Both the position numbers and the translations under genes were made by a program. From Candidatus Limnocylindrales bacterium (GTDB taxonomy: Bacteria; Desulfobacterota; Binatia; UBA1149; CAITLU01): a stretch of DNA of 64,000 nucleotides. The stretch spans positions 140,753-204,752 of the forward strand of contig DATNBU010000037.1 in assembly GCA_035571835.1 (NCBI GenBank), given 5' to 3'. Shown here piece after piece: positions 1-64,000 of this stretch (positions within the stretch are counted from its first letter, which is position 1; the number at the start of each line of letters is the position of its first letter). The notes beneath the pieces were generated by a model. It ran no database searches and was not told the origin of the DNA. It saw only the letters and a list, made by a program, of their open reading frames with translations.

Positions 1-1876
1 AAAGCTCGACGCCCGAACGCAGAACGTGGTCGCCGCAATACGTAAATCTGCAATTTTTGCAGCCGTCGGTCGGATCGAAGTTTCCGTCGTCGCACTGCTC
101 GCCGGCGTTCACGTATCCGTCACCGCAGGAGACGGGCTGGCAGCTTCCCGGGCAGTCGTCGCTCTCTTCGCCGTTGCCGTCGTCGCATGCCTCGGTCCAG
201 ACGTCGCGCTCGCCGTCGCCGCAGCGCGACAGTCCGCAATTGGCAGAACAGGTGTGATTATCGATGAGCTCGAGGCCGTCGCACTCTTCGCCTTCTTCGA
301 CGACTTCGTTACCGCACGACGCAGGCATGCAGTCGGAGTTGCAGCCGTCGCCGTCGATCGCATTGCCGTCGTCGCATTGTTCTCCGATCTCAACGGTGCC
401 GTTGCCGCACCGCAGACCAGCCACCGCAACATGAACTTCGGCTTCCTGAGAGTTCCAGTACCACATGGTCTCCGCCGGCAGAGTGCTCCACGCCACGGTC
501 CAGCGGCCGGCCGAGTCTCCGGCAGCGAATGGTGCAAAATCCTGCCGTTCGTCATGGGAGGCAGCCGGATCGACCGGCGTAGGAGCGGTCCAGCTCAGGC
601 CGTCATCTGCAGAGATCGACGATACGATGTAGGCGGGCGCGCCCCGGCGCCATCCGAGCGAAACGCGCGAAGACCAGACGGCCAGGACGTGTCCTTTGCC
701 ATCGGTCGCCAGCGACGGAGTCAGGTCGTCGCGGTCGTCGTCTTCGACGTAGGCGCCGAGCGGCTGCGGCTCGCCCCAACTCTGACCGTTGTCGCCGGAT
801 CGCGAGAAGTAGATGTCGCTGTCGGTGCCGTACTGCTCACCCGGCAATTCTTCTTCCCATGCCACGAGCCAGGCACCGGAGGCCGTTGTTGCGAGAGACG
901 GTCCTCCGTAGGCAAACCAGTCCGGACGCCGAAGCGGATCGGCGGACCCCGGCGGCGTGATCGGATGGAGAACCCACGGAGACGCGGCGTCCGCGGCGCG
1001 CGCGACTCGAAGAGCGCCGTCATGTTCACCGCGCCACGCAAGGCCCCAACTGCCGTCGGCCCCGCTTGCCGCGACGAGCGGGTGGCGCGATCCGATATCC
1101 TCCGTGAATTCACTGCCGCCTAGAACAACTTCCTCGGACCATACTTCAGCGCCTTCGGTCCACGTTCGACCGTCGTCAAAAGAGTAATAGACGATGATGC
1201 TCGTCTTGCGATTGTTGTGGCAGCATTCGGGTGGCGTGTCGGTCTGGACAAGCTCACTCTTGATCGAGGCCACGATCCAGTTTCCGTTGCCGTCGGAAGC
1301 AACCGCAGCCTGGTGATACTCCGAGTTGCAGTTCCCACACAGGACCGTGCTGATCGCGGTATCGTCGGACCATGTCCTGCCGAAGTCGCTCGATCGACGA
1401 CTGACCAGATGTTCCGCCTGGCCAAGTTCGTAGCCGTCGTCTGTCCTGGCCGATTGCCGGTATAACTCGACTGCGACCGTGGTGCCGGCGCTCGAAACGC
1501 CATCCCATGGCGCCGAGGAGACGATCGCGTCCGCCGGCAATGCGCTGTCCGATGCCGGTGCCCACTGCTGCCCCGCATCGCGCGATGCGTACAGCGAAGA
1601 CACGCCGAGACCGGTGTCGCTGTACCTTCGCACCTGGCGCCAGCGCCGCAGAAGCAGCGCGCCGCTACCGTCGTCCTTGAGGCTGAACAGGCTGGTGTCG
1701 AAGGTTGGCGCTTCAGGAACGTAGCTGCGACCGACGGTGCGCACGTGATTGAAGATCGGCGCATCGACCGACGCGAAAGCAGTGGTGGGATCGGAGCCGG
1801 CGCGTGCGGGCGAGCACGCGGCGATCACCAGGACGGCCGAAAGCGCCAAAAGAAACGATGCGTAACTCCGAAGCAT
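1..1876 (-). CDS. Secreted lipoprotein (partial; C-terminus runs off the window start) with C-terminal Myxococcus-type cysteine-rich DGxCD repeats. It is a paralog of 36270..39488
   Basis: The reverse frame from the ATG at 1876 gives MLRSYASFLLALSAVLVIAACS (lipobox LxxC). The same frame at 60..420 gives CGLSRCGDGERDVWTEACDDGNGEESDDCPGSC..CGDGYVNAGEQCDD repeats. No in-frame stop occurs before position 1. The listed + ORF 26..1123 is its A/V-rich antisense shadow. Confidence 0.6.
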   Translation of the reverse strand, partial: MLRSYASFLLALSAVLVIAACSPARAGSDPTTAFASVDAPIFNHVRTVGRSYVPEAPTFDTSLFSLKDDGSGALLLRRWRQVRRYSDTGLGVSSLYASRDAGQQWAPASDSALPADAIVSSAPWDGVSSAGTTVAVELYRQSARTDDGYELGQAEHLVSRRSSDFGRTWSDDTAISTVLCGNCNSEYHQAAVASDGNGNWIVASIKSELVQTDTPPECCHNNRKTSIIVYYSFDDGRTWTEGAEVWSEEVVLGGSEFTEDIGSRHPLVAASGADGSWGLAWRGEHDGALRVARAADAASPWVLHPITPPGSADPLRRPDWFAYGGPSLATTASGAWLVAWEEELPGEQYGTDSDIYFSRSGDNGQSWGEPQPLGAYVEDDDRDDLTPSLATDGKGHVLAVWSSRVSLGWRRGAPAYIVSSISADDGLSWTAPTPVDPAASHDERQDFAPFAAGDSAGRWTVAWSTLPAETMWYWNSQEAEVHVAVAGLRCGNGTVEIGEQCDDGNAIDGDGCNSDCMPASCGNEVVEEGEECDGLELIDNHTCSANCGLSRCGDGERDVWTEACDDGNGEESDDCPGSCQPVSCGDGYVNAGEQCDDGNFDPTDGCKNCRFTYCGDHVLRSGVEL

Positions 1877-2053
1877 TGCGGAGGCGAATCTATGCTTTCG
1901 GTCACAGTTGCAGCAAACCGGAGTACGGATCGTCCGTGACGGCACGTTACTTTGAACGAACAAAGCTTTCCTGCGAACTGATCGAAGCGAATGATGCAGG
2001 AGTGAGCGCCGTGTTGTGAGGACAGCTCAACTGCAGAGCAAGCTGGCTTCGAA

Positions 2054-4558
2054 CTACTCGCAGCCGACCGGCTCGTTGCTTTCGTCGACGCCGTTCGGAC
2101 GCACGCCGTAGATCGGCAGCGGACATCCGCGCTCGAGTGCACCCAGATCCGGCGCCGCGCCCTGGAAGTGATCGGTGACGCCGGGAAGCACCGTGCCGGC
2201 ATCGACGGCGTTCGATGCAGCGTCGAGAGTCACATCGGCCGGGCTCAGCGTGAGCGTGTACGACGAAGGCGCGGCAAGACCGTTCGCGAAGATCGGCTCG
2301 GCGAGCAGCGTGCCATTCGTTTCCATCCCGCCGGCCTGCATCGCTGCGAAACTCGCGAAGCTCACCAGATCGCCCGGAGGAAGCCGGAAGCGAAACGCTC
2401 CATCGGGATAGTAACCGTCCGAATCGAACAGGCCGCCAACGATGAGCGCGGTCCAGTCCACCGCCCGACCGGGAAGCATCGACGGCCCGATGAAGAGGTT
2501 GTTGCGGACTTCGAAGTTGTGACTGGCCACTTCGGTGTACACGTGCAGCTCTTCGTCAGAAGTCACGAAAGTGTTGTTGTACGCGAGCACGCCGCTCGGA
2601 CCGAACTCCTGGCCGTTCCCGTGAAACTTCATCTGCTCGTCGGCGATGTTGACGACGACGTTGCGCAGCGCATACGCAGGCCCGCCGTAGATCGGCTGGA
2701 AGCTGATGGTCGAAAACGTATTCGTGAAGCGGTTGCGCCACGCACGCACGTTGCCTTCGCCGCCGTCGAGCTCGACGCCGTTGTCGTATGCCGACAGCAC
2801 TTCGTTGCCGTAGAAATCAACGGCGCGCGCGCCCGGCAGCTCGGTCTTCATCGCATCGCCGAAGCCGATGATCTGGTTGTGGCAGACCACGTGGCCATGG
2901 CCCTGCACGTTGATCCCGTCGTCGTTCGCGTTGTCGCCGCCGTTGTCGGTGTAGACCTCGGGCCACACGAGGCGGCCTTCGAGCACGTTGTCGCAGATGT
3001 AGAAGTCGTACTGGACCTCGCGCGTGGCGATGCCGAGCGTCGTGTCGATCGTGTGCACCCTGCGCACGACGTCTTCCACCGCGCCGGCCGTCTGGAAACG
3101 CAGCGCGCGGCTCGCGTTGCGCAGCGTCAGGTTCTCGACGTGCACGTAGCTGCCGTAGACCTCGAGCACGTTGCAGCCGGTACAGCCGCCGCCGTCGAGG
3201 ATGGTTCCGTCGCGGCTGGTGCCGCGGACCACGATCGGATTGTCCGCCGTTCCGCCGAAGTCGAGCACGAAAAGCCCGTTGTACGTGCCGTCGGCGAGCG
3301 TGATGACATCGCCGGCGGTTGCGGCATCGAGTGCCGCCTGAAGCTGCGTCGCATTGCTGACGGCAACGGAGTGCGGCGAGACCGGATCGGCCGGAACCGC
3401 GCGGGTCGTCGCCGTGAGCGTGATCGTGTCGTCGACCGGGCCGTCGGCGTCGACCATGTGAAGCTCGAGCTCGTATTCGGTCGCGGGCCGAAGGTCGAAG
3501 ATGCTGCCGGCAAACTGCTCGACGATGACGTTGTCGTCTCCCGACGGCACGGTCTCTGGCAGCACGCGCAGCAGCGGCAGCGCGTCGTTCCACGTGAGCG
3601 CGCCGGTTTCGCGATAGCGAAGCGAAACGGTCGCGTCGCGGTCCGCGTCGCCCGTGATCGGAAGCTGCACGCCGAGCGCCATCAGCGTGGGCCTGTCGAG
3701 CACTGCGGTTCCCGCGTGAAGCACCGGATCGGGACACGGATAGAACGCTTCGTTGCGTGCATCGAGCCGGTCGATGGTATCTTCGCAAAGCGCGACGAGC
3801 GCCGCCGAATCGAGGCACGACGGGCAGGTGCCCGCGACGAGCAGCCGCGACGTGACGGTGGCGTATTTCGAGCGCGCCTTGTTCTCGCAGCCTTCTTCGT
3901 CAAACGGCGGATCGTGCAGCGTGAGGCCCGACGACGCGGCTTTCTGATGGCACTTGACCACCGACTTCGCGAGCTTGGACAGGGAGAGACTGACGCGTCT
4001 CGTGCACGCGAGCGCATCGCTCGTAGCGGGAACGCTGCCGGCGTCGTCGCCGGACGGATCGAGCGACGCACCGCTGGTCGCGTCGCAGTACACATCGGCG
4101 CCGCGCGCATCGAGAGTGGTTTCGAGCGACGACGCTTCGCCTGACAGCAGCGACGGCACCGTGCTCGACGCGCATCCCGAGCTCGCCTCGAGATCGCCGA
4201 CCGCGCCGTCGAGAGCCGTGAGCGCATCGGCCTCGCACGCCTCTTCGTCGAACGACGACGGGTTGCCGAGGACGACTTCCGAATAGCGCGCGGCAGCGAG
4301 AGCGATATGGCACTTGCCGATCGCGCTCTCGAGCTTCGAGTAGGCGCCTGCCGCCGAATCCGAGCAGCGGCGAACGTCGGAACCGAGCGGCACGCATCCA
4401 CTGTCGTTGCCGCCGAACGGCTCGCCCGGACCAGGGCCGGGTGCAGCCGATGAAACCGCAGCGGCCAAAGAAACCGCAGCACTGAGCGCGAGTGAGAATG
4501 CGGCGAGACGTGCCGCCGGCCAACGTGGTGAAAACATATGCTGGCGCTCCCCCGCCAT
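2054..4558 (-). CDS. Secreted right-handed parallel beta-helix repeat protein (pectin-lyase fold-like) with three N-terminal ~60-aa Cys-containing repeats
   Basis: Signal peptide RLAAFSLALSAAVSLAAAVSSA. Beta-helix region NATQLQAALDAATAGDVITLADGTYNG...NVQGHGHVVCHNQIIGFGD...YGNEVLSAYDNGVELDGG. Repeats KLESAIGKCH.../KLAKSVVKCHQK... Confidence 0.7.
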   Translation of the reverse strand: MAGERQHMFSPRWPAARLAAFSLALSAAVSLAAAVSSAAPGPGPGEPFGGNDSGCVPLGSDVRRCSDSAAGAYSKLESAIGKCHIALAAARYSEVVLGNPSSFDEEACEADALTALDGAVGDLEASSGCASSTVPSLLSGEASSLETTLDARGADVYCDATSGASLDPSGDDAGSVPATSDALACTRRVSLSLSKLAKSVVKCHQKAASSGLTLHDPPFDEEGCENKARSKYATVTSRLLVAGTCPSCLDSAALVALCEDTIDRLDARNEAFYPCPDPVLHAGTAVLDRPTLMALGVQLPITGDADRDATVSLRYRETGALTWNDALPLLRVLPETVPSGDDNVIVEQFAGSIFDLRPATEYELELHMVDADGPVDDTITLTATTRAVPADPVSPHSVAVSNATQLQAALDAATAGDVITLADGTYNGLFVLDFGGTADNPIVVRGTSRDGTILDGGGCTGCNVLEVYGSYVHVENLTLRNASRALRFQTAGAVEDVVRRVHTIDTTLGIATREVQYDFYICDNVLEGRLVWPEVYTDNGGDNANDDGINVQGHGHVVCHNQIIGFGDAMKTELPGARAVDFYGNEVLSAYDNGVELDGGEGNVRAWRNRFTNTFSTISFQPIYGGPAYALRNVVVNIADEQMKFHGNGQEFGPSGVLAYNNTFVTSDEELHVYTEVASHNFEVRNNLFIGPSMLPGRAVDWTALIVGGLFDSDGYYPDGAFRFRLPPGDLVSFASFAAMQAGGMETNGTLLAEPIFANGLAAPSSYTLTLSPADVTLDAASNAVDAGTVLPGVTDHFQGAAPDLGALERGCPLPIYGVRPNGVDESNEPVGCE

Positions 4559-4670
4559 CGCGCGACCCTATCGATCAGCGGCGTACCAGGCAACGGACTT
4601 TCGACGCACTACCGCCGAATGGCGCGGCCGCGCGCACGCAAAGAAAAGCGAAAAGACGTTCAGGGCGGCG

Positions 4671-6026
4671 TTATCCGGCGGTGATCGAGACGTCTTCGGC
4701 GCGGATCGCCGGCACGAGCGCAGAGCCGCTCATCTCCTGGCGCTCGCGCGAGATCGCCGAGATCTTCGTCAGGAGCTCGAAGACGTTTCCCGCGATCAGC
4801 ACTTCGCGCACCGGCCTGCGCTCGCCGCTTCCGACAAGGAACCCGTTCTTGACCACGCCGGAGAAATCGCCGGTCACTGGGTTGGTGCTTCCCGAATAGC
4901 GTCCGACCCAGATCGCGCGCTCGCCGGACGCGACGAGATCGGCCATCGCGGTCTGGCCGGCGTCGACTTCCAGGCGGTGATGCCCGACCATCGGAAGCGA
5001 GCCGACTCCGCCTGCGGCGTTGCCGGTGCTGCGTGCACCGTGGCCGGCGGCAACCGCTTCGTAATGGTTGAACAGGAAGCCTTCGAGCACGCCGGCCGAA
5101 ACAAGAGGGCGGCGAACGATCGGCATTCCTTCGCGGTCGAATGCGCTCGAGTTTGCGCCGCCGGGCAGGCGGCCGTCTTCCCAGATCGTCAGCATCTTTG
5201 CGGCAACGCTCTGGGAAATCTTCGAGGCAAGAGGGCTGCGGCCTTTGCGAACGCTGTCGGCGCACATCGCGCCGATCAACGTCGGCAGCAGGAACTCGGT
5301 GACCGCATCCGGCGACAGCACGATCGGGCCGCGGAAGCTTTCCCCTTTGCCGGCGCCGAGCCCGGCGACGCATTTTTCGACGAAGCGCCGGCACGCCTGC
5401 GTGATCTCGGCATTGAACCCGAGCCAGCGGCGGCTGGTTGCGCTGTCGTAGTCGAAGCTGGCGACATCGTCGCCGTCGACCGCCATGCCGAACGTGCTCG
5501 CGTCGAGCGTGCTGTCGGATTCGCTTGCAGAAATACCTGTTGTCGATGCCAGCGCACGCGCGGAAACCGATGAAGAGACCGAGCCGGAATCAACGCGCAC
5601 GCGCGGGTCGAGCTCGCGAATCCGCGCGAGCATGTCGGCGGCCATCGTGGTGACTTCGGTGCTGCCGAGCTTTTCGACGGCCGCGTCGTAGATGCCGTCG
5701 ACGCGCGTGATCGCAGCCGGCTCGGGCAGATCGAAGAACGGATCGGCCGGATTGACGCGTGCCTGCGCGACGGCTTCGGCCGCGCGCTCGGCCATCAGCG
5801 AGGGCTCGAGATCGTTGGCCGTGACGAAACCCTGCGACGATCCGACGATCACCCGCAGGCCGTAGAGCGTCTCTTCGCCGCTCTGCACCGTGTGGACGGC
5901 GCCGTTTTCGATGTGCGTCTCCGAGTTGCGGCCCCACGCGGCAGCAGCCTCGGCCTTGTCGGCGCCCGCCTTGCGCGCGAGCTCGAGCAGCCGGTGGCAG
6001 AGGTCGAGCAGATTCTGTTCGTTCAC
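4671..6026 (-). CDS. pmbA: PmbA/TldE metalloprotease family protein
   Basis: 451 aa with full-length similarity to the TldE/PmbA family; lies immediately downstream of tldD on the same strand. Confidence 0.85.
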   Translation of the reverse strand: MNEQNLLDLCHRLLELARKAGADKAEAAAAWGRNSETHIENGAVHTVQSGEETLYGLRVIVGSSQGFVTANDLEPSLMAERAAEAVAQARVNPADPFFDLPEPAAITRVDGIYDAAVEKLGSTEVTTMAADMLARIRELDPRVRVDSGSVSSSVSARALASTTGISASESDSTLDASTFGMAVDGDDVASFDYDSATSRRWLGFNAEITQACRRFVEKCVAGLGAGKGESFRGPIVLSPDAVTEFLLPTLIGAMCADSVRKGRSPLASKISQSVAAKMLTIWEDGRLPGGANSSAFDREGMPIVRRPLVSAGVLEGFLFNHYEAVAAGHGARSTGNAAGGVGSLPMVGHHRLEVDAGQTAMADLVASGERAIWVGRYSGSTNPVTGDFSGVVKNGFLVGSGERRPVREVLIAGNVFELLTKISAISRERQEMSGSALVPAIRAEDVSITAG

Positions 6027-6047
6027 GCTGCGTGTTCCTTTTGCGGT

Positions 6048-7481
6048 TTACTGTTCGCCGCCGAGGAGCGCGCGGCAGCGGATGTACGGACCGCCGGCAT
6101 CGACCTTGGCCGGCTGGCCCTTGCCGCAGTAGCCGGCACCGAGATCCCAGCGGAAATCACTCGAGACCGCGTCCACGCTGGCGAGCACGTCGAATGCGAT
6201 TCCGGAAAGCGTCACGCCGCGCAGCAGCTCGGTCTTCTTGCCGTCGCGGATGCGCCACGCTTCCTGCACGCCGAACATGAACTCGCCGGTCGCATCGGCC
6301 TGCCCGTTCCGCGGCCCGTCGAGAAGATATCCGTCCTTGGTCGTCGCGATCATCTCTTCGAGCGACTGCGTGCCGGGCGCGAGGTACGTGTTGCGCATGC
6401 GGATCAGCGGCTGGTCCGAGTATTCCCACGCGCGCGCGTTGCCGGTCGGCTCGACGCCGTAGCGCGCGGCGCTCTCGCGGTTGTGAAGGTACGAGACGAG
6501 GATTCCGTTCTCGATGATTGTCGTGCGGCCGGCGATCACACCTTCGTCGTCCACCGGAATGGTGCCGCCGGCACCGATGTAGTGCTCGGAGACGCCGCTG
6601 TCGCACAGCGTAACCAGATCGCTCGCCACGCGCTGGCCGATCTTGCCGGCCGCAACCGAACCCGCCTGAACGAAGTCGGCTTCGACCGTGTGGCCGATCG
6701 CCTCGTGCACCAGCAGGCCGACGATCGACGGAGCAAGGATCACGGTCGTGCGCCCGCCGTCGGCGTGGCGCGCCGACAGCAGATCCTGTGCGACTTTGGC
6801 CGCGCGTTCGGCGAGAGCTTCGCCGGTCGCGCTGTGGAACAGGCAGTCCCAGCCGCCGGTTGCGCCGACGGCTTCGTTGCCGGTCGAAAGCTGTCCGTCT
6901 TTTTCGGCAACCGCCGATACGCGAAGCTCGGGGCGCACGAGCCGGAACGCCGCGCGCGCTCCGTCGGTCGTCACGATCGCTTTTTCTTCGAAGATTTCGT
7001 TGTAGCTGCAGCTCGCCGAACGGATCGCCGACGATGCGCCGCGAACGCGAGCCTCGAGGCCGGTCGCAAGGCCGATCTTCTCTTCGAGCGTGCGCGCCGT
7101 AATGTCGGCGAGGCCCGGCTGATCGAACACGCCGCGCGCGAGCTGGCAGGCGGGCAAGTTCATGAAGTCGTGCTTGGAGCGCACCGCGCTCGCGATTGCT
7201 CCCGCGCGGGCCGCATCGACCGCACGCCGGATCGCATCGCCATCGATCGACCCGGTCGACGCGAATCCCCATCCGCCATTCTCGAAGACCCGGACACCGA
7301 CGCCTTTGCGATGGCGCGCCTGCGACCGTTCCACCTTGCCCTTGTCGACGCCGACGCTGCGAGAGGTCTTCGCGTGGTAACGAAGCTCTACAAACCCGCT
7401 TTGCGCCGCCGCAATCTCACTCAGAAGCTCTAGAGCATCATTCATGCCGGGGATTCTAACCATGCAAAAAAAGCGATCCAC
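6048..7481 (-). CDS. tldD: TldD metalloprotease
   Basis: HEAIGH zinc motif (LLVHEAIGHTVEADF), 477 aa, TldD family. The true start may be internal (MNDALELL at ~7445). Confidence 0.9.
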   Translation of the reverse strand: MDRFFCMVRIPGMNDALELLSEIAAAQSGFVELRYHAKTSRSVGVDKGKVERSQARHRKGVGVRVFENGGWGFASTGSIDGDAIRRAVDAARAGAIASAVRSKHDFMNLPACQLARGVFDQPGLADITARTLEEKIGLATGLEARVRGASSAIRSASCSYNEIFEEKAIVTTDGARAAFRLVRPELRVSAVAEKDGQLSTGNEAVGATGGWDCLFHSATGEALAERAAKVAQDLLSARHADGGRTTVILAPSIVGLLVHEAIGHTVEADFVQAGSVAAGKIGQRVASDLVTLCDSGVSEHYIGAGGTIPVDDEGVIAGRTTIIENGILVSYLHNRESAARYGVEPTGNARAWEYSDQPLIRMRNTYLAPGTQSLEEMIATTKDGYLLDGPRNGQADATGEFMFGVQEAWRIRDGKKTELLRGVTLSGIAFDVLASVDAVSSDFRWDLGAGYCGKGQPAKVDAGGPYIRCRALLGGEQ

Positions 7482-7600
7482 CGCTCCCGGGAAATGTCCT
7501 TTGCTCGTCCGGGATCTCCTGTGCGGGCCGGAAATGCCCTGTTCGAGCCGTGGGCATCAGGGTAGTTGCCTGCAATTTCGCCCTGGGCTAGCGGTCGCTG

Positions 7601-7855
7601 GTGAGCGACGCGCCCGAGAAGAAGAAAGACGTCAAGGTCCATGTACTGCGATGCCGGTCCGACTCGTGCCGCGCGCTGCTGCCGTTCGAAGAAACCGACG
7701 AGGGTCTCCTGCTCGGAAACATGATCGAAATCGCAACCCGCGAAGGCGATGCGGCGTTCTTTCCTTGTCCGCGCTGCGGTGGCCGCAATCTGGTCGAAGA
7801 AGTCGTGCATGAGGGCAAGAAAAGAACCCGCGTGACGGGCTTCGTTGCATCGTGA
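7601..7855 (+). CDS. Small zinc-ribbon protein (CxxC...CPRC)
   Basis: GTG start; 84 aa with RCRSDSC and PCPRCGG Cys pairs. Its stop overlaps the GTG start of the next ORF (GTGA). Confidence 0.4.
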   Translation: MSDAPEKKKDVKVHVLRCRSDSCRALLPFEETDEGLLLGNMIEIATREGDAAFFPCPRCGGRNLVEEVVHEGKKRTRVTGFVAS

Positions 7856-8427
7856 CGCCTCGGGTGGCGGCTGACTTGCAGCCCGAAGTATTCCGCAAAG
7901 ATCGCTGGCTGCGAGCCAGCGCGTATCATCTTGCCTCGTGGAGCTTTGCTGCGCTCGTCCTCGACGTGCGGCTGCGCTCGGCGGGCGCAACGACGCAGGC
8001 GACCGGCATCGCGGCGTTAGTCGTGATCGTCGGCGCCAGTCTGCTCACGTCGATGACGACCGAGCGGCGAGTCGCAAAAATGTTCGGGCCCGCCGGAGCG
8101 CCGCTGTTCGCCGGAGCCGGCCGCATGTGGCTCGTGGTGTTTGCGACGCTTACGTCGGCCAGCATTGCCATCGCTTCGGCGGGCCGCGTGGAGGCCGTGA
8201 TGACGCTGTGGATGTTCGGCGTGGGAGCAGCGTTCCTGTTCTGGGGAAGAACGATCGGCTTCCGGTGGTATGCGGGCCTCGGCCTCGCGCTGATGGCTGC
8301 GGGCGCCGTCGATTCGTGGATGACCGCCGTCGGCGGACCGGTCGGGCTTCTGCGCCTCTTCGTGCTCGGTTTCGCGCTGCCCGCCGCAGCAATTCTCACC
8401 AATCGCCGCTACCTCTGGCTCCGCTGA
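7852..8427 (+). CDS. Integral membrane protein (multi-TM), hypothetical
   Basis: 191 aa with several hydrophobic helices (AALVVIVGASLLTSM, LVVFATLTSASIAIA, LLRLFVLGFALPAAAIL), translationally coupled to 7601..7855. Confidence 0.5.
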   Translation: MTPRVAADLQPEVFRKDRWLRASAYHLASWSFAALVLDVRLRSAGATTQATGIAALVVIVGASLLTSMTTERRVAKMFGPAGAPLFAGAGRMWLVVFATLTSASIAIASAGRVEAVMTLWMFGVGAAFLFWGRTIGFRWYAGLGLALMAAGAVDSWMTAVGGPVGLLRLFVLGFALPAAAILTNRRYLWLR

Positions 8428-8428
8428 A

Positions 8429-8540
8429 AAATCGGGGACAGACACCGATTACGCGAAATCGGGGACAGACACCGATTAACCGAAATCAGTGTCTGTCCCC
8501 GAATAGTGGAAATCAGTGTCTGTCCCCGATTAACCCCGAT
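8429..8540. repeat. Four copies of a ~25-bp palindromic unit AAATCGGGGACAGACACCGATTA (two direct, then two inverted), followed by GGGACAG hairpins through ~8634
   Basis: Direct reading: aaatcggggacagacaccgattacgcgaaatcggggacagacaccgattaaccgaaatcagtgtctgtccccgaatagtggaaatcagtgtctgtccccgattaa. Each unit has an AATCGG/CCGATT stem. The same unit recurs at 63030..63108. Confidence 0.8.
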
Positions 8541-8639
8541 TAAATAAAAACGGGACAGATCCGGTTTTGGTTTCCGGAGCTGTCCCGTTCTTTGTCGCGG
8601 GTCGGTGCGCGGTGAGTCCGGGGCTGTCCCGGGTTTCGA

Positions 8640-8825
8640 TCAGTGAAGTGTGCGGACGCGGCGGTTGTCGGAGACGACGATGTCCTGGTTGAGGACGCTG
8701 CGGCGGACCGGCACGGGCAGGTTGGTCTCCATGATCCACGTGCCCTGAAGGCGCTTGCCGGAGAAGACCAGCTTCTGGCTGTCCGCCTTGGTCGAAGTCT
8801 CGTTCTTGTTTCTTGAAAGGTTCAT
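8640..8825 (-). CDS. Small hypothetical protein (61 aa)
   Basis: ATG preceded by GAGGAG 7 nt upstream; followed by GGGACAG hairpins at 8549..8634 that may act as terminators. Confidence 0.35.
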   Translation of the reverse strand: MNLSRNKNETSTKADSQKLVFSGKRLQGTWIMETNLPVPVRRSVLNQDIVVSDNRRVRTLH

Positions 8826-9075
8826 GGCTCAGGTCTCCTCGGGTGGCTTGCGTTCAGTCACCGGGAGAGAAGCGATTTTCGTGCCTCTCGGGGGCCCTCC
8901 CCTAACTCATTGAATTCACAGTGATCGCTTCCGCAGCGATGAGGAAGGCCCGAACGCGCCCGAACTGACGTGTACAAACTCGTACGGGTGCCAATCGCGG
9001 CATTTTTCGACTCACGCGAGGGAGCGAAGCGCCAGCCCGGCGACCGCGGACGACCGCGCCCGGCCAGTCGGAACT

Positions 9076-9936
9076 TCAATGACCACGGAACACTGGGCTT
9101 CTTTTTTCAAGGAACGCCGTCATTCCTTCCTGATAGTCGTCGCTCCCGAAACAGTCCGCGACGAGCGTGCCGATTTCTTCCGAAGACAGGAATCCGACCA
9201 GACGCCGCCTCACGGCTAGCCGGACGTAGCGAAGAGCCTTCGGCGCCATCGTCGCGATCTCGGCTGCAAGGCTTCGCGTCTCGGTTTCGAGCTCTCCATG
9301 CGGGAAGCACCGATGCACGAGGCCGAGCTCGAGGGCCTCGCGGCCGCCGATCCGCCGTCCGGTCAGAAGCATGTCGAGCGCACGGGCTTCGCCGATTACC
9401 GCCACCAGCCGCTCAAGCCCATGGTGCGGATACGCAAGCCCGAGCCGGCCAGCGGGAATCGCAAGAAATGAGCGGTCCGACGCGACGCGAAGGTCGCAGC
9501 CGAACGCAATCAGCGATCCGCCGCCGACGCACGGCCCGTCGATCATCGCGACGCTCGGCACCGACAGGCGCGCGAGCGCTTCGAGCGTGCCGGTGCTGCC
9601 TTCGTCGTACTTGCGGGCCAGCTCGGGATCGGAGCGGTATTCGCGGAACTCGGTAATGTCGGCGCCCGAGATGAAGAAGCCGGCCGTGCCGCGGATGACG
9701 ACCAGGCGGACGCCGTCGGTGCCGGCCAGCTCGTTCAGCTTGTCGGGCATGGCCTGCCACATGGCGCGCGTCATCGCGCCGCGGCTTTCCGGACGGTCGA
9801 CGGTCAGCCAGCCGATCGGACCGTCGATTTCAGTGCGCAGGGATTCGGCAGTGGCCACAGCAACAGTTCTCCCAGGGGATTGGCGACGCGTTCCGCCGCC
9901 GCAGCGAGGCTTAACGACCGGCAGTTGCAGGCTCAA
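9076..9936 (-). CDS. Enoyl-CoA hydratase/isomerase (crotonase) family protein
   Basis: Crotonase fold signature IDGPCVGGGSLIAFGCDLRVASD..; the start is probably internal (~9860). Confidence 0.8.
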   Translation of the reverse strand: MSLQLPVVKPRCGGGTRRQSPGRTVAVATAESLRTEIDGPIGWLTVDRPESRGAMTRAMWQAMPDKLNELAGTDGVRLVVIRGTAGFFISGADITEFREYRSDPELARKYDEGSTGTLEALARLSVPSVAMIDGPCVGGGSLIAFGCDLRVASDRSFLAIPAGRLGLAYPHHGLERLVAVIGEARALDMLLTGRRIGGREALELGLVHRCFPHGELETETRSLAAEIATMAPKALRYVRLAVRRRLVGFLSSEEIGTLVADCFGSDDYQEGMTAFLEKRSPVFRGH

Positions 9937-10095
9937 CGTGACCCCGTCGCGTCAGCCCGAGGTCGTGTGCGGGACGGCGAGCGCCCCGCTGTCCTCGGCT
10001 GAGCGGCCGGATGCGCCGGTTGTGGGCGTCGGAATCGGCTGCTAGGACTGCCTGTCCGGCTGACCGGGATGGGCCCGGCAGGGACGAAGGAGACT

Positions 10096-10317
10096 ATGGC
10101 GAAAGACGGGATCGAGGTGAACGGAGAGGTGGTCGAGAGCCTTCCCAATGCATTTTTCCGGGTGAAGCTCGAGAACGACCACACCGTCCTCGCCCACATC
10201 TCGGGCAAGATGCGCAAGTACTACATCCGCATCCTGCCGGGCGACAAGGTCAAGGTGGAGCTGTCGCCGTACGACCTGACGCGCGGTCGCATCACGTGGC
10301 GAGAAAAGAACGTCTGA
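10096..10317 (+). CDS. infA: Translation initiation factor IF-1
   Basis: [69 protein letters not shown]; AGGAG precedes the ATG. Confidence 0.95.
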
Positions 10318-10389
10318 TGACCGTGCTGCCGGCCTCGCGGCCGGCCAGAAAGTAGGCGCAGCGCCGAGCGCGCCGACTTCGCGATGTAC

Positions 10390-10465
10390 TGGGGAGTGGC
10401 CAAATTGGTAAGGCACCTGCCTCTGGAGCAGGGCATTGTAGGTTCGAGTCCTACCTCCCCAGCCA
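10390..10465 (+). tRNA. tRNA-Gln (anticodon CUG)
   Basis: UGGGGAGUGGCCAAAUUGGUAAGGCACCUGCCUCUGGAGCAGGGCAUUGUAGGUUCGAGUCCUACCUCCCCAGCCA. This closely resembles E. coli tRNA-Gln (5' UGGGG, 3' CCCCAGCCA); anticodon loop CUCUGGA. Confidence 0.85.
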
Positions 10466-10538
10466 CTTCTTCCTTCCGCTTCCATGGGCCGGCACGACGG
10501 GAATGTCGCGGTCCGGTCGTCTCTCGCGGGCAACCAGA

Positions 10539-11426
10539 ATGATTTCGACGGATCCGGCACCGAAGACTCCCGCCCCGATTCGCGACGCTGCAACAGTGCT
10601 CGCGCTTCGCGATACCGAAGGCGGTCCGCAGGTCTTCATGGTCCGTCGCGACTCGCGCATGGGATTTCTCGGCGGCGCGCACGTCTTTCCGGGCGGCGCC
10701 GTCGATGCTGCCGACTGCGAGAGCGCGCTTTTTTCGATCACTTCCGGTTTCGATGAGGCCGGTCCTCTCGAGCGGCTGCACGCCGATCCGGTCCGCGCGC
10801 GCGGCCTTCTCGTCGCTGCGGCGCGCGAGCTTTTCGAAGAGTCCGGGATCCTGCTGGCTCGCACTTCTGCCGGCGACTGGATCGATCTGGATGAAGCTGC
10901 TCCGAGAACCGAACGGCTCGCCGCCGGCCGCGCTGCACTGTCGAATCGCGGCGGGGATTTCGGCGGTCTGCTTGCGGCCGAAGAGCTTCGCCTCGACGTA
11001 AGCGGCCTTCGCTTCTTCGCGCACTGGATCACGCCCGATCGCGAGAAGAAGCGCTTCGATACCCGCTTCTTCCTGGTGCGCGCTCCCGAACGTCAGTCCG
11101 CGCGTCACTGCGAGATCGAGTCGTCGGCAGGCGAATGGATCACGCCCGGCGGCGCGCTTGCGAGCTACCATGCACGCGAGATCGAGCTCGTGCCGCCGAC
11201 CATCGCATCGCTCGAACGATTGTCCGAATACGCGAGCGTCGATGCGGCGCTCGCGGCTTTCGCCGTCGCCGACATTCCGTGCATCCTTCCGAAGATCCTT
11301 CTCGGTGAGGAGATCGTGATCCTGTATCCGGGCGACAGCGACTATGAATCAGGAGCGGCGATGGTGCCGGCCGGCCGGCCGGTCAACCGGCTCGTCATGC
11401 TCGACGGTCTCTGGCAACGGCCCTGA
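10539..11426 (+). CDS. NUDIX hydrolase
   Basis: Nudix box GGAVDAADCESALFSITSGFDEA...RELFEESGILL. Confidence 0.8.
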   Translation: MISTDPAPKTPAPIRDAATVLALRDTEGGPQVFMVRRDSRMGFLGGAHVFPGGAVDAADCESALFSITSGFDEAGPLERLHADPVRARGLLVAAARELFEESGILLARTSAGDWIDLDEAAPRTERLAAGRAALSNRGGDFGGLLAAEELRLDVSGLRFFAHWITPDREKKRFDTRFFLVRAPERQSARHCEIESSAGEWITPGGALASYHAREIELVPPTIASLERLSEYASVDAALAAFAVADIPCILPKILLGEEIVILYPGDSDYESGAAMVPAGRPVNRLVMLDGLWQRP

Positions 11427-11435
11427 TTACCGGCG

Positions 11436-12992
11436 ATGCGCATCCGCTGGTCGGAATTCGAAAACATCTTCCGTGAATTCACGGAGCCTGCCGGCGGCGC
11501 GCTGTCGTTCTATCTCGAGGACGAGTCCGGCAACGTCGTGGCCGGGTCGGTATCGGATGACAGGCCGGCGGTCGCGCGACACCGGCTGACGATTGCCGAG
11601 CAGCACATCGCACGCCTCAACGCGTGCGGGAACGCCTCTCCGGAAACGGTGCGGCTTTGCTGGGCCGCGTGCGAGCGCGAGCTCGCGCATCAGCTGACGA
11701 TCGGCGACATGGCGGACGCGACCGCGCGCCTGTGGCGTCAGACCAACGCACTGCTTCGCATGAGCGAAAGCACCAACCTTGCGCTCGAGCCGGGCCCGAT
11801 GCTGAGCCGTGTGCTCGGCGTGCTTGCGCACGCGACCAATCTCGAGCGCGGCTGCGCGCTGGTGCGCGTTGCGGGCGCCACCGATTACACGCTGTTCGGG
11901 TTCGAGCACCCGCGCCAGGTTCCGGCGAGCGCGATCAAGACGCTCGAAAAGCTCGAAGACGATGTGACAATGCTTCCCGGCGAAGGCGATACGCGCGAAG
12001 TCCAGAAGGAGTGCGCGTCGCTTCTCGGCCGCCGCTCGCAGCTCATCGTCGTCCGCATCGCGACCGACAACGCGCGCTACGGATACCTGCTGGTTCCGTT
12101 CTCGGTGACGACGACGGTCAGCTCCGAGGACTTGAAGGTGCTCGGCGCCGCGACGCGCATCGTCGGAATCGCCGTCGAGAATTCGCATACACTGCTTCGC
12201 GAGCGCGAATCGATGCGTCTCGAAGTCGAAAACGAGATGCTCAGCAACCAGGCGCGCGAGATGGAAGAGATGCTTCACGTGGTCTCGCACGACCTGCGTT
12301 CGCCGATGACCGCGATCTACGGATTCATGCACATCGCGCTCGACGAGCTCGACGACCTGCGCACGTCGCTCGAGGATCTGCCCGATCACGAGGTTGCCAC
12401 TCAGGGCACGCGCATCGCCAAGCCGCTCGAAGACGGCATTCGCAGCGTCGAGCGCCTGAACGGAATGGTGCAAAGGCTCCTCGACTTCTCGCGCATCGCG
12501 CGACTCGAGTATCATTTCGAGCCGCTCGAGATGTCGCGGCTCGTCGGCGACGTGGTCGATTCGCTCGGCTTCCATATGCGCGAGAAGGGCATCAAGGTTT
12601 CGGTCGGACCCTTGCCGAACACCGACGGCGACCGTGTCCAGGTCGAAGTGGTGTTTCGAAACCTCGTCGACAACGCCGTCAAGTACATGGGCGACGGCAA
12701 GCCGCGCGAAATCGAGATCGGCAGCCGCGATGAGGCCGGCGAGACCGTCTATTTCGTGCGCGACACAGGCATGGGCATGACCGCAGAGCAGTGCGGAAAG
12801 GCGTTCCTGCCGTTCCGGCGTTTTCGTGCGGACGCGGCTCCCGGCGAAGGCATCGGCCTGTCGTTCGTGCGCAAGATCGTCGAGCGTCATGGCGGCCGCA
12901 TCTGGTGCGAATCGACCGAAGGCGTCGGGACGTCGTTTCAGTTTACGCTCAAGGCCGGAAGGGTCGGACGGGATATCGCTCTGAGCGCGTAG
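11436..12992 (+). CDS. Sensor histidine kinase (GAF-like N-terminus, HisKA, HATPase_c)
   Basis: H-box VVSHDLRSPMTAIYGF; N/G boxes FRNLVDNAVKY, DTGMGMT, GEGIGLSFV. Confidence 0.85.
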   Translation: MRIRWSEFENIFREFTEPAGGALSFYLEDESGNVVAGSVSDDRPAVARHRLTIAEQHIARLNACGNASPETVRLCWAACERELAHQLTIGDMADATARLWRQTNALLRMSESTNLALEPGPMLSRVLGVLAHATNLERGCALVRVAGATDYTLFGFEHPRQVPASAIKTLEKLEDDVTMLPGEGDTREVQKECASLLGRRSQLIVVRIATDNARYGYLLVPFSVTTTVSSEDLKVLGAATRIVGIAVENSHTLLRERESMRLEVENEMLSNQAREMEEMLHVVSHDLRSPMTAIYGFMHIALDELDDLRTSLEDLPDHEVATQGTRIAKPLEDGIRSVERLNGMVQRLLDFSRIARLEYHFEPLEMSRLVGDVVDSLGFHMREKGIKVSVGPLPNTDGDRVQVEVVFRNLVDNAVKYMGDGKPREIEIGSRDEAGETVYFVRDTGMGMTAEQCGKAFLPFRRFRADAAPGEGIGLSFVRKIVERHGGRIWCESTEGVGTSFQFTLKAGRVGRDIALSA

Positions 12993-13053
12993 CTTCGCGA
13001 TTTGCTTGTCGGCGCGGTTCGGGTCGAATGCGGCGGCCGCATCGCGTCGCGCG

Positions 13054-13162
13054 CTGGTTCAGGAGCGCGCGGTTTTCAGAGACGCGCTCATTTCAGAAGC
13101 GTGCCGTGTTTTCAGGAGCACGTCCGATTTTCCGGTGCCGGTTTTCAGGAGATAGAAAAGTG
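13054..13162 (+). repeat. Tandem array of about six ~18-19 bp repeats with core TTTCAG(G/A)AG, immediately upstream of the hemQ-like gene
   Basis: ggttcaggagcgcgcg / gttttcagagacgcgctca / tttcagaagcgtgccgtg / ttttcaggagcacgtccga / ttttccggtgccg / gttttcaggagatagaaaaGTG. The last copy supplies the SD for the GTG start. Confidence 0.7.
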
Positions 13163-13993
13163 CCCGAGTTCGTCGCCGTCGAAGCCCCTCAAACTATCGA
13201 AGGCTGGTACACGCTTCACGACGTCTACACGGTCGACTGGTCACTGTGGCATGCGCTCGATGATCTGGAGCGCGAGCACGTCGGCAGCGAGCTTTCGAGC
13301 TGGCTCGAGGGTCTCGCGGCCTATCCGGAACGCGGCGATTCGAAGCTCTACAGCGTCGTCACGCAGAAAGGCGACCTCATGTTCTGCCACTACCGGAGCA
13401 GCCCGGCTGCGCTCAACGAGATCGAGCTCCAGCTTCGCAAGCTACGCATCTATGAGTTTCTTGCTCCGGCGTACTCGTACCTGTCGGTGATCGAGGTGAG
13501 CCTGTACGAAGTGCAGGCGATGGCGATGCGCCGCCTTTCCGATCGCGGCATTGCGCCGGGGACTCCCGAGCACGACGAAGCCCTGGCCAAGGAAATGGAA
13601 GTGCAGAAGGAGCGCATGAACGAGCGCCTATTCCGCAGGATCCCGCCGCAGCGCTACATCTGCTTCTATCCGATGAACAAGCGTCGCGGCGAGCAGGTCA
13701 ACTGGTATGCGCTGCCGCTCAAGGATCGCCGCGCGATCATGCGCGGTCACGGATCGATCGGCCACAAGTACGCCGACGTCGTCACGCAGGTGATCGGCGG
13801 ATCGACCGGTCTCGACGACTGGGAATGGGGCGTGAGCCTGCACGCCGAGGACCCGCTGTCGTTCAAGAAGCTCATCTACGAAATGCGCTTCGACCCCGCG
13901 AGCTCATGGTTCGCCGAGTTCGGCCCGTTCTATGTCGGCGTTCACATCGCCCCGACCGCCGTCGCCGCCCTGATGGAAGGAAGGCTTGAGTAA
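13160..13993 (+). CDS. Chlorite dismutase / HemQ (coproheme decarboxylase)-family protein
   Basis: GTG start with AGGAG SD; 277 aa; the overall architecture and length fit the Cld/HemQ family (WYTLHDVYTVDW..., C-terminal GPFYVGVHI). Confidence 0.75.
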   Translation: MPEFVAVEAPQTIEGWYTLHDVYTVDWSLWHALDDLEREHVGSELSSWLEGLAAYPERGDSKLYSVVTQKGDLMFCHYRSSPAALNEIELQLRKLRIYEFLAPAYSYLSVIEVSLYEVQAMAMRRLSDRGIAPGTPEHDEALAKEMEVQKERMNERLFRRIPPQRYICFYPMNKRRGEQVNWYALPLKDRRAIMRGHGSIGHKYADVVTQVIGGSTGLDDWEWGVSLHAEDPLSFKKLIYEMRFDPASSWFAEFGPFYVGVHIAPTAVAALMEGRLE

Positions 13994-14106
13994 AAGGGGA
14001 CAGGTACAATTAAAAAAACCGTTTAAAATCGCGGCGGCGTTGCGGCGCATAAAATGCGTGCGCGATTTTCCACGTGATTTTTAAATGTACCTGGTCCCTT
14101 TTTTCA
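13993..14106. repeat. AT-rich nested inverted-repeat element (MITE-like) in the convergent intergenic region; likely a bidirectional terminator
   Basis: Outer arms AAAGGGGACAGGTACA ... TGTACCTGGTCCCTTT; inner arms AAAATCGCG ... CGCGATTTT; T-run follows. Shares the GGGACAGGTAC motif with 61373..61406. Confidence 0.6.
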
Positions 14107-14913
14107 GCGGCGCGCCGCTACGTCTTTCCAGTTTGTCATCAGTGCGCGTGCAGACGCGGTGTGCGTGCCGAGAACCTGCGTGCGGTTCTCGAGCTCGATC
14201 GCCGTGCGCAGCGTCGGGGCATCGATGTTGATTGCGAGAACCTGCTTGGTCGTCGAGACCGCATACTCGGAGTTTGCGCAGATCTCGTCGGCGAGCGCAC
14301 GGCTTGCCGCGAGCAGCCCTTCGGCGGGAACGATGCGGTTTACGAGACCGATACGCAGCGCTTCGTCCGCTTCGATGAGACGTCCCGTAAGGCTCATCTC
14401 GTAAGCGTGACCTGCGCCGACCAGGCGCGGCAGCAGATACGAGACGCCAACGTCGCATCCGGATATCCCCAGCTTTACGAAGGCGACGCTGAAGCGCGCC
14501 GACGGCGCTGCGTAGCGAACGTCGCACGACAGAGCGAGCGCGAGCCCGCCACCGGTCGCAGCGCCGTTGACAGCTGCGATGAACGGCTGCCGAGCCTCGC
14601 GCATGCGCGGCATCAACGACGCGATTCGCTGCTGCACCGCAAGGCCGCCTTCGACCGAATCGAGGCCTTCGGTGATCGGCCACTTGCCGTGTTCCTGCAG
14701 ATCGAGGCCGGCGCAGAAGCCGCGGCCTTCGCCGGTCAGGATGACGACGCGCGCCTCGCGGTTTTTTGCGAGGACGTCGAGGCACGAGTGCAGGTCGTCG
14801 ATGAGGCCGGGCGACATCGCGTTCAGGCGATGCGGTCGCGTGAGCGTCAGTGTGGCGACGCTGCCGTCAAGGTCGAGGCGAAGGTCTTCGGTGCGGACGA
14901 GATCGGTGGGCAT
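14104..14913 (-). CDS. Enoyl-CoA hydratase/isomerase family protein
   Basis: Crotonase signature FCAGLDLQE...AAVNGAATGGGLALALSCDVRYA; start chosen at MPTDLV, which has GGAGG 8 nt upstream. Confidence 0.8.
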   Translation of the reverse strand: MPTDLVRTEDLRLDLDGSVATLTLTRPHRLNAMSPGLIDDLHSCLDVLAKNREARVVILTGEGRGFCAGLDLQEHGKWPITEGLDSVEGGLAVQQRIASLMPRMREARQPFIAAVNGAATGGGLALALSCDVRYAAPSARFSVAFVKLGISGCDVGVSYLLPRLVGAGHAYEMSLTGRLIEADEALRIGLVNRIVPAEGLLAASRALADEICANSEYAVSTTKQVLAINIDAPTLRTAIELENRTQVLGTHTASARALMTNWKDVAARR

Positions 14914-15070
14914 GCGCGGGTCCTCCGGCATCGGCTCAAAGCCGAAGGCCGTCGGCGAGTAAAATCGGCGGCGAAATGCGTGCTGCGGCGCGCTTCCTGC
15001 GCGTCGCCTGCCGGCGAGTGGACATCGGGCGACGAAGTGGCTAGCAGAAGGGCCTTCCACTGCTCGTTCG

Positions 15071-15146
15071 GTCGCATAGCTCAGCTGGTTAGAGCGCTCG
15101 CCTCACATGCGAGAGGTCCCTGGTTCGAATCCAGGTGCGACCACCA
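15071..15146 (+). tRNA. tRNA-Val (anticodon CAC)
   Basis: GGTCGCATAGCTCAGCTGGTTAGAGCGCTCGCCTCACATGCGAGAGGTCCCTGGTTCGAATCCAGGTGCGACCACCA; acceptor GGTCGCA/TGCGACC; anticodon loop CUCACAU; CCA encoded. Confidence 0.9.
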
Positions 15147-15214
15147 TCTTTGATTCCCTGCACGTCCCGCGAAGTCCGAAACACGAATTGTCAAGGGCGA
15201 ATGGCAGATGCCCC

Positions 15215-15349
15215 GCGGCTCGGATGAAGATGCGGGTGAAGCACATTGTTCCGCTGTCAGAGCAGGCGGTCGCCATTCTCGGGGAACTCGCAGTCAGCGC
15301 GGCGTACAACTTCGCCGAGCATCTGCCGGAGCGGCGCAGAATGATGTAA
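15215..15349 (+). pseudogene. Remnant of a P4-type tyrosine integrase (internal ~45-aa fragment only)
   Basis: ARMKMRVKHIVPLSEQAVAILGEL resembles the conserved P4-integrase segment ERMKMRRPHIVPLSxQAL; no N-terminal or catalytic RHRY region is present. Confidence 0.5.
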
Positions 15350-15612
15350 GCGTGGGCGAGCTACCTGAATGGCCTGAAGGCTGGGGCGGTGGTAGTGCCG
15401 CTGTTTCGCAGCGCCTAGAACCGGAACCAAATATCGATCGCTACTTGCGACGAGGGGGCCGTTCCTCCGATGGCGCAGTCCGTGGTTCGGTATGGCCGAC
15501 CGAAGCGCCGCCAACGCAATTGGCGGAAGATGAGGTCGACGATCGTCGTTTCCACTCCGGCCATGCAGACACACGTTGGGCGGTCTTTTCTATTCCGGTC
15601 CAAAACGACTTG

Positions 15613-17151
15613 CTATGGTTCTGCTTCGACATCCGCCTCGTCCTCCTCCAACTTCTGTCGCAACTCATCTAACGCCGCAACCGCCAGCAGTTCTCGTACG
15701 GGGTAAGCGATGGGTAACATTGGGGTCCGCGGGTGGCTGGCCTCACCTGTCGGAAGCTCAACGCGATTCCCCTCCTCGTCCTTTCGGGACAAAACCACCC
15801 CGTCTGACCTCACCATGCTAAACAGGTCGCCATACCGACGAGGTGCAACGCCGAGGAAGGGTCCCAGCACCATGCGGGCCGCTTGAGCATCCACCGCTGA
15901 ATCCTCTCCCGCATGATGGATCGCATCTCCGTGGAGAGGTAGAGCCTCACTTTTCGGATATGGCTCGATATAGACGATTCGCTTCACTCCCGCCGCAACC
16001 GCGTGCCGAGCGCAGTTGTGACACGGGAAGGTGGTCGTGTAGAGGACCGCGTTTCGGACACTCACGCCAACACGCGCCGCCGACAAGAGTGCCTCCATCT
16101 CCGCATGAACGGTTCGTCCATACTCGGTGATGTCCCGTAGCTTTGATTCGGAAAGCACGCGTGTCGCTTTCTCGACATCATCCACCAAGCCCTGTTCCCT
16201 AAGGGCCTCGGCAGCCCTCGCCGCGATTACTCGGAGACGTGCGGTGTTCGAGTCGAACCCAATGGCGAGGTCTCGCATGTCGGGATTGTCCTCAGCGCTA
16301 TACAGCCCGCCGCCGGGACGTGGGACTTCATTGTGCCCAACGCCGATCAGGTCCCCGGTTTCAGCGATGAGAGCAGCTCCGATCTGTCGTGCGAGCGCGC
16401 CCGAACGAATCGATGCTCCGAACGCTGCGTGCATCCCAAATTCGTCGAGCGTGGGGGTGTGGAAAGGGTTGCCGAATACCAAGTCGAGAAAGCGATGGAG
16501 GGCCGCCTGTGTGGACTCGTAGCTGGAAACATCGATGAAGACATCTGAAAGATGGAATGTATCTCGGGTCTGTTGCCCGAACTTTTTGTCCTCCTCTTCG
16601 TCCTCATCACGTCTCAAAAGCTTCTCCGCCTGCTCTTCGGAGAGACCTTGCGAGACTTGGAGATGGCGCTTGCGCAAGTTGCGTGGGGCGAAAGCGCCGA
16701 TCAGATAGAACCCGGGTCCGTAGATTTGACGTAGGGTCCGGACTTCCTCCGGGCGTTTCAGCGAATCAAGAACGTGAACGTGCCGGGGCAGAGTCGGATC
16801 CGGGTCTTCGATGTCCTCCGTCGCCTGTGCGCGGCGCTCTGAGATGTTGAACACGGCTGACAGCACGAGCGCATTGCAGTAACCGGACCGTCGCCGGAGT
16901 TCGTTTCCGGCGGTCATATATGAGTTGACGCGATTGAAGTAGGGGTCGCCTTCGATCGGCACGCCGAGAATCTCGGCGAAATTCGGAAGGTCGTCGCTCA
17001 GTTTTACAGTGTTGACCTCGTACCGCCGAACGGCGAACAGGTCGCGTAGAACCGACGTGACGAAATCGCGGTTGCAGCCAATTGGTGCGACCAGTCCAAT
17101 GATGAGTTCGGAGTTGGCGGTCGCAAAGAGTGAAACCTCAGATGTCCCCAC
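15613..17151 (-). CDS. AvcD/DCD-like anti-phage deoxycytidylate (dCTP/dCMP) deaminase candidate: C-terminal CMP/dCMP-type zinc deaminase domain after a ~300-aa N-terminal domain
   Basis: HAEMEAL...PCHNCARHAVAAGVKRIVYIEPYP is the H[AC]E...PCxxC zinc-binding signature of dCMP/cytidine deaminases. The 512-aa architecture matches described defensive deaminases. Located in the tRNA island. Confidence 0.7.
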   Translation of the reverse strand: MGTSEVSLFATANSELIIGLVAPIGCNRDFVTSVLRDLFAVRRYEVNTVKLSDDLPNFAEILGVPIEGDPYFNRVNSYMTAGNELRRRSGYCNALVLSAVFNISERRAQATEDIEDPDPTLPRHVHVLDSLKRPEEVRTLRQIYGPGFYLIGAFAPRNLRKRHLQVSQGLSEEQAEKLLRRDEDEEEDKKFGQQTRDTFHLSDVFIDVSSYESTQAALHRFLDLVFGNPFHTPTLDEFGMHAAFGASIRSGALARQIGAALIAETGDLIGVGHNEVPRPGGGLYSAEDNPDMRDLAIGFDSNTARLRVIAARAAEALREQGLVDDVEKATRVLSESKLRDITEYGRTVHAEMEALLSAARVGVSVRNAVLYTTTFPCHNCARHAVAAGVKRIVYIEPYPKSEALPLHGDAIHHAGEDSAVDAQAARMVLGPFLGVAPRRYGDLFSMVRSDGVVLSRKDEEGNRVELPTGEASHPRTPMLPIAYPVRELLAVAALDELRQKLEEDEADVEAEP

Positions 17152-17615
17152 GCGCCTCAGACTATAGAGGTTTGACGGCTTCCTGGCAGCTGAGCTGTGC
17201 GTTTCTCACTGAAGTCGCCGTCCGGACCCTTGCAGCGACGATTTGGCTGGGCTGCTTCTCGTGAGGCGAACAGTAACTTGGCTCACTTCGGGAGGACTGC
17301 CCATGCCACGCTCTTCGACAGCGGAAGCGACACAGCAACAATTCCTTTCAGCAATGGGCGAAGAATGGGCAACGCGGGCAGTCACGACGGCGGAGAAGCC
17401 AGCGTCGCGGATGTGCGTGTCGCCTACGACCTGCTCGAACACATCTTGTCCGAAGTATACGAAGGCAAGGGAAAGTCGCTGAAGGTACTCGCGAAAAAGG
17501 TAAACAAGAAGAAGGGGCCGGTAACATAGATGCGCTTGCCTGCTCTCCATATGGCGATCTCGCTAGGCGTGCGTGATCTTAGTCGCTCAATGGAACCAAC
17601 CCACGGACGCCACCA

Positions 17616-18500
17616 ATGAAATACGACAGATTCAATCGGTTCGAAGGGACGAGCTGGGCATTTTGGCAGTTCAATGAGTACGAAACTCAGATCAACAGCG
17701 CGTACTGGTCTGGGGTCGCGGCAGTTTCTCGCGCCAGCTACGAGATTCGGCGTAGTGCACCGCCCGTCAATGCAAGGGTGGTAATGCATGCCACGGGAAC
17801 GGACGCGCAGCGAATCTCGGCTGAGGGTCCCGCTTTTGTTGCGAATCTCGGCGAATTTCTTAAGTGGAACAGAGCCAGCTTCATTTTGGCAGCAACCGGA
17901 GCCTTTGAAACGTACATCTGGCGAGTCGTGTTAACTGCGTTGATGTCGGATCCTGCCGCGTTGCATGGCAAGTCTCGAGCAATCGATGGAGCGACTTGGC
18001 TGAAGTTGGGACTTCGACCGGACTACAGTGACATCAAGAAGCGGGTTACGAAGGATACGTGGTTCCAGCGCTATGCGGCTGTTCGGAATATCTTTGGTGA
18101 AATTCCAGCGCTGAGTAGTCGTGTTCCAGAATTAGATCAGATCAGAATTTTTCGTAACAACGCTGGGCACGCATTTGGGAGGGATTTGACGGTAGAACCA
18201 AATCTCACGGCGCGAACGACGGAACGCATGCGAACTATTGACGACACAAAGTTTAAGGAGTGGCTAGGTGTAATCTCGAAATCCGCAAAGGCCATCGATT
18301 CAGTGCTTGTCAAGAACCATATCGGTGATTTCGAGCCTATGATTCACTTTCACAACTACTATGAATCTCTTGGTACTGTGAAGCCGGGGATTAGCAGCGC
18401 ATTTGCCTCACAGTACAAGTTGGCCTTGGCAAAAACCGAAGGTCACTCTAAGGGCAACGAATATGCCCTGACACTGATTCGCGCTTACCTGAACGCGTAG
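17616..18500 (+). CDS. Hypothetical protein with an HEPN-like Rx4H motif (Abi_2/AbiD/AbiF-like)
   Basis: 294 aa, low GC; ELDQIRIFRNNAGHAFGRDL fits the HEPN R-x4-H motif (Abi_2 consensus lRNxxAH). Confidence 0.45.
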   Translation: MKYDRFNRFEGTSWAFWQFNEYETQINSAYWSGVAAVSRASYEIRRSAPPVNARVVMHATGTDAQRISAEGPAFVANLGEFLKWNRASFILAATGAFETYIWRVVLTALMSDPAALHGKSRAIDGATWLKLGLRPDYSDIKKRVTKDTWFQRYAAVRNIFGEIPALSSRVPELDQIRIFRNNAGHAFGRDLTVEPNLTARTTERMRTIDDTKFKEWLGVISKSAKAIDSVLVKNHIGDFEPMIHFHNYYESLGTVKPGISSAFASQYKLALAKTEGHSKGNEYALTLIRAYLNA

Positions 18501-18520
18501 CGCGCGACGCTACAGTCGCA

Positions 18521-19303
18521 GTGCCAGCCGTTCTCCCCATGCCTAACTTCCTCAAGCGATTACTGCTGAGGCATGTTTTAAAGAAACCCTCTCCGGATGT
18601 CGTCCCACGAAGCGGTGAGGCGGCGCGACAAGTTGACTGTCGTGTCGCGTACATTCGCCGAACAGAGCCTGAGCCGGAGGTTCTTGTCCAATCCGCGGGA
18701 GCGTCGGAAGTTACGGGCCTTCGTCGAGAGGCGGGTCGATTTCAAGTACCCTTGTCTCTCAGCTACGAAGATTTTTCAGCTGGGGATGTCGAGATTATCC
18801 ACTGGTATGGATTGACGAGTTTTCGATACGATGGGCTGTGGCGTTACGTCCTCGAAGGATTGACCGGCTTCGATAGAGCAAGCTTTCTCTACGATCGCGC
18901 ACGGCAGTTGGGGTTCAATCGGAAGCCACTACTTCGGTACAGCCTAACTGAATTGCTAGATACCCTTGTGGAAGCCGCACAACTTCATCCAACCGAGGAA
19001 CACTCCTCCGTATCGTTGCTAGTTCGCCGTTACGGCGAACGATGCATAGAGCACCCAGACTGGGAAACCGTCCGCGGGAGCACACAATTGTTTCTCGATG
19101 CGCTTGTGAGTTCTGATTCTTTGGAGCGGACAGCCACTGGCTATCGAGTGAAGCCTAAAGCGGTTCTTGCCCTGGCGGAGTTTCAAGAAGCCGAGCGACG
19201 TCACCGTGAGAACTTCCGTACGGCTAGAGCGATGACTCGTCTCACGGTCGTGCTCGTTATCATCGGAATTGTTCAGGCATACGTGACTTGGATGAGTCCG
19301 TAG
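18521..19303 (+). CDS. Hypothetical membrane-anchored protein (single C-terminal TM helix)
   Basis: 260 aa beginning 20 nt after the previous gene; C-terminal RLTVVLVIIGIVQAYVTWMSP; no recognisable domain. Confidence 0.45.
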   Translation: MPAVLPMPNFLKRLLLRHVLKKPSPDVVPRSGEAARQVDCRVAYIRRTEPEPEVLVQSAGASEVTGLRREAGRFQVPLSLSYEDFSAGDVEIIHWYGLTSFRYDGLWRYVLEGLTGFDRASFLYDRARQLGFNRKPLLRYSLTELLDTLVEAAQLHPTEEHSSVSLLVRRYGERCIEHPDWETVRGSTQLFLDALVSSDSLERTATGYRVKPKAVLALAEFQEAERRHRENFRTARAMTRLTVVLVIIGIVQAYVTWMSP

Positions 19304-19375
19304 TCCTCGGTGGCCGCGAGTGCTCACAAGTTGAGATGGTGAGAAACTAGAACCTTCAGGGCGTGGGCAAGCGTT

Positions 19376-20764
19376 TCATCTTGGCGCATCGGCCAAGTAC
19401 TGATTCACGTCGGTGAACAGCGTCCGAATGGATTCCAGATGCTCCCGCCGAATGGCTTCGTTCTTCTCGTTAAGTAGCCCCTCCACTGCAGCCCGACCAG
19501 GTCTTTCAGTCTTCGTGCGGACATCGTTCGCAGGTTGGGCAAAGAATCTGTAGTCGGGAAACCGTCGCCGAAGCTCACCGACGAGTTCTGCTTTGTCGGC
19601 GTCGAGGATTCCTACAACCTTCGAATAGCCCAACTCCGCCAGGACAGCGGCGAGGTGTGCCATATTCCCCGCTCCTCCAACGCCCCAACCGAAGAAGTCA
19701 CCACCGAGTTGCAGATTGAGTTCCGTGAGCACGACGTCATAGAAGACCACATCCTCCTGTCCTTCGACGAGGACTACCCGATCGTCGACGAAGAAAATCT
19801 CTCTCGCGTTGAGTCCGAGCAAGTGAGGATTGTTTTTATCGCGAAGAAGTCCGTAGAGATGTCCGGCCGTTTCAACCGACAACTGGGAGACTCGCACTCC
19901 ATCCTCACGGAGGTGCGCACGCGCAATCGCCATGCCGCTTTCGAGTGCCCTGAGATCGATCAGGTAGGGCGAGTGCGTTGCGATGACGATCTGACGGCTC
20001 GCCGCGTACTCGAATATTATGTTTGCCAACCGCCGCTGAAGAGCCGGGTGGAGTGAGAGTTCCGGTTCATCGATTATGATGAGGTCGCCGTCTTTCGAAT
20101 CATAGAGCGCGTCTACGATGTAGAGGAGGCTCACCAACCCCTCACCTAACCCTTCGCTGCTATGTGTGCCGCGCGCGTCTTGAAACTTGAGAAAATAAGT
20201 CCCTTGGTCAGTCTGATCGATAGTCCAGTTAGGGAGGGGTGAAACGAGTTTGGAGAATAACTCGTCGAAACCTCCTCGGTCGCGATTAACGGCGAAGAGT
20301 CGGTGAGTCAGCTCATGGAGGTTGGTAGATCGAGAGGACGGAAGCCCCCCAGCGTGCTGCGCATAGTCAACTCTGCTCCACGTCGCTTTGCTGAAGTACG
20401 GGTCGAAGAACCGGCGAGACGGCAGAACGAGCAGTCTCCGAAGCGTTATGAGGTCGCCCGTGGTCTCTCGCTCAGTTTCGCTCTGCCCACGTCGGAGGCT
20501 TCGAAGCGTAGCTATACCACCATCGCACGAAGCGACGATTTCCACCCTATCTCCGGCAGGCAGGTTTCGACGGCCTTGCGAGAACGAAGGAGGTTCCGCC
20601 ATTCGGATCGCGCGGAAGGCCTCGATGATCGTCGTCTTGCCCGAGTTGTTTGCGCCAAGGACCACAGTCAGTCCGCTGCCGGGTGTTCCTGTGGGCTTGG
20701 CAAGGTTGAGCTGCTGGGCTGTCTGGAACCCCCGCAGCCCGTGAATGCGAATGTAGTCGAGCAT
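19376..20764 (-). CDS. OLD-family ATP-dependent endonuclease (AAA ATPase + TOPRIM), class-1 stand-alone
   Basis: Walker A GANNSGKTT; Walker B LIIIDEPELSLHP; C-terminal TOPRIM-like VVLVEGQEDVVFY...GILDADK. Confidence 0.8.
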   Translation of the reverse strand: MLDYIRIHGLRGFQTAQQLNLAKPTGTPGSGLTVVLGANNSGKTTIIEAFRAIRMAEPPSFSQGRRNLPAGDRVEIVASCDGGIATLRSLRRGQSETERETTGDLITLRRLLVLPSRRFFDPYFSKATWSRVDYAQHAGGLPSSRSTNLHELTHRLFAVNRDRGGFDELFSKLVSPLPNWTIDQTDQGTYFLKFQDARGTHSSEGLGEGLVSLLYIVDALYDSKDGDLIIIDEPELSLHPALQRRLANIIFEYAASRQIVIATHSPYLIDLRALESGMAIARAHLREDGVRVSQLSVETAGHLYGLLRDKNNPHLLGLNAREIFFVDDRVVLVEGQEDVVFYDVVLTELNLQLGGDFFGWGVGGAGNMAHLAAVLAELGYSKVVGILDADKAELVGELRRRFPDYRFFAQPANDVRTKTERPGRAAVEGLLNEKNEAIRREHLESIRTLFTDVNQYLADAPR

Positions 20765-20928
20765 CCTCCTACTTTGAGCGGCGGTCCCGCACCCGGCGAA
20801 CTGCGTTGTGCGGATTGCGAGGAGGTAGCCGCAATCGCAGCGTTGGGAGGTGGGGGCAACTTTGGGGGCACTCGGCGAGGCAGAACTCCGACTCTTGCCG
20901 CGAGGTCAGGTACTTACCGCATCAATGC

Positions 20929-20950
20929 GATTCCAGGTGCGCACCATCTT
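20929..20950 (+). repeat. attR-like imperfect direct repeat of the tRNA-Val 3' end
   Basis: gattccaggtgcgcaccatctt versus tRNA aatccaggtgcgaccaccatctt. Confidence 0.6.
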
Positions 20951-21068
20951 CTAACGGTCTATTCCGGTCACATAGGTTCATTTCATACCGGACACACTAC
21001 CGGCTCGTTGTCGCCAACCGTTCGACCAGATCTTCGATCCTGGCCCGAAGCGCCGAACGCGATGGGAA

Positions 21069-21515
21069 CTAGTGATCTCGCATTGCGGGGAATCCCTGCC
21101 AGACTTCGCTGTTGCGCACCGCAGCCTGGACGTCGGTTGGAAGCACCGTATCGTCGGTACTCTGGACGACGACGACGCGCTCAGCGTCCTTCACATCCTC
21201 CGGGGAGACGACGTGCGGTCGGTAGCCATCGAGGCGGAATCCGTCGACCGCCAGAGCGAACATCATGCGGTACGGTACGGCGGAATAGCTAGCGATAGCC
21301 GCCCGTGCGATGGCGCGCTCAGGAAGGCCGCGCGCCGATGCGAGCCGGTTGAAATAGGCGGCGGACCACACACTCATGGACACCCCGTTCCGGCACACGA
21401 ATACGACTTGCGCCGAGTCGCGTGCCACTTCGATTGGCTGGGCTTTCGTCGCAAAAGCAGCGGAAGCGGCGAGCAGCAACACGACGCCCACGACGAGAAC
21501 AGATTTGGACTTCAT
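21069..21515 (-). CDS. Secreted hypothetical protein
   Basis: Signal peptide MKSKSVLVVGVVLLLAASAAFA; 148 aa. Confidence 0.5.
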   Translation of the reverse strand: MKSKSVLVVGVVLLLAASAAFATKAQPIEVARDSAQVVFVCRNGVSMSVWSAAYFNRLASARGLPERAIARAAIASYSAVPYRMMFALAVDGFRLDGYRPHVVSPEDVKDAERVVVVQSTDDTVLPTDVQAAVRNSEVWQGFPAMRDH

Positions 21516-21770
21516 GGATCTGAAAACGATCGAAGCGGAGAAATCGTTACAAGGCTCGGTACTGGCGCAACTCGGCCGAATGACCGCCCACGCTTGGGAC
21601 TGCGATATAGAACCACTGGAAGCGGCTCGCAGAACGGCAGAGTTAGAAGACGAGCGGTGCCACACACGTGTCGATCTCTAGCGTCGCGAGCGGGACGAGC
21701 AGTGCTGCGCCCGGCGTACTCACGCATTGACCGCGCGAGCACGCAGGGGCCGCCTCGTAGAGCGAGCTAT

Positions 21771-22949
21771 CTACTCGCAATTCTCCGGGTAGAGCTCGCA
21801 GTGCTGAGGATTGCATCGGGACTGGCAATCCGGACCGGTGCAGTCGCGATCGTACAGCAATCCGATGTAGCACCACAGAGTCAGTTCCGTCTGGAGGTAC
21901 CTGAAGCGGAAGTACAGAACCGTGGGCGCTGGCGTGATCTCTTCGCCATCGAGCGGTAGCGGTGTGACCGTGAGGCGCACCCGCCAGTACGTGTCGGTGC
22001 CGGCATCGGTATCTTCCAGACTCGGGAGGCCGCTCGGCGGAATTTTCAGTACGGGCGAATTGGCGTGGGCGGTGAGCCATGGCATCTGTACCGGGCCTCC
22101 CTGCAGCGTCGATGGGAAAAGGATTTCCCACTGGTACGACAGTGCGGCGTTAACCTGCGAACAGACTCGTTCGTCGATAGTCCGGTCGGCATAGAGGAAC
22201 TGACCCTCGATATCGTCGCCCGATCCGTCAAGATCAGCGACAGTCTTGCATCCGCCGGCGCTCGGGGTTTGCATCCCACAATCCGGCCAAAAGCCCTCTT
22301 CCCGCACGAGCTCGTAAAAATCCGTACCCCGATCGATCTCGACGACGATGTCAGGACTGCCGTCGCCGCACAAAAGCGGCAGCGTCGTCGTCGTGGTGGT
22401 CGACGTGGTCGTGCTCGTTGTCGAAGTCGTCGAGGTCGTCGGCGGAGGCGGGAAGCACACGCCGGAGTCGTTGGCATCGACGGCGTAGTCGCCGTTGGTG
22501 TCCGCTCCGTCGATGCAGGTCGGCCGGTTGAAGCACACGTCGCCGGAGCGCTCCTGGCAGTCGGTTGCAGTTCTGATCTTGCAGCGGACCTTGCCGGCGG
22601 CGCTCTGCTCCACACATGGAGCCAGCTCGTCGCTGCCGATTCCGCAAACGGACGTCGCGTACATTTTCTTGAGCAAGCCTTTGCAGGTTTTGTTCAGGCC
22701 TTCCCTTTCGATGGCCAGATTGATCTGCCCGGCGACGCATCGTTTGAACTCGGCGCGCCCCTTCCCGTCGCTGCCATCGTACTGTGCGCAGGGACAGGCC
22801 AGATCGATCCAGCCCCTTGTCGATTCCATCAATCCGCCGTCCAGAAACGTCGGATCGCAAGGCTCGGCTGCGCGCGCCGGAGCGGCAGCGGCAGCGATGA
22901 GGACGAATGCCACAAGGAACGACCGGAAACGGTTGCTGTTCGCTTTCAT
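21771..22949 (-). CDS. Secreted cysteine-rich protein with a Thr/Ser-rich linker
   Basis: Signal peptide FLVAFVLIAAAAAPARA; 30+ Cys; PPPPTTSTTSTTSTTTSTTTTTT linker. Confidence 0.65.
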   Translation of the reverse strand: MKANSNRFRSFLVAFVLIAAAAAPARAAEPCDPTFLDGGLMESTRGWIDLACPCAQYDGSDGKGRAEFKRCVAGQINLAIEREGLNKTCKGLLKKMYATSVCGIGSDELAPCVEQSAAGKVRCKIRTATDCQERSGDVCFNRPTCIDGADTNGDYAVDANDSGVCFPPPPTTSTTSTTSTTTSTTTTTTLPLLCGDGSPDIVVEIDRGTDFYELVREEGFWPDCGMQTPSAGGCKTVADLDGSGDDIEGQFLYADRTIDERVCSQVNAALSYQWEILFPSTLQGGPVQMPWLTAHANSPVLKIPPSGLPSLEDTDAGTDTYWRVRLTVTPLPLDGEEITPAPTVLYFRFRYLQTELTLWCYIGLLYDRDCTGPDCQSRCNPQHCELYPENCE

Positions 22950-23317
22950 GAAACTCTCTCCCCTCGCCGAAACTTCGGCGGTTATTTCGTTGCAGGTTCC
23001 GAGACGACGGCCGGTTCGAGCGTGCCTCGCATGAAGTCGATCAGCTCGGCGGCGGAGCCGAATCTCGTCGCTCGTCCCGAGCTGACGTGCTCGACGCGTC
23101 CGTGTACGGCTTCCGTCTCGAGGAGGTGCACTACGAAGGCCTGCTCGGCACAGAGCCCGGGGCGGCCGGTTCGTCGCGGATCGTTCATGGGTGCAGGCTA
23201 AACTTCGGCCGGCCGGCGAGTCTTCACGAAACCTTCACGTTTGCGTCACGTTGAACCCGCCCCCGTTTCAGCCGCATCGGTCTACGTTGTTGGACTGCCC
23301 GCCCGGCTGGATGGTAA

Positions 23318-26263
23318 GTGGGCGGAATGCCTGAGGCCGATCGCGAAGCACCGCGCATCGACGACACCGCGGAATGCATCTGGCGCGACGGCGAAAAGAT
23401 CGGCGTCCCTCCGAAGGCCTTCCTCGTGTTGCGGCGACTGATGGAACGGCCGGGGCAGCTCGTCACGAAGAGCGACCTGCTGGATACGGTATGGCCGGGC
23501 ACCTTCATCACCGAGACTGTGCTCAACAATGCCGTCGGCCAGCTTCGTCAGGCTCTCGGCGACGACACACGGCGGCCGAGGTTCATCGAGACCGTTCACC
23601 GACGCGGCTTCCGATGGATCGGGCCGTCACAAACTGCCTCCGCGCTGCCACCGGCTGCGATCGGTGACGAGATCGGTGTCGGCTTCGCGGCCGCCGACGA
23701 TTTCGTTGGTCGCGCGGAGACCCTTGCCGAGCTTGCGCGTCATCTTGCGCGCGCGGCCGCGCGTCAGCGCCAGCTCGTTTTCGTGACCGGCGAGCCGGGC
23801 ATCGGAAAGTCCGCTCTGGTCGAAAACTTTCTCCGTGGACTCGCCGCGTCCGATCCTGCGAGCGTCAACGTCGGGCGTGGAGAGTGCATCGAAGCTTACG
23901 GCGTCGGCGACCTGTACCGACCGGTGCGCGATGCGGTCGAGCAGATGCTGCAGCGAAGCGGCCCCGACACGCTGCGGGCGTTTCGCCGGCACGCTCCGAG
24001 CTGGCTGCTTTCGATGCCCGAGCTTTCGAGCGCTGCCGAGCTCGAGGAGCTTCGTCGCGCCGTCATCGGCGCGACCAGCGACAGTGTGCAGCGCGAGCTC
24101 GAACGTGCGCTAGAAGCAGCGAGCACCAGGGCTGTCGTCGTGCTCGTCATCGAAGACCTGCACTGGAGCGATCCTGCGACGGTATCGCTTCTATGGAGCC
24201 TGGCGGCGCGGCGCGAACCCGCGAGGCTGCTGATCGTCGGCACCTACCGGTCCGTCGACGCCATTGCGCAGCAGCACCCGATCATCCGGATGAAGCATGA
24301 GCTGAGCGCGAAGCGGCTATGCGTCGAAATCGCGCTCGAGGGGCTTTCGATCGACGGCGTCACATCCTTTCTCGACCTGCAGTTTTCCGGGCACCAGTTT
24401 CCGGCCGGGCTTGCGATCCCGCTTCACGAACAGAGCGCGGGCAATCCGCTGTTTCTGCTGAACGCTCTCGACGACTTCCGTCAGCGCGGATGGCTACGCG
24501 AAGAGGACGACGTCTGGCGATGCACCGTCGATCTCGACTCGATCGTGGCCTCGGTTCCCGAGAGCACGCGCGAGCTGGTCGGTTTTCGTATCGAGCAGCT
24601 GCCGGCAGCGACACGCATGCTTCTCGAGGCAGCCAGCATCGTCGGAGCGGGATTCGCCGCGCAGGCCGTCGCTGCAGCCGAGGGCGGCACGTGCGCGGAT
24701 GTGGAAACGCAGCTCGAGCCGCTGGCGCGGGCTGGGCAGTTCATCGAGAGCAGCGGCGAGGTCGTCTGGCCAAACGGCATTCGTGGTCGCGAGTATCGAT
24801 TTCGACACGCGCTCTACCGGCAGGTTCTCAGTCGCCACGTCACGCCGGCACGGCGCGCGCTTCTGCACCAGCGCATCGCGAGCGCTCTGGAAAGCGCGTA
24901 TGGCGAGCGCTGCAATGAAATTGCGGGACAGCTCAGTGTGCATTTCGAGCAGGCCGGCGACGCTGTGCGCGCGGCCGAGTACATCGACGTCCTCGCGAAG
25001 CAGGCCTACTCGCGTTCGGCCACCCACGAAGCCGAGGCGATGTACCGGCACGCCGTCGCGTTGCTGAAAAGCGGCCCGATGACTCCGGCGCGGCAGGAAC
25101 GGCTGCTCAAGTCGATGACTGCGCTCGGCATCGCGATGAGCACCGTGCACGGGCTCGGTAGCGCCGAAGCCGCCGAAGTATGGCAGGAAGCGCGCGAGCT
25201 CGGGCGGGCGCTGAACAGGACACCGGAGTACGTGGCGTCGCTCAGCGCGACGATCATGGCCAGGACCTATATGGGACAGGTCCGGGAAGCGCTGGCCATT
25301 GCTCAGGAAAGCCTCCTGCTCGCCGGAAGCGATCAATCGTCCAGTGCCGTCACCGTCGCGCACATGTCGATGGGGCAGAGCCTGCTGTATCTCGGCGAGA
25401 TCGACGCGGCGCTCGTCCATTCCGAGCGCGCTGTCGCATCGATCGATCTCGAAGCGCCCGAAGCGCTCCGCCTTGACGCTTCCGGCTACGATCCGTCGGC
25501 GCCGGCGACGCTTTCGCGAGGATGGTGTCTGGTCCTTGCCGGGCGCCTGCGCGAAGGAAGAGCGTTGACCGAGTCGGCGATCCGCATGGCTCGCGCCAAG
25601 CAGCAACCGTTCTATCTGATCTTCAACGTGAGCATGGCGGGACTGGTCGCGCTGATCCTCCGGGATCCTGCTCGGGCTCACGAGCTGGCGGCCGAGGCGC
25701 TGGCTATTGGCGAAGAAAACTCGCTGCCGTACGGCCGGGAGATGAACCAGATCGTCTGCGGCTGGGCCGACGTTCGCCGCACTCTCGATCCGAAACCGCT
25801 CGGCCGGATGCGCGAGATCCTCGACTCCATTCTCGGGACAGGGACGCTGCAGGTTTCGCGCGGATGCAGCATGTTCGCCGACGCGTGTCTGGCGGCGGGC
25901 CGCATCGACGATGCCTGCGAAGCGAACACTGCGGCGTTCGAAACGCGTGGGGAAGGACGCTTCTACGACGCCGAGTTGTTGCGCCAGCGCGCGGCGATCG
26001 TGCTGGCTCGTTCGAAGCAGGGCGGTTCGAGCTCCGAGCAGGCCGGAGAGCTGCTCGAGCAGGCGATCAACGTGGCGCACTCGCAGGGCGCGAAGCTGTT
26101 CGAGCTGCGCGCTCTCGTCGAGCTTTGCAGACTGCGGTCGAGCGACGGCTGGCGCGATGAGGCGCGCCAGCGACTCGAGGCTGTGATCGGCAGCGTCGAT
26201 GGTGACGACGATGAAATCGACCTGCGGGAGGCGCGTGAGGTGCTCGAAGAAATGAGGCGTTGA
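23318..26263 (+). CDS. Transcriptional regulator: OmpR/CadC-type winged-helix DNA-binding N-terminus fused to a STAND/AAA ATPase and a TPR-like C-terminal region
   Basis: trans_reg_C-like VPPKAFLVLRRLMERPGQLVTKSDLLDTVWPG...RRGFRWIG; Walker A VFVTGEPGIGKSAL; 981 aa. Confidence 0.8.
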   Translation: MGGMPEADREAPRIDDTAECIWRDGEKIGVPPKAFLVLRRLMERPGQLVTKSDLLDTVWPGTFITETVLNNAVGQLRQALGDDTRRPRFIETVHRRGFRWIGPSQTASALPPAAIGDEIGVGFAAADDFVGRAETLAELARHLARAAARQRQLVFVTGEPGIGKSALVENFLRGLAASDPASVNVGRGECIEAYGVGDLYRPVRDAVEQMLQRSGPDTLRAFRRHAPSWLLSMPELSSAAELEELRRAVIGATSDSVQRELERALEAASTRAVVVLVIEDLHWSDPATVSLLWSLAARREPARLLIVGTYRSVDAIAQQHPIIRMKHELSAKRLCVEIALEGLSIDGVTSFLDLQFSGHQFPAGLAIPLHEQSAGNPLFLLNALDDFRQRGWLREEDDVWRCTVDLDSIVASVPESTRELVGFRIEQLPAATRMLLEAASIVGAGFAAQAVAAAEGGTCADVETQLEPLARAGQFIESSGEVVWPNGIRGREYRFRHALYRQVLSRHVTPARRALLHQRIASALESAYGERCNEIAGQLSVHFEQAGDAVRAAEYIDVLAKQAYSRSATHEAEAMYRHAVALLKSGPMTPARQERLLKSMTALGIAMSTVHGLGSAEAAEVWQEARELGRALNRTPEYVASLSATIMARTYMGQVREALAIAQESLLLAGSDQSSSAVTVAHMSMGQSLLYLGEIDAALVHSERAVASIDLEAPEALRLDASGYDPSAPATLSRGWCLVLAGRLREGRALTESAIRMARAKQQPFYLIFNVSMAGLVALILRDPARAHELAAEALAIGEENSLPYGREMNQIVCGWADVRRTLDPKPLGRMREILDSILGTGTLQVSRGCSMFADACLAAGRIDDACEANTAAFETRGEGRFYDAELLRQRAAIVLARSKQGGSSSEQAGELLEQAINVAHSQGAKLFELRALVELCRLRSSDGWRDEARQRLEAVIGSVDGDDDEIDLREAREVLEEMRR

Positions 26264-26539
26264 AATTCCGTCTGAGCCGCGCGCAAGAGCCTCGTCGCCG
26301 TCTCGCAGGGGCGTGTCCGACGCTGGTAATCTGAGTTAGGCAGCGTGGTGCGGCAGTTCCCGCATTCGCGGACGCCAACGCAACTTCACCGCCTGCCTCC
26401 AATTCGTTGATGATTGACGGTGCGGCTAGTATCGGACGCGAACCCCGTGTCGTGGCGATGCTGTCCACAGATCTCTACCATCCTCCGTTCGTCCGCTCCG
26501 CCACCCGCGACCGGCGTTCACGGACTCGTAAAGTAGGGT

Positions 26540-26944
26540 TTGTTTATGGTCGATAGAGAACATCTCCGATTCCCAGCGCGCGATCTGAAGCCGTACATAA
26601 GACACGTATCGATAAGAAAGCTGGAAGTTGGCGTTCCGTATTTCCACATCGCGTACATGGACGAAACGATGCTCGTGCCCGAGCTGACACCGCTAATTTT
26701 TGCCGGACGAAATCTAAGCCCCGACGATCACAATCGACGCCCCGCGCTTTTTTATTTCCAGGATTTTGCGTCCTACTCGGCGGGTATCCGGTATGACACA
26801 TTCCACGGCGGCTCGGACGAAGAGTGCGAGTTCGATCCAGTCTGGAACTGCTATGAGGAACGCGGAGCCACTGTCAGTGGAATCTGCGAGTTCGAGGAGG
26901 CCATCAACTGCCTTCTTCGGTGTTCTCTGCGTCGGAGCGGCTAG
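26540..26944 (+). CDS. Hypothetical protein (low-GC ORF)
   Basis: 134 aa; clearly lower GC than its flanks; no recognisable motif. Confidence 0.35.
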   Translation: MFMVDREHLRFPARDLKPYIRHVSIRKLEVGVPYFHIAYMDETMLVPELTPLIFAGRNLSPDDHNRRPALFYFQDFASYSAGIRYDTFHGGSDEECEFDPVWNCYEERGATVSGICEFEEAINCLLRCSLRRSG

Positions 26945-26998
26945 CGTCGGACCACAATGGTAGTCCGGTGAACGCGCGGAGCGGTGGAACTCCCACCG

Positions 26999-27787
26999 CT
27001 AGCGACCCCGCAGCGCCTCCGACGCGCGCTGCGCACCCTCTAGCCGGCGATTCACCTCATCCCAATTCACGTTCGCGAAGAACGCATCGATGTATTTCGC
27101 TGCAGCTGCACCGTAGTCCATCTGGTAGCTGTGCTCGTACATGTCGAGGACGAGCAGGGGAACGCTCGTCGCCAGAACCTGCGTATGATTGCCGCCCGCG
27201 AAAGTACGCAGTGCGCCGGTGTCGAGCTCATAGCCTAGGATCGCCCAACCGCTGCCGCCGCCGAGCCCCATCGCAGTAACGCGGATCTGCTCCTCCCAGT
27301 GCGCCGTCGTTCCGTAGGCCGCAGCGATTGCCGATTCGATCGCGCCCGACCTTTTGCCGTTGCCGCCGAGATTCGCGAAGTATGCCTCGTGCAGCGTCTT
27401 CGAATTGCGGAACGTGAGCTCTCGGTCGCGAAGCGCCGCGACAATCGGAGGAGGCGTTTCGGCGTTGATCTTCGACAGCTCCTGCTCGATGCGGTTCAGG
27501 TTCTTGACCGCACCACCATAGTTGTTTTCGTGGTGCGACGTGATCATCCGTTCCGAAAGGCCGCTCAGCGAACCTGCGGCGAACGGAAGCGGAGTCACCG
27601 TATTGCTGCCCGTGAGCGCGACAGGTGTGCTCATGTCGTGATCTCCTGAGGTTTGACCTGCATTGGAAGCAAGTGCGTCGATGCACGCCGTTCCCGCGAC
27701 AAGCGCCGCACTTCCGACTGCGATGACGGTAAGCGCCTCCCGGCGCGTGAGCAATGGATCGAATGGCTTGCGGGTGGAGCGGGACAT
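26999..27787 (-). CDS. Fe/Mn-family superoxide dismutase, Tat-exported
   Basis: Tat motif TRREALTVIAVGSAAL; SOD C-terminal signature DMYEHSYQMDYG...NVNWDEVNRR. Confidence 0.75.
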   Translation of the reverse strand: MSRSTRKPFDPLLTRREALTVIAVGSAALVAGTACIDALASNAGQTSGDHDMSTPVALTGSNTVTPLPFAAGSLSGLSERMITSHHENNYGGAVKNLNRIEQELSKINAETPPPIVAALRDRELTFRNSKTLHEAYFANLGGNGKRSGAIESAIAAAYGTTAHWEEQIRVTAMGLGGGSGWAILGYELDTGALRTFAGGNHTQVLATSVPLLVLDMYEHSYQMDYGAAAAKYIDAFFANVNWDEVNRRLEGAQRASEALRGR

Positions 27788-28112
27788 TGCCGCTCAATGC
27801 AGCGCTTTCGCGAAGCAGGCGAGAAACGCATCCAACATATCGCTGCGGCGCGCGAGCCGAGCCTCGTCACTCTGGTGCAGCGCAGTCGGCCCATCGATGT
27901 GCGTCGCCAGTCCGGGTGAGCGAGCTCCCACGGGGTGAAAGATACAGTTGAATCGCGGATCAGGTCAAAGATGATGCAGCTGCACCACTCGGGGCCTCGG
28001 GAGTCATCTCGAAGCGGGCTCATCGGTCGCGAGGGCTGCATGGGATAAACAAGATCTCGCCTCACATGACGCAGTTCATCTCAGTCCAGACGAGAAGTCG
28101 GAGGTAACAAAC

Positions 28113-28424
28113 ATGAAACGAATATCTGCATTACTCGCAATCACATTCGCGTTCGGCCTTGCCTCGTGGACCGCGGCATCGGCCAGAGAGAAAGAGGAGA
28201 CGCTGAAACTGTCGGATGCACCGGCGGCAGTTCAAAAGACCATCAATGAGAAAGCAGCCGGTGCGAAGATAGTCCGCATGGAGAAGGAGCAGGAGCACGG
28301 CAAGACGGTGTACGAAGCCGTTGTTCTGAAAGACGGCAAGGAGACGGGCATCGAGGTTGCAGCCGATGGCACGTACATGAGCTCGCACGACGAGAAAGCC
28401 GAAAGCCAGGGCCGAAAAAAGTAA
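28113..28424 (+). CDS. PepSY-domain secreted protein
   Basis: Signal peptide MKRISALLAITFAFGLASWTAASA; PepSY-like VRMEKEQEHGKTVYEAVVLKDGKETGIEVAADGT. Confidence 0.6.
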   Translation: MKRISALLAITFAFGLASWTAASAREKEETLKLSDAPAAVQKTINEKAAGAKIVRMEKEQEHGKTVYEAVVLKDGKETGIEVAADGTYMSSHDEKAESQGRKK

Positions 28425-28568
28425 CCCTACGCGCTGAACCAACCCGGATCGCCGGTGAGCGAGTTATGCTTGCCGGCGATCGAGCATCGACGGCGCCATC
28501 GTCTTCGACGTTTCGATCGGCAGCACGCCGCCTGGCGTATGCGCAGGACTGGTCGTGTCCACTGGGCG

Positions 28569-28847
28569 CTAGCGCGCCGGGCACCTCGATGCGACGGTCA
28601 TCGTCTTGCTGCTTCCGTCAAAGCGCCGCACGTCGATGCATCGGTGGGCGGAGGCCGACACTCCTGGCTCGAGGCCTTCAGTCAAGGCATACGGCATTTC
28701 CGGCAGTGTTCGGTACACCGAAATGCCGGTTCTCGGATCGACGCGCCACTCCTCCCCGCGATTGGTGCCCGTGTCGGCGTAGCTGTTGAGGCCGGTCGCC
28801 AAGGTCAGTCCGACCAGTGAAATGGTGAATGCGGTTTTACGTGTCAT
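28569..28847 (-). CDS. Small secreted hypothetical protein
   Basis: Internal ATG with GGAG 9 nt upstream; signal peptide MTRKTAFTISLVGLTLATGLNSYA. Confidence 0.4.
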   Translation of the reverse strand: MTRKTAFTISLVGLTLATGLNSYADTGTNRGEEWRVDPRTGISVYRTLPEMPYALTEGLEPGVSASAHRCIDVRRFDGSSKTMTVASRCPAR

Positions 28848-29129
28848 GTATTTTCTCCGGCCCACACAGTTATTAAGAATGTTCGCGCGGCTGTCTCGCA
28901 TCAGAACAACTCTCCGCAGGCTTTGCCTATGAGACGCCAGATCCCGACGCGGGTTACCGCGATCTTGTTTACATTGTCGCCCCCTTCGACGCCGCGTGCC
29001 GCAGGAGCTCACGGTCGTTCGAAACCGGCTATCGGAAGAGTGAACTGTATGACACACCAGTCCCTTCCAGCAGCGTTGTATTGATCTTCCTCTTTGCCAG
29101 GCGCGAATCAGGGTCGTAGAGTAGCGAAG

Positions 29130-30158
29130 ATGAAGACATACCTCCGAGTCACGTCAGGTTTCCTTCTCCTCGCTGTGGGAACCCTGGTTCCTTGTGTTGC
29201 CGCTGCTCAGTGGGAGTGCCCCGAGGTTGCGGCCACGGAAGGCTCCTGCGGGCAGTCGATCTGTCCAGAAGATGGCGTCCAGGCCGCGGACGCACTGGAA
29301 GCACTGAAAGCGGCCGTTGGCTCAGCCTACTGCGCATCGTGTCGCTGCGACGTCGATTCGAACGGCAGCGTCACTGCCAGTGATGCGATCCGGATTCTAC
29401 GGAGCGCTGTCGGCACGGCCGGCGATCTCAATTGTCCTGCGTGTAACTCGCTGACGCTTTACGCGGTCGAGGGTGAGGCGAACAGCGACGACCCGACAAG
29501 CACCGCCGCTAGCCCGACCATTGATGGCTCTGCTCTTCCGCCGCAGTGGTTCAATATTTCTTCCACGCTGCTTCCTGATGGGCGCACGGCAAAGATCGGA
29601 CGGCAGCAGTTGGACCCGCTGACGACACGGCTGCTGCTGCTCGACGAGAACGGCGAACTGGTCTCGAACGTCGTTCTCTTCGAAGGTGTGTATGTGGACG
29701 GACGCCTGGACTGCTCGGCGGGCAGCGATCGCTGCGTGGCTACACCGAGGGCGTTCTCCCAAGAGGAGAGGTTTTTTCTGGCGACGGTATTCGATGTGGA
29801 TGCGGTGGATCATCGCGGCACGGTCATCCTCAAGGGAGTTGTGAGGGAAGGCGAAGGCGATACCGAAATCTCGACCGGCGCGGGACACAACCAGATCGAG
29901 TGCGACGAACGCGGCATTTGCGTGGCAACCTGGATCTTGTCCCGGACGACCGTAGAGGACGAGTACTACTCAAACACAGAGTCGCTCGGCTACTATGCCA
30001 GAGCATTCAACGTTCACACCGGCGAGGTTGGCCCTGAGCTCTTCCTGGCCGACTCCGATCCTGCGGAATTTCGAGCACCATCCGTCGTGACGATCGATGC
30101 CGGTCTCTTCCGCGTCACGTTGCCGACGGGCGAGCTCTTCGATTTTGAGGTCCGCTGA
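29130..30158 (+). CDS. Secreted protein with a dockerin-like Ca-binding repeat
   Basis: Signal peptide MKTYLRVTSGFLLLAVGTLVPCVAAA; motif CRCDVDSNGSVTASDAIRILRSAVG. Confidence 0.6.
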   Translation: MKTYLRVTSGFLLLAVGTLVPCVAAAQWECPEVAATEGSCGQSICPEDGVQAADALEALKAAVGSAYCASCRCDVDSNGSVTASDAIRILRSAVGTAGDLNCPACNSLTLYAVEGEANSDDPTSTAASPTIDGSALPPQWFNISSTLLPDGRTAKIGRQQLDPLTTRLLLLDENGELVSNVVLFEGVYVDGRLDCSAGSDRCVATPRAFSQEERFFLATVFDVDAVDHRGTVILKGVVREGEGDTEISTGAGHNQIECDERGICVATWILSRTTVEDEYYSNTESLGYYARAFNVHTGEVGPELFLADSDPAEFRAPSVVTIDAGLFRVTLPTGELFDFEVR

Positions 30159-30173
30159 CCCAGCGGCTCTGTA

Positions 30174-30590
30174 GTGACTTTTGTCGAACTAGCCGGCACC
30201 TTGCCGAACCGATTTCATGACGCCGAGCTCAGCAGCTTTGAGATGGACTATGCGGCTCGAATCCTGCGCCTGAACCTGGAGGTGTGGATCGGCAGCATGG
30301 ATGAGCCGCCGCCGCGTCGTGAAAGGTATCGCCTCGCGACTGTGACCTGTCGCGACGTCGCTTACTTCGTTGTCGAGCCGCCGGATGCTTCCTGTCCAGG
30401 TTCTGCCACGCCAGGCGGCATCTCGATCGACACCGGCGAAGGAAGTCCCGGGAAGTACCGGCCGACACTGCCGGACGCGCCAGAAGGGACTACCCCGATC
30501 TGGATGTTCGTCATGGACTACAACAGTTTCATCTTTTTCGCGGCAGGTGACTCATCGCTGGAGTGGACCGGCGAAGACCGATTCTACTGA
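30174..30590 (+). CDS. Hypothetical cytoplasmic protein
   Basis: GTG start 16 nt after the upstream stop; 138 aa; no signal peptide. Confidence 0.4.
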   Translation: MTFVELAGTLPNRFHDAELSSFEMDYAARILRLNLEVWIGSMDEPPPRRERYRLATVTCRDVAYFVVEPPDASCPGSATPGGISIDTGEGSPGKYRPTLPDAPEGTTPIWMFVMDYNSFIFFAAGDSSLEWTGEDRFY

Positions 30591-30613
30591 AGTCTGCGGC
30601 ATTCACGTACCGG

Positions 30614-32839
30614 CTACGGCACACATCCGCCCGCACCAGGAACATAAACTCGTTCCGGTGATCCGCCGCAATAAGCCCGCAGCACATTCTGCCGCCGTAA
30701 CAGCGACGGCCCGACGGACGCGCAGAACGCCGATGTCGTAACGGGATGTTCGGGATCGGCCTCTCCGATGTCGGAAATCGGAGACGGAAAACACGAGCGG
30801 TGCTGCATCAGCGTGCAGGTGGAGCACCCGTCGCCGGGGCAGTCTGCCGCCGTTTCGCAGTCTCCGTTGCTCGTGCACGGGACGACGCCGCGGCTGTCCA
30901 TGGTGAGCACTCCGTCGCATCTCTTGTCGATCGGTCCGTTGGCGCACTCGCCGCTGCCGTCTCCGAGATCGGTGCAGACTCCGTCGCTGCACGCGTTCGG
31001 CTTCGGATCCGAGCTGCCACGGTGCGCCGAGCACGTCGACGGCACACAGCTGCTATTGCAATCGGCATTGTTCGAACAAGTCTTCGCGTAGGACGACAAA
31101 CAATGACCGGCCAGACACGGGCCTGTGCTCGGGATGTCGACGCAATCGGTGTTGCTGTCGCACAAAACGTCGTCGCCGGTGCAGCGGCCCTGTCGGCTCG
31201 CGCACTCGGCGTTGGTATTGCACGGCGTAGCCAGGTCGCCGCTGCAGATGAGGCACGGGCAACGAAGATCGGGATGATTGCTGCCGCACGACAGGTTCGA
31301 GTCGAGCTCGGCCTGGTCGGTCGTCTCCGTCGCGCGAACGATGGCCGGGCCCACAGGACAACTGCCCCGCAAGCAGGCGAACGCGACCAGGGAAGTGCTC
31401 AGGCAGTCGAGACTGTAGCCGGATGCACCACGCAAAGCCCCCAGCGGATATCTCGAATTGATGCCATTGACGTCACACGCCGGGCCGGGAACGTCGCTCG
31501 TACCGACGCAGGTCCCGCCACGCTCACCGTCATTCGCAACTTCGTCGAGCATGCAATGACCTGCGCCTTCGCAATCGAGATCGTCCAGGCAGCCGATGGA
31601 GCTGTTCTGGTCGCAGACACCGCCGCAGTAGGCGCAAGGACTTCCGGTAGCTTTCCGGAAATACGGCGACATCAGCCGTTCTTTGACGATTGCGCTCTCA
31701 CCGGTGTCGACGTTGACGGTCCCGCGGACGTCGGCTTCGAAGATCGGCAGCATGCATGCCTCGTATCCGGGCGTCGCCAGCGGCTGAGGGGCGCCGTCGA
31801 AGCAGTTGCAGCTTGCTGCCGCAGTGCAGGTCGAGATGCAGTCGGCGTCGGCGGAGCAGATCGCGCCGGTCTCGCAGCGCGACTCTTCCAGGCAGTGCCC
31901 GTCGCTGCAATCCTCGTTGCTGCTGCAGAGCTTCGAGCGGTCGGTCAGGCAGCGTCTTGCGCACGGTGTCGCATCACAATCTCCGTCGTCGTCGCATGGA
32001 TGACCGCGATAGTGGCCGTCCGCACAGATCCGGCAGTTGTCCGCATCGGTTGCAAGCGGTTTGTCGCAGGTCTGGTGAACGTCGCTCTTGCAGCGGCAGT
32101 TTCCGGCGGAAGGGTCGATGCCGAGAATCTCGCAGACACCGCAACTCCCGTCCTCCTGCGGCGAGCACGCCACTCGCACACGAAGCCTCGATTCGCCGTT
32201 GAGCGTCTGACCATGGGCGGTGCCGTCCCAGCCGAAATCGTAAGCCGTCGCAGTCTTGCAACGCGACGTTTCCTCATCGCAGGTTCCGACCGCGCAGTCC
32301 GCATTGGTAGCGCAGGACGCACCGCGCGCCTCCTGCGTGATCCACTCTACTACGTCGGGGCAGGACGCCGTCGTCAGCGTGGTCGTCGTCAGCGATAGCG
32401 TCGTAGTCGTTACGGATATCGTGGTTGTGGGCGTCGACAGCGTCGTGGTGGGACTCGACAACGTCGTAGTCGTCGTTGAGGTCGTGGTCGTCGTCGGGCA
32501 GCAGCCCAGTGCAGGCCTTTCGCCGACCGCGGCCCACAGGCAGCCGAGCGCATCGCTCGCGAAAACCGAGCCGCTGCCGTCGACGTCGCATGCGCACGGT
32601 TCGCAGAGCTCTGCTCCAGTTGCTGCCTTCAGGATGAAAAGACAGTCGCTTGCGTGAGGAATGACCCTCGCGGCGCCCGCAGCTTCACACCACGGCTCGG
32701 CGGCCCTGGCTGGCAAGGCAGTCACGACAAGTAGTAGGCAGGGTACGATCCAGAACCGGGTCGAGATTGGATTGCTCAAGCATGAGCGGAATATCGCATG
32801 GTCGAGGTCGAAGGAAGCGAAGCAAGTTCTCGCTGTCAT
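30614..32839 (-). CDS. Large secreted cysteine-rich repeat protein with a Thr-rich linker and a dockerin-like motif
   Basis: Signal peptide IVPCLLLVVTALPARA; CACDVDGSGSVFASDALGCLWAAVG; TTTTTSTTTTTLSSPTTTLSTPTTTISVTTTTLSLTTTTLTT; more than 80 Cys. Confidence 0.7.
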   Translation of the reverse strand: MTARTCFASFDLDHAIFRSCLSNPISTRFWIVPCLLLVVTALPARAAEPWCEAAGAARVIPHASDCLFILKAATGAELCEPCACDVDGSGSVFASDALGCLWAAVGERPALGCCPTTTTTSTTTTTLSSPTTTLSTPTTTISVTTTTLSLTTTTLTTASCPDVVEWITQEARGASCATNADCAVGTCDEETSRCKTATAYDFGWDGTAHGQTLNGESRLRVRVACSPQEDGSCGVCEILGIDPSAGNCRCKSDVHQTCDKPLATDADNCRICADGHYRGHPCDDDGDCDATPCARRCLTDRSKLCSSNEDCSDGHCLEESRCETGAICSADADCISTCTAAASCNCFDGAPQPLATPGYEACMLPIFEADVRGTVNVDTGESAIVKERLMSPYFRKATGSPCAYCGGVCDQNSSIGCLDDLDCEGAGHCMLDEVANDGERGGTCVGTSDVPGPACDVNGINSRYPLGALRGASGYSLDCLSTSLVAFACLRGSCPVGPAIVRATETTDQAELDSNLSCGSNHPDLRCPCLICSGDLATPCNTNAECASRQGRCTGDDVLCDSNTDCVDIPSTGPCLAGHCLSSYAKTCSNNADCNSSCVPSTCSAHRGSSDPKPNACSDGVCTDLGDGSGECANGPIDKRCDGVLTMDSRGVVPCTSNGDCETAADCPGDGCSTCTLMQHRSCFPSPISDIGEADPEHPVTTSAFCASVGPSLLRRQNVLRAYCGGSPERVYVPGAGGCVP

Positions 32840-32881
32840 TTCGACTGGCTGTAGCGGCGCCCGCCCGTTACTACACAGCCG

Positions 32882-33520
32882 ATGAACGCAGAAGTCAGAC
32901 GCTTGGTGGCCGCCGCCTTGCTCGCATTCACCACGTCAGCGTTCGCCGGGACAGCGCCGCCTGAACCTGCAGGGGGCACGAATAACATGAAGCGTTTTGG
33001 GGCGGCCGTCCCGGATGCAGACTCCTGGGCGAGTGCAGAGAAGGCCATAGTTCGGCTGGCGCCGTCCGCATTTCCGGATCTCCCCGCGCCTCTCAAGTCT
33101 CACCTCACGCAGATCGGCTGCACCATTCCGCAGTCATTTGCTGACGAACAACCGCACAACGTCATCAAGGGACAATTTCGTCGCCGCGGGCAGACGGACT
33201 GGGCGGTCCTCTGTCATCGCGGCGATACTACGAGCTTGCTCGTATTCTGGGAGGGCGCGCCTGAGAAATCGGAGGAACTGTCGAAGGGCAAGGATGAAGG
33301 CTTCCTTCAAACCACCGACGGAAACGGAACTATCGGCTTCAGTCATCTCATCGCAACAGTTGGCAAGGAAGACATCATGGCCTACTACGAAGGCTTCGGT
33401 GGAGCTCCGCCTCCGGCCCCACTCGATCACGAGGGCATCGACGATGCATTCTACAACAAGGCTTCCGGGATCCATTACTGGCATGATGGGAAGTGGCTTG
33501 GGCTTCAGGGAGCTGATTAG
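32882..33520 (+). CDS. Secreted hypothetical protein
   Basis: Signal peptide MNAEVRRLVAAALLAFTTSAFAGTA; 212 aa. Confidence 0.55.
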   Translation: MNAEVRRLVAAALLAFTTSAFAGTAPPEPAGGTNNMKRFGAAVPDADSWASAEKAIVRLAPSAFPDLPAPLKSHLTQIGCTIPQSFADEQPHNVIKGQFRRRGQTDWAVLCHRGDTTSLLVFWEGAPEKSEELSKGKDEGFLQTTDGNGTIGFSHLIATVGKEDIMAYYEGFGGAPPPAPLDHEGIDDAFYNKASGIHYWHDGKWLGLQGAD

Positions 33521-33526
33521 TTTTCG

Positions 33527-36106
33527 ATGATCGCTTCGTTCCGGATGCGATCTCTCTGGACGCTGCTCGGCCTCGCGTTCCTCTCCACGTCGGACGCTTT
33601 TGCGGCGCTCTCAGAAGACGCACCGATCGTAATCCGCGACCAGACCGCGACGGCGACGACAGACGTCGCGATGCGCACCGATGGAGGCTTCATCGCAGTC
33701 TGGGATCGCGAAGCGGCCAATCATTTCGTCAGGATCGAAGGAAGATGTTTTGCCGCTGACGGATCTCCGGTCGGAGGCGTCTTTCGAATTTCGAAACTCC
33801 GTGGCGGCAATCAGCATTCTCCATCTGTCGCCGTTTCGGGCAACGGACGGTTTCTGGTCGCCTGGTACGGCCAGGATGAGGACGATCCGGCCGCGATCCA
33901 GGCACGCGTAATCGACCAGAATTGTTATGTCGCGGGTCCGTCCTTTGTCCTGCACAATCCCACGCCGCAGAAAAACGAGTTCGCGCCATCCGTCGCACGC
34001 GATCGTGACGGCTTCGCAGTTGCGTGGGCGTCGGACGATGGCGTGCACGTCGTCCGTCTCGACAATGACGGGAACGCGCGCGGCAAGTTCTTCCACCCGG
34101 AAACGGACATTCGCGGCGTCGCAGTCGATGGATTGTCCGCGAGCCGGCTCGTCGTTTCGTGGAGCAGCGTGCACTATCGTTCGTTGACGATCGATTCCGA
34201 AGGCCCGGTTGGACATGTGGACGGTCTGGTTCTCTCGGCCGCGAACCAGGTGATGGAGAACTTCGAAGCGAATAGCGATCGGATTCCGACAACCTACGAC
34301 TACATTGTCGACGGCGAGATGCGCGTCGCCCTTTCGGCGAGCGCGACCGGCAACTTTGCGATTACCTACGACAGCGCGATCCCCCCGTATGTTTACAACG
34401 CGGACGATCACGACGGCGGTTATACCCTCGGCGCAAAGATCGAGCGCTTCAGTTCGAACGTGTCGTCGCTCGGAAGCCTGTTCGTGGATGACGTATACTC
34501 ATCGGGGCGCGTCGCCGACGTTGCGATGACGCCGGGTGGAAATGTGGTCTCGTCAGTCGAAGGCAACGGGCTCGGTCTTCGCGCGATCGATTGTCACGGG
34601 ACGATCCTCGGCGACGCGCTGATCCGCGCTAGCACCGCCGAAGCGACGTCCGTATCCGCCTCGTCGATCGCGATCGGCGAACACGGGGAAGGCGTCGTAG
34701 CGTGGGCGGAGCAGCGGACGGCCACGACTGCGCTCGTTGCCCGGCGCATTCATCTGGATGATGCCTGCGCGCTCTGCGGAGATGCCGACACGAGCGGTTC
34801 CGTGACAGCGATCGATTCGCTCATTGCGCTGCGAACGGCGGTCGGTACGGGAAACTGCGCGCTCGATCGTTGCGATGCCGACGGGTCGCGGGTGATTGGC
34901 TCGCCGGATGCGCTCCTTGTTCTGCGCGCTGCGGTCGACGGAAGGGTGCTGGCTTGCAACCGCGCGCCGCAGATCGACCTGAAGACGAGCTCGCGAATCT
35001 CCGATTCGGGGTTTGAGCCGTCGCTCATATCGGAGCCCGGCGGTGCGCGTCTCGTCTGGTCCGACTATACGGCGGAGGGTGGTCGGGTCGTTGGGCGCCA
35101 TGTGGATTCGGGTCTGGAAGTCGGTCCGTTCGAAGTTCTGGGCGGACCGGATGAAAACCAGTTCGTCAGAAGTCCCAGTGGTTGTTCCGGTAGCAATGGA
35201 CTGGCGATCGCATGGACAGACCAGCTCGCCGAGCTGCCGGTTGGAATAACGCTCGATCGATCCAACGTGCTCGTTTCTCTACCGGGAATTCCACCTCTGA
35301 CTGCAAACCAGCCTCTGCTCGGCTCCCAAGCCGGTGCAGCCATCGCGTGCCTCGCCGATGGCCGGTATGCGGTTTCATGGAGGAGCTACTGCGACGGCGT
35401 CGATCGCCACGGCATTACCAACGCGTTCTTCCGTCCCGACGAGTGCGACGACGGCCCGGCAGACGGCGCGTACGTCCAGTCGTTCGATTCAAACGGGAAT
35501 CCGTTGGGAGCGCCGGCCGCGGTTGCGCTGTTTTCTTCGCCGTACGCCGGATCCGCGGTTGCGGCCTTCGACGGCGATCGATTCGTAGCGATGGCGACTT
35601 CGACCGTCCAGCTACGATCGAGCGAGAACGAATTGTTGAGCGAAGCCAGCGTCCCGGGCGAGGTTCCGTTCGCTGCGATACCGATTCTACAGTGCGCCGG
35701 CAGTCGATGCGCGGAAGTCGGTACCAGCGACAGTGCGCTTCTTATCGATGCCGAGCATTTAAACGATCTTCGAAAGATCGTGCTGCAGTCAACGATGCAG
35801 CTCGGACCGGACCGCGTGATCGAAGCGGCCGATTTTTCGATCGGATGCGACACGGCCGGGTCGTGTGTCGCAACATGGTCCCTTTTCGATCGAACTCTGC
35901 ACTCGGACTACTACGAGACCGACACGCTTGGAGTCTACGCCCGACCGTTCGACCTCGAGTCGGGAGACCTCGGCGAGAGCATCCGTGTACGCAACGGCAC
36001 GTACGGGGATCTCAGTGTGAGAGTGGCCGGCGCGGCGCCGGGAGTATTCCTCGTCGCCGCGGTCGAGAACAACAGCACCACGCTGCACCGGATCGAGCTT
36101 CGTTGA
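33527..36106 (+). CDS. Large secreted protein with tandem dockerin-like repeats
   Basis: Signal peptide MRSLWTLLGLAFLSTSDAFA; CGDADTSGSVTAIDSLIALRTAVG and CDADGSRVIGSPDALLVLRAAVDG. Confidence 0.65.
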   Translation: MIASFRMRSLWTLLGLAFLSTSDAFAALSEDAPIVIRDQTATATTDVAMRTDGGFIAVWDREAANHFVRIEGRCFAADGSPVGGVFRISKLRGGNQHSPSVAVSGNGRFLVAWYGQDEDDPAAIQARVIDQNCYVAGPSFVLHNPTPQKNEFAPSVARDRDGFAVAWASDDGVHVVRLDNDGNARGKFFHPETDIRGVAVDGLSASRLVVSWSSVHYRSLTIDSEGPVGHVDGLVLSAANQVMENFEANSDRIPTTYDYIVDGEMRVALSASATGNFAITYDSAIPPYVYNADDHDGGYTLGAKIERFSSNVSSLGSLFVDDVYSSGRVADVAMTPGGNVVSSVEGNGLGLRAIDCHGTILGDALIRASTAEATSVSASSIAIGEHGEGVVAWAEQRTATTALVARRIHLDDACALCGDADTSGSVTAIDSLIALRTAVGTGNCALDRCDADGSRVIGSPDALLVLRAAVDGRVLACNRAPQIDLKTSSRISDSGFEPSLISEPGGARLVWSDYTAEGGRVVGRHVDSGLEVGPFEVLGGPDENQFVRSPSGCSGSNGLAIAWTDQLAELPVGITLDRSNVLVSLPGIPPLTANQPLLGSQAGAAIACLADGRYAVSWRSYCDGVDRHGITNAFFRPDECDDGPADGAYVQSFDSNGNPLGAPAAVALFSSPYAGSAVAAFDGDRFVAMATSTVQLRSSENELLSEASVPGEVPFAAIPILQCAGSRCAEVGTSDSALLIDAEHLNDLRKIVLQSTMQLGPDRVIEAADFSIGCDTAGSCVATWSLFDRTLHSDYYETDTLGVYARPFDLESGDLGESIRVRNGTYGDLSVRVAGAAPGVFLVAAVENNSTTLHRIELR

Positions 36107-36269
36107 AGCGCGGGGGTGCGGAAGGCTCTAGTGACGCAGACAACATCGTTGGCAGGCCTCCCAACTGAAATCCTACGCCGGGCAAAATTCCTCGTAGCGC
36201 AGAAACGCAAGGTCGTGCACGCTGTCGTTCGAAGCCCCGGGGACGGGCCGGGTCTTCCGAGGGGTCGAA

Positions 36270-39200
36270 ATGACGAAGCACCTTTTCGCGCTGGCCGCGC
36301 TGCTGGTCGCCGCGAGCGCCACCACGTCCGCCGCAAGTCATGTGATGCCGGTCGGGCATCTGTTCGCGGCAAGCGACTATCCAAACCGCTACTCCTGGGA
36401 CTTCTGCACCCTCGGCGACGGAACCGGACTGAAGATCACGACCGATTTTCTGCAGCCTGATCTCGCCGAGCTCCGGCTAGAGCATCGAAGCGCCGGCGGC
36501 GCGCTGATCTCTCCCGCGCTCGTCATCGCAAGCGGACCGATCGCGGAAAGCGAGCTCTACTGTGGCGACAGCGGCGAGGCGATCGTCAAGTATCGTTTCA
36601 GCAACGACTCGTGCACGCGTTACCGCATGGTTTCTTCCGACCACGTGCACGCCGGCGACGAACGCCAGGCCGCGCCGAACGGAACATGCGACGTCAGCCC
36701 TGTGTTCGCGTTCTGGAGCGACGGCTACACGATGGCGTGGGGCGCGTATCATCCCGATGCACACACCGACATCTGGGCACAGGGCTTCGATCGCGACGGA
36801 AGTGAGCGTTACGCCCCGGTCGTACTCAGCGGCGATCCCTCGCGCTGGCACAGCTGGCCGGTGCTCGCGACGGATACCGACGGGAACACGCTGGTTTCGT
36901 GGGCGGAAGGAAAAGACGAACACACCGACATGGTTGCGGCGGCGATCGGAAAGGACGGCGATCCGGGCGCACCTGTCACGTTCTTTGGCGGCGGCTTCGA
37001 CCTCGTCGGCAACGGGCCGACTCGTGCCGCCGCAACCAACATCGGTTCGTACATCGTGTACTGGCCGGCTTCGGCCGCAGAATCGCTGCTCGGCCAGCAC
37101 CTCGTGATCGAAGAGATTGCGCCGCAGCCGACCACCACGTCCACCACGACATCGACCACGCTCGAGAATGACGTCACGCCGATGTTCGGCGACGAGCGAG
37201 GCTGGGGCCATGGAGCCGCAGTGTGGGAAATCGGACCGCAGCTTGCCGGTGACGGGCACGGCGGCTGGATGGCGTCGTGGAGCGGCAGTTCCGAGAATGC
37301 GTGGCCGTTCCGGCCGCAGTTCCGCTACACATCCGTATCGCACGATTCCGGCCGCCGCTGGTCGCGTCCGGTGCCCGTAGGGAGCGATGTCGCGACGATC
37401 GTCAGCGACGGCGCTGGAGAATGGCTGTCGATTGCGGATGCGTACCACTACCAGGACGTCGAGCCGTATCATTCCCACGTGATTGAGATCGGACGTACGC
37501 AGGGCGGCGGATCGTCGTGGTCGGAGACGCGCGCTGTGGCGGACCTTCCTCGCGATCCCGACGAAGACTGCTCGAACTACATCAGTGCGCTGACGCTTGG
37601 CCGCAACCACAGCGACACGCTGCTCGCGGCGTGGACGCAATCCACCGAATGCGACGACTCGGATCGGAGCACGATCCGGTACGACGTGTATGCGATCCGA
37701 TCCACCGACAGCGGCCAGCTCTGGTCAGCGCCGAAGCTGCTCTATACGGACTATGACAACGTTTTCCGTCGGAACATGAGCTTGACCGCGACGGGACAGG
37801 ACGGATGGGTGCTCAACGTGGCGACGGGAACCGCAATCCGCACGAACGACGGAGGAGTGACATGGACCGAACCGGAAGAGTTCGGATTCCAGGACGCCGC
37901 CTGCGACGCGTCCGGCTACTGCGTGTCGGTGAGCGATGGCGGCGACGGTTCTCACGGATGGGATGCTGACATCTTCGCATCCGTCTCCGAGGACGAAGGC
38001 CGCACGTGGAAACCGCTCGCCGCCGTCAACGACGATGCGCTCATCGATCACTCCCCGGACTACTCGCCGCGGATTGCGACCGACGGCAACGGACGCTGGA
38101 CGGTGGTGTGGGTTTCGCACCGCAATCTCGCCGGCAAACTCGGGTTCGATGCGGATCTTCTCGAAGCCGCCTCGACCGACGGCGGCCGCACGTGGAGCGC
38201 TCCCCGAGCCGTCAGCGTCGCCGCACAGAACGACGGATGGACCTTCGATGACTATCCGGTGCTCGCCTACGGCGCCGGCGCATGGATCGCGCTTTGGCAA
38301 AGGCGAACCGTGACGGAAAACTACGAAGCGTTCCGCAGCGACGCGCGCGTCGCGGTAGCCGACGACAACTGCGGCAACGAAATCGTCGACGGCTTCGACG
38401 AATGCGACGACGGCAATACCGTCAACGGCGACGGCTGCGACAACAACTGTTACGTGACCGCCTGCGGCAACGGCATCGTCACCGAAGGCGAGGAGTGCGA
38501 CGACGGAAACCGGCTCGACGATGATGCGTGCGTTGCGGACTGCGTTTCCGCGAGTTGCGGCGACGGCTACGTCGACAGCGAAGTCGAAGAGTGCGACGAC
38601 GGCAACAGCGACGAGAACGATGCCTGTACATCGGCCTGCACCATTGCGCGCTGCGGCGACGGCTTCGTTGCGCGCGGTAGCGAGGAATGCGATGACGGCA
38701 ATACCAGCAGCGAGGACGACTGCCTCGTCACGTGCGAGGTGGCGCGCTGCGGTGATGGTTTCATTCTCGACGGCGTCGAGGAGTGCGACGACGCCAACAG
38801 CAATACCAGTGACGGATGCCCGGCGAACTGCAAGCAAGCACGCTGCGGTGACGGCTTCTTGTGGCTTGGCGTCGAGGCTTGCGACTCGGGTAGCTCCAGC
38901 GGCGCCTGTCCGGCCAACTGCGGCGTGGCCGGATGCGGCGATGCAAACTCCGACGGAGAGCGCACGGCAGGCGACTCGATGTCGATCCTGCTTCACGCGG
39001 TCGGAAGGCCGAACCCCTGTCCGATGGACCAATGCGACGTGGACGGTAACCTGTGGATCAGCTCGCGCGACGCGCTGATGACGCTCGGATTGTCGGTCGG
39101 GATCGCGTACCCGACGCGCTGTGATCTCGGTCCATGGCTTACCGTCCGCCTTCAGGATGCTCGCACGTTCGGAGCGTTGCAGATCCACGTGGACACTTCG

Positions 39201-39488
39201 GCGGCGCCGCTTTGGGTGTTGTCCCACGCGCCGAACAATTCTGCAGCTTGCGAGTCGTTGCTTACCGGCTCTCTCATCGCCGGCCATGTCGGCGACGGCC
39301 AGCTCGACCTCGGCATGATCGCATCCCAGGGATTCTCCGGACCCGTTGATATCGCGCGATGCCGCGTCGAGGTTACCGGCGATGTACGACCCAGCCAGTT
39401 CGCCGTCGAAATACCGGACGTGACCGACGCCGACGGCGCGCCGGTCTACCCGCCGCCGAAAGTGATGCTGAGAGTGATTGCGGAGTAA
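36270..39488 (+). CDS. Secreted BNR/Asp-box repeat protein with about eight C-terminal Myxococcus cysteine-rich DGxCD repeats and dockerin-like motifs
   Basis: Signal peptide; Asp-box motifs STDSGQLWS, TNDGGVTWT, SEDEGRTWK, STDGGRTWS; repeats CGNEIVDGFDECDDGN.../CGNGIVTEGEECDDGN.../CGDGYVDSEVEECDDGN...; CDVDGNLWISSRDALMTLGLSVG. Confidence 0.75.
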   Translation: MTKHLFALAALLVAASATTSAASHVMPVGHLFAASDYPNRYSWDFCTLGDGTGLKITTDFLQPDLAELRLEHRSAGGALISPALVIASGPIAESELYCGDSGEAIVKYRFSNDSCTRYRMVSSDHVHAGDERQAAPNGTCDVSPVFAFWSDGYTMAWGAYHPDAHTDIWAQGFDRDGSERYAPVVLSGDPSRWHSWPVLATDTDGNTLVSWAEGKDEHTDMVAAAIGKDGDPGAPVTFFGGGFDLVGNGPTRAAATNIGSYIVYWPASAAESLLGQHLVIEEIAPQPTTTSTTTSTTLENDVTPMFGDERGWGHGAAVWEIGPQLAGDGHGGWMASWSGSSENAWPFRPQFRYTSVSHDSGRRWSRPVPVGSDVATIVSDGAGEWLSIADAYHYQDVEPYHSHVIEIGRTQGGGSSWSETRAVADLPRDPDEDCSNYISALTLGRNHSDTLLAAWTQSTECDDSDRSTIRYDVYAIRSTDSGQLWSAPKLLYTDYDNVFRRNMSLTATGQDGWVLNVATGTAIRTNDGGVTWTEPEEFGFQDAACDASGYCVSVSDGGDGSHGWDADIFASVSEDEGRTWKPLAAVNDDALIDHSPDYSPRIATDGNGRWTVVWVSHRNLAGKLGFDADLLEAASTDGGRTWSAPRAVSVAAQNDGWTFDDYPVLAYGAGAWIALWQRRTVTENYEAFRSDARVAVADDNCGNEIVDGFDECDDGNTVNGDGCDNNCYVTACGNGIVTEGEECDDGNRLDDDACVADCVSASCGDGYVDSEVEECDDGNSDENDACTSACTIARCGDGFVARGSEECDDGNTSSEDDCLVTCEVARCGDGFILDGVEECDDANSNTSDGCPANCKQARCGDGFLWLGVEACDSGSSSGACPANCGVAGCGDANSDGERTAGDSMSILLHAVGRPNPCPMDQCDVDGNLWISSRDALMTLGLSVGIAYPTRCDLGPWLTVRLQDARTFGALQIHVDTSAAPLWVLSHAPNNSAACESLLTGSLIAGHVGDGQLDLGMIASQGFSGPVDIARCRVEVTGDVRPSQFAVEIPDVTDADGAPVYPPPKVMLRVIAE

Positions 39489-39493
39489 GCCAC

Positions 39494-40267
39494 GTGACCG
39501 AGTACGACCTGCGAGTGTTGCGTCTGATCCTGTTCGCATTCGCGGTTGCCGGAGCGCTCGTGCTGCAGAAACTCTCGCCACACAGCCGCTCGCCGGGCAG
39601 CATCCGTGTCAACGCAGGCCTGTGGCTGGTGAACGTCGCCGTCACCGGTACGATCTGCGGCGCCTGCGTGTGCAGTGCGGCTCGCTGGGCAACCGACAGC
39701 GGGATCGGTCTGTTCAACTGGTACTCGATTCCGGCATGGGCCGTATTTCCGGTCTCCGTCGCGTTTCTCGACCTCGTTTCCTACGGATGGCATCGAGCGA
39801 ATCATGCGATCCCGTTTCTTTGGCGGTGGCATCAGGTGCATCACTCGGACACGGCGTTCAGCGTGTCGACGGCGCTTCGATTTCATCCCGGCGAGCTGGT
39901 GCTGTCGCTTCCGGTGCGGCTGGCGGCGGTTGTCGCTCTCGGCGTTCCCGTGGCTGCGGTGGTGATCTTCGAAGTCGTTTTCACGTTCGCCAATGCGATC
40001 GAACACGGCGACATCGATCTTCCGAGCCGCGTCGAGGCGGCTGGTTCACGCCTGCTCGTCACACCGGCGCTTCACCGATGGCACCACACGACGGACGTGC
40101 ACGAGAGAGACAGTAATTTCGGGACGATCTTCTCGGTATGGGACAGATGGCTGGGCACGTACGCAGCCAACGATTCGGCGACGGCAGTGCGAACGGGTTT
40201 GCCGGGCCTGTCCGGCGTAACGCTCGGCGCGGCGTTGTTCATGCCGCTGCGTCGCACTCCGGGCTGA
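39494..40267 (+). CDS. Fatty acid hydroxylase / sterol desaturase-family membrane protein
   Basis: His boxes HRANH, HQVHHSD, HRWHH; GTG start after the upstream stop. Confidence 0.7.
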   Translation: MTEYDLRVLRLILFAFAVAGALVLQKLSPHSRSPGSIRVNAGLWLVNVAVTGTICGACVCSAARWATDSGIGLFNWYSIPAWAVFPVSVAFLDLVSYGWHRANHAIPFLWRWHQVHHSDTAFSVSTALRFHPGELVLSLPVRLAAVVALGVPVAAVVIFEVVFTFANAIEHGDIDLPSRVEAAGSRLLVTPALHRWHHTTDVHERDSNFGTIFSVWDRWLGTYAANDSATAVRTGLPGLSGVTLGAALFMPLRRTPG

Positions 40268-40286
40268 CCGTCTCGGAGGATCGCGA

Positions 40287-40478
40287 TTACGATCTTTCGC
40301 GCAGAGCCATCTTGACGCCGGCCACGTACGTTACGCACGCTCCGACAATCGAAAAAGCGAAGCCGATCGTAAGGTCGTTGACTCCGGCGATGCAGCTGCG
40401 CGGGATCACGAAGCCGTAGCCGATGACGACGGTTGGAATGACGTAGCCGACAAGCGGCACTATGAGTTTGCCGCTCAC
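40287..40478 (-). CDS. Small membrane protein (63 aa), translationally coupled to the upstream acyltransferase
   Basis: GTG overlaps the upstream TGA (GTGA); GGAGG 6 nt upstream; hydrophobic LIVPLVGYVIPTVVIGYGFVI...FAFSIVGACVTYVAG. Confidence 0.4.
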   Translation of the reverse strand: MSGKLIVPLVGYVIPTVVIGYGFVIPRSCIAGVNDLTIGFAFSIVGACVTYVAGVKMALRERS

Positions 40479-42160
40479 GACTCGCCTCCGGTCTCGCGTG
40501 AAAGATTGCAGCGGCGATCCTCGGTGCCGGTACGAATCCATGTCGTCGTCCGGCCGAGCAGGTGAAAGCCGATGTATCCGCGCACGAGCAGGCGATCGTC
40601 ATCTTCGAGCGCGGCCACGCAGTGATAGGTTCGCCCGCTGGTCGGGTCGTAGATGGTTCCTCCGTCCCAGGTGCCGTCGCCGATCGGACGGAGCCCGCTG
40701 AGAATGTCGATTCCGATCACGGATCGCTCGCGCAGCGCGGGGTCGGGGTTCTGCCTGTCGCTCAGCGTGCAGCCGTTTTCGTCGAACGGAGAACGCAGCC
40801 AGACCACGCGCCCGCACAGCGCCTCTCCGCAGTAGTCCACCTCGACCTGCGCCGCGCCGCCTTCGGCATACCAGCGGCCGACTGGCGACGGCGCGGCAGA
40901 GGCGCCGATGACCGAAACGAGCAGCGCAAGGATCGCCGCCGCAGTTGCCGCGGCAACAACGCGAGGCTGCCTCACCGGACACGCGAGAGGCCGCATCCCG
41001 AACAGGATGCGCAGCGGCTGCAGCGGTTTCACGACGAAGTGATAGACGGCAAAAATCAGCGTGAACGAGGTTGCCAGTATGAGCAGAAACTTCGGAGCGA
41101 TCCCGAGCGGGAGCTGGACGATCCAGTAGCCGGGATAAACGATCGCGGCCTGGTGAAGCACGTAGATGGGGAGCGCAGCCTCCGAGAGGTAGCGGAGCGC
41201 AGGCGTCGAGAACGACAGATGACGACGCGCGAGGCCGAGCAGCGCGACGATGAACGTCCATCCGGCAATTGCGCTTCCGGCCAGCAGGACAGGTGGCGAT
41301 GAGTACAGTCCGACAATTCCGCCGAGCAGAACGAGACACGTGCCCAGACCGACGACGAGCGCGCGCTTCCATTCGTTGTGAAGCAGCGCCTCGATGCGTG
41401 CATCCCAGCCGATCGCGAAGCCGGAACACAGGAACGTCAGGTAGAACGCCACATTGGCCCAGTCGTTGTACAGATTCTGAATTCCCGGCCAGTAAGGCCG
41501 CATCGTGACCTGGATCAGCACCAGCAGCGGCACCGGCAACCAGGCCATCCACGGTCGCAACTCGAAGGTCGGACGTGCGGCCCGCGCCCAGCGTACGAGC
41601 AGCGGGAGCAGAATGACCGTGAACGTGAACAGATAAGCGATGAACCACAGGTGCGCCCACGTGAAGCGATCGAGGTGTGTGAAAAACGTTGGAAAGAACG
41701 TTCCGAACGATTCGTGAAACTCCGGCATGCCCGGCAGACCCGAGGGAATGACCTGCCGGAACCCCGGCTGAAGAGCGTCGGTAACTCTCAACCCGCTGTG
41801 GCTCAGATCCATGCCGCTGCGAAGCTCGAGATACTTGATCCCCGGCATGAACAGCACGATGCCCGTCAGCAACGGAACTCCGATGCGCGCACATCGTTCC
41901 TTGAAAATCTCGAAGCCGCTGCGCGCACCGATGGCCTTGGCAAGCGACCAGCCGGCGAGCACGAAGAACAGCGGCATGTGCCACAGGCTGACGAAGCCGC
42001 AGAACACGACCATCAGGAACGAAAGGTCGCTGTTTCGGATGTGGTAGAACGGCGCAGGGTTGAAGACCATTGCCGTGTGGAACACGACGACGAGCAGGGT
42101 GGCGAGCACACGAAGCCAGTCGATATCGGGACGACGATCGGAAAGCGCAGGGGATGTCAT
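40475..42160 (-). CDS. Acyltransferase family 3 membrane protein fused to a C-terminal DUF2147 domain
   Basis: IDWLRVLATLLVVVFH acyltransferase_3 start motif with ~10 TM helices; C-terminal GRWYAEGGAAQVEVDYCGEALCGRVVWL...GTWDGGTIYDPTSGRTYHC (DUF2147-like); AGGAG SD. Confidence 0.75.
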   Translation of the reverse strand: MTSPALSDRRPDIDWLRVLATLLVVVFHTAMVFNPAPFYHIRNSDLSFLMVVFCGFVSLWHMPLFFVLAGWSLAKAIGARSGFEIFKERCARIGVPLLTGIVLFMPGIKYLELRSGMDLSHSGLRVTDALQPGFRQVIPSGLPGMPEFHESFGTFFPTFFTHLDRFTWAHLWFIAYLFTFTVILLPLLVRWARAARPTFELRPWMAWLPVPLLVLIQVTMRPYWPGIQNLYNDWANVAFYLTFLCSGFAIGWDARIEALLHNEWKRALVVGLGTCLVLLGGIVGLYSSPPVLLAGSAIAGWTFIVALLGLARRHLSFSTPALRYLSEAALPIYVLHQAAIVYPGYWIVQLPLGIAPKFLLILATSFTLIFAVYHFVVKPLQPLRILFGMRPLACPVRQPRVVAAATAAAILALLVSVIGASAAPSPVGRWYAEGGAAQVEVDYCGEALCGRVVWLRSPFDENGCTLSDRQNPDPALRERSVIGIDILSGLRPIGDGTWDGGTIYDPTSGRTYHCVAALEDDDRLLVRGYIGFHLLGRTTTWIRTGTEDRRCNLSRETGGES

Positions 42161-42876
42161 GCGGTTTTCTCCTTGATGAGCGATCGAACGAGAAGCTGAA
42201 CCACCGTCTCGCGGGCGGCAGTCTCGCTGATTTCCGGCGAGCCGGCCGTTGCCGGCGGCAGATCCCAGTGGCGATGAACCGCCCAGAAGACGATGGTTTC
42301 GAGCACGAGGCGCGCTGTGACGCCGACGTCGCCGGGTTTCACGAAATGGCCGCGACGCGCGCGTTCTTCGATGTAGGTTTCGAGAAGGCGCAGGATTCCG
42401 CCGCGTCCGCCTTCGAGCCACAGCGCCGCAATCTCGGGGTAGTCGCGAGCCGAGCTGTCGAGGAGCTTGAGGCGGCGACGGTTGCGCGCAAGCACGTCGT
42501 AAAGATCGAAAAGAATGGTCGAGAACTCTTCGCCGGCGTTTCGCACCTGTCGTCGCGTAAGAGCCGCCATGAGCGACGGCAGCTCGGAGCTCCGCGCGAG
42601 CTCTGTGCGAACGTATGCGAGAGTTTCTTCCGCTTTTGGAGTCGGGAGCGGAAGAGACGGAGGCGCGGACTGCGCTTCCGGATTGTCTATGTAGCGTAGA
42701 GCCGCATCGAACAGGGCCTCCTTGCTCGCGACGTAGAGGTAGAGAGTCCCCTTGGCTACTCCCATGGCGGACGCGACGTCCGCCATCTGCGTACGGCGAT
42801 ATCCCTGCTCGATGAAGACCGCAGCAGCGGCATCCAGGACCTTTTGAAACTTGTCGTCGGGACGGCGGCGAGGCAT
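42157..42876 (-). CDS. TetR family transcriptional regulator
   Basis: HTH FIEQGYRRTQMADVASAMGVAKGTLYLYVASKEALF; stop overlaps the downstream start (ATGA). Confidence 0.8.
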   Translation of the reverse strand: MPRRRPDDKFQKVLDAAAAVFIEQGYRRTQMADVASAMGVAKGTLYLYVASKEALFDAALRYIDNPEAQSAPPSLPLPTPKAEETLAYVRTELARSSELPSLMAALTRRQVRNAGEEFSTILFDLYDVLARNRRRLKLLDSSARDYPEIAALWLEGGRGGILRLLETYIEERARRGHFVKPGDVGVTARLVLETIVFWAVHRHWDLPPATAGSPEISETAARETVVQLLVRSLIKEKTA

Positions 42877-42990
42877 GCCGTCTTGTATAACTGACCGAGT
42901 CAGTCAGTCAAGGGCTTTCGCACGGGTGCCGAGGCCTATCGGCCTGCTCGCGCCCAAGCCCCTGTTTTTATGGACGATGCGTGGCCGCGC

Positions 42991-43983
42991 TCATCGCGCC
43001 GCATCCATCGTGATCCCGCGGCGAAGCTGCTCGTCGCCGTCCTCGAAGTCCGGCGCCGCGAGCCAGAGGCGAAGGAGATGCCTCTTCCGCTCGGGCTCGT
43101 CCCAGTCCTGGTAGGCAGTGCGCTTGTGAAGGATCACCGCGTTCTTCAGCCACTGGACGTCGCCCGGCTGAAACTCCATGTCGAGATAGAGAGAAGCATC
43201 ATTGGCGGTCTGCTCCATCGTCTCGATCGCTGCGGTCTGCGCGGAAGTCATCGCTGGAACGTCAGGCAGCTCCTGTGCGCGCCGGATGTACCACGGGATG
43301 AACGCGGTATTCAGGGCCTCGCCGCGCCTCGAGCAGATCGGCCGCGCGAAGTGCATCGGGGCCGGCATCTGCGGCTCGAAGTAGTGCCAGTGGAAATCCT
43401 CGAACAGCTGCGGGGCGATGTCCGGCCGGCGACGCAGGACTTCGTTGTAGACGGTCACCGAGCTTACGATGCGGCTCTGTCCGCCGGTCCTCGACGTCTT
43501 GAGACAGAGAAGACCGATGATGTCGGCTCCGTCGGTGTGAAAGTCCTGCTCGGCTTTGGTCTTGTAGAGCCGCGTCGACGGATCGTCCGGATCTGCTCCG
43601 GTATCGCGAATGTCGGTCAGCAGCTCGCCGGCAAAATTCTGCGGCACCGGGCTTCCGAGCTCGCGGCCAAGCAGCCAGTAGACTGCCGCAGCTTCGCTCT
43701 CGCTCATTCTGCCGACGGGAAGCCCGCGCACCAGAACGAAGCCGCGTCCGCGATGAAGCACTTCGCGCCATTGTCTCGCGGCATTCGCGAGTGTTCCGAG
43801 CGGAACTGCATTCCGTTCGAGGGATGTCACTTTCGTTCCTGCCGAACGTACGGCTGCGGCAACGCGCAGCGCATCGTCCACTTCGGCGTTACTCAGTTGA
43901 TAAATCCAATCGGCCGTTTTCGACATTTCGCGGCCGGTCCAGGCTGCGGGGTTCTCGAACGGCGAGGGCGTGCTCGATTCCAT
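42991..43983 (-). CDS. TauD/TfdA-family Fe(II)/2-oxoglutarate dioxygenase
   Basis: HTDGAD (HxD) motif; 330 aa; TauD-like overall. Confidence 0.75.
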   Translation of the reverse strand: MESSTPSPFENPAAWTGREMSKTADWIYQLSNAEVDDALRVAAAVRSAGTKVTSLERNAVPLGTLANAARQWREVLHRGRGFVLVRGLPVGRMSESEAAAVYWLLGRELGSPVPQNFAGELLTDIRDTGADPDDPSTRLYKTKAEQDFHTDGADIIGLLCLKTSRTGGQSRIVSSVTVYNEVLRRRPDIAPQLFEDFHWHYFEPQMPAPMHFARPICSRRGEALNTAFIPWYIRRAQELPDVPAMTSAQTAAIETMEQTANDASLYLDMEFQPGDVQWLKNAVILHKRTAYQDWDEPERKRHLLRLWLAAPDFEDGDEQLRRGITMDAAR

Positions 43984-44004
43984 GGAAGGCTCCTCGAAAT
44001 GTGA

Positions 44005-44664
44005 CTACAGACGTGTGGCTACGACCGCGTCCGACGGAACCAGAAACGGTGCGAGGGACCGATGCCAGGCGACTGACCAGCGATCTGCGGCAAGAAAGGG
44101 CAGGAGATCGATCGGCCGGCAACCGCCGACAACCTCCGGTGCCATACGATGAATCGTGGACCACACGCCTGCGATCACGTGCGAGTACCATGAATTGCCG
44201 GTGCCGAGACTGGCGAGACAGAGAAGACCGCCGGGCTTCAGCATCCGGTGCGCCTCGGCGAGTACCGCGGCGATGTCGTCTTCCGAGAGCAGGTCGAAAA
44301 CGAAATTGGAGAGCCAGCGATCGTAATGTCCGCTCGGCTCGTCGACCGGCGGCCCGCCTTCCGACAATGCAACTTCTGCGCGAGCACCAAAACGCGCGAG
44401 CCGGCGGCTCGCGAGCCCGATCATAGTCGGGCTCAGATCGATGCCGCGGTAGGTTGCGGTGGCGGGGAGGCGCTCCGCAAGAAGCGATTCCGCGAAGCGC
44501 CCCGTTCCGCACCCGAACTCGAACACCGCCGACGCTTTCTCGAAGCATCCGTGCGTAACCAGCTCGCGCGTCGTCCTGTCTTCGTAGAACGCCTGCGAGT
44601 CCTGGAACGAACCGATCCGGTCGTACACGCGACGGGCGTCGCGATGCGAAAGCGCCGTGGTCAT
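44005..44664 (-). CDS. Class I SAM-dependent methyltransferase
   Basis: Motif I VFEFGCGTGRF; start at M51 of the listed ORF, 8 nt after the upstream stop. Confidence 0.7.
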   Translation of the reverse strand: MTTALSHRDARRVYDRIGSFQDSQAFYEDRTTRELVTHGCFEKASAVFEFGCGTGRFAESLLAERLPATATYRGIDLSPTMIGLASRRLARFGARAEVALSEGGPPVDEPSGHYDRWLSNFVFDLLSEDDIAAVLAEAHRMLKPGGLLCLASLGTGNSWYSHVIAGVWSTIHRMAPEVVGGCRPIDLLPFLAADRWSVAWHRSLAPFLVPSDAVVATRL

Positions 44665-44671
44665 CTGCCGG

Positions 44672-45178
44672 TCAGCTCGCGCAGCTGCCCTGCGAAAGAC
44701 CGTCCGGCACGCAGCAGCCCGCGGATGTGCCCGTATCGATGTCGTTCGCAGCTGCGGCGCTGCTGGTCTGCCCGAGGAACGAACGCAGGGAAATGTCTGC
44801 GGCCGTCTCGGCATCGCTGTCTTCGATCAATGCGTACATCTCCCACGGAATGCCGTCGGCGTCGCGAATCCAGAACTTGTCGGCTTTGGCATAGCAGCAC
44901 GTGGTCGCGGTCTGCTGAAGAAGGGGAATCTCGGCCTGCTTGACGCGCACCATCTCGGTCGCGACCTGGCCGGTGTCACTGTAGCGGATGCCGAGGTGGC
45001 TCAGCTTGCCGGGCTCGCCTCCGATGTTGAGCGAGAAGATGACCGGCGGGTCGGACAGCTCGAACTTCGCATAGTCGTGGCGAACCTTGGCCGGTTCGAT
45101 GCCGAGAAGCTTGCGGTACTGCTCGACGGCCTGGGGGATATCCTGGACGTAGACGGCGACATGGAAGGTATTGGACAT
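44672..45178 (-). CDS. VOC/glyoxalase-family protein with a vicinal Cys pair (ArsI-like candidate C-As lyase)
   Basis: Glyoxalase-like fold; TATTCCYAKADKFWIRDADGIPWEMYAL; AGGAGG 8 nt before the internal ATG; adjacent to arsR-aqp. Confidence 0.55.
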   Translation of the reverse strand: MSNTFHVAVYVQDIPQAVEQYRKLLGIEPAKVRHDYAKFELSDPPVIFSLNIGGEPGKLSHLGIRYSDTGQVATEMVRVKQAEIPLLQQTATTCCYAKADKFWIRDADGIPWEMYALIEDSDAETAADISLRSFLGQTSSAAAANDIDTGTSAGCCVPDGLSQGSCAS

Positions 45179-45260
45179 GGTGGTTTCCTCCTGGGGATAT
45201 TGCTGGGGGATATTGACGTTCGTCGATATTGCATCGGACATCGAAGTCTGTCAATATCCT

Positions 45261-45650
45261 CGCATGAAGAAAATCAGTCCCTGCTGTCCTCCGGTCCTCC
45301 ACGCGACGCTCAGCCAGAGCGAGGCGGCCGAGCTCGCGACCACGCTCAAGGCGCTGGCCGATCCTGTAAGGCTTCGCATTCTCAGTCTCATCGCCGCGCA
45401 GCCCGACGCCGAGGCATGCGTCTGTCATCTGACCGAGCCGATCGGCTTGTCGCAGCCGACGATGACGCATCACCTGCAGATCCTTCACGGAGCGGGGATT
45501 CTCGAACGCGACAAGCGAGGGGCGTGGGTCTACTACAGGATCGTTGCCGATCGTCTCGAAGAAGTGCGTCGCGCGCTCGCCACGCGCATTCCGAAGCAGT
45601 CCGTCGCGAAACACTCCGCCGCTAAGCGCGCCATCGCGAAGCGCGCATGA
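45261..45650 (+). CDS. arsR: ArsR/SmtB family metalloregulator
   Basis: ALADPVRLRILSLIAAQPDAEACVCHLTEPIGLSQPTMTHHLQIL; N-terminal PCCPP. Confidence 0.85.
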   Translation, partial: RMKKISPCCPPVLHATLSQSEAAELATTLKALADPVRLRILSLIAAQPDAEACVCHLTEPIGLSQPTMTHHLQILHGAGILERDKRGAWVYYRIVADRLEEVRRALATRIPKQSVAKHSAAKRAIAKRA

Positions 45651-46348
45651 CCGATCGTGAGACCCCGTCGCTTGCCCGACGGGTCGCAGCCGAAGGAGTC
45701 GGAACGTGTTTCCTGCTCGCCGCGGTGGTCGGTTCGGGAATCATGGCCGAGCGGCTCTTTCCAGGAAGCGTCGGACTCGCGCTGCTCGCGAATGCGATTG
45801 CGACAGGAGCTGCCCTCGCCGCTCTGATCCTGACGTTCGGGCCCATCTCCGGCGCGCACTTCAATCCCGCCGTGACGTTCTCGTCGGTATTCAATCGCGA
45901 GCTGTCGAGCACGGATCTGCCGTTCTATCTGATCGCGCAGCTCGTCGGAGCTGTCGTCGGAGTGATCCTCGCGAACCTGATGTTCGAGCTCCCGGCAATC
46001 TCTCTTTCGCAGCACGCGCGACACGGCTTCGGACAGATCCTGAGTGAATTGGTCGCAACCTTCGGCCTGCTGACGGTGATTCTTGGCTCTTCGCGGTCCA
46101 GATCGTCCGAGGTCGTGGCGATAGCCGTCGCGGCGTACATCACCGCGGCGTACTGGTTCACGGCGTCGACGTCGTTCGCCAATCCGGCGGTCACCATTGC
46201 CCGCTCGCTCAGCGATACGTTCGCTGGCATCGCGCCGGCGGATGTCGCGGGGTTCGTCGGCGTGCAGATGCTGGGAGCGGCTGCGGCGACACTGCTTTTT
46301 CGGTGGCTTATTTCCGGCATCCCCGTCGTTACTCGCATCGGTGAATAG
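45647..46348 (+). CDS. MIP-family aquaglyceroporin (AqpS-like arsenite channel)
   Basis: Two NPA boxes (HFNPAVT, FANPAVT); start overlaps the arsR stop (ATGA). Confidence 0.85.
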   Translation: MTDRETPSLARRVAAEGVGTCFLLAAVVGSGIMAERLFPGSVGLALLANAIATGAALAALILTFGPISGAHFNPAVTFSSVFNRELSSTDLPFYLIAQLVGAVVGVILANLMFELPAISLSQHARHGFGQILSELVATFGLLTVILGSSRSRSSEVVAIAVAAYITAAYWFTASTSFANPAVTIARSLSDTFAGIAPADVAGFVGVQMLGAAAATLLFRWLISGIPVVTRIGE

Positions 46349-46437
46349 TCTCCGAAGGCGACGTCCCGATGTGTCTCGCACTTTTATGATGTTGGAGTAA
46401 TTGACAACACTGCCACACGGTATCATGCTCCATCTGC

Positions 46438-46734
46438 ATGGTTGCGCGGGCGCTGCTCCGGCGACGGGTGATTGTTGCCGCGGATGCCTTCGTCGATCTG
46501 GTAGTATGGGACGTCCCGAACCCTGTTCCGCCATCCTGGCATGGCTTCAAGTATCGCCTTGCCTATGTCGTAGCTGGCGACTGTGTGCTGAGGTACGACA
46601 ACGAGCGTGGCAAGGGCGACCACAGGCACTTCGGCGCACGAGTGACGCACTATCGATTCTCGTCGCCGGAACGTCTGATGGAAGACTTTCTTGCGGATGT
46701 TGAGAGGTGGAATCGTGAACACCGTCGTTCTTGA
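46438..46734 (+). CDS. Hypothetical protein (conserved-looking RYDNERGKGDHRH motif)
   Basis: 98 aa; start region low in GC; overlaps the start of the next ORF. Confidence 0.4.
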   Translation: MVARALLRRRVIVAADAFVDLVVWDVPNPVPPSWHGFKYRLAYVVAGDCVLRYDNERGKGDHRHFGARVTHYRFSSPERLMEDFLADVERWNREHRRS

Positions 46735-47059
46735 AGTGAGACCGTTGGCCGAAACTCTCGCTGAAGCAGCCCGCGCGATGAAGGAACGACGAGGCGAGAG
46801 GCGAGCGCGCATCTCCTTCGCCTCGCCGGAACTGCTCTGGAAGGTACTCACTGCGAAGAGGTGGGACCTGCTCAGGGCGATGTGTGGTGCTGGTCCGGTT
46901 TCCATTCGCGAAGCCGCGCGACGGGTTGGCCGGGACGTAAAGGCGGTTCACGCCGATGTCACTGCATTGCTCGATGCTGGATTGCTCGATCGGACGGAAG
47001 AAGGCGTCGAGTTCCCATTCCGCGCGGTCAAGGTGGAGTTCGTGCTCGAAGCGGCGTAG
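46691..47059 (+). CDS. Putative winged-helix DNA-binding protein
   Basis: wHTH-like VSIREAARRVGRDVKAVHADVTALLDAGLL; the likely start is an internal GTG (~46718/46730) overlapping the upstream stop. Confidence 0.4.
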   Translation: MRMLRGGIVNTVVLEVRPLAETLAEAARAMKERRGERRARISFASPELLWKVLTAKRWDLLRAMCGAGPVSIREAARRVGRDVKAVHADVTALLDAGLLDRTEEGVEFPFRAVKVEFVLEAA

Positions 47060-47092
47060 TTCGTCCGGCCGTCGGGAATCTATTTGAAGCGA

Positions 47093-48670
47093 TTATTCTC
47101 GCCGCCAGACCAGCCGCTCGATATCGAGCACGAACGAGCCGTCCGTCGGGTCTCTGGATTCCATGCCGTTGCGCAGCGTGACAACGTTCCCGCCGGCGAC
47201 ACGAATCCCGGTTGGCCCCACTGCATCCGCCCGGTGCCTTTCGATCCAGCCTGGAGCTTCGCCGCTGGTGTCCAGACGGTCCATTCTCAGCGTGCGAACG
47301 TCCAGGCGATAGACCGGTGTTTCCCCGAAGCGCCGTTTTCCGCGATATCCGAGCGATCCGATCACGTAGATGAAGTCGCCGACGAGCGTCGCCGTGTGAA
47401 AATCCGTCGGCGGGAATACGGATTCCGGGTAGCCGTAGATCGCTATCGTTCCGTCGCGCTCGTGAACGATCACATCGTTGTAGATGCAGAAATCGTCGTC
47501 GTAGTAGTCCTCGTGTTCGCCGCCGATCTGCACGGCGCGGCCGTCGGGCAGAAGAGTCAGCGACTGGCCGTATCGTTGCGCGCTCCAGACGGCCTCGGGG
47601 CACGGACCGCACGTGTCCTCGAACCCTTGGCGCGCTTCGAACCCCGAGGCTCCGCTGAGGATCATGGATTTCCAGAATGCGATATCCATTCGTTCGGGAT
47701 TGCTCTTTCCGAACGACCGACGAAATCCCGATTTGAACTCATCGGATGAGACCGAAGCGAGCGCGTTTCCCGGTATGTCTGCGACGAATCGGGTAGTCTC
47801 GATTTGCGGAAGACCGAGAACTGCGCGCTGACCAGCATACGTCATCTGCGCTGGGTCGGCGCCGGCGTCGAGAAGCCGCATGACAATGTCGCGCGACGTC
47901 GCCTCCTTGAGCGCCTTGGTGGAGGAGCCTGCGTGGACGTCGGCTCCTGCGGCGAGCAGGATATCGACGCATTCGATGTCGTCGATCTCGACGGCTCGTA
48001 CCAAGGCCGTCGTGCCGCGATCGTCCGTCTGCTCGACGTCCGCGCCGTCTTCGAGCAGCCAGCGCAGCATCTCGGGGTGTCGGCCGTCGACCGCATAACA
48101 CAACGGTGGAGTCCAGAATCCGCCGCTTCCGCCGCGCGCCTCGATGTCCGCGCCATGGTCGCGCAGCAGCTTCGCCTTGGCGATGTCTCCGGTCCGCACT
48201 GCAATCAGCCACGCCGTCCGCGACCAGCAATCCTTCTCCTCGAGCGTGCTGCTGTCCGCGAGAGCCGCTTCGACGTCGGCCAGGGATCCGAGCGCGACAG
48301 CTTCGATGAGCGGTGTCCAGCCGAGTTGGTCCTTGTCCGCTCCCGCGGCCAGCAGCAGCGCGACCGCGTCGAAACGTGCAAGACGCGACAACACAAGCAG
48401 GGCAGTTTCGTTGTACGAGGAGACACCGGAGACGTTGACTCCCTGGTCAACGAGCAGGGTCACCAGCTCGAGCAGGTGCGGGTCGCGGGTGATGTCGCGC
48501 CCATAAATGGCGTCGAGCAGGGCGTCGTGTCCGTGATCGCGTTTGTAGTGAATGTTCGCGCCGGCCCGAATCAGCGCGGAAACCTTCTGCGGGTCGCCTT
48601 CTGCGAGCGCCTTGCGAAGCTCCTCCTGGCTCGGCGGCTCGGGAGGCAGATTGCTGCGGCTGTGAGTCAT
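47093..48670 (-). CDS. Ankyrin-repeat protein with an uncharacterised C-terminal domain
   Basis: Repeated G(A/W)TPL..A...G......LL..GAD modules (GHDALLDAIYG, GWTPLIEAVALG, GTTALVRAVEID). Confidence 0.7.
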   Translation of the reverse strand: MTHSRSNLPPEPPSQEELRKALAEGDPQKVSALIRAGANIHYKRDHGHDALLDAIYGRDITRDPHLLELVTLLVDQGVNVSGVSSYNETALLVLSRLARFDAVALLLAAGADKDQLGWTPLIEAVALGSLADVEAALADSSTLEEKDCWSRTAWLIAVRTGDIAKAKLLRDHGADIEARGGSGGFWTPPLCYAVDGRHPEMLRWLLEDGADVEQTDDRGTTALVRAVEIDDIECVDILLAAGADVHAGSSTKALKEATSRDIVMRLLDAGADPAQMTYAGQRAVLGLPQIETTRFVADIPGNALASVSSDEFKSGFRRSFGKSNPERMDIAFWKSMILSGASGFEARQGFEDTCGPCPEAVWSAQRYGQSLTLLPDGRAVQIGGEHEDYYDDDFCIYNDVIVHERDGTIAIYGYPESVFPPTDFHTATLVGDFIYVIGSLGYRGKRRFGETPVYRLDVRTLRMDRLDTSGEAPGWIERHRADAVGPTGIRVAGGNVVTLRNGMESRDPTDGSFVLDIERLVWRRE

Positions 48671-48793
48671 CGAATGGTCCCTTTCGCACGCGAACCTTGC
48701 AGGCATCTCCGGCGGATTCCACCGCACACCGAGCTACTCGAAACACCTGCTTGACGACGAAGACCCGGACTGACACGTAGCTGAACCCCGACG

Positions 48794-49495
48794 ATGACCG
48801 CATTCCCGGCAAAGGGCTACGGAGACGAATATCCGCAAGCGATTACGATCGACGGCGTGAGAAGCACGCTGCGCTGGGAAACGCGCTGGTCGAGGTACTT
48901 CGAGGATGCGGCGGGACACGGGATGCTGATTCCGCGCTTCATGGACGGTTCCGCGTCCGTTACGGCACGCGAGATCGAGGCCGAATGGCCGGCGTGGTCG
49001 CAACGCGAGCGAGACGACTTCTGCGAGGCGTGCGGCGCGTTGACGGATGTCGAAGAGCTGGCAGGCATCCTGCGATACGTGATGCGCGTGGGAGGGCCCG
49101 ACGAATGGTTCGCGGTGGCGCTCGATGTGGCCAGGATTCTGCCCATGGACGAAGCCTTCGAGCTGCTCGCTGGTGCCTTGTTGACGACTGGCGTCCCAAT
49201 GGCCTGCAACATCACGCAAGGCATAGCGGCTACGAAGCATCCGGATGCTCCCGGCCTGCTGAGCCGGCACCTGGAGCAACTCTGGTCGCAACCGCAGATC
49301 TGGGAGCACGACGACTTCACGAACTGGACCGCGTTCGATGCGACGATGTGTATCGAGGGCCTGCTCGAGCTCGGGGCATCTCCGAGCGACTTTGAATCCA
49401 GAGTGAGACAGCTGTCCGAGCACAGCTGCGCCGGAAACAGGCAGAGCTGTCGTACGTTCCTGACCAGGTATTACCCGTGGCTCAGCCGTACATGA
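48794..49495 (+). CDS. Hypothetical protein
   Basis: 233 aa; divergent from the ankyrin gene; no recognisable motif. Confidence 0.4.
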   Translation: MTAFPAKGYGDEYPQAITIDGVRSTLRWETRWSRYFEDAAGHGMLIPRFMDGSASVTAREIEAEWPAWSQRERDDFCEACGALTDVEELAGILRYVMRVGGPDEWFAVALDVARILPMDEAFELLAGALLTTGVPMACNITQGIAATKHPDAPGLLSRHLEQLWSQPQIWEHDDFTNWTAFDATMCIEGLLELGASPSDFESRVRQLSEHSCAGNRQSCRTFLTRYYPWLSRT

Positions 49496-49955
49496 TGCGC
49501 GTGATCCAGTCGGCAACCAGCGCCGGCTTGGATTCGCCGTCGATCTCGACCGTCATCGTGCGCGTCGTCTGAACCCACGGCTCCTTGAGCTCGGCGCTCG
49601 CGAGCACGCTGCGACAGCGCACGCGACGCCCGACCTTGACCGGGCTCACGAAGCGGACTTTCTCGAAGCCGTAGTTCACGCCCATCACCATTCCGGAATA
49701 GCGGGCGGGATCCTTCGGGATGGATGCGTCGAGCCAGGTCAGCAGCGACAGCGTAAGGAAGCCGTGCGCGATCGTGGTGCCGAACGGCGTCGACTTGGCC
49801 GCTTCGGGATCGACGTGAATGAACTGGTGATCGTTGGTGACTTCGGCGAACTGGTTGATGCGGGACTGGTCGATTTCGAACCAGTCGCCTACTCCCTCTT
49901 CCTTGCCCACCGAGGATTGCCAGACCGCGAATGCCTTCTCTGCGTTGGTGCTCAT
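49482..49955 (-). CDS. MaoC-like (R)-hydratase hot-dog protein
   Basis: FAEVTNDHQFIHVDPEAAKSTPFGTTIAHGFLTLSL. Confidence 0.75.
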   Translation of the reverse strand: MSTNAEKAFAVWQSSVGKEEGVGDWFEIDQSRINQFAEVTNDHQFIHVDPEAAKSTPFGTTIAHGFLTLSLLTWLDASIPKDPARYSGMVMGVNYGFEKVRFVSPVKVGRRVRCRSVLASAELKEPWVQTTRTMTVEIDGESKPALVADWITRIMYG

Positions 49956-50099
49956 GGGACCGGAACCTACAAAAGTCGCCCAGCGCTGTCGACCGCGTCG
50001 CCCGGATCCTTGCCCGGTGCACTTCGAAGATGGCATCGTCTGGAGTAAGCCCGTCCCAGCAGTAATGGTGAGACATCACCGCAATCCGGAGGAGTGCCA

Positions 50100-50408
50100 A
50101 TGAAATACGTGATCAGCTGGTTCGAACGGCCGCAGGGTTCGCCCATCGAATACGAAAACGCCCAGAAGCGAATCCTCGAGGTCTTCGGCCAGTGGAAAGC
50201 GCCGGCCAACTTCAAGATCGATTTCTTCGTCATACGAGTCGGCGAGTGGGGCGGGCACATGCTGGTCGAATGCGACGATCCTGTCGCCATCCATAAGTTC
50301 TGCTCGATGCTTCCGGCGTTCGTATTCGAGGCGCGACCCGTCATCACGATCGAGGAAGCCGTGCGCGGCGAGCGCGAAGTCATCGCGTGGCGCGACGCAT
50401 TGAACTAA
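50100..50408 (+). CDS. DUF3303-family protein
   Basis: MKYVISWFERPQGS... is typical of the DUF3303 family. Confidence 0.55.
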   Translation: MKYVISWFERPQGSPIEYENAQKRILEVFGQWKAPANFKIDFFVIRVGEWGGHMLVECDDPVAIHKFCSMLPAFVFEARPVITIEEAVRGEREVIAWRDALN

Positions 50409-50436
50409 GTCAGCTTAATTCGTCGCCACTTCGCTT

Positions 50437-51054
50437 TTGGAACAAACGCGCCGTGACGAGGAGCAACTTGTGATGGGCCCATCGATACGACGTGCGGCGC
50501 CGGAAGAAATGCCGCGGGCAATCGCCGCAATCACGGCAGCATTCCTTACGGACCCGATTGCGCGATTCGCCTGGCCTTCTCCGTATGCTCATCTCGAAGC
50601 AATGCCGCTCGCTGCGCGAGAGTTTGCCGGCGCCAGTTTCGAGCACGGCGCGGCGTATGTGTCTTCCGACTTTTGCGGCACGGCTCTGTGGTTGCCTCCC
50701 GGCGTGGAGCCGAATGGAGAGGCGCTCGAGAAGATCTTCCGCGACACGGCGATGCCCGAGCATCTGGACGATCTGCTCGGCACATTCGAAAAGATGGAAC
50801 ACGCACATCCCGACGAAGCGCACTGGTACCTGCCGCTGATCGGCGTCGAACCTAACGCACAGGGAAAAGGGATCGGAGCGGAGCTGATGCGCTACGCTGT
50901 GGCGCGCTGCGATCAGGAAAAAGCACTGGCCTACCTGGAATCGTCGAACCCGCGCAACATCGCCCTCTATCGGCGCTTTGGTTTCGAAGAGATCGGCGAG
51001 CTCCAGGTCGGCGCGGGGCCGCTGGTTACGCCAATGCTCCGGCGACCGCGCTGA
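50437..51054 (+). CDS. GNAT family N-acetyltransferase
   Basis: Acetyl-CoA-binding segment IGVEPNAQGKGIGAELMRYAV...SNPRNIALYRRFGFEE. Confidence 0.75.
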   Translation: MEQTRRDEEQLVMGPSIRRAAPEEMPRAIAAITAAFLTDPIARFAWPSPYAHLEAMPLAAREFAGASFEHGAAYVSSDFCGTALWLPPGVEPNGEALEKIFRDTAMPEHLDDLLGTFEKMEHAHPDEAHWYLPLIGVEPNAQGKGIGAELMRYAVARCDQEKALAYLESSNPRNIALYRRFGFEEIGELQVGAGPLVTPMLRRPR

Positions 51055-51121
51055 GGAGAAGCCTAAACGCGCATTGAAGCCACTCGCGTGATCAGCGAGA
51101 GACTCGTGCCAGACCTGGAAA

Positions 51122-52501
51122 ATGCCGACGACGTCACATCCGCAATCCGGCCCGCCGCCGTCGTCAGCGCCCGAAGCGTGGGAACCGCTGCTGCGCTTTG
51201 CGCGGTTCGCCGGCCGCCCGATCGAGCTCTTTCTCCGGATCGAGGCCGCGAGCGGGATCCTGCTTTTCGCAGCGGCGGCCGTTGCGCTCGCGTGGGCGAA
51301 CTCTCCGTGGTCGGAGAGCTACCAGTGGTTCTGGCATGTGCCGCTCGGGATTCGAGTGGGTGCCTTTTCGTTCGAGCGCACGCTCGAGTGGTTCGTCAAC
51401 GACGGCCTGATGGTGATCTTCTTCTTCGTCGTCGGGATGGAGATACGCCGCGAGATGGATCACGGCGAGCTGTCGGAGTGGCGGAGGGCTGCGCTTCCCA
51501 CGGCCGCCGCGCTCGGCGGCATGATCGTTCCTGCAGGGCTGTATCTGGTCGTCGCCGGTGTTCCCGAAACGAGGTCGGGTTGGGGCGTGCCGATGGCGAC
51601 CGACATCGCGTTTGCCGTGGGCGTGCTGACGCTGCTTGGATCGCGCGCTCCGGCCTCGCTGCGTGTGCTGCTGCTGGCGCTCGCGGTCATCGATGACCTC
51701 GGGGCTATCCTCGTCATCGCGCTGTTCTATTCGTCCGGCATCGAGGCTGCGGGACTCGTCGTCGCGTTGTTCGGTTTTGGCGGGATCCTCGCGATGCAGC
51801 GATTCGGCGTGCGGATGAAGCTGGCGTACGTCGTGCCCGCCGTCGTGGCGTGGGCGGGCATCTACGCAGCCGGAATCCATCCGACGATCGCCGGCGTCAT
51901 CGTCGGGCTTCTCACGCCGGTGCGCGCGTGGCTCGGACCCGACGGTTTCATTGCACGGGTCCGCGAGGAGCTCGAGCTTCTGGATCCATCCGTCGATGTG
52001 GAGTCCAGGAAGGCGGGCCTCTTCGTCGGCCTGCGCAATGTTGCCGTCGCGCGACGCGAAGCCGTCTCACCCGCCGACAGCCTGATCGAGATGCTTCATC
52101 CGTGGGTAGCGTTCGGCATCATGCCGGTGTTCGCGCTCGCCAATGCAGGGGTCGCGTTCTCCGGGCTCGCACTGGGCGGCTCGTCGCTGCGCGTGGCGAT
52201 GGGGAGCGCAGCCGGCCTCGTCGTGGGCAAACCGCTCGGAATTCTTTTCGCGTGCTGGCTGGCGCTTCGCTTTCGCATCGGAACGCTGCCGGAAGGAATC
52301 ACGTTCCGGCACCTCGTCGTGCTCGGTTTCGTCGCCGGCATCGGGTTCACGATGGCGCTGTTCATCGCGCAGCTCGCATTTACCGACGCAGCGCTTCTCG
52401 ACGCAGCCAAGCTGGGCGTGCTGATCGCAAGTGCGGGTGCGGCGATTTTTGGCCTCGTTGCGGGCACACGACTCCTCGCGCCGCCGTCCGCGATGCGCTA
52501 G
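51122..52501 (+). CDS. nhaA: Na+/H+ antiporter NhaA
   Basis: 459 aa polytopic protein; full-length NhaA-like (ILLFAAAAVALAWANSP, VIDDLGAILVIALFY). Confidence 0.9.
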   Translation: MPTTSHPQSGPPPSSAPEAWEPLLRFARFAGRPIELFLRIEAASGILLFAAAAVALAWANSPWSESYQWFWHVPLGIRVGAFSFERTLEWFVNDGLMVIFFFVVGMEIRREMDHGELSEWRRAALPTAAALGGMIVPAGLYLVVAGVPETRSGWGVPMATDIAFAVGVLTLLGSRAPASLRVLLLALAVIDDLGAILVIALFYSSGIEAAGLVVALFGFGGILAMQRFGVRMKLAYVVPAVVAWAGIYAAGIHPTIAGVIVGLLTPVRAWLGPDGFIARVREELELLDPSVDVESRKAGLFVGLRNVAVARREAVSPADSLIEMLHPWVAFGIMPVFALANAGVAFSGLALGGSSLRVAMGSAAGLVVGKPLGILFACWLALRFRIGTLPEGITFRHLVVLGFVAGIGFTMALFIAQLAFTDAALLDAAKLGVLIASAGAAIFGLVAGTRLLAPPSAMR

Positions 52502-52514
52502 CTTCCGCCCGCCG

Positions 52515-53393
52515 ATGGCCATCCCTGCCGACAAACTCCCGCTTGCCGACCTGCGCCGGAAGTACGTCGACGAAGGCCGCGCGCTGCCGCAGGACATCGA
52601 GGCCGCTCTTCGCGTCGATACGCGCGGCGCTGCCAAGGCGATTCTCGCCGCGGTCGACAAGCGCCGGCGCGCCAATCGTGCCGAGGGCCAGCGCCTGCGT
52701 CATCTGTTTCGCTTCGAGCAGGAGATCTGGTCGACAGGCATCACGCGCATCGCCGGAGTCGATGAAGCGGGCATGTCGCCGCTCGCGGGGCCGGTCGTTG
52801 CCGGTGCGGTGATTCTTCCGGTCGGCTGGCGTCATGCGGGCGTCGACGATTCGAAGAAGCTTACCGCCGAGGAGCGGACGCATCTTGCCGTGCAGATAAG
52901 GGCCAACGCGGTTGCGTGGGGCGTCGGCATCGTCTCGCCCGAAGAGATCGACCGCATCAACATCTATCGCGCCGGCCTGCTGGCGATGAAACGTGCGGTC
53001 GAAGCACTCGGGCCTGCTCCCGAGCATCTTCTGATCGACGCACGCAAGCTCGCCGACGTCGCGATTCCGCAGAAGTCGATCATCCACGGCGACGAGCTCA
53101 GCTTTTCGATCGCCGCGGCCAGCATCATCGCGAAGACCACGCGTGACGGGATCATGATCGGCTACGATCAGGAACATCCCGGCTACGGTTTCGCGCGCCA
53201 CAAGGGCTATCCGGTTCCCGAGCACTACGCCGCGCTCGACAGGCTCGGCGCCTGCGCGATCCACCGTCGATCGTTCGGACCGGTGCGAAAGGCACTCGGC
53301 CTCGATCCGGTGCAGATCGAGATGTTCGGAATGTCCGAGATGCTCGAGGACGAAGCCGCGCTCGCGGATCCAGACGTTACGAGCGAAGCGTAG
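52515..53393 (+). CDS. rnhB: Ribonuclease HII
   Basis: IAGVDEAGMSPLAGPVVAGAVIL...DDSKKL. Confidence 0.9.
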   Translation: MAIPADKLPLADLRRKYVDEGRALPQDIEAALRVDTRGAAKAILAAVDKRRRANRAEGQRLRHLFRFEQEIWSTGITRIAGVDEAGMSPLAGPVVAGAVILPVGWRHAGVDDSKKLTAEERTHLAVQIRANAVAWGVGIVSPEEIDRINIYRAGLLAMKRAVEALGPAPEHLLIDARKLADVAIPQKSIIHGDELSFSIAAASIIAKTTRDGIMIGYDQEHPGYGFARHKGYPVPEHYAALDRLGACAIHRRSFGPVRKALGLDPVQIEMFGMSEMLEDEAALADPDVTSEA

Positions 53394-53847
53394 CCGTCAG
53401 CCGCCGCGGCTCGCGCAGCAGGTCGAGCGCGTCGACGATGCTCGTGCAGACAACGTCCGCGCCGCCGAGCGTCTCTACCGAAGCACCCTCACGCTGCACC
53501 ACGACAATGCCGAGCGCGGCCTCGGCGAGCATCCGTCGGTCGTTGCGGCCGTTGCCGATCGCGACCACGTTCTCGCGCCCGAGCGACGTGACGTAGTCGA
53601 GCTTGGCGGCATCCTGGCCGGTGGGCGGCGCGATGATCAGCTTTGCGGGCAGCCCCGCCAGGTTTTCGGCCGCGAGCCCGAACGTATCGGCCGTGATGAC
53701 GTGGACGGTGAGGTCGGCCGCGAGTGCCCGGAGGGCGTCGGCTACGCCTGCGAGCAGATGGCCGTCGAGCGCAAGCGTTCCGTTGTAGTCGAGCACGAGG
53801 TGTGAGAGTTCGAGGCGGCGGTAGCCCGGAATGTCGACGGTGATCAT
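53377..53847 (-). CDS. HAD-superfamily hydrolase
   Basis: Motif I LVLDYNGTLA; later AIGNGRNDRRML (motif IV-like). Confidence 0.6.
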   Translation of the reverse strand: MITVDIPGYRRLELSHLVLDYNGTLALDGHLLAGVADALRALAADLTVHVITADTFGLAAENLAGLPAKLIIAPPTGQDAAKLDYVTSLGRENVVAIGNGRNDRRMLAEAALGIVVVQREGASVETLGGADVVCTSIVDALDLLREPRRLTATLRS

Positions 53848-53912
53848 GTCCGCATGTCTATCGACCTCGACGGGTACCGCAACACCGAGGGACGCTCGAG
53901 GATGAACGCGCA

Positions 53913-54299
53913 ATGAGTCGATTTCTTCTGATCTGTCTCGGCGGAGCGGCCGGTACCGGGGCGCGCTACCTGCTCTCGGCCTGGGCCCTCGAGTTTTTCG
54001 GCCCCGTCTTTCCGTTCGGGACACTGGCCGTCAATCTCATCGGCTCGTTTCTTCTGTCCGTCGTGATGTACGCCGGCATCGACGCTGCCGTTCTGTCGCC
54101 GACGATGCGTCTCGCGCTCGGAACCGGCGTGATGGGCGGCTTTACGACCTACTCGACGTTCAACTTCGAAACGATGAAGTACGTCCAGGACGGCGCGTGG
54201 GGTTCTGCGGCGCTCTACGTGACGGTCACGGTCGTCGCCTGCTTTCTCGCGGGCATCGCCGGCTGGGCGACGGCCCGGTCCGTGCTCGGTACGTACTGA
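53913..54299 (+). CDS. crcB: Fluoride ion channel CrcB/FluC
   Basis: 128 aa; GTLAVNLIGSFLLS, GGFTTYSTFNFE. Confidence 0.85.
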   Translation: MSRFLLICLGGAAGTGARYLLSAWALEFFGPVFPFGTLAVNLIGSFLLSVVMYAGIDAAVLSPTMRLALGTGVMGGFTTYSTFNFETMKYVQDGAWGSAALYVTVTVVACFLAGIAGWATARSVLGTY

Positions 54300-54323
54300 G
54301 CGCTCGAGCACGCCACGCTTCGC

Positions 54324-54980
54324 TCAACGCGTAGCTTCGACGATGTGGCCCCACACGGAAAGGTAGCGGGCTTTCGGCGGAAAGCTCCGAAACTCGAAGC
54401 GCGAAAACCCCGCGCGGTTAAAGGCGTCCGCGAGCTCGGGCGCCGTATAGAGATTCGAAGCCCACCAGCGACCGATCAGCATTCGTGTCAGCGGATTTCG
54501 CCGCGTCATGAACAGTACCAGCGTGCCGCCGTCGTTGAGCCTCGCGCGCAATCCGGTAAGCGCAGCGGCGATCGTATCGCGCGGCACGTACTCGAGCATC
54601 GATGCGGAGACGATCAGATCGTAGTCGCACCAGTCGTCAGGCAATGCGCCAAGCTCGAGCACGTTGGCTTCGGCCAGCTCGATGTCGCGCATGCCGCGCC
54701 TGCGCATGTTTTCGCAAAGGGCATCGAGCATCGCCGGCGTCAGGTCGAAAGCGTGAAACGCGGCGGGCGTGCAGCCACGCCGGTCGAGCGCACCGCGAAG
54801 TGCGAGCGTCAGCGCGCCGGTGCCGCATCCGGCATCGAGAATGCGGAGGTCTGGGCGCACGAGCGCCGAATGCTCGAAGAACGCCCGCAGTCCCTGCGGA
54901 TACCGCATCGCACGGATGAAGCGGGAGTAGGCTTTCTGCCGGCCGGTAAAGAACTCTCGCGCGTCGGCTGTGACGCTCAC
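54324..54980 (-). CDS. Class I SAM-dependent methyltransferase
   Basis: Motif I ILDAGCGTGALT; its GTG start overlaps the TGA of the extended ArsM-like ORF (GTGA). Confidence 0.7.
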   Translation of the reverse strand: MSVTADAREFFTGRQKAYSRFIRAMRYPQGLRAFFEHSALVRPDLRILDAGCGTGALTLALRGALDRRGCTPAAFHAFDLTPAMLDALCENMRRRGMRDIELAEANVLELGALPDDWCDYDLIVSASMLEYVPRDTIAAALTGLRARLNDGGTLVLFMTRRNPLTRMLIGRWWASNLYTAPELADAFNRAGFSRFEFRSFPPKARYLSVWGHIVEATR

Positions 54981-55732
54981 GAATCAGCCTTCGGTTTGCG
55001 CGCCGTGAAGAGCCCGCCCTGCGTCGACGGTGAAGTTCGATAGCCCGTCCAGCCGTGAAACGTGGCTTCGCAGAATCCGGCGTCGCTGAGCATTTTCAGG
55101 AGCGACCGCTCCCAGATTGCGCCTGCAATTCAAGCGGACCAGGCGCCTTTCTGCGAGACCTCTTCTGGAGTGACACCGTCTTCGAGCAGCATGTCGGCCA
55201 TCTGGATGCGGCCGCCGGGGCGCAGCACGCGGAACGCTTCGGCGAGCACTTTCGGCTTGTCGAGACAGAGGTTGAAGACGCCGTTGGAAACCACCACGTC
55301 GACGGATGCGTCGTCGAGCGAAAGGTCGTCGATCTCACCGATGCGGAACTCGACGTTCGCGGAGCCGGCCGCGCGCGCGTTGCGCCGGGCCTTCTCGACC
55401 ATCTCCACTCCGAAATCGATGCCGATCACGCGGCCTTCCGGCGCGACGCGGCGCGCGGCAAGGATGCTGTCGAGTCCGGCGCCCGAGCCGAGATCGAGAA
55501 CGATCTCTCCGTTTCTCAGCGGCTGGAGGGCGATTGGGTTTCCTACGCCGGCGAAGGACTCGACGACGGACCGCGGCAGGGCGTCGATCCCCGTGGCATC
55601 GTAGCCGAGCCGCTTCGCACTCTCCGCGCCGACGAGGAACGACTCTTCGCGTTCGGGCGACAGCGCGACCATTGCGAAGCGCTCGCGGATTTCCGCTTTC
55701 AGCCGCGAAGAGTCTTCTCTTTCGTCGTCCAC
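54977..55732 (-). CDS. ArsM-like arsenite S-adenosylmethyltransferase with an in-frame TGA (candidate selenocysteine) at the conserved GC(I/V)AGA cysteine. The listed ORF 55130..55732 is its N-terminal part
   Basis: VLDLGSGAGLD motif I; VDVVVSNGVFNLCLDKPKVLAEAFRVLRPGGR; then ...QKGAWSA-TGA-IAGAIWERSLLKMLSDAGFCEATFHGWTGY continues in the same frame for 50 codons to a TGA that overlaps the next gene's GTG. Confidence 0.5.
55100..55117 (-). other. Candidate bacterial SECIS-like hairpin downstream of the in-frame UGA
   Basis: mRNA UGA-auugcaggcgcaaucu-GGGAGC-GGUC-GCUCCU; 6-7 bp stem with a GGUC apical loop; GU lies 24-25 nt after UGA. Confidence 0.35.
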
Positions 55733-55733
55733 G

Positions 55734-56267
55734 ATGTGTTCATTACGCCGGGACCAGGCTCAAGACGAGCCGGCTTACAGACGATCATCGGAGTCTGCCC
55801 CCACGCGTGGAACAGTCGAGATTTCACGCAAGTCATTGACCGGCAGGCCGCGTTGTTGGACCCTTGCCGCCGTGGCCGTGGCCGTGGCCGTGGCCGTGGC
55901 CGTGGCCGTGGCTCTCGATACACTTGCGTACGCGCGGCGGCTCCGCGAGGCTGGTTTCAGCGAGCAGCAGGCCGAAGGTCAGGCCCAGGCGCTCGCCGCT
56001 GCCATGACCGATACCCTTGCGACCAAGCAGGATCTTCGCGAACTCGACGTACGCTTCGACGCACGGTTTACGGGAATCGAGACTCGTTTCGATGAGCAGG
56101 AAAAGCGGATGGCTATTCGGTTCGACGAGCACGAAAAACGGATCGAGATGCGTTTCGCGGAGCAGTCAGCACGCTTCGATGCCCGCCTTGCCGATCTCGA
56201 ACGTCGCATCACGCTTCGAATGCTGGCCGGAATTGGCGCGGTCTCGGCGCTGGTCAAACTTCTCTGA
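55734..56267 (+). CDS. DUF1640-family coiled-coil protein with a C-terminal TM helix; N-terminal (Ala-Val)7 encoded by a hexanucleotide repeat
   Basis: LDTLAYARRLREAGFSEQQAEGQAQALAAAMTDTLATKQDLRELDVRFDARF matches the DUF1640 pattern. The real start is probably one of the in-frame GTGs within 55869..55910, not the listed upstream start. Confidence 0.55.
   Translation: MCSLRRDQAQDEPAYRRSSESAPTRGTVEISRKSLTGRPRCWTLAAVAVAVAVAVAVAVALDTLAYARRLREAGFSEQQAEGQAQALAAAMTDTLATKQDLRELDVRFDARFTGIETRFDEQEKRMAIRFDEHEKRIEMRFAEQSARFDARLADLERRITLRMLAGIGAVSALVKLL
55869..55910 (+). repeat. Microsatellite (GCCGTG)x7
   Basis: gccgtggccgtggccgtggccgtggccgtggccgtggccgtg. In frame it encodes (AV)7; on the opposite strand it gives (HG)n. 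Confidence 0.9.
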
Positions 56268-56296
56268 TTCAAGGGGCGGGGAAAGCCCGCAAAGGC

Positions 56297-56752
56297 TCAG
56301 CCGCCGTTCGATCCGACGAGGATCGCCCGCGCTTCGCTGGCGTCGTGCGACTGCCGGAGCGCTGCGGTCTTGTCCTGGTCGCGAAGGACCCGCGCGATCT
56401 GCGAGACCGCGGTCAGAAGCTCGGCGCTCGGCTCGTCGGGTGCGATGATCGCGCATACGAGGTCGACCGGTCGCGCGTCGTTCGACTCGAAACCGATCGG
56501 CGACAGCAGCCGAAGGAAGACTGCGTGCGTCTTCGCGAGCCGGTGCAGCCTGGCGTGCGGCAGAGCGATTCCCCCGCCGACTCCCGTCGACCCGAGCGCC
56601 TCGCGTGCGAGCAGCGCTCCCTCGACGACGTCGCTCGGCATGCCTGCCTCGGACGCCAGCAGACTTGCCGCGTGCGCGATGGCACGCGGCTTGTCGGTCA
56701 GGGTGAGGTCGAGGGACACGGAATCGGGGGTCAGCACTTGTTCAAGATTCAT
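56297..56752 (-). CDS. PTS EIIA-type-2 (PtsN/EIIA-Ntr-like) regulatory protein
   Basis: GIALPHAR active-site motif; 151 aa. Confidence 0.7.
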   Translation of the reverse strand: MNLEQVLTPDSVSLDLTLTDKPRAIAHAASLLASEAGMPSDVVEGALLAREALGSTGVGGGIALPHARLHRLAKTHAVFLRLLSPIGFESNDARPVDLVCAIIAPDEPSAELLTAVSQIARVLRDQDKTAALRQSHDASEARAILVGSNGG

Positions 56753-56896
56753 TCCCTGCAGCTCCGTACGGAATTTCTACCACACAGCTCGAAGGCATGC
56801 GCGATTGCCGGCTGTTGTTTCTGCGAATCTTTGTCGGGTCTTGGCCTCGCGCCGGCGATCCGGCACTCTCTGGCGCTGGATGAGGCCCGCTGAGCG

Positions 56897-58222
56897 ATGA
56901 ACGCCGACCTTCGCGCAAAGACCATTTCGGCCGATGAGGCCGCCGAGCTCGTAAAATCGGGAGACTGGGTCGACTTCGGTGCCGGCCTGTCCCAGCCCGA
57001 CCTGTTCGATGAAGCTCTCGCACGTCGCAAGGACGCGCTGCGTGGCGTTCGAATTCGAGCCTGCGTCACAATGTCGCCGCGGGCGGTTCTCGAATCGGAC
57101 CCGACCGGCGAACATTTCCTGTGGTTCAACTGGCACTTCTCCGGCCACGACCGGGGCAGCAATACGGGTGGCCGGTGCAACTACATCCCGATGAATTTCG
57201 GCGAGGCGCCCGACTACTATCGCCGTTTCCTCGACCCCGTCGACGTGGCCTGCATCAAGACCACTGCGATCGACGAGGACGGGTGGTTCAACTACGCAGC
57301 CACCAACGCGAACACCGACGCCATCCTCGAGCGCGCGAAGGTCATCATCGTCGAGACCTCGACTGCGATGCCGCACGTCCGGAGCGACGGTGGAAGAATC
57401 CATCTCCGTGACGTCCACTACGTGATCGACGGCGGCGAGAACCCGCTTCCCGAGCTCGCCAACCCGCCGGTCACCGAAGTGGACCACCGCGTGGCCACCC
57501 TCATCGCCGAGCAGATCGACGACGGCGCCTGCCTGCAGATCGGCATCGGCGGCATGCCGAACGCCGTCTGCCTGTTGCTGAAGGATGCCGGCCTCGAGGA
57601 TCTCGGCATTCATACCGAGATGTTCGTCGACGGCATGGTGGATCTCATCGAGTCGGGCGTCGCCAACGGCGCGCGCAAACAGATGAACAAGGGCGAGGCC
57701 GTCTTCACTTTTGCCGGCGGCTCGCGCCATTCGTACGATTTCCTCGACCGAAACCCGTCGGTTCGAAGCTGCCCTGTCGACTATACGAACCTTCCCGACC
57801 AGATCGCGCGCAACGACCGCGTGGTCTCGATCAACAACACCACGCAGATCGACCTGCAGGGCCAGGCCGCCTCCGAATCCGACGGCCACCGCCACCTGAC
57901 CGGCACCGGAGGCCAGCTCCAGTTCGTCCGCGGTGCCTACGCCTCCAAAGGCGGAAAATCTTTCCTGTGCCTCGCATCCACCTACGAACGCCACGGCGTC
58001 AGGAGAAGCCGCATCGTCACCGCGCTGACCCCCGGCAACATCGTCACAACCCCGCGCACCGACGTCATGCACGTCGTAACCGAATACGGCAGCGTCTGCC
58101 TCAAAGGAAAGTCCGTCGCCGAACGCGCCACAGCGCTGATCGCCCTGGCCCACCCCGACTACAGAGAAGAACTGGAACGCGAAGCCAGACAGCAAGGCAT
58201 GATCCCGAAGCACTTCTTCTGA
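56897..58222 (+). CDS. Acetyl-CoA hydrolase/transferase family protein (4-hydroxybutyrate/butyryl-CoA transferase-like)
   Basis: 441 aa; full-length family similarity (IGIGGMPNAV, GGQLQFVRGA). Confidence 0.8.
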   Translation: MNADLRAKTISADEAAELVKSGDWVDFGAGLSQPDLFDEALARRKDALRGVRIRACVTMSPRAVLESDPTGEHFLWFNWHFSGHDRGSNTGGRCNYIPMNFGEAPDYYRRFLDPVDVACIKTTAIDEDGWFNYAATNANTDAILERAKVIIVETSTAMPHVRSDGGRIHLRDVHYVIDGGENPLPELANPPVTEVDHRVATLIAEQIDDGACLQIGIGGMPNAVCLLLKDAGLEDLGIHTEMFVDGMVDLIESGVANGARKQMNKGEAVFTFAGGSRHSYDFLDRNPSVRSCPVDYTNLPDQIARNDRVVSINNTTQIDLQGQAASESDGHRHLTGTGGQLQFVRGAYASKGGKSFLCLASTYERHGVRRSRIVTALTPGNIVTTPRTDVMHVVTEYGSVCLKGKSVAERATALIALAHPDYREELEREARQQGMIPKHFF

Positions 58223-59240
58223 AAGGCTCTTCGCGGGTTTCCACGTCGTTCTCCGCAAGGACGCGACCGCCCACGGACATGCGCCTTTCGCGACAAGTGC
58301 GAACATTCCCCGGGGAATGTTCGTGCAGCCATGTACAGTCGCGATTCGCTGCGCCCGCCCGGAGTGATTTCAAGCGCGAGCAAGCTACGCCCTTAAGCGG
58401 ATGACCAAAGCGCGCACAAAGAGACCGCCCGCACCATTTTCGTGAATCGTGACTGACCGTCGCCCTATGCGCGGACTTCGTAGAAGGGTCCAGATGCAAG
58501 GCAGATTCCGGCGAAGAGAGGGAGTCGTACTTCCCGTACGTCGACCAAACGCAGCCGGAATCGAACGCAGCAGATGGGCCCTTATACGAAGTCCGCCCAG
58601 CGATCGTGGCACTGACATAGCCGGTCGGCGATTGAGCGAAACGGCCGCAAGAAACACAAACCCCGGCAGCGCTTCCATCTCGAGAGACGGCCCGCCGGTG
58701 AGAGCGGGACTGCCGGGGTTCGGTGGTGTTTGGGTCCCCTTGAGGGGCGACCCAGCGATGTGCTGGAGCGCGTTTCCTCCTAAGAGGACACCACCTCACA
58801 GGTCACCTTGAACGAATAGATCACTGGATCACCTCCTTTGTTTTCGGCGGGGGACAATGAGCGGTCCCGAGCACCGCTGCCTCAGAGGAAGACCGCCGGT
58901 GTCCCCCCTGGGCCCCGGCCACCGACCGAAGTCGGCGATGAGGCCTGTGTACGCCTCGGCCAGGCGATCGCTGAACAGGCGGTCAAATTACGCTCGCGCC
59001 TGACGGTTGTCGAGACACGGAAGTGCAAATCTGCTGGTGTTTTTCCGCAAAAGCGGGTGACCGTGCGGTACTGCTTCGACGCCTGTTCGAACTCTGAACG
59101 CGTCGCGTCGCAAGACACGGCGAGCGCCGCCAACAAACATTCTTGCATTCCCACTGCAACACCCATTAGGTTGCGATCGGGAATCGGGGAGAGAGGCGCA
59201 CGTTTCGCGTGCGCGGTTCCGAAGCCTCCAAGGAAAGCTT

Positions 59241-61358
59241 ATGAAAAATCGACTTCGTCATCTCGCCATCGTTGCGTTCGCTGCGCTCGTGTCGTCGAGC
59301 GTTGCGTCGGCCCAGTGCCCGGACTGTTCCGTCAAGGGCGGTGGCAGCCCGAAGACCGACTGTCACGTCGAGCTCGCAAACGACGTGCTGCACGTGAACT
59401 ACCCGTTCTATCCGAAGAAGAGCAAGGAAGTGCGCTGCTTCGACGGCGATGCGTGCGACCTCGACGGCATCGCGAACAACTCGTGCACGTTCGACGTCGA
59501 CCTCTGCCTGCACAACGCGGATCCGTCCCTGCCCGACTGCGTACCGGCGACCGTTACGGCCGTTACGGTAAGCGACGTCGAGGATTTCCCGGAGCTCACG
59601 AGCCTGCAGACTGCCGCAAATGGCCTGCTTCCCGCCAGCACCAACGTCTGCACGACCGGTCAGACCGTCACTGTCCCGCTCGAAGGTCCGGACGACAACG
59701 GCGTCTACACGGCGACCAAATTCTCCATGAAAATCGGCACCGAAGGCGGCAAGGACAAGGACAAATACAAGTTCCTGTGCGTGCCGCGCGGCTGGCCGAG
59801 CCACGGCTACGACAATGCGAATACGCGCGCGACGCCGCTCGACACCGGCATCGACTCGACGAACGTTTCGACGCTCGTCGAGAAGTGGACGTTCAATACG
59901 CCGGGCGACAACCCTGCGGTCAGCTCGACGGTGACGGTCGGCTCGACGATGGTCTACACGACCGCCTGGGACAGCAAGGTCTACGCGCTCGACAAGAAGA
60001 ACGGCGAGATCAAGTGGACGTTCAATACCCACGCCACCCACGGCGGCATCACCAAGGGAATTCAAAGCTCGCTTACGCTCACGCCCGAAGGCCGCGTGCT
60101 TGTGGCCGACAGCAACGGACAGCTCTACTGCCTCGACGGAAAGAAAGGCACGCAGGTCTGGCACGCCGACGCGGCGACTGCGGATCCGAACGCCGCACAC
60201 GCGTGGGCAAGCCCGCTGGTCGCCAACGGCATGGTGCTGATGGGAATCGCATCGCACAACGACGCGCCGTGTACGCGCGGTACGCTGATCGCGTACGACC
60301 TCAACACAGGTGTGGAGAAATGGCGCCAGCACACCGTTCCGGAGCGCATCTGCTACGACGACACGACCAACGAGTGCAGCGCGAACAGCGATTGCGTCGC
60401 CGCTGCGGCAGGCTCGCCTTGCCTGATCGGAGACTGCGACAGCAACCCGGAAATCTCGTGCACCACGAACGCGGATTGCCCGAGCACGTTCCTTACGGGC
60501 GGTCAGTGCATTGCAGCCGGATCACCGACGGGAGAGTGCTGGCTCGAGCGATCGATCTCGTGCACGGCCGACGCCGATTGTCCGGCGTGCGTCCCGGGGG
60601 TCGGCGGTGGAGTAACGGCGACGCCGGCGGCTTCGGCCGACGGAACCTCCATCTACATGGCGAGCGTCGGCTGCCTGTCGCGGCCGTCGATCGGCAACTC
60701 CGACAGCATCTTCAAGCTCGACGCCGCAACCGGCGACATCGTGTGGGCTTACCGGACCGAGTCGATCGAGCAGTTCCAGTCGTTCGAGGGCGGACCGACC
60801 TACCACGATTACGGATTCCTCAACGGGCCGATCCTCACCGACAACGGCACGCCGCTGGCCGTGGCCGGTGGAAAGGACGGAGCGATCTACGCAGTGAACC
60901 AGGAAACCGGCGCGCTCGAATGGTCGAACGTCATTTCGGCGCCACCGACGTTCGCCGGATTCGGACTCTTCAACGGCGCGGACGCGTACGACGCGGAGAC
61001 CGATCAGTTCTTTGCAGCGCTCGACGGCAGCACGACGTACGCGACGTCGAACGACCACCTGATCTCCTTCAATGGGGCAGACGGAACGACCGGCTGGTCA
61101 GAGCTTCCGGGCTCGTCGAACGCGAGCTGGAGCAGTCTCACGCTCGCGAACGACGTTCTCTATGCGGGAACCAATGCCCATTCGCGGCTCGACGCGTACA
61201 ACAAGGCGACGGGCGCGTTCATCGCATCGCTGAACGTCCCGTCCGGACAGGTCTACGGCGGAGCGGCGGTCGAAAACGGCGTGATCTACATTCCCTTCGG
61301 GAACATCATCAGCGGCGACGGCGGCGTGATCGCCTACCAGTTGCCGACGGCGCCGTAG
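59241..61358 (+). CDS. Secreted PQQ-repeat beta-propeller protein with an inserted Cys-rich domain
   Basis: Signal peptide MKNRLRHLAIVAFAALVSSSVASA; repeated VYALDKKNGEIKWTF / LYCLDGKKGTQVWH / LIAYDLNTGVEKWR / IFKLDAATGDIVWAY / IYAVNQETGALEWS; AAGGAAAG SD. Confidence 0.8.
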   Translation: MKNRLRHLAIVAFAALVSSSVASAQCPDCSVKGGGSPKTDCHVELANDVLHVNYPFYPKKSKEVRCFDGDACDLDGIANNSCTFDVDLCLHNADPSLPDCVPATVTAVTVSDVEDFPELTSLQTAANGLLPASTNVCTTGQTVTVPLEGPDDNGVYTATKFSMKIGTEGGKDKDKYKFLCVPRGWPSHGYDNANTRATPLDTGIDSTNVSTLVEKWTFNTPGDNPAVSSTVTVGSTMVYTTAWDSKVYALDKKNGEIKWTFNTHATHGGITKGIQSSLTLTPEGRVLVADSNGQLYCLDGKKGTQVWHADAATADPNAAHAWASPLVANGMVLMGIASHNDAPCTRGTLIAYDLNTGVEKWRQHTVPERICYDDTTNECSANSDCVAAAAGSPCLIGDCDSNPEISCTTNADCPSTFLTGGQCIAAGSPTGECWLERSISCTADADCPACVPGVGGGVTATPAASADGTSIYMASVGCLSRPSIGNSDSIFKLDAATGDIVWAYRTESIEQFQSFEGGPTYHDYGFLNGPILTDNGTPLAVAGGKDGAIYAVNQETGALEWSNVISAPPTFAGFGLFNGADAYDAETDQFFAALDGSTTYATSNDHLISFNGADGTTGWSELPGSSNASWSSLTLANDVLYAGTNAHSRLDAYNKATGAFIASLNVPSGQVYGGAAVENGVIYIPFGNIISGDGGVIAYQLPTAP

Positions 61359-61415
61359 GCATTCGACAATCCGGGACAGGTACGAATTGTAGTTCGTACC
61401 TGTCCCATCTCGGGA

Positions 61416-61449
61416 CGGCGGCGGATTTTCGAATCCGCCGCCGTTTTTT
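61416..61449 (+). terminator. Rho-independent terminator
   Basis: GGCGGCGGATTTTCGAATCCGCCGCC followed by GTTTTTTT; preceded by a GGGACAGGTACGAA/TTCGTACCTGTCCC hairpin (61373..61406). Confidence 0.8.
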
Positions 61450-61470
61450 TGCGAATGGAGCTGGAGCGAC

Positions 61471-62931
61471 TTACTGCCGGAGCGCCGGCTCGTATCCCCA
61501 CGGCAGATTGACCTGCTTCGACTCGAGATACGCGCGCAGGCCTTCGGGTCCGAGCTCGCGACCGATCCCGGACGACTTGAAGCCGCCGAACGGCGAGCCG
61601 AACTCCATCATGAAACCGTTGACGGTGTAGACGCCGGTGCGCACGCGGCGCGCGACGTCGAGCCCGCGGTCCACGTCGGCGGTCCATACGGATCCCGCGA
61701 GCCCGTATTCCGAGTCGTTGGCGATCGCGACCGCGTCCTTCTCGTCGTCGAACGGGATCAGCACGAGCACTGGTCCGAAGATCTCCTCGCGCGCGACGCG
61801 CATCGAATTGTTGACGCCGGTCATCAGCGTCGGCTCCACGTACCAGCCTTTGTCCATCGACGACGGGCGGCCGCCGCCGACCGCAACCTTGGCGCCTTCG
61901 CCGCGACCGATCGCGATGTAGCCTTCGACGCGCTCGCGCTGCCGGCTCGAAACCAGCGGCCCGCACTCGGTCGACGGATCCATCGGATCGCCGACGCGCA
62001 TCGCGCCGACTGCCGCCGAAAGGCGCTCGGCGACTTCGTCGTAGCGCGAGCGCGGCGCGAGAATGCGCGTCTGCCCGACGCACGCCTGGCCGTTGTTCAT
62101 GATCGCGCCGCCCATCAGGCCCGGGATCGCCATGTCGAGGTCGGCGTCCTCCATGACGATGCAGGCCGACTTTCCGCCGAGCTCGAGCGTGACGCGCTTC
62201 AGGTTCTGGCCGCAGATCGATGCGATGTGCCGTCCGGCGGCGGTCGAACCCGTGAACGAAACCTTGTCAACGCCGGGATGCCGCACGAGGTATTCGCCGA
62301 CCTCACGCCCGGTCTGGACGATGCTGACGACGCCTTCCGGAATGCCGGCCTGCGTGCAGGCCTCGGCAAGGATGTACGCGTCGAGCGGAGTCTCGGGCGC
62401 CGGTTTGACGACGATCGTGCAGCCGGCGGCCAGTGCCGGCGCGAGCTTGAGCATGATCGTGAACAGCGGGACGTTCCACGGCACGATCGCCGCGACCACG
62501 CCGACCGGCTCGTGGCGCACCACGCACGGTCCCATCATTCCCTGGCGCGTCTCTTCGAATGCGAACTCGCGCGCGAGCCCGGTGAAGTAGTCGAGCACCA
62601 TGTTGGCGGCCATCGCCTGGCCGAGGTTCGAAAAGCTGATCGGCGAGCCCATCTCGCGCGTGATCGTCTCGGCGATCTCCTCGCTGCGCCCCTGGAGGAT
62701 GGCCGAGAGCTGGGCCATGTGGGCCGCGCGCTCGGCGGCCGGCATGCGCGGCCACGGGCCGTCGTCGAACGCGTGGCGTGCGGCCGCGACGGCCGCATCC
62801 ACGTCGGCCTCGCGGGCCTCGGGAACCCGGGCGATGGCTTCCTCGGTATGCGGCGAGATCACGTCGATGGTCGCGCCGGAAGAGGGAGCCTGCCACTGGC
62901 CGCCGATGTAGAGCTTGTCCTGGGTCTGCAT
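61471..62931 (-). CDS. NAD(P)+ aldehyde dehydrogenase
   Basis: ELGGKSA, GQACVGQTRILAPRS (catalytic Cys), GSTAAG motifs. Confidence 0.9.
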   Translation of the reverse strand: MQTQDKLYIGGQWQAPSSGATIDVISPHTEEAIARVPEAREADVDAAVAAARHAFDDGPWPRMPAAERAAHMAQLSAILQGRSEEIAETITREMGSPISFSNLGQAMAANMVLDYFTGLAREFAFEETRQGMMGPCVVRHEPVGVVAAIVPWNVPLFTIMLKLAPALAAGCTIVVKPAPETPLDAYILAEACTQAGIPEGVVSIVQTGREVGEYLVRHPGVDKVSFTGSTAAGRHIASICGQNLKRVTLELGGKSACIVMEDADLDMAIPGLMGGAIMNNGQACVGQTRILAPRSRYDEVAERLSAAVGAMRVGDPMDPSTECGPLVSSRQRERVEGYIAIGRGEGAKVAVGGGRPSSMDKGWYVEPTLMTGVNNSMRVAREEIFGPVLVLIPFDDEKDAVAIANDSEYGLAGSVWTADVDRGLDVARRVRTGVYTVNGFMMEFGSPFGGFKSSGIGRELGPEGLRAYLESKQVNLPWGYEPALRQ

Positions 62932-63029
62932 GATCGAGCTGTTCTCCCGCAAATGAAGTGGTTCGGACCGCCCGTGTGTAGCCCGGAGGGCCGTCCGGCG
63001 GAAATCCAAACGATCGTTTGTCTCGCCGG

Positions 63030-63108
63030 AAATCGGGGACAGACACCGATTTCCCGAAACCCGGGACAGACACCGATTTCCCGAATTCGGGGTCTGACCC
63101 CGATTTCC
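63030..63108. repeat. Three direct copies of a ~27-bp unit A(A/T)(A/T)(T/C)CGGGGACAGACACCGATTTCCCG, the same unit as at 8429..8540
   Basis: aaatcggggacagacaccgatttcccgaaacccgggacagacaccgatttcccgaattcggggtctgaccccgatttcc. Confidence 0.8.
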
Positions 63109-63121
63109 TCAAAACCGCGAG

Positions 63122-64000
63122 CTAGACCGCGACCGCGCTCTTTTCCGTCAGATCGCGAACCCGCTGGCCGAGAATCCACGCGAGATTGCGGAACAGCTTG
63201 GCGCCGGTGCCCGGGAAGCGGCGACGAACGCGCTCGAGATCGGCCGACGAAAGCCGCAGGATTTCGGTGCCCGTTTCGGCAACCACGTCCGCCGAGCGCG
63301 GCTTGGTGTCGATCAGCGCGACCTCGCCGAACAGGTCGCCGGACTTCATTTTCGACAGCAGTTTTTCGCGGCCGCCTTCGGTGACGCTCGCGCGCAGCGC
63401 GCCGCTCAGCACCAGGTACATGCTGCCGTCGCTCTCTTCGCCGCGCTGGATCACGTGCTGTCCCGGCTCGAACGTCTCGATCGTGCCGAGCATGATCACC
63501 TTGCGCGCTTCCCACTTCGTGAAGTCACGAAGCAGCGCCGTCGCCGTGATGTCGCCTTCGAGCTTGAGCCCGACGATGTTCCACGCGGTCACGAGCCGCG
63601 TTGAGACCATGAGGATCGGCGTCATGGTGAGCTCGGTGACGATGGCGAGCAGCATCGTTACCGCGGAAAGGCCGCCGAAGTAGGCGGTCGGCACGAAGTT
63701 CGAGAACACCAGAATCGCGAAGCCGGCCGCGAGCGCGAGCGACGTCGACAGGATCGATTTCCCCTCGGCATGAAGGGTCGCGAACATCGCCTTTTCCTGG
63801 TCGTGGTGCCGGTCGAGCTCGGCGCTGTAGCGCGCCATGTAGTGCACCGTGTCGTCGACGGCGATGCCGATGGCGATCGCCGCGATCATGCACGTGCCGA
63901 CGTTCAGAGGAATGCCGAACACACCCATGATCCCGAAAATGACGGCGATCGGCACCAGGTTCGGGATCAGCGAAAGCAGGCCGGCGCGGATCGACATGAA
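63122..64000 (-). CDS. C-terminal part of an RND/MMPL-superfamily transporter fused to a cyclic-nucleotide-binding domain (gene continues beyond the window end)
   Basis: TM helices SIRAGLLSLIPNLVPIAVIFGIMGVFGIPLNVGTCMIAAIAIGIAVDDTVHY; C-terminal cNMP-binding GDLFGEVALID...RSADVVA. Confidence 0.65.
   Translation of the reverse strand, partial: FMSIRAGLLSLIPNLVPIAVIFGIMGVFGIPLNVGTCMIAAIAIGIAVDDTVHYMARYSAELDRHHDQEKAMFATLHAEGKSILSTSLALAAGFAILVFSNFVPTAYFGGLSAVTMLLAIVTELTMTPILMVSTRLVTAWNIVGLKLEGDITATALLRDFTKWEARKVIMLGTIETFEPGQHVIQRGEESDGSMYLVLSGALRASVTEGGREKLLSKMKSGDLFGEVALIDTKPRSADVVAETGTEILRLSSADLERVRRRFPGTGAKLFRNLAWILGQRVRDLTEKSAVAV

What the first reader, a model, noticed from the sequence alone, without database searches (positions are those of the whole stretch)
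15613..17615. AvcD/DCD-like deoxycytidylate deaminase defence gene with a 460-nt upstream non-coding region
The 512-aa protein ends in a textbook dCMP/cytidine deaminase zinc site (HAEMEAL...PCHNCARHAVAAGVKRIVYIEPYP). This follows a ~300-aa N-terminal domain with a degenerate P-loop-like start (IIGLVAPIGCNRD). That is the architecture described for nucleotide-depleting antiphage deaminases (AvcD / defensive DCD). In AvcID the toxin is controlled by a small RNA (AvcI) encoded next to the deaminase gene. Here 17152..17615 is a 460-nt gap with only a weak K-rich ORF (17197..17529), so it could hold an AvcI-like antitoxin sRNA.
Basis: partly seen in the sequence, partly recalled or inferred. Interest (0 to 1): 0.7.

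Follow-up and report, generated by a model that had tools for sequence, protein, structure and literature searches.

The report
Antiphage deaminase with overlooked micro-protein partner
The gene is a known, already annotated antiphage dCTP deaminase; there is no sign of the proposed upstream regulatory RNA, but an unannotated 63-residue gene overlaps its 3' end, is conserved beside most relatives and also occurs in phages.

Summary
The 512-aa ORF at 15613..17151(-) is real. It is an AvcD-family antiphage dCTP deaminase: it passes the NCBIfam equivalog cut-off (430 vs 400 bits), matches the PADLOC dCTPase model at 3.5e-149, and the identical protein is already named this way in NCBI.

The idea of an AvcI-like sRNA in the "460-nt non-coding gap" finds no support.
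- 17356..17529(+) is the 3' remnant of a truncated DUF4145 gene.
- A promoter-like site abuts the GTG start.
- The rest has no similarity to the upstream regions of 91 related loci.
- It shows no excess folding, no repeats and no Rfam match.
- Relatives have upstream gaps as short as 12 and 70 nt.

What is conserved lies at the other end of the gene. An unannotated 63-aa ORF at 15441..15632(-) overlaps the deaminase stop by 20 nt and has a strong Shine-Dalgarno site. Its core motif is FW..(I/V)E.TA..V..WPxWK, followed by a disordered tail. Homologues sit at the same position in 66 of 78 informative deaminase-selected metagenome loci, and divergently upstream in two more. Their codon usage shows selection at the protein level. 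E. coli AvcI-type loci lack this ORF. Four phage lineages carry the motif with no deaminase within 3 kb, once fused to an Acb2/Tad1 domain.

My best inference, not shown, is that it is a labile protein brake on the deaminase.

The parts
15613..17151 (-). Antiphage dCTP/dCMP deaminase of the AvcD family, 512 aa, GTG start. The N-terminal half is kinase-like and the C-terminal half is a zinc deaminase (H349-A-E351, P376-C-H-N-C380).
15441..15632 (-). Unannotated 63-aa micro-protein gene. Its ATG is at 15632 and its stop at 15443..15441. It overlaps the deaminase 3' end by 20 nt. The core is FWTGIEKTAQRVSAWPEWKR, followed by a Ser/Pro/Arg-rich tail.
   Evidence: Searches show the sequence. An HMM of the family hits this ORF at 1.9e-18. 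Homologues lie at the same position in 66 of 78 informative deaminase-selected loci. Codon evidence supports protein-level selection. AF2 predicts a helix at residues 5-22 and a disordered remainder. The ORF is absent from all source annotations.
15641..15649 (-). Shine-Dalgarno sequence GGAGGAGGA, ending 8 nt before the micro-protein ATG and lying inside the deaminase coding sequence. This arrangement suggests translational coupling.
   Evidence: Sequence read. GGAG-type sites and offsets of -50 to +15 nt, often the 4-nt ATGA overlap, recur across homologous loci.
17161..17189 (-). Sigma-70-like promoter match, CTGCCA-17 nt-TATAGT. It ends 9 nt before the GTG start, which would give a leaderless or very short-leader mRNA.
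   Evidence: This is a consensus match only: 2 sites were found against 0.8 +/- 0.9 in shuffles.
17152..17355 (.). Unassigned sequence upstream of the deaminase (204 nt). This is the only room left for an AvcI-like RNA. It shows no conservation, excess structure or repeats.
17356..17529 (+). 3' remnant (last ~55 codons) of a truncated gene for a ~255-aa DUF4145 protein. NCBI annotates it as the 54-aa hypothetical protein HXC52488.1. It is not part of the deaminase system.
   Evidence: GC phase 0.62/0.35/0.73. The representative search gave 74 hits; except for the identical 54-aa CDS and one repetitive protein, they align to query residues about 40-110, usually at the subject's C-terminal end. 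The hits carry DUF4145. tblastn finds no trace of the N-terminal 200 aa in 15000..19500.
17616..18500 (+). Neighbouring 294-aa gene related to RiboL-PSP-HEPN proteins (FRNNAGH motif). It is the downstream partner of the truncated DUF4145 gene and a separate defence-type module.
   Evidence: Homologues are named RiboL-PSP-HEPN by UniRef. In L109-L111 a 70%-identical homologue follows a 211-aa DUF4145 gene.
15070..15146 (+). tRNA-Val(CAC), the likely integration site of the island that carries the module. An imperfect copy of its 3' end lies at about 20925..20950.
   Evidence: (D12). GC falls from about 0.65 to 0.52-0.60 across 15-21 kb.

Best explanation
The locus is a two-gene nucleotide-depletion defence module carried on a decayed ~5.8-kb island next to tRNA-Val.

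Gene 1 is an AvcD-family deaminase. By homology to characterised members it converts dCTP/dCMP to dUTP/dUMP during infection and so starves phage DNA synthesis.

Gene 2 is a previously uncalled 63-aa protein, translationally coupled to the end of gene 1. It consists of one amphipathic helix ending in WPxWK plus a disordered tail.

Inferred, not shown: the micro-protein binds the deaminase and holds it inactive. Because it is small and disordered, it would turn over quickly. When a phage shuts off host expression, it would disappear and the enzyme would be released. That is the role the AvcI RNA plays in Vibrio and E. coli systems. Phage-encoded copies of the motif would then act as counter-defence by replacing the lost inhibitor.

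The 460-nt region upstream is not an AvcI locus. It holds a promoter-like site, about 200 nt of unassigned sequence, and the stump of a DUF4145 gene that lost its 5' ~200 codons; its break-point (about 17314-17356) lies next to the deaminase cassette.
For: Shown:
- Family membership and architecture of the deaminase.
- The micro-ORF has an ATG, a GGAGGAGGA Shine-Dalgarno site 8 nt upstream and a 20-nt overlap with the deaminase.
- Of 80 metagenome loci chosen only by the deaminase, 64 carry an HMM hit on the same strand at the deaminase 3' end. Two more do so where the deaminase is frameshifted, and two loci lack downstream DNA.
- In two further loci the gene sits divergently upstream.
- Starting instead from three independent small-protein hits, each lies at the 3' end of a 490-522-aa deaminase.
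- The same arrangement occurs in Catenovulum maritimum and on a Vibrio nigripulchritudo plasmid.
- Selection acts on the protein. The invariant Pro uses all four CCN codons, the conserved Val uses all four GTN codons, and third-position differences number 93 against 45 and 35 at positions 1 and 2.
- AF2 predicts a helix at residues 5-22 (mean pLDDT 91 for residues 11-20 and 82 for 21-30) and a disordered tail.

In favour of an inhibitor role (inference):
- E. coli plasmid loci of the AvcI type have the small upstream ORF and no downstream micro-ORF, which is a complementary distribution.
- Relatives with the micro-ORF have upstream gaps of 12 and 70 nt, too short for the 152-174-nt AvcI.
- Four viral-contig lineages encode the motif with no deaminase within 3 kb, once fused to an Acb2/Tad1 anti-defence hairpin domain.
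Against: - No experiment or complex model links the peptide to the enzyme.
- The gene order (toxin first) and the lack of a DNA-binding domain are atypical for type II antitoxins.
- Ten of 78 informative loci lack an HMM-detectable copy at E <= 1e-3. Several of these carry divergent variants (L053, L100, L068). Others lack it altogether (L069, L072, L078, L081, L088), and four of these (not L088) have an N-terminal extension instead.
- I did not examine the experimentally studied V. cholerae and V. parahaemolyticus loci. The peptide and AvcI might therefore coexist rather than alternate.
- Phage copies of the motif could bind some other target.
- The promoter call is only a consensus match in a Chloroflexota genome.
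Confidence: 0.45

Rival explanations
1. One reading: this is a type III, AvcID-like system. An sRNA transcribed from 17152..17615 in the deaminase orientation binds and inhibits the enzyme.
For: - In V. cholerae the avcD upstream gap is 504 nt. AvcI lies immediately 5' in the same orientation, and AvcI RNAs of different species share no sequence. Lack of conservation is therefore not decisive.
- About 204 nt remain unassigned (17152..17355).
Against: - No Rfam match.
- Folding z-scores of +0.22 and +0.52.
- No repeats.
- No similarity to the upstream regions of 91 loci, including relatives at 55-69% identity, while the downstream peptide is conserved in those same loci.
- 174 nt of the gap is the stump of an unrelated gene on the other strand.
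- A promoter-like site lies directly at the start codon.
- Relatives have 12-nt and 70-nt upstream gaps.
Confidence: 0.08
2. The micro-protein is a positive or sensing subunit rather than a brake. It could be an activator, an assembly factor or a phage-sensing adaptor needed for deaminase function. Phage copies would then act as decoys that titrate it or the enzyme.
For: - The same linkage and coupling data apply.
- Toxin-first gene order and the absence of a DNA-binding domain fit an accessory subunit as well as an antitoxin.
- Loci without the peptide often carry an extra N-terminal domain, which could be an alternative sensor.
Against: - E. coli and Vibrio AvcD enzymes are active alone, and what they need is an inhibitor.
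- The complementary distribution with AvcI-type loci is more simply explained if the peptide has the same function as AvcI.
Confidence: 0.27
3. The conserved element downstream acts as RNA, for example a 3'-derived AvcI analogue, and the reading frame is incidental.
For: - It is co-transcribed with the deaminase.
- AvcI itself contains small ORFs that are not needed for its function.
Against: - The open frame is kept in about 60 distinct sequences.
- Conserved residues are encoded by all synonymous codons and differences are in excess at the third position.
- Shine-Dalgarno sites precede the starts.
- Two loci keep the ORF in a different place and orientation.
Confidence: 0.04
4. The gene is a housekeeping dCMP deaminase (ComEB or Dcd-like) of nucleotide metabolism, not a defence gene.
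For: The deaminase domain resembles dCMP deaminases.
Against: - ComEB scores 51.8 bits against a 219-bit cut-off, whereas NF041025 passes its cut-off.
- The extra ~230-aa kinase-like N-terminal domain is present.
- The gene lies in a low-GC tRNA island beside HEPN and OLD-like genes.
- Relatives sit inside R-M operons and next to PIN/HTH and ubiquitin-like defence genes.
Confidence: 0.02

Closest known systems
AvcD / antiphage dCTP deaminase (Hsueh et al. 2022; Tal et al. 2022; NCBIfam NF041025; PADLOC dCTPase)
   Same: The architecture is the same: a kinase-like N-terminal domain followed by a zinc dCMP/dCTP deaminase. The catalytic HAE and PCxxC residues are conserved. The protein scores above the family cut-off and sits in a mobile island or defence context.
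   Different: It is about 33% identical to the E. coli plasmid AvcD-type proteins. The Gly-adjacent position of the N-terminal motif is Cys in this clade, where the family majority has Thr. The companion gene lies downstream and encodes a protein, rather than lying upstream and encoding an RNA.
AvcI (DifV) sRNA antitoxin of AvcID, a type III-like TA system
   Same: Proposed analogy of function only: a labile inhibitor encoded next to the deaminase and co-transcribed with it, which is lost when a phage shuts off host expression.
   Different: AvcI is a 152-174-nt minimal (~280-nt full) untranslated RNA located 5' of avcD. Here nothing comparable is detectable 5' of the gene, and the conserved partner is a translated 63-codon ORF at the 3' end.
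Type II toxin-antitoxin modules with the toxin gene first (for example HigBA or MqsRA; from general knowledge)
   Same: A small partner gene lies downstream, overlaps or abuts the first gene and is translationally coupled. The partner is predicted to be largely disordered and to bind through a single helix.
   Different: The partner has no DNA-binding domain. Neither neutralisation nor protease-dependent turnover has been shown. The 'toxin' is a metabolic enzyme.
Phage-encoded antitoxin mimics and Acb2/Tad1 sponge proteins
   Same: Phage contigs encode the WPxWK helix motif on their own or fused to an Acb2/Tad1 hairpin domain. This is the pattern expected of an anti-defence protein.
   Different: No activity has been tested. 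Acb2 and Tad1 sequester signalling nucleotides, not proteins. The fusion occurs in one phage lineage, found in several assemblies and IMG/VR contigs.

Membership tests
Antiphage dCTP deaminase (AvcD; NF041025 / PADLOC dCTPase) | Scores above the curated family cut-off over the full length of the profile | tested here: met
   NF041025 equivalog: 430 bits against a 400-bit cut-off, covering profile positions 1-433 of 437. PADLOC dCTPase: 3.5e-149.
Antiphage dCTP deaminase (AvcD; NF041025 / PADLOC dCTPase) | Two-domain architecture: a P-loop-kinase-like N-terminal domain plus a C-terminal deoxycytidylate deaminase domain | tested here: met
Antiphage dCTP deaminase (AvcD; NF041025 / PADLOC dCTPase) | Catalytic H-A-E and zinc-binding P-C-x-x-C motifs are conserved | tested here: met
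   H349, A350, E351, P376, C377 and C380 are invariant in 28 homologues.
Antiphage dCTP deaminase (AvcD; NF041025 / PADLOC dCTPase) | Depletes dCTP/dCMP on infection and protects against phage | not testable with these tools
   This needs expression, nucleotide mass spectrometry and phage challenge.
Antiphage dCTP deaminase (AvcD; NF041025 / PADLOC dCTPase) | Located in a mobile or defence context rather than a nucleotide-metabolism operon | tested here: met
   Adjacent to tRNA-Val and in a low-GC stretch. Neighbours are an OLD/AAA_21-TOPRIM ATPase and a HEPN-like gene. Relatives lie beside R-M genes, PIN/HTH genes and ubiquitin-like systems.
AvcID type III-like TA (with AvcI sRNA) | A non-coding RNA gene of at least ~152-174 nt immediately 5' of the deaminase, in the same orientation and co-transcribed | tested here: inconclusive
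   No positive signal: Rfam, folding z-scores, repeats and conservation. 174 nt of the gap is an opposite-strand gene stump. A promoter-like site abuts the start codon. Because AvcI has no conserved sequence, absence cannot be proven without transcript data.
AvcID type III-like TA (with AvcI sRNA) | The RNA binds the deaminase and inhibits it post-translationally | not testable with these tools
   Requires co-expression and binding assays.
Type II toxin-antitoxin (protein antitoxin) | A small partner gene adjacent to the toxin gene, co-oriented and usually overlapping it | tested here: met
   20-nt overlap with a Shine-Dalgarno site. The arrangement recurs in 66 of 78 loci.
Type II toxin-antitoxin (protein antitoxin) | The antitoxin carries a DNA-binding domain for autoregulation | tested here: not met
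   No Pfam, NCBIfam or PADLOC domain is detected. AF2 shows a single helix plus a disordered tail.
Type II toxin-antitoxin (protein antitoxin) | The partner directly neutralises the toxin and is degraded faster than the toxin | not testable with these tools
Biochemistry is needed.
Housekeeping dCMP deaminase (ComEB) | Scores above the ComEB equivalog cut-off as a single-domain protein of about 150 aa | tested here: not met
   TIGR02571: 51.8 bits against a 219.45-bit cut-off, matching only residues 346-400.

The most novel reading that the evidence does not exclude
Antiphage dCTP deaminases come with interchangeable 'safety catches': an upstream sRNA (AvcI) in enterobacteria and V. cholerae, a translationally coupled ~60-aa WPxWK micro-protein in most environmental lineages including this one, or a fused N-terminal domain. 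The micro-protein would be a new, minimal protein antitoxin that gene callers miss. Phages would have captured it, alone or fused to an Acb2/Tad1 domain, as an anti-defence factor that keeps the deaminase switched off.
Probability: 0.35. Interest if true: 0.75.

Novelty: new variant of a known kind. Interest (0 to 1): 0.55.

Why it matters
The dCTP deaminase defence is currently catalogued as a single-gene system (PADLOC, NCBIfam), or as deaminase plus AvcI RNA in the Vibrio and enterobacterial systems studied experimentally.

If the 60-aa partner controls the enzyme, three things follow.
- Most members of the family are two-gene systems whose second gene is routinely missed. It is uncalled in this MAG and absent from the gene table held for a Vibrio plasmid.
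- The activation logic known for AvcI, loss of a labile inhibitor, would have a protein solution as well as an RNA one.
- The phage-borne copies would be a new class of anti-defence protein.

All of this can be tested with one silent point mutation and a co-expression assay. If the peptide turns out to be irrelevant, the locus is simply an ordinary, already annotated defence gene.

Tried and rejected
- The original AvcID paper (Nat Microbiol 2022; DOI and PMC9830645) is not held. I used its bioRxiv version and the 2023 follow-up.
The metagenome scan with an alignment supplied the comparative set.
- Viral-contig scans with single small proteins (P0123, P0146) found nothing. A 46-aa query and the broad alignment A4 were rejected as unsuitable. 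A narrower motif alignment, A5, worked.
- The 211-aa DUF4145 protein of L109 has no BLAST similarity to the window remnant. The all-against-library HMMER search showed that the remnant belongs to a different, ~255-aa DUF4145 family.
- Pfam, PHROGs and NCBIfam give nothing for the 294-aa protein. Pfam and NCBIfam also give nothing for the 260-aa protein, and the only PHROG match is phrog_7611, of unknown function.
- Literature searches for a small-protein partner of AvcD or dCTP deaminase found nothing relevant in the held library. This is not proof that it is undescribed.
- I considered whether the Cys in GLVAPIGC signals an inactive kinase-like domain. I dropped the idea because that position varies across the family (T, S, A, V, G, C).
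Full report
OBSERVATION. The next long ORF, 17616..18500 (+), is divergent, so 464 nt separate the two start codons. The K-rich ORF at 17197..17529 (+) is there as well.

WHAT THE LARGE PROTEIN IS.
- Pfam finds dCMP_cyt_deam_1 (2e-14) and MafB19-deam in residues 236-401.
- The PADLOC dCTPase model matches at 3.5e-149.
- The NCBIfam equivalog NF041025, 'anti-phage dCTP deaminase', scores 430 bits against a 400-bit cut-off over profile positions 1-433 of 437. ComEB reaches only 51.8 bits against a 219-bit cut-off.
- The identical sequence is already deposited as HXC52487.1, 'anti-phage dCTP deaminase [Candidatus Limnocylindrales bacterium]'.
- In an alignment of 28 homologues at 41-68% identity, H349-A-E351 and P376-C-H-x-C380 are invariant. 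The N-terminal motif has the family consensus ELVxGLVxPVGT, so the Lys-less 'degenerate P-loop' is a family trait. The Cys in the window's GLVAPIGC is shared by the four closest relatives aligned, and that position varies elsewhere.
- No full-length relative has a solved structure by sequence search.
This part of the finding is correct and already known.

CONTEXT.
- tRNA-Val(CAC) lies at 15070..15146.
- GC falls from about 0.65 to 0.52-0.60 between 15 and 21 kb.
- An imperfect copy of the tRNA 3' end lies at about 20925..20950.
- Between these marks lie the deaminase, a RiboL-PSP-HEPN-like 294-aa gene, a 260-aa gene of unknown function (phrog_7611) and an AAA_21/OLD-TOPRIM ATPase.
This looks like a small, decayed defence island.

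THE UPSTREAM 'NON-CODING' REGION. Facts about AvcI come from bioRxiv 10.1101/2021.03.31.437871 and PMC10511110.
- AvcI lies immediately 5' of avcD, in the same orientation, and is co-transcribed with it.
- Its minimal functional length is 152-174 nt and the transcript is about 280 nt.
- It has no repeats and no sequence similarity between species.
- The V. cholerae gap is 504 nt.

In the window I found the following.
(i) No Rfam family matches apart from the tRNA and a sub-threshold match on the opposite strand of the tRNA itself.
(ii) Folding energies are no better than shuffles: z = +0.22 for 464 nt on the - strand, +0.52 for 17152..17364 on the - strand, and -0.03 for the + strand.
(iii) There are no tandem repeats.
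(iv) A blastn search (word size 7) of the 500 nt upstream against the upstream regions of 91 other deaminase loci gives nothing better than E of about 1. That set includes relatives at 69%, 61% and 55% protein identity. Upstream similarity appears only between near-identical or closely related contigs.
(v) A -35/-10 match, CTGCCA-17-TATAGT, at 17189..17161 ends 9 nt before the GTG. This is a consensus match only.
(vi) The gap is partly a gene remnant.
   - 17365..17529 (+), within the 17356..17529 remnant, has GC1/GC2/GC3 of 0.62/0.35/0.73.
   - An exhaustive HMMER search of the 110-aa ORF gave 74 hits. Apart from the identical 54-aa CDS (P0171) and one repetitive 1175-aa protein, they align to query residues about 40-110, in the longer subjects at or near the C-terminal end. 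Many subjects are about 250-260 aa. Identity is 45-62% and E reaches 1e-11.
   - The five subjects I scanned carry DUF4145.
   - tblastn finds no trace of their first 200 residues anywhere in 15000..19500.
   - NCBI calls the stump a 54-aa CDS, HXC52488.1.
   - In loci with a 70%-identical homologue of the 294-aa gene, an intact DUF4145 gene sits directly upstream of it.
   So a DUF4145-HEPN pair has lost the 5' ~200 codons of its first gene, and the break-point (about 17314-17356) lies next to the deaminase cassette. Only about 204 nt (17152..17355) are left unassigned.
(vii) In relatives with called genes the upstream gap is 12, 70, 138, 187, 253, 307 or 804 nt. Two of these are far too short for an AvcI-sized gene.
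Nothing supports an upstream sRNA. Because AvcI lacks sequence conservation, only transcript data could exclude one outright.

WHAT IS CONSERVED INSTEAD. Gene calls on the closest relatives showed a 61-67-aa ORF overlapping the deaminase 3' end.
- The window has the same ORF at 15441..15632 (-): MSKQNHSKSFWTGIEKTAQRVSAWPEWKRRSS....
- Its ATG lies 8 nt after GGAGGAGGA, and it overlaps the deaminase by 20 nt.
- A profile of seven such ORFs found 26 proteins among 5.8 billion. Most are 58-67 aa, none has a Pfam domain of its own, and all are unnamed or called 'hypothetical protein'.
- Three of these, taken at random, each lie at the 3' end of a 490-522-aa deaminase, with a 44-nt overlap, a 4-nt overlap or a 1-nt spacer.

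The converse test used 80 metagenome loci selected only by deaminase motifs, at 38-45% identity.
- 64 have an HMM hit on the same strand at the deaminase stop.
- 2 more have it where the deaminase is frameshifted.
- 2 loci lack downstream DNA.
- Only one other hit reached E <= 1e-3 anywhere else in these loci. That hit (L103), and a weaker hit in L031 found in a later relaxed search (E 0.0027), are the same gene moved about 450-700 nt upstream in divergent orientation.
- Several 'negatives' carry recognisable variants, for example IWEEVDRAAAKAPEWVK in L053.

Starts cluster at -50 to +15 nt from the deaminase stop, often as the 4-nt ATGA overlap, and are preceded by GGAG-type sites.

The conservation acts on the protein. 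The invariant Pro is encoded by CCT/CCG/CCA/CCC in 16/21/13/11 sequences. The conserved Val uses all four GTN codons. Among moderately diverged pairs, differences number 45/35/93 at codon positions 1/2/3.

AF2 predicts one helix (residues 5-22; mean pLDDT 91 for residues 11-20 and 82 for 21-30), a turn at WPEW, and a disordered tail.

The window's ORF is absent from every source annotation. A Vibrio nigripulchritudo plasmid copy is also missing from the PLSDB gene table, which is incomplete. The Catenovulum maritimum copy is called as a gene, and there the deaminase follows hsdM by 12 nt.

DISTRIBUTION RELATIVE TO AvcI. E. coli plasmid deaminases (33% identical, annotated as anti-phage dCTP deaminase) have the 61-aa 'hypothetical' ORF 35-55 nt upstream that marks the AvcI position. 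They have no downstream micro-ORF. A subclade lacking the peptide (L069, L072, L081) has an extra ~110-aa N-terminal extension; L078, which also lacks it, has a different extension. The regulatory partner therefore looks modular.

PHAGE COPIES.
- One profile hit, P0145, is a 114-aa protein. Its N-terminus, YWDFVERTANEVAKWPAWK, matches the motif, and its C-terminus is an Acb2/Tad1 hairpin domain (1.2e-13).
- It sits among short co-oriented ORFs on 48-kb and 8-kb IMG/VR viral contigs.
- Further viral contigs carry the motif. A 47-kb contig has an orphan 46-aa ORF (HMM 6e-11). A 26-kb contig has it at the C-terminal end of an ORF (7e-9). An 11.7-kb contig has it at the C-terminal end of a 227-aa ORF (4.5e-8).
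- No deaminase HMM hit lies within 3 kb in any of these.
- phrog_29728 gives a weak match (E = 0.002).

MECHANISM.
- Shown: deaminase family membership, the two-gene operon structure, protein-level selection on the peptide, and its complementary distribution with the AvcI-type loci that I sampled.
- Inferred: the peptide binds the deaminase and restrains it, turns over quickly, and is lost on phage-induced shut-off. That would be the protein counterpart of AvcI, and phage copies would replace it as counter-defence. I put this at about 0.45.
- The main rival, an accessory or sensor subunit, I put at about 0.27.
- An upstream sRNA I put at about 0.08.
- Against a classical type II antitoxin: the toxin gene comes first and the peptide has no DNA-binding domain.
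- I could not model the complex and did not see the V. cholerae or V. parahaemolyticus loci, so the peptide and AvcI may coexist.

NOVELTY AND VERDICT. The deaminase itself is known and already annotated, and on its own it is ordinary. The proposed sRNA is unsupported. The conserved, mostly unannotated micro-protein partner and its phage homologues did not appear in the literature I could search. They would make this a new variant of a known system. Interest is 0.55, driven by the partner gene rather than by the original claim.

Noticed in passing
window 15070..15146 and about 20925..20950: The 3' end of tRNA-Val (CGAATCCAGGTGCGACCACCATCTT) recurs imperfectly about 5.8 kb away (CGATTCCAGGTGCG--CACCATCTT). 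The two copies bracket the low-GC stretch and look like attL/attR of a small integrated island.
   Followed up: partly
window 15107..15349 (+): A short ORF next to the tRNA contains HIVPLSEQAVAILGEL and matches the Phage_integrase domain weakly (E = 0.12). It may be the remnant of the island's integrase.
   Followed up: no
window 17356..17529 (+) and 17616..18500 (+): A 5'-truncated DUF4145 gene (only the last ~55 codons survive) is followed by an intact 294-aa RiboL-PSP-HEPN-like gene (FRNNAGH). Homologous loci L109-L111 have an intact DUF4145 + HEPN pair, which suggests an uncharacterised two-gene defence-type module that is disabled here.
   Followed up: partly
window 18521..19303 (+): A 260-aa protein with a hydrophobic C-terminal segment. 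Its only match is phrog_7611, of unknown function (1.9e-10). It lies directly downstream of the HEPN-like gene.
   Followed up: no
window 19376..20764 (-): A 462-aa AAA_21/AAA_15 ATPase with a weak OLD-like TOPRIM match. PADLOC's best hits are AriA, Old, NsnB and HEC-01A. It is probably a single-gene OLD-family defence nuclease in the same island.
   Followed up: no
L112 1272..1616; L114 and L115 2501..2842 (IMG/VR contigs 3300012041_000008 and 3300012175_000063): A 114-aa phage protein fuses the WPxWK helix motif of the deaminase partner to an Acb2/Tad1 hairpin domain. It is a candidate dual anti-defence protein.
   Followed up: partly
L118 3001..3138; L123 about 2980..3105; L122 2467..3150: Three other viral contigs encode the motif: one as an orphan 46-aa ORF, two at the C-terminal end of larger ORFs. 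No deaminase lies within 3 kb.
   Followed up: partly
L069, L072, L081 (deaminase ORFs starting at about 2036-2144); L078: Deaminases that lack the downstream peptide carry an extra ~110-aa N-terminal extension (e.g. ...LNWFxSTGTLQFQG...). The upstream regions of L072 and L081 are about 60% alike. L078 has a different N-terminal extension. These could be alternative regulatory modules.
   Followed up: no
L103 1775..2056 (-); L031 1764..2030 (-): In two loci the micro-protein gene is not at the deaminase 3' end. It lies about 450-700 nt upstream in divergent orientation, so the linkage survives rearrangement.
   Followed up: partly
L124 (Catenovulum maritimum KQ130485.1): The deaminase and micro-ORF are inserted between hsdM (12 nt upstream) and an HNH gene of a type I R-M locus.
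   Followed up: no
window 23318..26263 (+): A 981-aa protein with an N-terminal winged-helix (OmpR/PhoB-type) DNA-binding region and a partial match to the TOMM kinase/cyclase fusion model (4e-44, far below its cut-off).
   Followed up: no

What the first reader, a model, noticed from the sequence alone, without database searches (positions are those of the whole stretch)
17616..19303. Uncharacterised two-gene cassette (HEPN-like + membrane-anchored protein) between two known defence genes
Two co-oriented low-GC genes, 20 nt apart, sit between the deaminase gene and the OLD nuclease. The first has the motif IRIFRNNAGHAFGRD, matching the HEPN Rx4H RNase signature of Abi_2 (AbiD/AbiF-type) proteins, but otherwise lacks recognisable similarity. 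The second (260 aa) has a single C-terminal TM helix (LTVVLVIIGIVQAYVTW). This reads as a nuclease/effector plus a membrane partner in defence context. It is the best candidate here for an undescribed antiphage system.
Basis: inference. Interest (0 to 1): 0.8.

Follow-up and report, generated by a model that had tools for sequence, protein, structure and literature searches.

The report
Two unrelated solo genes, not a cassette
The two neighbouring genes are real, and the first is a predicted HEPN-type RNA-cutting protein as suspected, but the two gene families are never found together in any other genome sampled, so this is two independent, uncharacterised single genes in a defence island rather than a new two-gene antiphage system.

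Summary
Both ORFs, the RNNAGH motif, the C-terminal membrane helix, the low GC and the two defence flanks (dCTP deaminase, OLD-like ATPase-TOPRIM) are confirmed. ORF2 more likely starts at ATG 18539 (254 aa).

**ORF1 (17616-18500)** is a stand-alone HEPN protein.
- R180-N-x-x-G-H185 is invariant in 24 relatives.
- It matches no Abi_2 model and no PADLOC model.

**ORF2** belongs to a large unnamed family: 642 clusters, about 255-275 aa. It has an N-terminal beta domain, a winged helix, a long helix and a tail-anchoring membrane helix.

**The pairing is not conserved.**
- No ORF2 relative occurs in 48 loci holding ORF1 relatives.
- No ORF1 relative occurs in 10 loci holding ORF2 relatives (profile HMM, E<=1).
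- Neither family has any conserved neighbour. Both occur as lone genes in islands, on plasmids and beside housekeeping genes.

Best reading: two independent cargo genes of a decayed tRNA-Val island. ORF1 is probably a single-protein abortive-infection RNase. ORF2's role is unknown.

Interest is modest.

The parts
15070..15146 (+). tRNA-Val(CAC), the left border and probable integration site of the low-GC island
   Evidence: ARAGORN. GC falls from about 0.64 to 0.52-0.60 between about 15.1 and 21 kb.
15203..15346 (+). Fragments of a tyrosine integrase (decayed)
   Evidence: tblastn of the 48-aa stretch hits annotated integrases / tyrosine recombinases in Ralstonia: 75.6% identity, E 1e-3, two pieces about 350 nt apart in the intact genes. 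No att repeat was found.
15613..17151 (-). dCTP deaminase defence gene (flank)
   Evidence: PADLOC dCTPase 3.5e-149; Pfam dCMP_cyt_deam_1 2e-14.
17197..17529 (+). ORF0: probable 5'-truncated remnant of a RAZR-like (zinc ribbon + DUF4145 HEPN) gene. Only the C-terminal catalytic stretch RRMGNAGSH... remains, and public gene calls keep only 54 aa (17365-17529).
   Evidence: Pfam DUF4145 E 0.13, profile positions 62-88 of 88. Local alignment to the C-terminus of the L042 Zn-ribbon/R..GN...H protein scores 44, reached by 8 of 1000 shuffles. Gene call of 54 aa. This part is tentative.
17616..18500 (+). ORF1: stand-alone HEPN-domain protein, 294 aa, no membrane segment
18144..18182 (+). Predicted catalytic motif R177-I-F-R180-N-N-A-G-H185-A-F-G-R189 (Rx4H)
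   Evidence: Read directly from the sequence. These columns are invariant in alignment A1.
18539..19303 (+). ORF2: 254-aa tail-anchored protein (alternative GTG start at 18521). N-terminal beta-rich domain (about residues 33-98), helical linker, winged helix (about 136-204), long helix 207-252.
19241..19291 (+). C-terminal transmembrane helix LTVVLVIIGIVQAYVTW of ORF2, with 3 residues after it
   Evidence: Mean Kyte-Doolittle score 2.14. The same position is hydrophobic in 143/155 relatives, and in the other 12 relatives it sits ahead of a longer tail.
19376..20764 (-). OLD-like ABC ATPase + TOPRIM protein (flank), convergent with ORF2
   Evidence: Pfam AAA_21 5e-26, AAA_15 1.9e-19, OLD-like_TOPRIM 1.1e-3; PADLOC AriA 8.6e-26, Old 6.3e-20.

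Best explanation
The region holds two functionally independent single genes. They happen to lie side by side among the cargo of an old, decaying genomic island integrated at tRNA-Val.

ORF1 is a stand-alone HEPN-superfamily protein. By inference from the HEPN superfamily, it forms a homodimer whose two Rx4H motifs (R180/H185) build a composite, metal-independent RNase site. It is kept inactive by its own N- and C-terminal helical extensions. On infection it cuts cellular RNA (tRNA, rRNA or mRNA) and stops translation. This is the single-protein abortive-infection mode shown for the HEPN proteins ApeA, RAZR and Tha.

ORF2 belongs to a separate, much larger unnamed family. Its members are tail-anchored inner-membrane proteins whose cytoplasmic part carries a variable beta-rich domain and a winged helix. 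The most likely reading is a membrane-tethered nucleic-acid- or protein-binding module that works alone. Its biological role is not established; accessory or defence cargo of mobile elements is the best guess.

Shown here: the gene models, the motif conservation, the HEPN and winged-helix folds (predicted), the tail anchor, the lack of linkage, and the variable or mobile contexts.

Inferred, not shown: RNase activity, dimerisation, autoinhibition, phage triggering, and any defence phenotype.
For: HEPN assignment:
- Invariant R-N-x-x-G-H plus F-G-R in 24 sequences down to 23% identity.
- Weak independent profile hits to RTasHEPN (9/24), CARF_HEPN, HEPN_RiboL-PSP and HepT-like_2.
- UniRef and RefSeq label relatives 'RiboL-PSP-HEPN' or 'HEPN domain-containing protein'.

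Independence of the two genes:
- tblastn of ORF2 finds nothing at E<=1 in 48 ORF1-family loci.
- HMM A2 against those loci, and HMM A1 against 10 ORF2-family loci, give zero hits at E<=1.
- All-vs-all clustering of neighbours finds no family shared between independent loci.
- Genes upstream of ORF2 relatives are unrelated to each other.

Solo occurrence:
- ORF1 relatives are flanked by opposite-strand or unrelated genes (L008-L011, L013, L059).
- ORF2 relatives sit alone between housekeeping genes (L050-L053).

Mobile or defence context of ORF1 relatives:
- MqsRA, a RAZR-like gene and Bub genes (L001).
- Lamassu LmuB_C, MC3 and CTD7 (L006).
- HsdR (L017, L022), UvrD, integrase, Abi_C, DUF4145 and DUF5677.
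- Fic and transposases, and IS elements on plasmids.

Context of ORF2 relatives: conjugative plasmids, next to TA modules, a restriction endonuclease, Shedu and partition genes.

Island: tRNA-Val, integrase fragments and low GC.
Against: - The two genes are co-oriented and 38 nt apart, with no terminator-like site between them. They are probably co-transcribed here, so a local functional coupling cannot be excluded.
- A HEPN gene followed by a winged-helix gene of about 250 aa is also the layout of the type IX retron effector pair, in which WH alone dampens HEPN toxicity.
- Several relatives of both families sit beside ordinary metabolic genes. Defence association was not measured against a background.
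- No experiment supports RNase activity or phage protection.
Confidence: 0.65

Rival explanations
1. ORF1 and ORF2 form a lineage-specific toxin/partner pair. The membrane-tethered winged-helix protein binds and restrains, or localises, the HEPN RNase until infection. This would resemble the HEPN-WH effector pair of type IX retrons, but without a reverse transcriptase.
For: - The genes share a strand, lie 20-38 nt apart, and have no terminator-like site between them.
- The same arrangement is kept in two other assemblies of this population.
- Type IX retrons encode HEPN then WH (245 aa), and WH alone mitigates HEPN toxicity.
- ORF1 relatives weakly match the PADLOC RT-associated HEPN model.
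Against: - The two families never co-occur in the 58 other loci examined.
- Both occur as isolated genes.
- There is no RT or ncRNA nearby in the window, and no RVT_1 in the Pfam-annotated ORF1 loci.
- ORF2 matches no retron WH model; only one of 60 relatives hits WH_III-A, at E 0.018.
- The retron HEPN lacks Rx4-6H, whereas ORF1 has it.
- The assemblies are the same population, so they are not independent evidence.
Confidence: 0.1
2. ORF2 is itself a single-gene exclusion or defence protein: a tail-anchored DNA-binding protein acting on incoming phage or plasmid DNA at the inner face of the membrane. ORF1 is a separate single-gene Abi protein, so the island carries two additional one-gene systems.
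For: - ORF2 relatives are lone genes on conjugative plasmids, among TA modules, a restriction endonuclease and Shedu.
- One sits in an island with Hypoth_Ymh and DUF6602.
- Match to a PHROG family of unknown function.
- Winged-helix fold plus a conserved tail anchor.
- The N-terminal domain is variable and the C-terminal half is conserved.
Against: - No PADLOC match for ORF2 or for 60 relatives beyond noise.
- No hit in 50,697 phage genomes or in BFVD.
- Some relatives lie between housekeeping genes, for example directly after a gyrB/parE-like gene.
- A regulatory or plasmid-maintenance role fits the same data.
Confidence: 0.2
3. ORF1 works together with the upstream DUF4145 (RAZR-like) gene rather than with ORF2, as a two-HEPN module. 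In the window this module is already inactivated by truncation of ORF0.
For: RAZR-like Zn-ribbon/DUF4145 genes lie directly beside ORF1 relatives in L001 (upstream), L019 (downstream, 19-nt gap) and L042 (downstream, opposite strand). A remnant lies upstream in the window.
Against: - Only about 4 of about 45 independent loci show this, and order and orientation differ between them.
- The DUF4145 genes are not similar to one another by BLAST.
- RAZR works as a single protein.
- Such adjacency is expected for unrelated genes that share defence islands.
Confidence: 0.07
4. ORF1 is not an immune gene. It would be an RNA-processing or regulatory HEPN protein, or a selfish addiction toxin that stabilises mobile elements.
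For: - HEPN domains also act in RNA processing and in TA addiction modules (PMC3710099).
- Several relatives lie next to metabolic genes.
- There is no phage-related experimental evidence.
Against: - Distribution is patchy across many phyla and the family is rare: 24 clusters among 5.8e9 sequences.
- Low GC.
- Repeated location beside integrases, IS elements, R-M and other defence genes.
- No adjacent antitoxin-like gene, which argues against a classical TA module.
Confidence: 0.15

Closest known systems
Single-protein HEPN abortive-infection systems (ApeA, RAZR, Tha)
   Same: ORF1 is a lone gene in islands or mobile elements. It has a HEPN fold with a conserved Arg/His motif and extra non-catalytic regions that could gate activity, and it has no antitoxin gene. 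RAZR and ApeA are described as HEPN RNases activated by phage-derived triggers.
   Different: There is no sequence match to the PADLOC ApeA or any other model. ORF1 has no zinc finger or DUF4145 match, which RAZR has. It has no ApeA-type beta-rich N-terminal domain; its extensions are all-helical. Activity and trigger are unknown.
Pfam HEPN_RiboL-PSP (PF18735) and the PD-T4-2_B protein
   Same: UniRef names two ORF1 relatives 'RiboL-PSP-HEPN domain-containing'. Two of 24 relatives hit PF18735. PD-T4-2_B is listed as a RiboL-PSP-HEPN protein.
   Different: The best E-value is 0.015, below any curated threshold, and the window protein itself gives no hit at E<=10. There is no PADLOC PD-T4-2 hit. 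No conserved partner gene is present, whereas the '_B' label implies that PD-T4-2 has more than one gene.
RT-associated HEPN proteins (PADLOC RTasHEPN; UG22-associated cluster; AbiA C-terminal HEPN)
   Different: No reverse transcriptase gene lies next to ORF1 or in the Pfam-annotated relatives' loci. The window protein itself does not reach E<=1.
   Same: Both are HEPN-type proteins with an R-N-x-x-x-H-like motif and an abortive-infection context (family knowledge; PMC3710099).
   Different: No Pfam Abi_2 hit for ORF1 at E<=1, or for any of the 24 relatives at E<=10. No PADLOC AbiD hit.
Type IX retron effector pair (HEPN + winged-helix protein)
   Same: Gene order is HEPN then a WH protein of about 250 aa on one strand. 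In the retron, WH binds HEPN and reduces its toxicity (PMC7736814).
   Different: - There is no RT or ncRNA here.
- The retron HEPN is 174 aa and lacks Rx4-6H, whereas ORF1 is 294 aa and has it.
- The retron WH is soluble, whereas ORF2 is tail-anchored.
- The retron genes overlap by about 8 bp, whereas here the gap is 38 nt.
- The ORF1 and ORF2 families do not co-occur elsewhere.
PadR/MarR-type winged-helix proteins and kleisin/JetB winged helices (for ORF2)
   Different: ORF2 has an additional N-terminal beta-rich domain of unassigned fold and a C-terminal membrane anchor. It has no sequence match to any Pfam, NCBIfam or PDB entry.

Membership tests
HEPN superfamily (ORF1) | Conserved Rx4-6H motif | tested here: met
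   R180-N-N-A-G-H185. R180, N181, G184 and H185 are invariant in 24 sequences.
HEPN superfamily (ORF1) | All-alpha HEPN core fold | tested here: met
HEPN superfamily (ORF1) | Endoribonuclease activity dependent on the Arg/His pair | not testable with these tools
   Needs purified protein and R180A/H185A mutants.
Abi_2 / AbiD-AbiF (ORF1) | Match to the Pfam Abi_2 or PADLOC AbiD models | tested here: not met
   No hit for ORF1 at E<=1. None for the 24 relatives at E<=10 in Pfam or E<=0.1 in PADLOC.
HEPN_RiboL-PSP PF18735 (ORF1) | Score above the Pfam gathering threshold | tested here: not met
   Window protein: no hit. 2/24 relatives hit, best E 0.015.
HEPN-MNT toxin-antitoxin (ORF1) | Adjacent minimal nucleotidyltransferase antitoxin gene | tested here: not met
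   No conserved neighbour of any kind across 48 loci. No NTase domain was listed in the Pfam-annotated neighbours.
RT-associated HEPN / retron type IX (ORF1+ORF2) | Adjacent reverse transcriptase (and ncRNA) | tested here: not met
   No RVT_1 among the called genes of L001-L014 or of the window's own locus L066. ncRNA was not searched for.
RAZR (ORF0) | N-terminal Cys4 zinc ribbon plus C-terminal DUF4145 HEPN domain | tested here: not met
   ORF0 has no Cys motif. It matches only DUF4145 profile positions 62-88, at E 0.13. It reads as a truncated remnant.
Two-gene defence system (ORF1+ORF2) | Conserved co-occurrence and adjacency of the two families across unrelated genomes | tested here: not met
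   0 of 48 ORF1-family loci hold an ORF2 relative, and 0 of 10 ORF2-family loci hold an ORF1 relative (tblastn and hmmsearch, E<=1). The closest ORF2 relative (45% identity) has different neighbours.
Known or candidate defence families in PADLOC-DB v2 (ORF1, ORF2) | Significant HMM match | tested here: not met
   No hits at E<=1 for either window protein. Relatives give only scattered weak hits. Libraries newer than 2023 were not available.
Winged-helix DNA-binding proteins (ORF2) | wHTH fold | tested here: met
Tail-anchored membrane proteins (ORF2) | Single hydrophobic helix at the extreme C-terminus and none elsewhere | tested here: met
   Residues 235-251 of 254, Kyte-Doolittle score 2.14. 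The feature is conserved across 155 relatives. Membrane insertion was not tested.

The most novel reading that the evidence does not exclude
ORF2-family proteins are modular, membrane-tethered winged-helix partners. In this lineage one of them has been recruited to gate a stand-alone HEPN RNase. That would be an RT-less counterpart of the type IX retron HEPN-WH pair, in which the nuclease is held at the membrane until infection. It would imply a new class of two-gene HEPN system and a function for a family of more than 600 clusters.
Probability: 0.08. Interest if true: 0.65.

Novelty: new member of a known kind. Interest (0 to 1): 0.3.

Why it matters
If ORF1 relatives protect against phage, they add one more single-protein HEPN immune family with a canonical Rx4H site and unusual helical extensions. 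The family is spread thinly over at least eight phyla, which would make it useful for comparing how lone HEPN RNases are kept silent and then triggered.

ORF2 defines a sizeable unnamed family of tail-anchored winged-helix proteins found on plasmids and islands, including Klebsiella, Salmonella and Enterobacter plasmids. Its function is entirely open.

The main practical result is negative. The pair should not be carried forward as a candidate two-gene system. Each gene should be tested alone.

Tried and rejected
Searches that found nothing:
- Pfam, NCBIfam and PADLOC on both proteins gave nothing.
- PDB sequence searches with both family profiles gave nothing meaningful.
- tblastn of both proteins against 50,697 phage genomes gave no match.
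- Foldseek of the ORF2 model against BFVD gave no hit at E<=1e-3.
- A literature search for RefSeq accessions of plasmid homologs, and the DefensePredictor supplements, gave no mention. Some of those supplement files are truncated.

Searches that could not be run:
- The AlphaFold-database libraries were not available.
- The search for related loci on viral contigs with the ORF2 alignments could not run, because no stretch was conserved enough.
- The word-indexed search for ORF2 found only itself. The exhaustive phmmer search was needed to reveal the family.

Hypotheses considered and dropped:
- A variable but always-present upstream partner for ORF2, in the style of a promiscuous antitoxin. 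It was rejected because the upstream genes are unrelated to each other and several relatives have no co-oriented neighbour at all.
- An att direct repeat of the tRNA-Val 3' end that would delimit the island. None was found.
- BLAST of the post-tRNA region against integrases from fetched loci failed. A plasmid tblastn was then needed to confirm the integrase remnant.
- ORF0 compared with the L001 and L019 DUF4145 proteins was not significant pairwise. Only the L042 comparison reached about 1% of shuffles.
Full report
**Observation**

- ORF1 runs 17616-18500 (+, 294 aa). ORF2 runs 18521-19303 (+, 260 aa from GTG).
- Public gene calls for the identical protein (254 aa) and the N-termini of 60 relatives put the ORF2 start at ATG 18539. 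The intergenic gap is therefore 38 nt rather than 20 nt.
- The motif IRIFRNNAGHAFGRD lies at residues 176-190 of ORF1.
- The hydrophobic stretch LTVVLVIIGIVQAYVTW is residues 235-251 of the 254-aa ORF2.
- Both genes are GC-poor: 0.51 and 0.54 against 0.63 for the window. GC3 is 0.57 and 0.53 against 0.77 in neighbouring core genes.
- The left flank, 15613-17151(-), is a dCTP-deaminase defence gene (PADLOC dCTPase 3.5e-149).
- The right flank, 19376-20764(-), is an ABC-type ATPase with a weak OLD-like TOPRIM match (Pfam AAA_21 5e-26, OLD-like_TOPRIM 1.1e-3; PADLOC AriA 8.6e-26, Old 6.3e-20).

The whole low-GC block begins at tRNA-Val (15070-15146). Fragments of a tyrosine integrase follow immediately (15203-15346; tblastn to annotated Ralstonia integrases, 75.6% identity, E 1e-3, in two pieces). 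This is an old integrative island whose integrase has decayed. No att repeat could be found.

**ORF1**

ORF1 has no match in Pfam, NCBIfam or PADLOC at E<=1. A search of 5.8e9 proteins gives 24 relatives of the same length. A scan of one genome per species gives 34 loci spread over Pseudomonadota, Bacteroidota, Bacillota, Planctomycetota, Chloroflexota, Cloacimonadota and others.

In the alignment, R177, R180, N181, G184, H185, F187, G188 and R189 are invariant down to 23% identity. That gives R180-x4-H185, the HEPN signature.

Independent weak profile hits point the same way.
- PADLOC RTasHEPN in 9 of 24 members, best E 4.5e-4.
- PADLOC CARF_HEPN.
- Pfam HEPN_RiboL-PSP in 2 of 24 members, E 0.015, and HepT-like_2.
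- UniRef and RefSeq already label some relatives as HEPN.

ORF1 has no membrane segment. It is therefore a HEPN-superfamily protein with helical extensions on both sides of the core. It is not a member of Abi_2: no hit for it or for any relative.

**ORF2**

The word-indexed search found only the protein itself. An exhaustive phmmer pass over 1.84e9 cluster representatives found 642 relatives at E<=1e-3 and 334 at E<=1e-10. Nearly all are 250-275 aa and align over their whole length.

The family has conserved blocks: KKPxPxxIPRSG..VDC, HYYG, FNRKxLxRxxR, RWxxHP, SLVxSGDL and YEExERRH. The nearly invariant residues all lie in the C-terminal half. No Pfam, NCBIfam, PADLOC or PDB sequence match exists for ORF2 or its relatives beyond noise. 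Only phrog_7611, of unknown function, matches, at 1.9e-10.

The model (pLDDT 85.9, pTM 0.58; 8-sequence alignment) shows four parts.
- An N-terminal beta-rich domain, about residues 33-98.
- A helical linker.
- A winged helix, about residues 136-204.
- One long helix, 207-252, whose end is the membrane segment.

**Are the two genes a unit?**

This was the core of the finding, and the answer is no.
- tblastn of ORF2 finds nothing at E<=1 in the 48 loci holding ORF1 relatives.
- A profile HMM of the ORF2 family finds nothing in those loci. A profile HMM of the ORF1 family finds nothing in 10 loci holding ORF2 relatives.
- The closest ORF2 relative (45% identity) sits among DUF6602, Hypoth_Ymh and a group II intron.
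- All-vs-all clustering of every ORF within 5 kb of ORF1 relatives finds no family shared between independent loci.
- The genes just upstream of ORF2 relatives are unrelated to each other.

Both families occur as isolated genes.
- ORF1 relatives are flanked by opposite-strand genes or long gaps (L008-L011, L013, L059).
- ORF2 relatives lie between an amidohydrolase and an enoyl-CoA hydratase, or right after a gyrB/parE-like gene.

The only other places where the two are adjacent are further assemblies of the same population.

**Context**

Neighbours of ORF1 relatives are heterogeneous but are often mobile or defence-related.
- MqsRA, a Vsr-like endonuclease, a RAZR-like gene and a Bub ubiquitin-like system (L001).
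- Lamassu LmuB_C with MC3 and CTD7 (P. aeruginosa).
- Integrases.
- HsdR directly upstream (L017, L022), a UvrD-type helicase, Abi_C, DUF4145 and DUF5677.
- Fic, transposases and a weak HepT-like hit.
- IS elements on plasmids.
- Others abut ordinary metabolic genes.

ORF2 relatives are found on conjugative and other plasmids of Agrobacterium, Enterobacter, Salmonella, Klebsiella, Burkholderia and Shewanella. There they lie among TA modules, a restriction endonuclease, Shedu, recombinases and partition genes. No formal enrichment test against a background could be run.

**Mechanism**

The best-supported reading is two independent cargo genes.

For ORF1, I infer from the HEPN superfamily (PMC3710099) and from single-protein HEPN systems such as RAZR (PMC13017515) and ApeA that it acts as follows. 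It forms a homodimeric, metal-independent RNase whose composite site is built from R180/H185. It is held inactive by its own extensions and is triggered by infection to cut host RNA and arrest translation. Only the motif, the predicted fold and the context are shown here. Activity, dimerisation and triggering are inferred.

For ORF2, the architecture suggests a membrane-tethered nucleic-acid- or protein-binding module that functions alone. Its role is open, and defence, exclusion, plasmid maintenance and regulation all fit.

**Rival readings**

The main rival is a lineage-specific HEPN/WH pair.
- Type IX retrons encode a HEPN gene followed by a 245-aa winged-helix protein. That protein binds the nuclease and, even alone, reduces its toxicity (bioRxiv 10.64898/2026.07.14.738597; PMC7736814).
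- The layout here is similar, and no terminator-like site separates the genes.
- However, there is no RT. The retron HEPN lacks Rx4-6H. ORF2 matches no retron WH model. The two families never meet elsewhere.
- I give this rival about 0.1.

A second rival rests on the upstream remnant ORF0.
- Zn-ribbon plus DUF4145 (RAZR-like) genes lie beside ORF1 relatives in L001, L019 and L042.
- A truncated copy appears to lie upstream of ORF1 in the window.
- That is about 4 of about 45 independent loci, with varying order and strand.
- This is more likely shared island residence than partnership.

**Comparison and novelty**

ORF1 works like known single-gene HEPN Abi proteins. It fails the membership tests for Abi_2, HEPN_RiboL-PSP (below threshold), HEPN-MNT (no MNT gene), RT-associated HEPN (no RT) and RAZR (no zinc finger or DUF4145). 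It is an unnamed family within a well-known superfamily.

ORF2 is an unnamed family combining a common fold (winged helix) with a tail anchor and an unassigned N-terminal domain.

The proposed new two-gene system is not supported. I rate the finding as a new member of a known kind, with modest interest (0.3). What remains of value is two testable single-gene candidates and a family of more than 600 clusters with no known function.

Noticed in passing
window 17197-17529 (+); also L001 5192-5827, L019 8904-9554, L042 9094-9801(-): Zinc-ribbon + DUF4145 (RAZR-like) HEPN genes sit directly beside ORF1-family genes in three unrelated genomes. The window has what looks like a 5'-truncated remnant (RRMGNAGSH...) upstream of ORF1. 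That makes about 4 of about 45 independent loci.
   Followed up: partly
window 15203-15346 (+), just after tRNA-Val 15070-15146: Two short fragments of a tyrosine integrase (75.6% identity to Ralstonia integrases, E 1e-3). The island's integrase has decayed, and no att repeat was found.
   Followed up: partly
window 19376-20764 (-): The OLD-like ATPase-TOPRIM protein is short (462 aa) and appears to have no partner gene. Its best PADLOC hits are spread over AriA, Old, NsnB, HEC-01A, AbiLi, PtuA and GajA, so its system type is unresolved.
   Followed up: no
L058 1-2736 (metagenome contig with the closest ORF2 relative): A run of lone candidate conflict genes (DUF6602, Hypoth_Ymh, a 299-aa unknown) and a group II intron RT lie upstream of the ORF2 relative. 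It looks like another island of single-gene modules.
   Followed up: no
L057 3643-4176 and L063 4225-4662 (plasmids with ORF2 relatives): Small hypothetical proteins near ORF2 relatives carry HEPN-like R-N-x-x-x-x-H / R..N..RH motifs (FRNKWVVH; NRVYNALRH). These were noticed by eye only.
   Followed up: no
window 23318-26263 (+): A 981-aa protein with an OmpR-type Trans_reg_C DNA-binding domain fused to an AAA_16/STAND-like NTPase (an AfsR/SARP-like regulator architecture) lies just outside the low-GC block.
   Followed up: no
window 21771-22949 (-): A 392-aa Cys-rich protein with a signal-like N-terminus and a long Thr/Ser-rich linker (TTSTTSTTSTTTSTTTTTT). It has no Pfam match.
   Followed up: no
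L052 4033-6810 (Rhodovulum iodosum): An ORF2 relative starts 4 nt after a gyrB/parE-like gene. This is an odd, possibly operonic placement for a family otherwise seen on plasmids and islands.
   Followed up: no

What the first reader, a model, noticed from the sequence alone, without database searches (positions are those of the whole stretch)
54977..55732. In-frame TGA at the conserved As(III)-binding cysteine of an ArsM-like methyltransferase: candidate selenocysteine enzyme
The annotated ORF stops at TGA 55130..55132 after ...SQKGAWSA. Reading through, the frame continues as IAGAIWERSLLKMLSDAGFCEATFHGWTGY... for 50 more codons. In ArsM the equivalent segment is W-x-G-C-(I/V)-(A/S)-G-A, so the TGA sits exactly where the conserved metal-binding Cys lies. 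About 11 nt downstream the mRNA can form GGGAGC-GGUC-GCUCCU, with GU at +24/25 from the UGA; this fits the bacterial SECIS geometry, including a GGUC apical loop. The extended ORF ends in a GTGA overlap with the start of the next methyltransferase gene (54324..54980), as expected for a genuinely translated ORF. A Sec substituting the arsenite-binding Cys would be a notable catalytic variant of ArsM.
Basis: partly seen in the sequence, partly recalled or inferred. Interest (0 to 1): 0.8.

Follow-up and report, generated by a model that had tools for sequence, protein, structure and literature searches.

The report
Selenocysteine codon in ArsM-like methyltransferase
The in-frame TGA is almost certainly a real selenocysteine codon in a 251-residue methyltransferase that gene callers cut to 200 residues, but this selenoprotein family has been known since 2007-2008, so it is a correct catch and not a new kind of enzyme.

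Summary
The minus-strand ORF 55732..55130 stops at TGA 55132..55130. The frame then runs 50 more codons to TGA 54979..54977, which overlaps (GTGA) the start of the next methyltransferase gene.

In 81 related loci, 59 carry TGA at exactly this codon, each followed by an open, conserved frame, and 22 carry TGC or TGT. Substitutions downstream of the TGA fall mostly on third codon positions, so this stretch is translated.

The hairpin GGGAGC-GGUC-GCUCCU (55113..55098) meets all four criteria of the published bacterial SECIS model. It is conserved in the window's clade, with frozen synonymous codons and one compensatory pair. Sister clades keep a hairpin at the same place with different sequences and strong covariation. 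Cys-encoding relatives have none.

The TGA aligns with Cys224 of CmArsM. "Arsenite methyltransferase, UxxG" is already a catalogued selenoprotein family, reported in 39 genomes in 2016, so novelty is low.

One caveat is worth noting. Every Sec-encoding relative has Gly in place of ArsM Cys174, and all 54 that cover the Cys72 position have Val, Thr or Ile there. The window protein has no N-terminal Cys at all. It therefore fails the four-cysteine definition of ArsM, and its substrate is unknown.

No sel genes or tRNA-Sec lie in the window.

The parts
54977..55732 (-). Complete selenoprotein gene: GTG start 55732..55730, 251 codons with Sec at codon 201, and stop TGA 54979..54977.
   Evidence: Full-length Cys homologues P0002 and P0005 (244-245 aa) align end to end.
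55130..55132 (-). UGA codon 201, read as selenocysteine. It aligns with Cys224 of CmArsM.
   Evidence: The same codon is TGA in 59 related loci and TGC/TGT in 22. Alignment to 4fr0, 5evj and 8xt7.
55098..55113 (-). Candidate bSECIS hairpin: 5' arm GGGAGC 55113..55108, loop GGUC 55107..55104, 3' arm GCUCCU 55103..55098.
   Evidence: It meets the four criteria of the published model: 6 bp stem, 4-nt loop starting GG then U, 22 nt from the UGA, MFE -8.7 kcal/mol. In the window's clade 89% of pairs are kept, against 52-68% in slid controls, and there is one compensatory GC to AU change. The codons CGG, TCG and CTC are frozen.
54980..55129 (-). The 50 codons downstream of the Sec codon (helix plus the last two beta strands of the methyltransferase fold), missed by gene callers.
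   Evidence: Substitutions against 12 relatives at codon positions 1/2/3 are 101/82/256. The AlphaFold model of Cys homologue P0002 has helix 205-215 and strands 218-229 and 234-242 after the Cys.
55130..55732 (-). The truncated 200-aa gene call found in public annotation.
   Evidence: P0001 is 100% identical. Cluster mate HXC52524.1 is annotated as a 200-aa 'methyltransferase domain-containing protein'.
54324..54980 (-). Second SAM-dependent methyltransferase, coupled by a GTGA stop/start overlap.
   Evidence: Pfam Methyltransf_12/25/23. The same arrangement occurs in L001. A 56%-identical homologue lies next to the Sec gene in L091.

Best explanation
The gene at 55732..54977 (minus strand) encodes a 251-residue, single-domain, class I SAM-dependent methyltransferase. 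Codon 201 (UGA) is decoded as selenocysteine.

Shown here:
- The UGA is conserved.
- Cysteine occupies the same position in relatives.
- The downstream frame is under purifying selection.
- A conserved hairpin that fits the bacterial SECIS model begins 16 nt after the UGA.

Inferred: SelB carrying Sec-tRNA(Sec) binds this hairpin on the translating ribosome and inserts Sec, after which translation continues to the GTGA overlap with the next methyltransferase gene.

Sec201 occupies the position of Cys224 of CmArsM, one of the two residues that hold the metalloid next to the SAM methyl group. It is therefore most likely the substrate-binding or nucleophilic residue of the active site.

The protein belongs to the already catalogued 'arsenite methyltransferase (PRK11873/NF008823), UxxG' selenoprotein family. 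It has Val and Gly in place of ArsM Cys72 and Cys174 and has no counterpart of Cys44. Its real substrate is therefore not established. It may be a methylated arsenical, another soft metalloid or chalcogen, or something else.
For: - Observation.
- Truncated gene calls: 19 of 19 short homologue gene calls inspected end exactly at W-S-[A/D/N]. Full-length homologues have Cys there, followed by IAGAIWERSL...FHGWTGYRTS.
- Sec/Cys pairing: 59 loci with TGA and 22 with TGC/TGT at the aligned codon, and the frame stays open 41-307 codons after the TGA.
- Translation of the tail: codon-position bias of 101/82/256 downstream.
- Fold: the tail contains the last helix and two strands of the fold in the model of P0002 (pLDDT 88.7).
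- SECIS criteria.
- Structure downstream of the codon: the mean-MFE profile dips only in TGA loci (-14 against about -8 kcal/mol), with none in Cys loci; the per-locus stability z-scores differ between TGA and Cys loci, Mann-Whitney p = 1e-4.
- Covariation in sister clades: 96% and 99% of pairs kept, and 0 of 500 shuffles reach the observed score.
- Window's own clade: 89% of pairs kept, one compensatory change, and frozen codons CGG 11/11, TCG 14/14 and CTC 13/13 against a 28-33% background.
- Active-site position: U201 aligns with CmArsM Cys224.
- Family: best NCBIfam hits are ArsM selenoprotein families and NF008823. The closest folds are CrArsM, CmArsM and hAS3MT.
- UGA is a normal stop: about half of the window's ORFs end in TGA.
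- Literature.
Against: - No selA, selB, selD or tRNA-Sec was found in the 64-kb window. Thirty of the largest ORFs were scanned, and tRNA searches found none. The rest of the genome could not be searched.
- No second selenoprotein candidate was found in the window.
- The window's own hairpin is not exceptional in folding energy.
- No Rfam family matches the region.
- Covariation within the window's own clade rests on a single compensatory pair.
- There is no experimental evidence for Se incorporation in this protein.
- The score against NF008823 (221 bits) is below its curated cut-off (263).
Confidence: 0.9

Rival explanations
1. The TGA is a true stop. The gene is either a nonsense pseudogene or encodes a functional 200-residue truncated methyltransferase, and the downstream 50 codons are untranslated spacer.
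For: Gene callers and GenBank annotate a 200-aa product. No Sec machinery was seen in the window.
Against: The TGA is conserved at the same codon in 59 loci from diverse metagenomes, with no frameshifts or extra stops for 41 or more codons. Third-position bias is 256 against 101 and 82 downstream. The tail supplies the last two beta strands of the Rossmann-like sheet. The stop of the extended frame makes a GTGA overlap with the next gene in both the window and L001.
Confidence: 0.03
2. The UGA is read through, but not as selenocysteine. A near-cognate tRNA would insert Cys, Trp or Arg, or the lineage has reassigned the codon.
For: The Sec machinery is unverified for this genome. A few homologues carry Trp (P0011) or Gly (P0010, P0026) at the position.
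Against: About half of the ORFs in the window end in TGA, so UGA is a normal stop here. A conserved hairpin that fits the bSECIS model follows the UGA only in TGA-bearing relatives. The position is Cys in relatives, which is the classic Sec/Cys signature, and the family is catalogued as a selenoprotein.
Confidence: 0.04
3. The TGA is a sequencing or assembly error for TGC or TGT.
For: It differs from a Cys codon by a single base.
Against: The identical truncated product occurs in four cluster members from independent JGI, NCBI and Logan/ENA assemblies. It also occurs in the 90%-identical L001 and in 58 further loci.
Confidence: 0.01
4. This rival concerns function. The protein is a bona fide arsenite methyltransferase in which Sec simply replaces Cys224.
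For: ArsM and AS3MT are the closest matches by sequence and by fold. The literature names the family arsenite methyltransferase. As(III) could enter as a glutathione complex and need fewer protein ligands (inference).
Against: Cys72 is Val63 and Cys174 is Gly151, and there is no Cys anywhere in residues 1-155. A review states that all AsMTs have four conserved cysteines, that all four are required for As(III) methylation, and that Cys174/Cys224 form the metalloid site. All 59 TGA loci have Gly at the Cys174 position, and the 54 that cover the Cys72 position lack Cys there. The 18 loci that carry both cysteines never use Sec. No ars genes lie next to the gene in the window or in L001 and L089-L093. 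The NF008823 score is below its cut-off.
Confidence: 0.3

Closest known systems
'Arsenite (S-adenosyl)methyltransferase' selenoprotein family (PRK11873 / NF008823, Sec motif UxxG). Sources: Fomenko et al. 2007 as cited in PMC13188914; Zhang & Gladyshev 2008, PMC2398784; Peng et al. 2016, PMC5029168.
   Same: The closest profile apart from the fusion families is the same (NF008823). The motif is the same, U-I-A-G. The protein is a single domain with one Sec. Sec/Cys pairing occurs at this position.
   Different: The score is 221 bits against a curated cut-off of 263. This gene and its GenBank twin HXC52524.1 are annotated as truncated 200-aa proteins. I could not retrieve the reference sequence WP_011987699.1 to check whether it also lacks the other ArsM cysteines.
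As(III) SAM methyltransferases with solved structures: CmArsM (4fr0, 4fs8, 4fsd), CrArsM (5evj), human AS3MT (8xt7).
   Same: Class I methyltransferase fold with the same local motifs (VLDLGxGxG, SNxVxNL, xC[IL][AG]GA). Sec201 aligns with Cys224. These are the best fold matches, with TM 0.63-0.72.
   Different: Val replaces Cys72 and Gly replaces Cys174. There is no Cys44 counterpart. The protein has 251 residues against the 377-387-residue crystallised CmArsM and CrArsM chains, so it has no counterpart of their C-terminal part. There is no ars operon context.
NCBIfam fusion selenoproteins: NF041537 (ArsM/AhpD), NF041536 (ArsM/DUF2284) and NF047649 (methyltransferase/UXPK-star).
   Same: These give the highest-scoring profile matches (252, 225 and 231 bits) over model positions about 7-251, that is, over their methyltransferase domain with the same UxxG Sec.
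   Different: The window protein ends at residue 251 with no second domain and no second Sec, and all scores are far below the cut-offs (460-575). Related fusions do occur in this family: L049 carries a CMD/AhpD-like domain and L013 an NnrU-like membrane domain.
Bacterial SECIS consensus model (as summarised in PMC13188914, section 5).
   Same: A hairpin inside the coding sequence just after the UGA, with a 6-bp stem, a 4-nt loop GGUC (G, then G/U), 22 nt between UGA and loop, and MFE -8.7 kcal/mol.
   Different: It is short and has no bulged U. It shows no sequence similarity to the E. coli fdhF element (from my own knowledge; no comparison was run here). SelB binding was not tested.

Membership tests
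Bacterial selenoprotein gene | In-frame UGA followed by a conserved, translated reading frame | tested here: met
   The frame is open for 50 codons. Codon-position differences are 101/82/256, and the tail is conserved in 59 loci.
Bacterial selenoprotein gene | Homologues with Cys aligned to the UGA | tested here: met
   22 loci carry TGC or TGT at the aligned codon. P0002 and P0005 have Cys there.
Bacterial selenoprotein gene | bSECIS hairpin: 3-9 nt loop, 4-16 bp stem, G in the first two loop positions, 16-37 nt from the UGA, MFE <= -7.5 kcal/mol | tested here: met
   6 bp stem, loop GGUC, 22 nt from the UGA, MFE -8.7 kcal/mol. Conservation and covariation are shown.
Bacterial selenoprotein gene | selA, selB, selC (tRNA-Sec) and selD in the same genome | not testable with these tools
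   None was found in the 64-kb window or in the fetched loci. The source contig (712 kb) and the related MAGs could not be read beyond the flanks.
Bacterial selenoprotein gene | Selenium incorporated at the UGA position | not testable with these tools
   This needs 75Se labelling or mass spectrometry.
ArsM-like selenoprotein family (NF008823 / PRK11873, UxxG) | Sec in a U-x-x-G motif at the ArsM Cys224 position | tested here: met
   The motif is U201-I-A-G. It aligns to Cys224 of 4fr0. The motif is listed in PMC13188914, Table 1.
ArsM-like selenoprotein family (NF008823 / PRK11873, UxxG) | Score at or above the curated NF008823 cut-off | tested here: not met
   221.4 bits against a cut-off of 263 (with Cys substituted for Sec). 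It is still the best match among families that are not fusions.
As(III) SAM methyltransferase (ArsM / AS3MT) | Class I SAM-dependent methyltransferase fold | tested here: met
   Pfam Methyltransf_31/25/11. The model of homologue P0002 has a seven-strand layout, and ArsM structures are the top fold hits.
As(III) SAM methyltransferase (ArsM / AS3MT) | Four conserved cysteines (CmArsM Cys44, Cys72, Cys174, Cys224) | tested here: not met
   Only the Cys224 position is kept, as Sec. Val63 aligns with Cys72 and Gly151 with Cys174, and there is no Cys in residues 1-155. The definition is from PMC6138428.
As(III) SAM methyltransferase (ArsM / AS3MT) | Arsenic-resistance gene context (arsR, arsC, acr3/arsB) | tested here: not met
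   The neighbours are a second methyltransferase, CrcB, RNase HII, NhaA, PTS EIIA and an acetyl-CoA hydrolase. The only loosely related gene is a MIP channel about 9 kb away.
As(III) SAM methyltransferase (ArsM / AS3MT) | Methylation of As(III) or MAs(III) in vitro | not testable with these tools
   This needs an enzyme assay.
NCBIfam fusion selenoproteins NF041537, NF041536 and NF047649 | A second domain carrying a second Sec, and a score above the cut-off | tested here: not met
   The protein ends at residue 251. Scores are 252, 225 and 231 bits against cut-offs of 510, 575 and 460, and only the methyltransferase part of each model is matched.

The most novel reading that the evidence does not exclude
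The Sec-containing 'ArsM' proteins may form a separate clade of single-selenol methyltransferases. They have lost the ArsM cysteines equivalent to Cys72 and Cys174: all 59 Sec-encoding loci sampled have Gly at the Cys174 position, all 54 that cover the Cys72 position have Val, Thr or Ile there, and none of the 18 loci that carry both cysteines uses Sec. On this reading they are not arsenite methyltransferases at all. The lone selenolate would bind or attack a different substrate, for example a selenium or tellurium species, a methylated arsenical or a thiol. In some lineages they may work with a partner methyltransferase: the GTGA-coupled gene at 54324..54980, its 56%-identical homologue beside the Sec gene in L091, and the NnrU-like fusion in L013. 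If so, the family name used in the selenoprotein catalogues would be a misnomer.
Probability: 0.35. Interest if true: 0.55.

Novelty: new member of a known kind. Interest (0 to 1): 0.3.

Why it matters
In practical terms, this gene and its GenBank twin HXC52524.1 (Candidatus Limnocylindrales MAG), along with most of its closest relatives in public protein collections, are annotated as 197-203-residue fragments. These fragments lack the active-site residue and the last two strands of the fold. Re-annotating them restores a complete enzyme and flags the lineage as a likely selenocysteine user.

In scientific terms, the family itself is not new. What may be useful is the observation that the Sec forms lack the other arsenic-binding cysteines. 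This means the catalogued name 'arsenite methyltransferase' is untested for this clade, and a simple enzyme assay could show what a lone active-site selenol does in a SAM-dependent methyltransferase.

Tried and rejected
1. The search for related loci on genome contigs with the single protein returned only distant methyltransferases (24-32% identity).
2. The look-up of encoding contigs for P0001 found no record, so the 712-kb source contig could not be read.
3. Rfam gave no match in this region at gathering thresholds, only the window's two tRNAs, and only chance-level hits for 55040..55160 at permissive thresholds. Rfam appears to have no model that matches this element.
4. The thermodynamic test of the window's hairpin alone was not significant (z = 0.04, z = -0.67). 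I therefore relied on comparative evidence.
5. A search for a second TGA-interrupted coding ORF in the window gave only one notable hit, 11424, which is simply two adjacent genes in the same frame. The thresholds of that screen were also strict enough to miss the ArsM-like site itself (downstream GC3 is 0.72).
6. Conserved neighbours: tblastn of seven window neighbours against all loci fetched up to that point found them only in the near-identical L001. Contexts elsewhere vary.
7. A literature search for Limnocylindria together with selenocysteine found nothing. Fomenko et al. 2007 is not held in the library, so what exactly was 'experimentally verified' for this family could not be checked. 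From memory, it was the catalytic role of the Cys in the mammalian homologue and not Sec insertion in a bacterial protein.
8. UGA reassignment was rejected because about half of the ORFs end in TGA.

Full report
**Observation**

On the minus strand an ORF starts at GTG 55732..55730 and encodes 200 residues ending ...SQKGAWSA. It stops at TGA 55132..55130. The same frame continues for 50 codons (IAGAIWERSLLKMLSDAGFCEATFHGWTGYRTSPSTQGGLFTARKPKADS) to TGA 54979..54977. That stop overlaps GTG 54980..54978, the start of a second methyltransferase ORF (54980..54324), as GTGA. The hairpin GGGAGC-GGUC-GCUCCU lies at 55113..55098. The GU of the loop is indeed at +24/+25.

**Is the UGA a sense codon?**

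The read-through protein, with Cys in place of the stop, was searched against 5.8 billion proteins.
- It found the identical 200-residue gene call (P0001).
- Most of the 120 best hits were 197-203 residues long and covered only about 78% of the query.
- A handful were full-length proteins of 244-253 residues.

In the alignment, all 19 short homologues inspected end exactly at W-S-[A/D/N], the residue before the window's TGA. The full-length ones continue with C (P0002, P0005), G or W, followed by IAGAIWERSL...FHGWTGYRTS.

I then fetched 80 metagenomic loci and one syntenic, 90%-identical NCBI locus (L001), and located the aligned codon in each.
- 59 loci have TGA, with the frame staying open for 41-307 further codons and a conserved tail.
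- 22 loci have TGC or TGT.

In 12 relatives from the window's own clade, differences from the window in the 44 codons after the TGA fall at codon positions 1/2/3 as 101/82/256. That is the signature of a translated sequence under purifying selection.

An AlphaFold model of the Cys homologue P0002 (pLDDT 88.7) places a helix and the last two beta strands of the methyltransferase sheet after the Cys. A product ending at residue 200 would therefore lack part of the fold.

About half of the window's ORFs end in TGA, so UGA is an ordinary stop in this organism and has not been reassigned. Four cluster members from independent assemblies share the same truncated product, which excludes a sequencing error.

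**SECIS**

The published bacterial model (PMC13188914) asks for four things: a 3-9 nt loop on a 4-16 bp stem, a G in the first two loop positions (usually followed by G or U), 16-37 nt between the UGA and the loop, and MFE <= -7.5 kcal/mol. The window element has a 6-bp stem, the loop GGUC, 22 nt of spacing and -8.7 kcal/mol, so all four are met.

Taken alone, the hairpin is not unusually stable for this 63% GC sequence. The comparative evidence is what counts:
- **Folding-energy profile.** Averaged over loci and aligned on the codon, the profile dips from about -8 to -14 kcal/mol just after the codon in TGA loci. There is no dip in Cys loci, and the per-locus stability z-scores differ between the two sets (Mann-Whitney p = 1e-4).
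- **First sister clade.** It keeps a 7-bp hairpin at columns 13-19/25-31 with different sequences (GCCUGC/GCAGGC, GCUCUGC/GCAGAGC, CUCUCC/GGAGAG). 96% of cells are paired, 28 cells have changes on both sides, 0 of 500 shuffles reach the observed score, and slid controls give 29-50% pairing.
- **Second sister clade.** It keeps an 8-bp hairpin with 99% of cells paired, and again 0 of 500 shuffles reach the score.
- **The window's own clade (14 sequences).** The proposed pairs are kept in 89% of cells against 52-68% in slid controls. There is one compensatory GC to AU change (L016) and seven AU to GU changes.
- **Frozen codons.** The codons forming the loop and 3' arm do not vary: Arg CGG 11/11, Ser TCG 14/14 and Leu CTC 13/13, against 28-33% usage elsewhere in the same genes. 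Flanking Gly and Ala codons vary freely.

No Rfam family matches the region.

**What the protein is**

- Pfam finds a class I SAM-dependent methyltransferase domain.
- NCBIfam's best hits are three ArsM-type selenoprotein fusion families (NF041537, NF047649 and NF041536; only their methyltransferase part is matched) and NF008823 'arsenite methyltransferase' at 221 bits, below its 263-bit cut-off.
- The closest solved structures by sequence and by fold are CrArsM, human AS3MT and CmArsM.
- In the ungapped alignment to 4fr0, U201 aligns with Cys224. However, Val63 aligns with Cys72 and Gly151 with Cys174, and there is no cysteine anywhere in residues 1-155, so Cys44 has no counterpart.

A review of arsenic methyltransferases (PMC6138428) states that all AsMTs have these four cysteines, that all four are needed for As(III) methylation, and that Cys174/Cys224 form the metalloid site.

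Across the 81 loci the pattern is strict:
- All 59 TGA loci have Gly at the Cys174 position. All 54 that cover the Cys72 position have Val, Thr or Ile there.
- The 18 loci that carry Cys at both positions always encode Cys, never Sec, at position 224.
- Four loci are Cys versions of the Sec-type clade.
- The window's Cys156 (in the motif NLC) is nearly invariant in its own clade but not across the Sec clade.
- One sister clade has a Cys two residues before the Cys72 position (F/Y-C-G-V-G-N-P).

The protein nevertheless fails the defining test for ArsM, and its substrate is open.

**Context**

- The neighbours are a second methyltransferase (GTGA-coupled), CrcB, a HAD-like ORF, RNase HII and NhaA on one side, and PTS EIIA and an acetyl-CoA hydrolase on the other.
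- There are no ars genes.
- The whole arrangement is shared only with L001.
- A 56%-identical homologue of the second methyltransferase sits next to the Sec gene in the unrelated locus L091. In L013 the Sec methyltransferase is fused to an NnrU-like membrane domain, and in L049 to a CMD/AhpD-like domain.
- Other contexts vary and include several metal or redox genes (MerR, ArsR-type HTH, AhpC/redoxin, Cu oxidase, RND efflux).
- No selA, selB or selD was found among the 30 largest window ORFs scanned. No tRNA-Sec was found, and no second TGA-split gene.
- A cluster mate is annotated as coming from a Candidatus Limnocylindrales (Chloroflexota) MAG. This assignment is tentative.

**What is already known**

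- 'Arsenite S-adenosylmethyltransferase (PRK11873, arsM)' is listed as a selenoprotein family in the GOS analysis, with 8 Sec and 245 Cys sequences (PMC2398784).
- It was found in 39 sequenced bacteria in 2016 (PMC5029168).
- The 2026 catalogue lists it with the motif UxxG and model NF008823 under 'experimentally verified', citing Fomenko et al. 2007 (PMC13188914).
- The window's U-I-A-G fits that motif.
- I could not read Fomenko et al..

**Verdict**

This is a genuine, mis-annotated selenoprotein gene (confidence about 0.9) and a new member of a known family. Its interest is modest. The residual novelty lies in the finding that the Sec clade lacks the other arsenic-binding cysteines, so the family's assumed function is untested. 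The missing piece of evidence is the Sec machinery of the genome, which these tools could not reach.

Noticed in passing
window 54324..54980 (-); L091 8780..9451; L013 about 3750..4520: The second methyltransferase, coupled to the Sec gene by a GTGA overlap, has a 56%-identical homologue lying convergently next to the Sec methyltransferase in an unrelated metagenomic locus (L091). In L013 the Sec methyltransferase is fused to an NnrU-like membrane domain. This suggests a recurrent partnership of the Sec enzyme with a second protein.
   Followed up: partly
window 55869..55912: A perfect hexanucleotide tandem repeat, (GCCGTG) x 7.3, lies about 140 nt upstream of the selenoprotein start. It reads as His-Gly or Ala-Val repeats in the overlapping ORFs on the two strands.
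   Followed up: no
window 56076..56164, inside ORF 55734..56267 (+): A 33-nt repeat x 2.7 (73% matches) lies inside a 177-aa ORF that has a weak CCDC90-like coiled-coil match. The ORF is not conserved in the syntenic locus L001.
   Followed up: partly
window 45647..46348 (+): A MIP/aquaglyceroporin-family channel lies about 9 kb from the ArsM-like gene. Such channels can conduct arsenite, but no other ars gene is nearby.
   Followed up: no
window about 15070..21700: Directly after tRNA-Val (15070..15146), several ORFs have clearly lower third-position GC (0.63-0.70 against about 0.8 elsewhere). They include a 512-aa protein with a cytidine/dCMP deaminase domain and a 462-aa AAA_21/AAA_15 (AbiEii-like) ATPase. 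This may be an integrated island or a defence locus.
   Followed up: no
proteins P0010, P0026 (Gly) and P0011 (Trp); locus L044 (TGC): A few close relatives from the Sec clade carry Gly, Trp or Cys at the Sec position. Each is one base away from TGA (GGA, TGG, TGC). They could be real replacements or assembly errors.
   Followed up: no
loci L018, L026, L033, L035, L047, L049, L056, L063, L069, L081, L086: One Sec sister clade has F/Y-C-G-V-G-N-P, that is, a Cys two residues before the position of ArsM Cys72. This Cys might substitute for Cys72. The window's clade has Ala there.
   Followed up: no
L089/L090 6924..7874: In one relative, a 251-aa AhpC/redoxin-family gene and a 58-aa ORF lie directly upstream of the Sec methyltransferase on the same strand. 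This may be a redox partner, or a second gene split by a TGA.
   Followed up: no
window 2..1963 (-) and 36270..39488 (+): Two large paralogous secreted-looking proteins carry BNR-repeat and DUF4215 domains.
   Followed up: no
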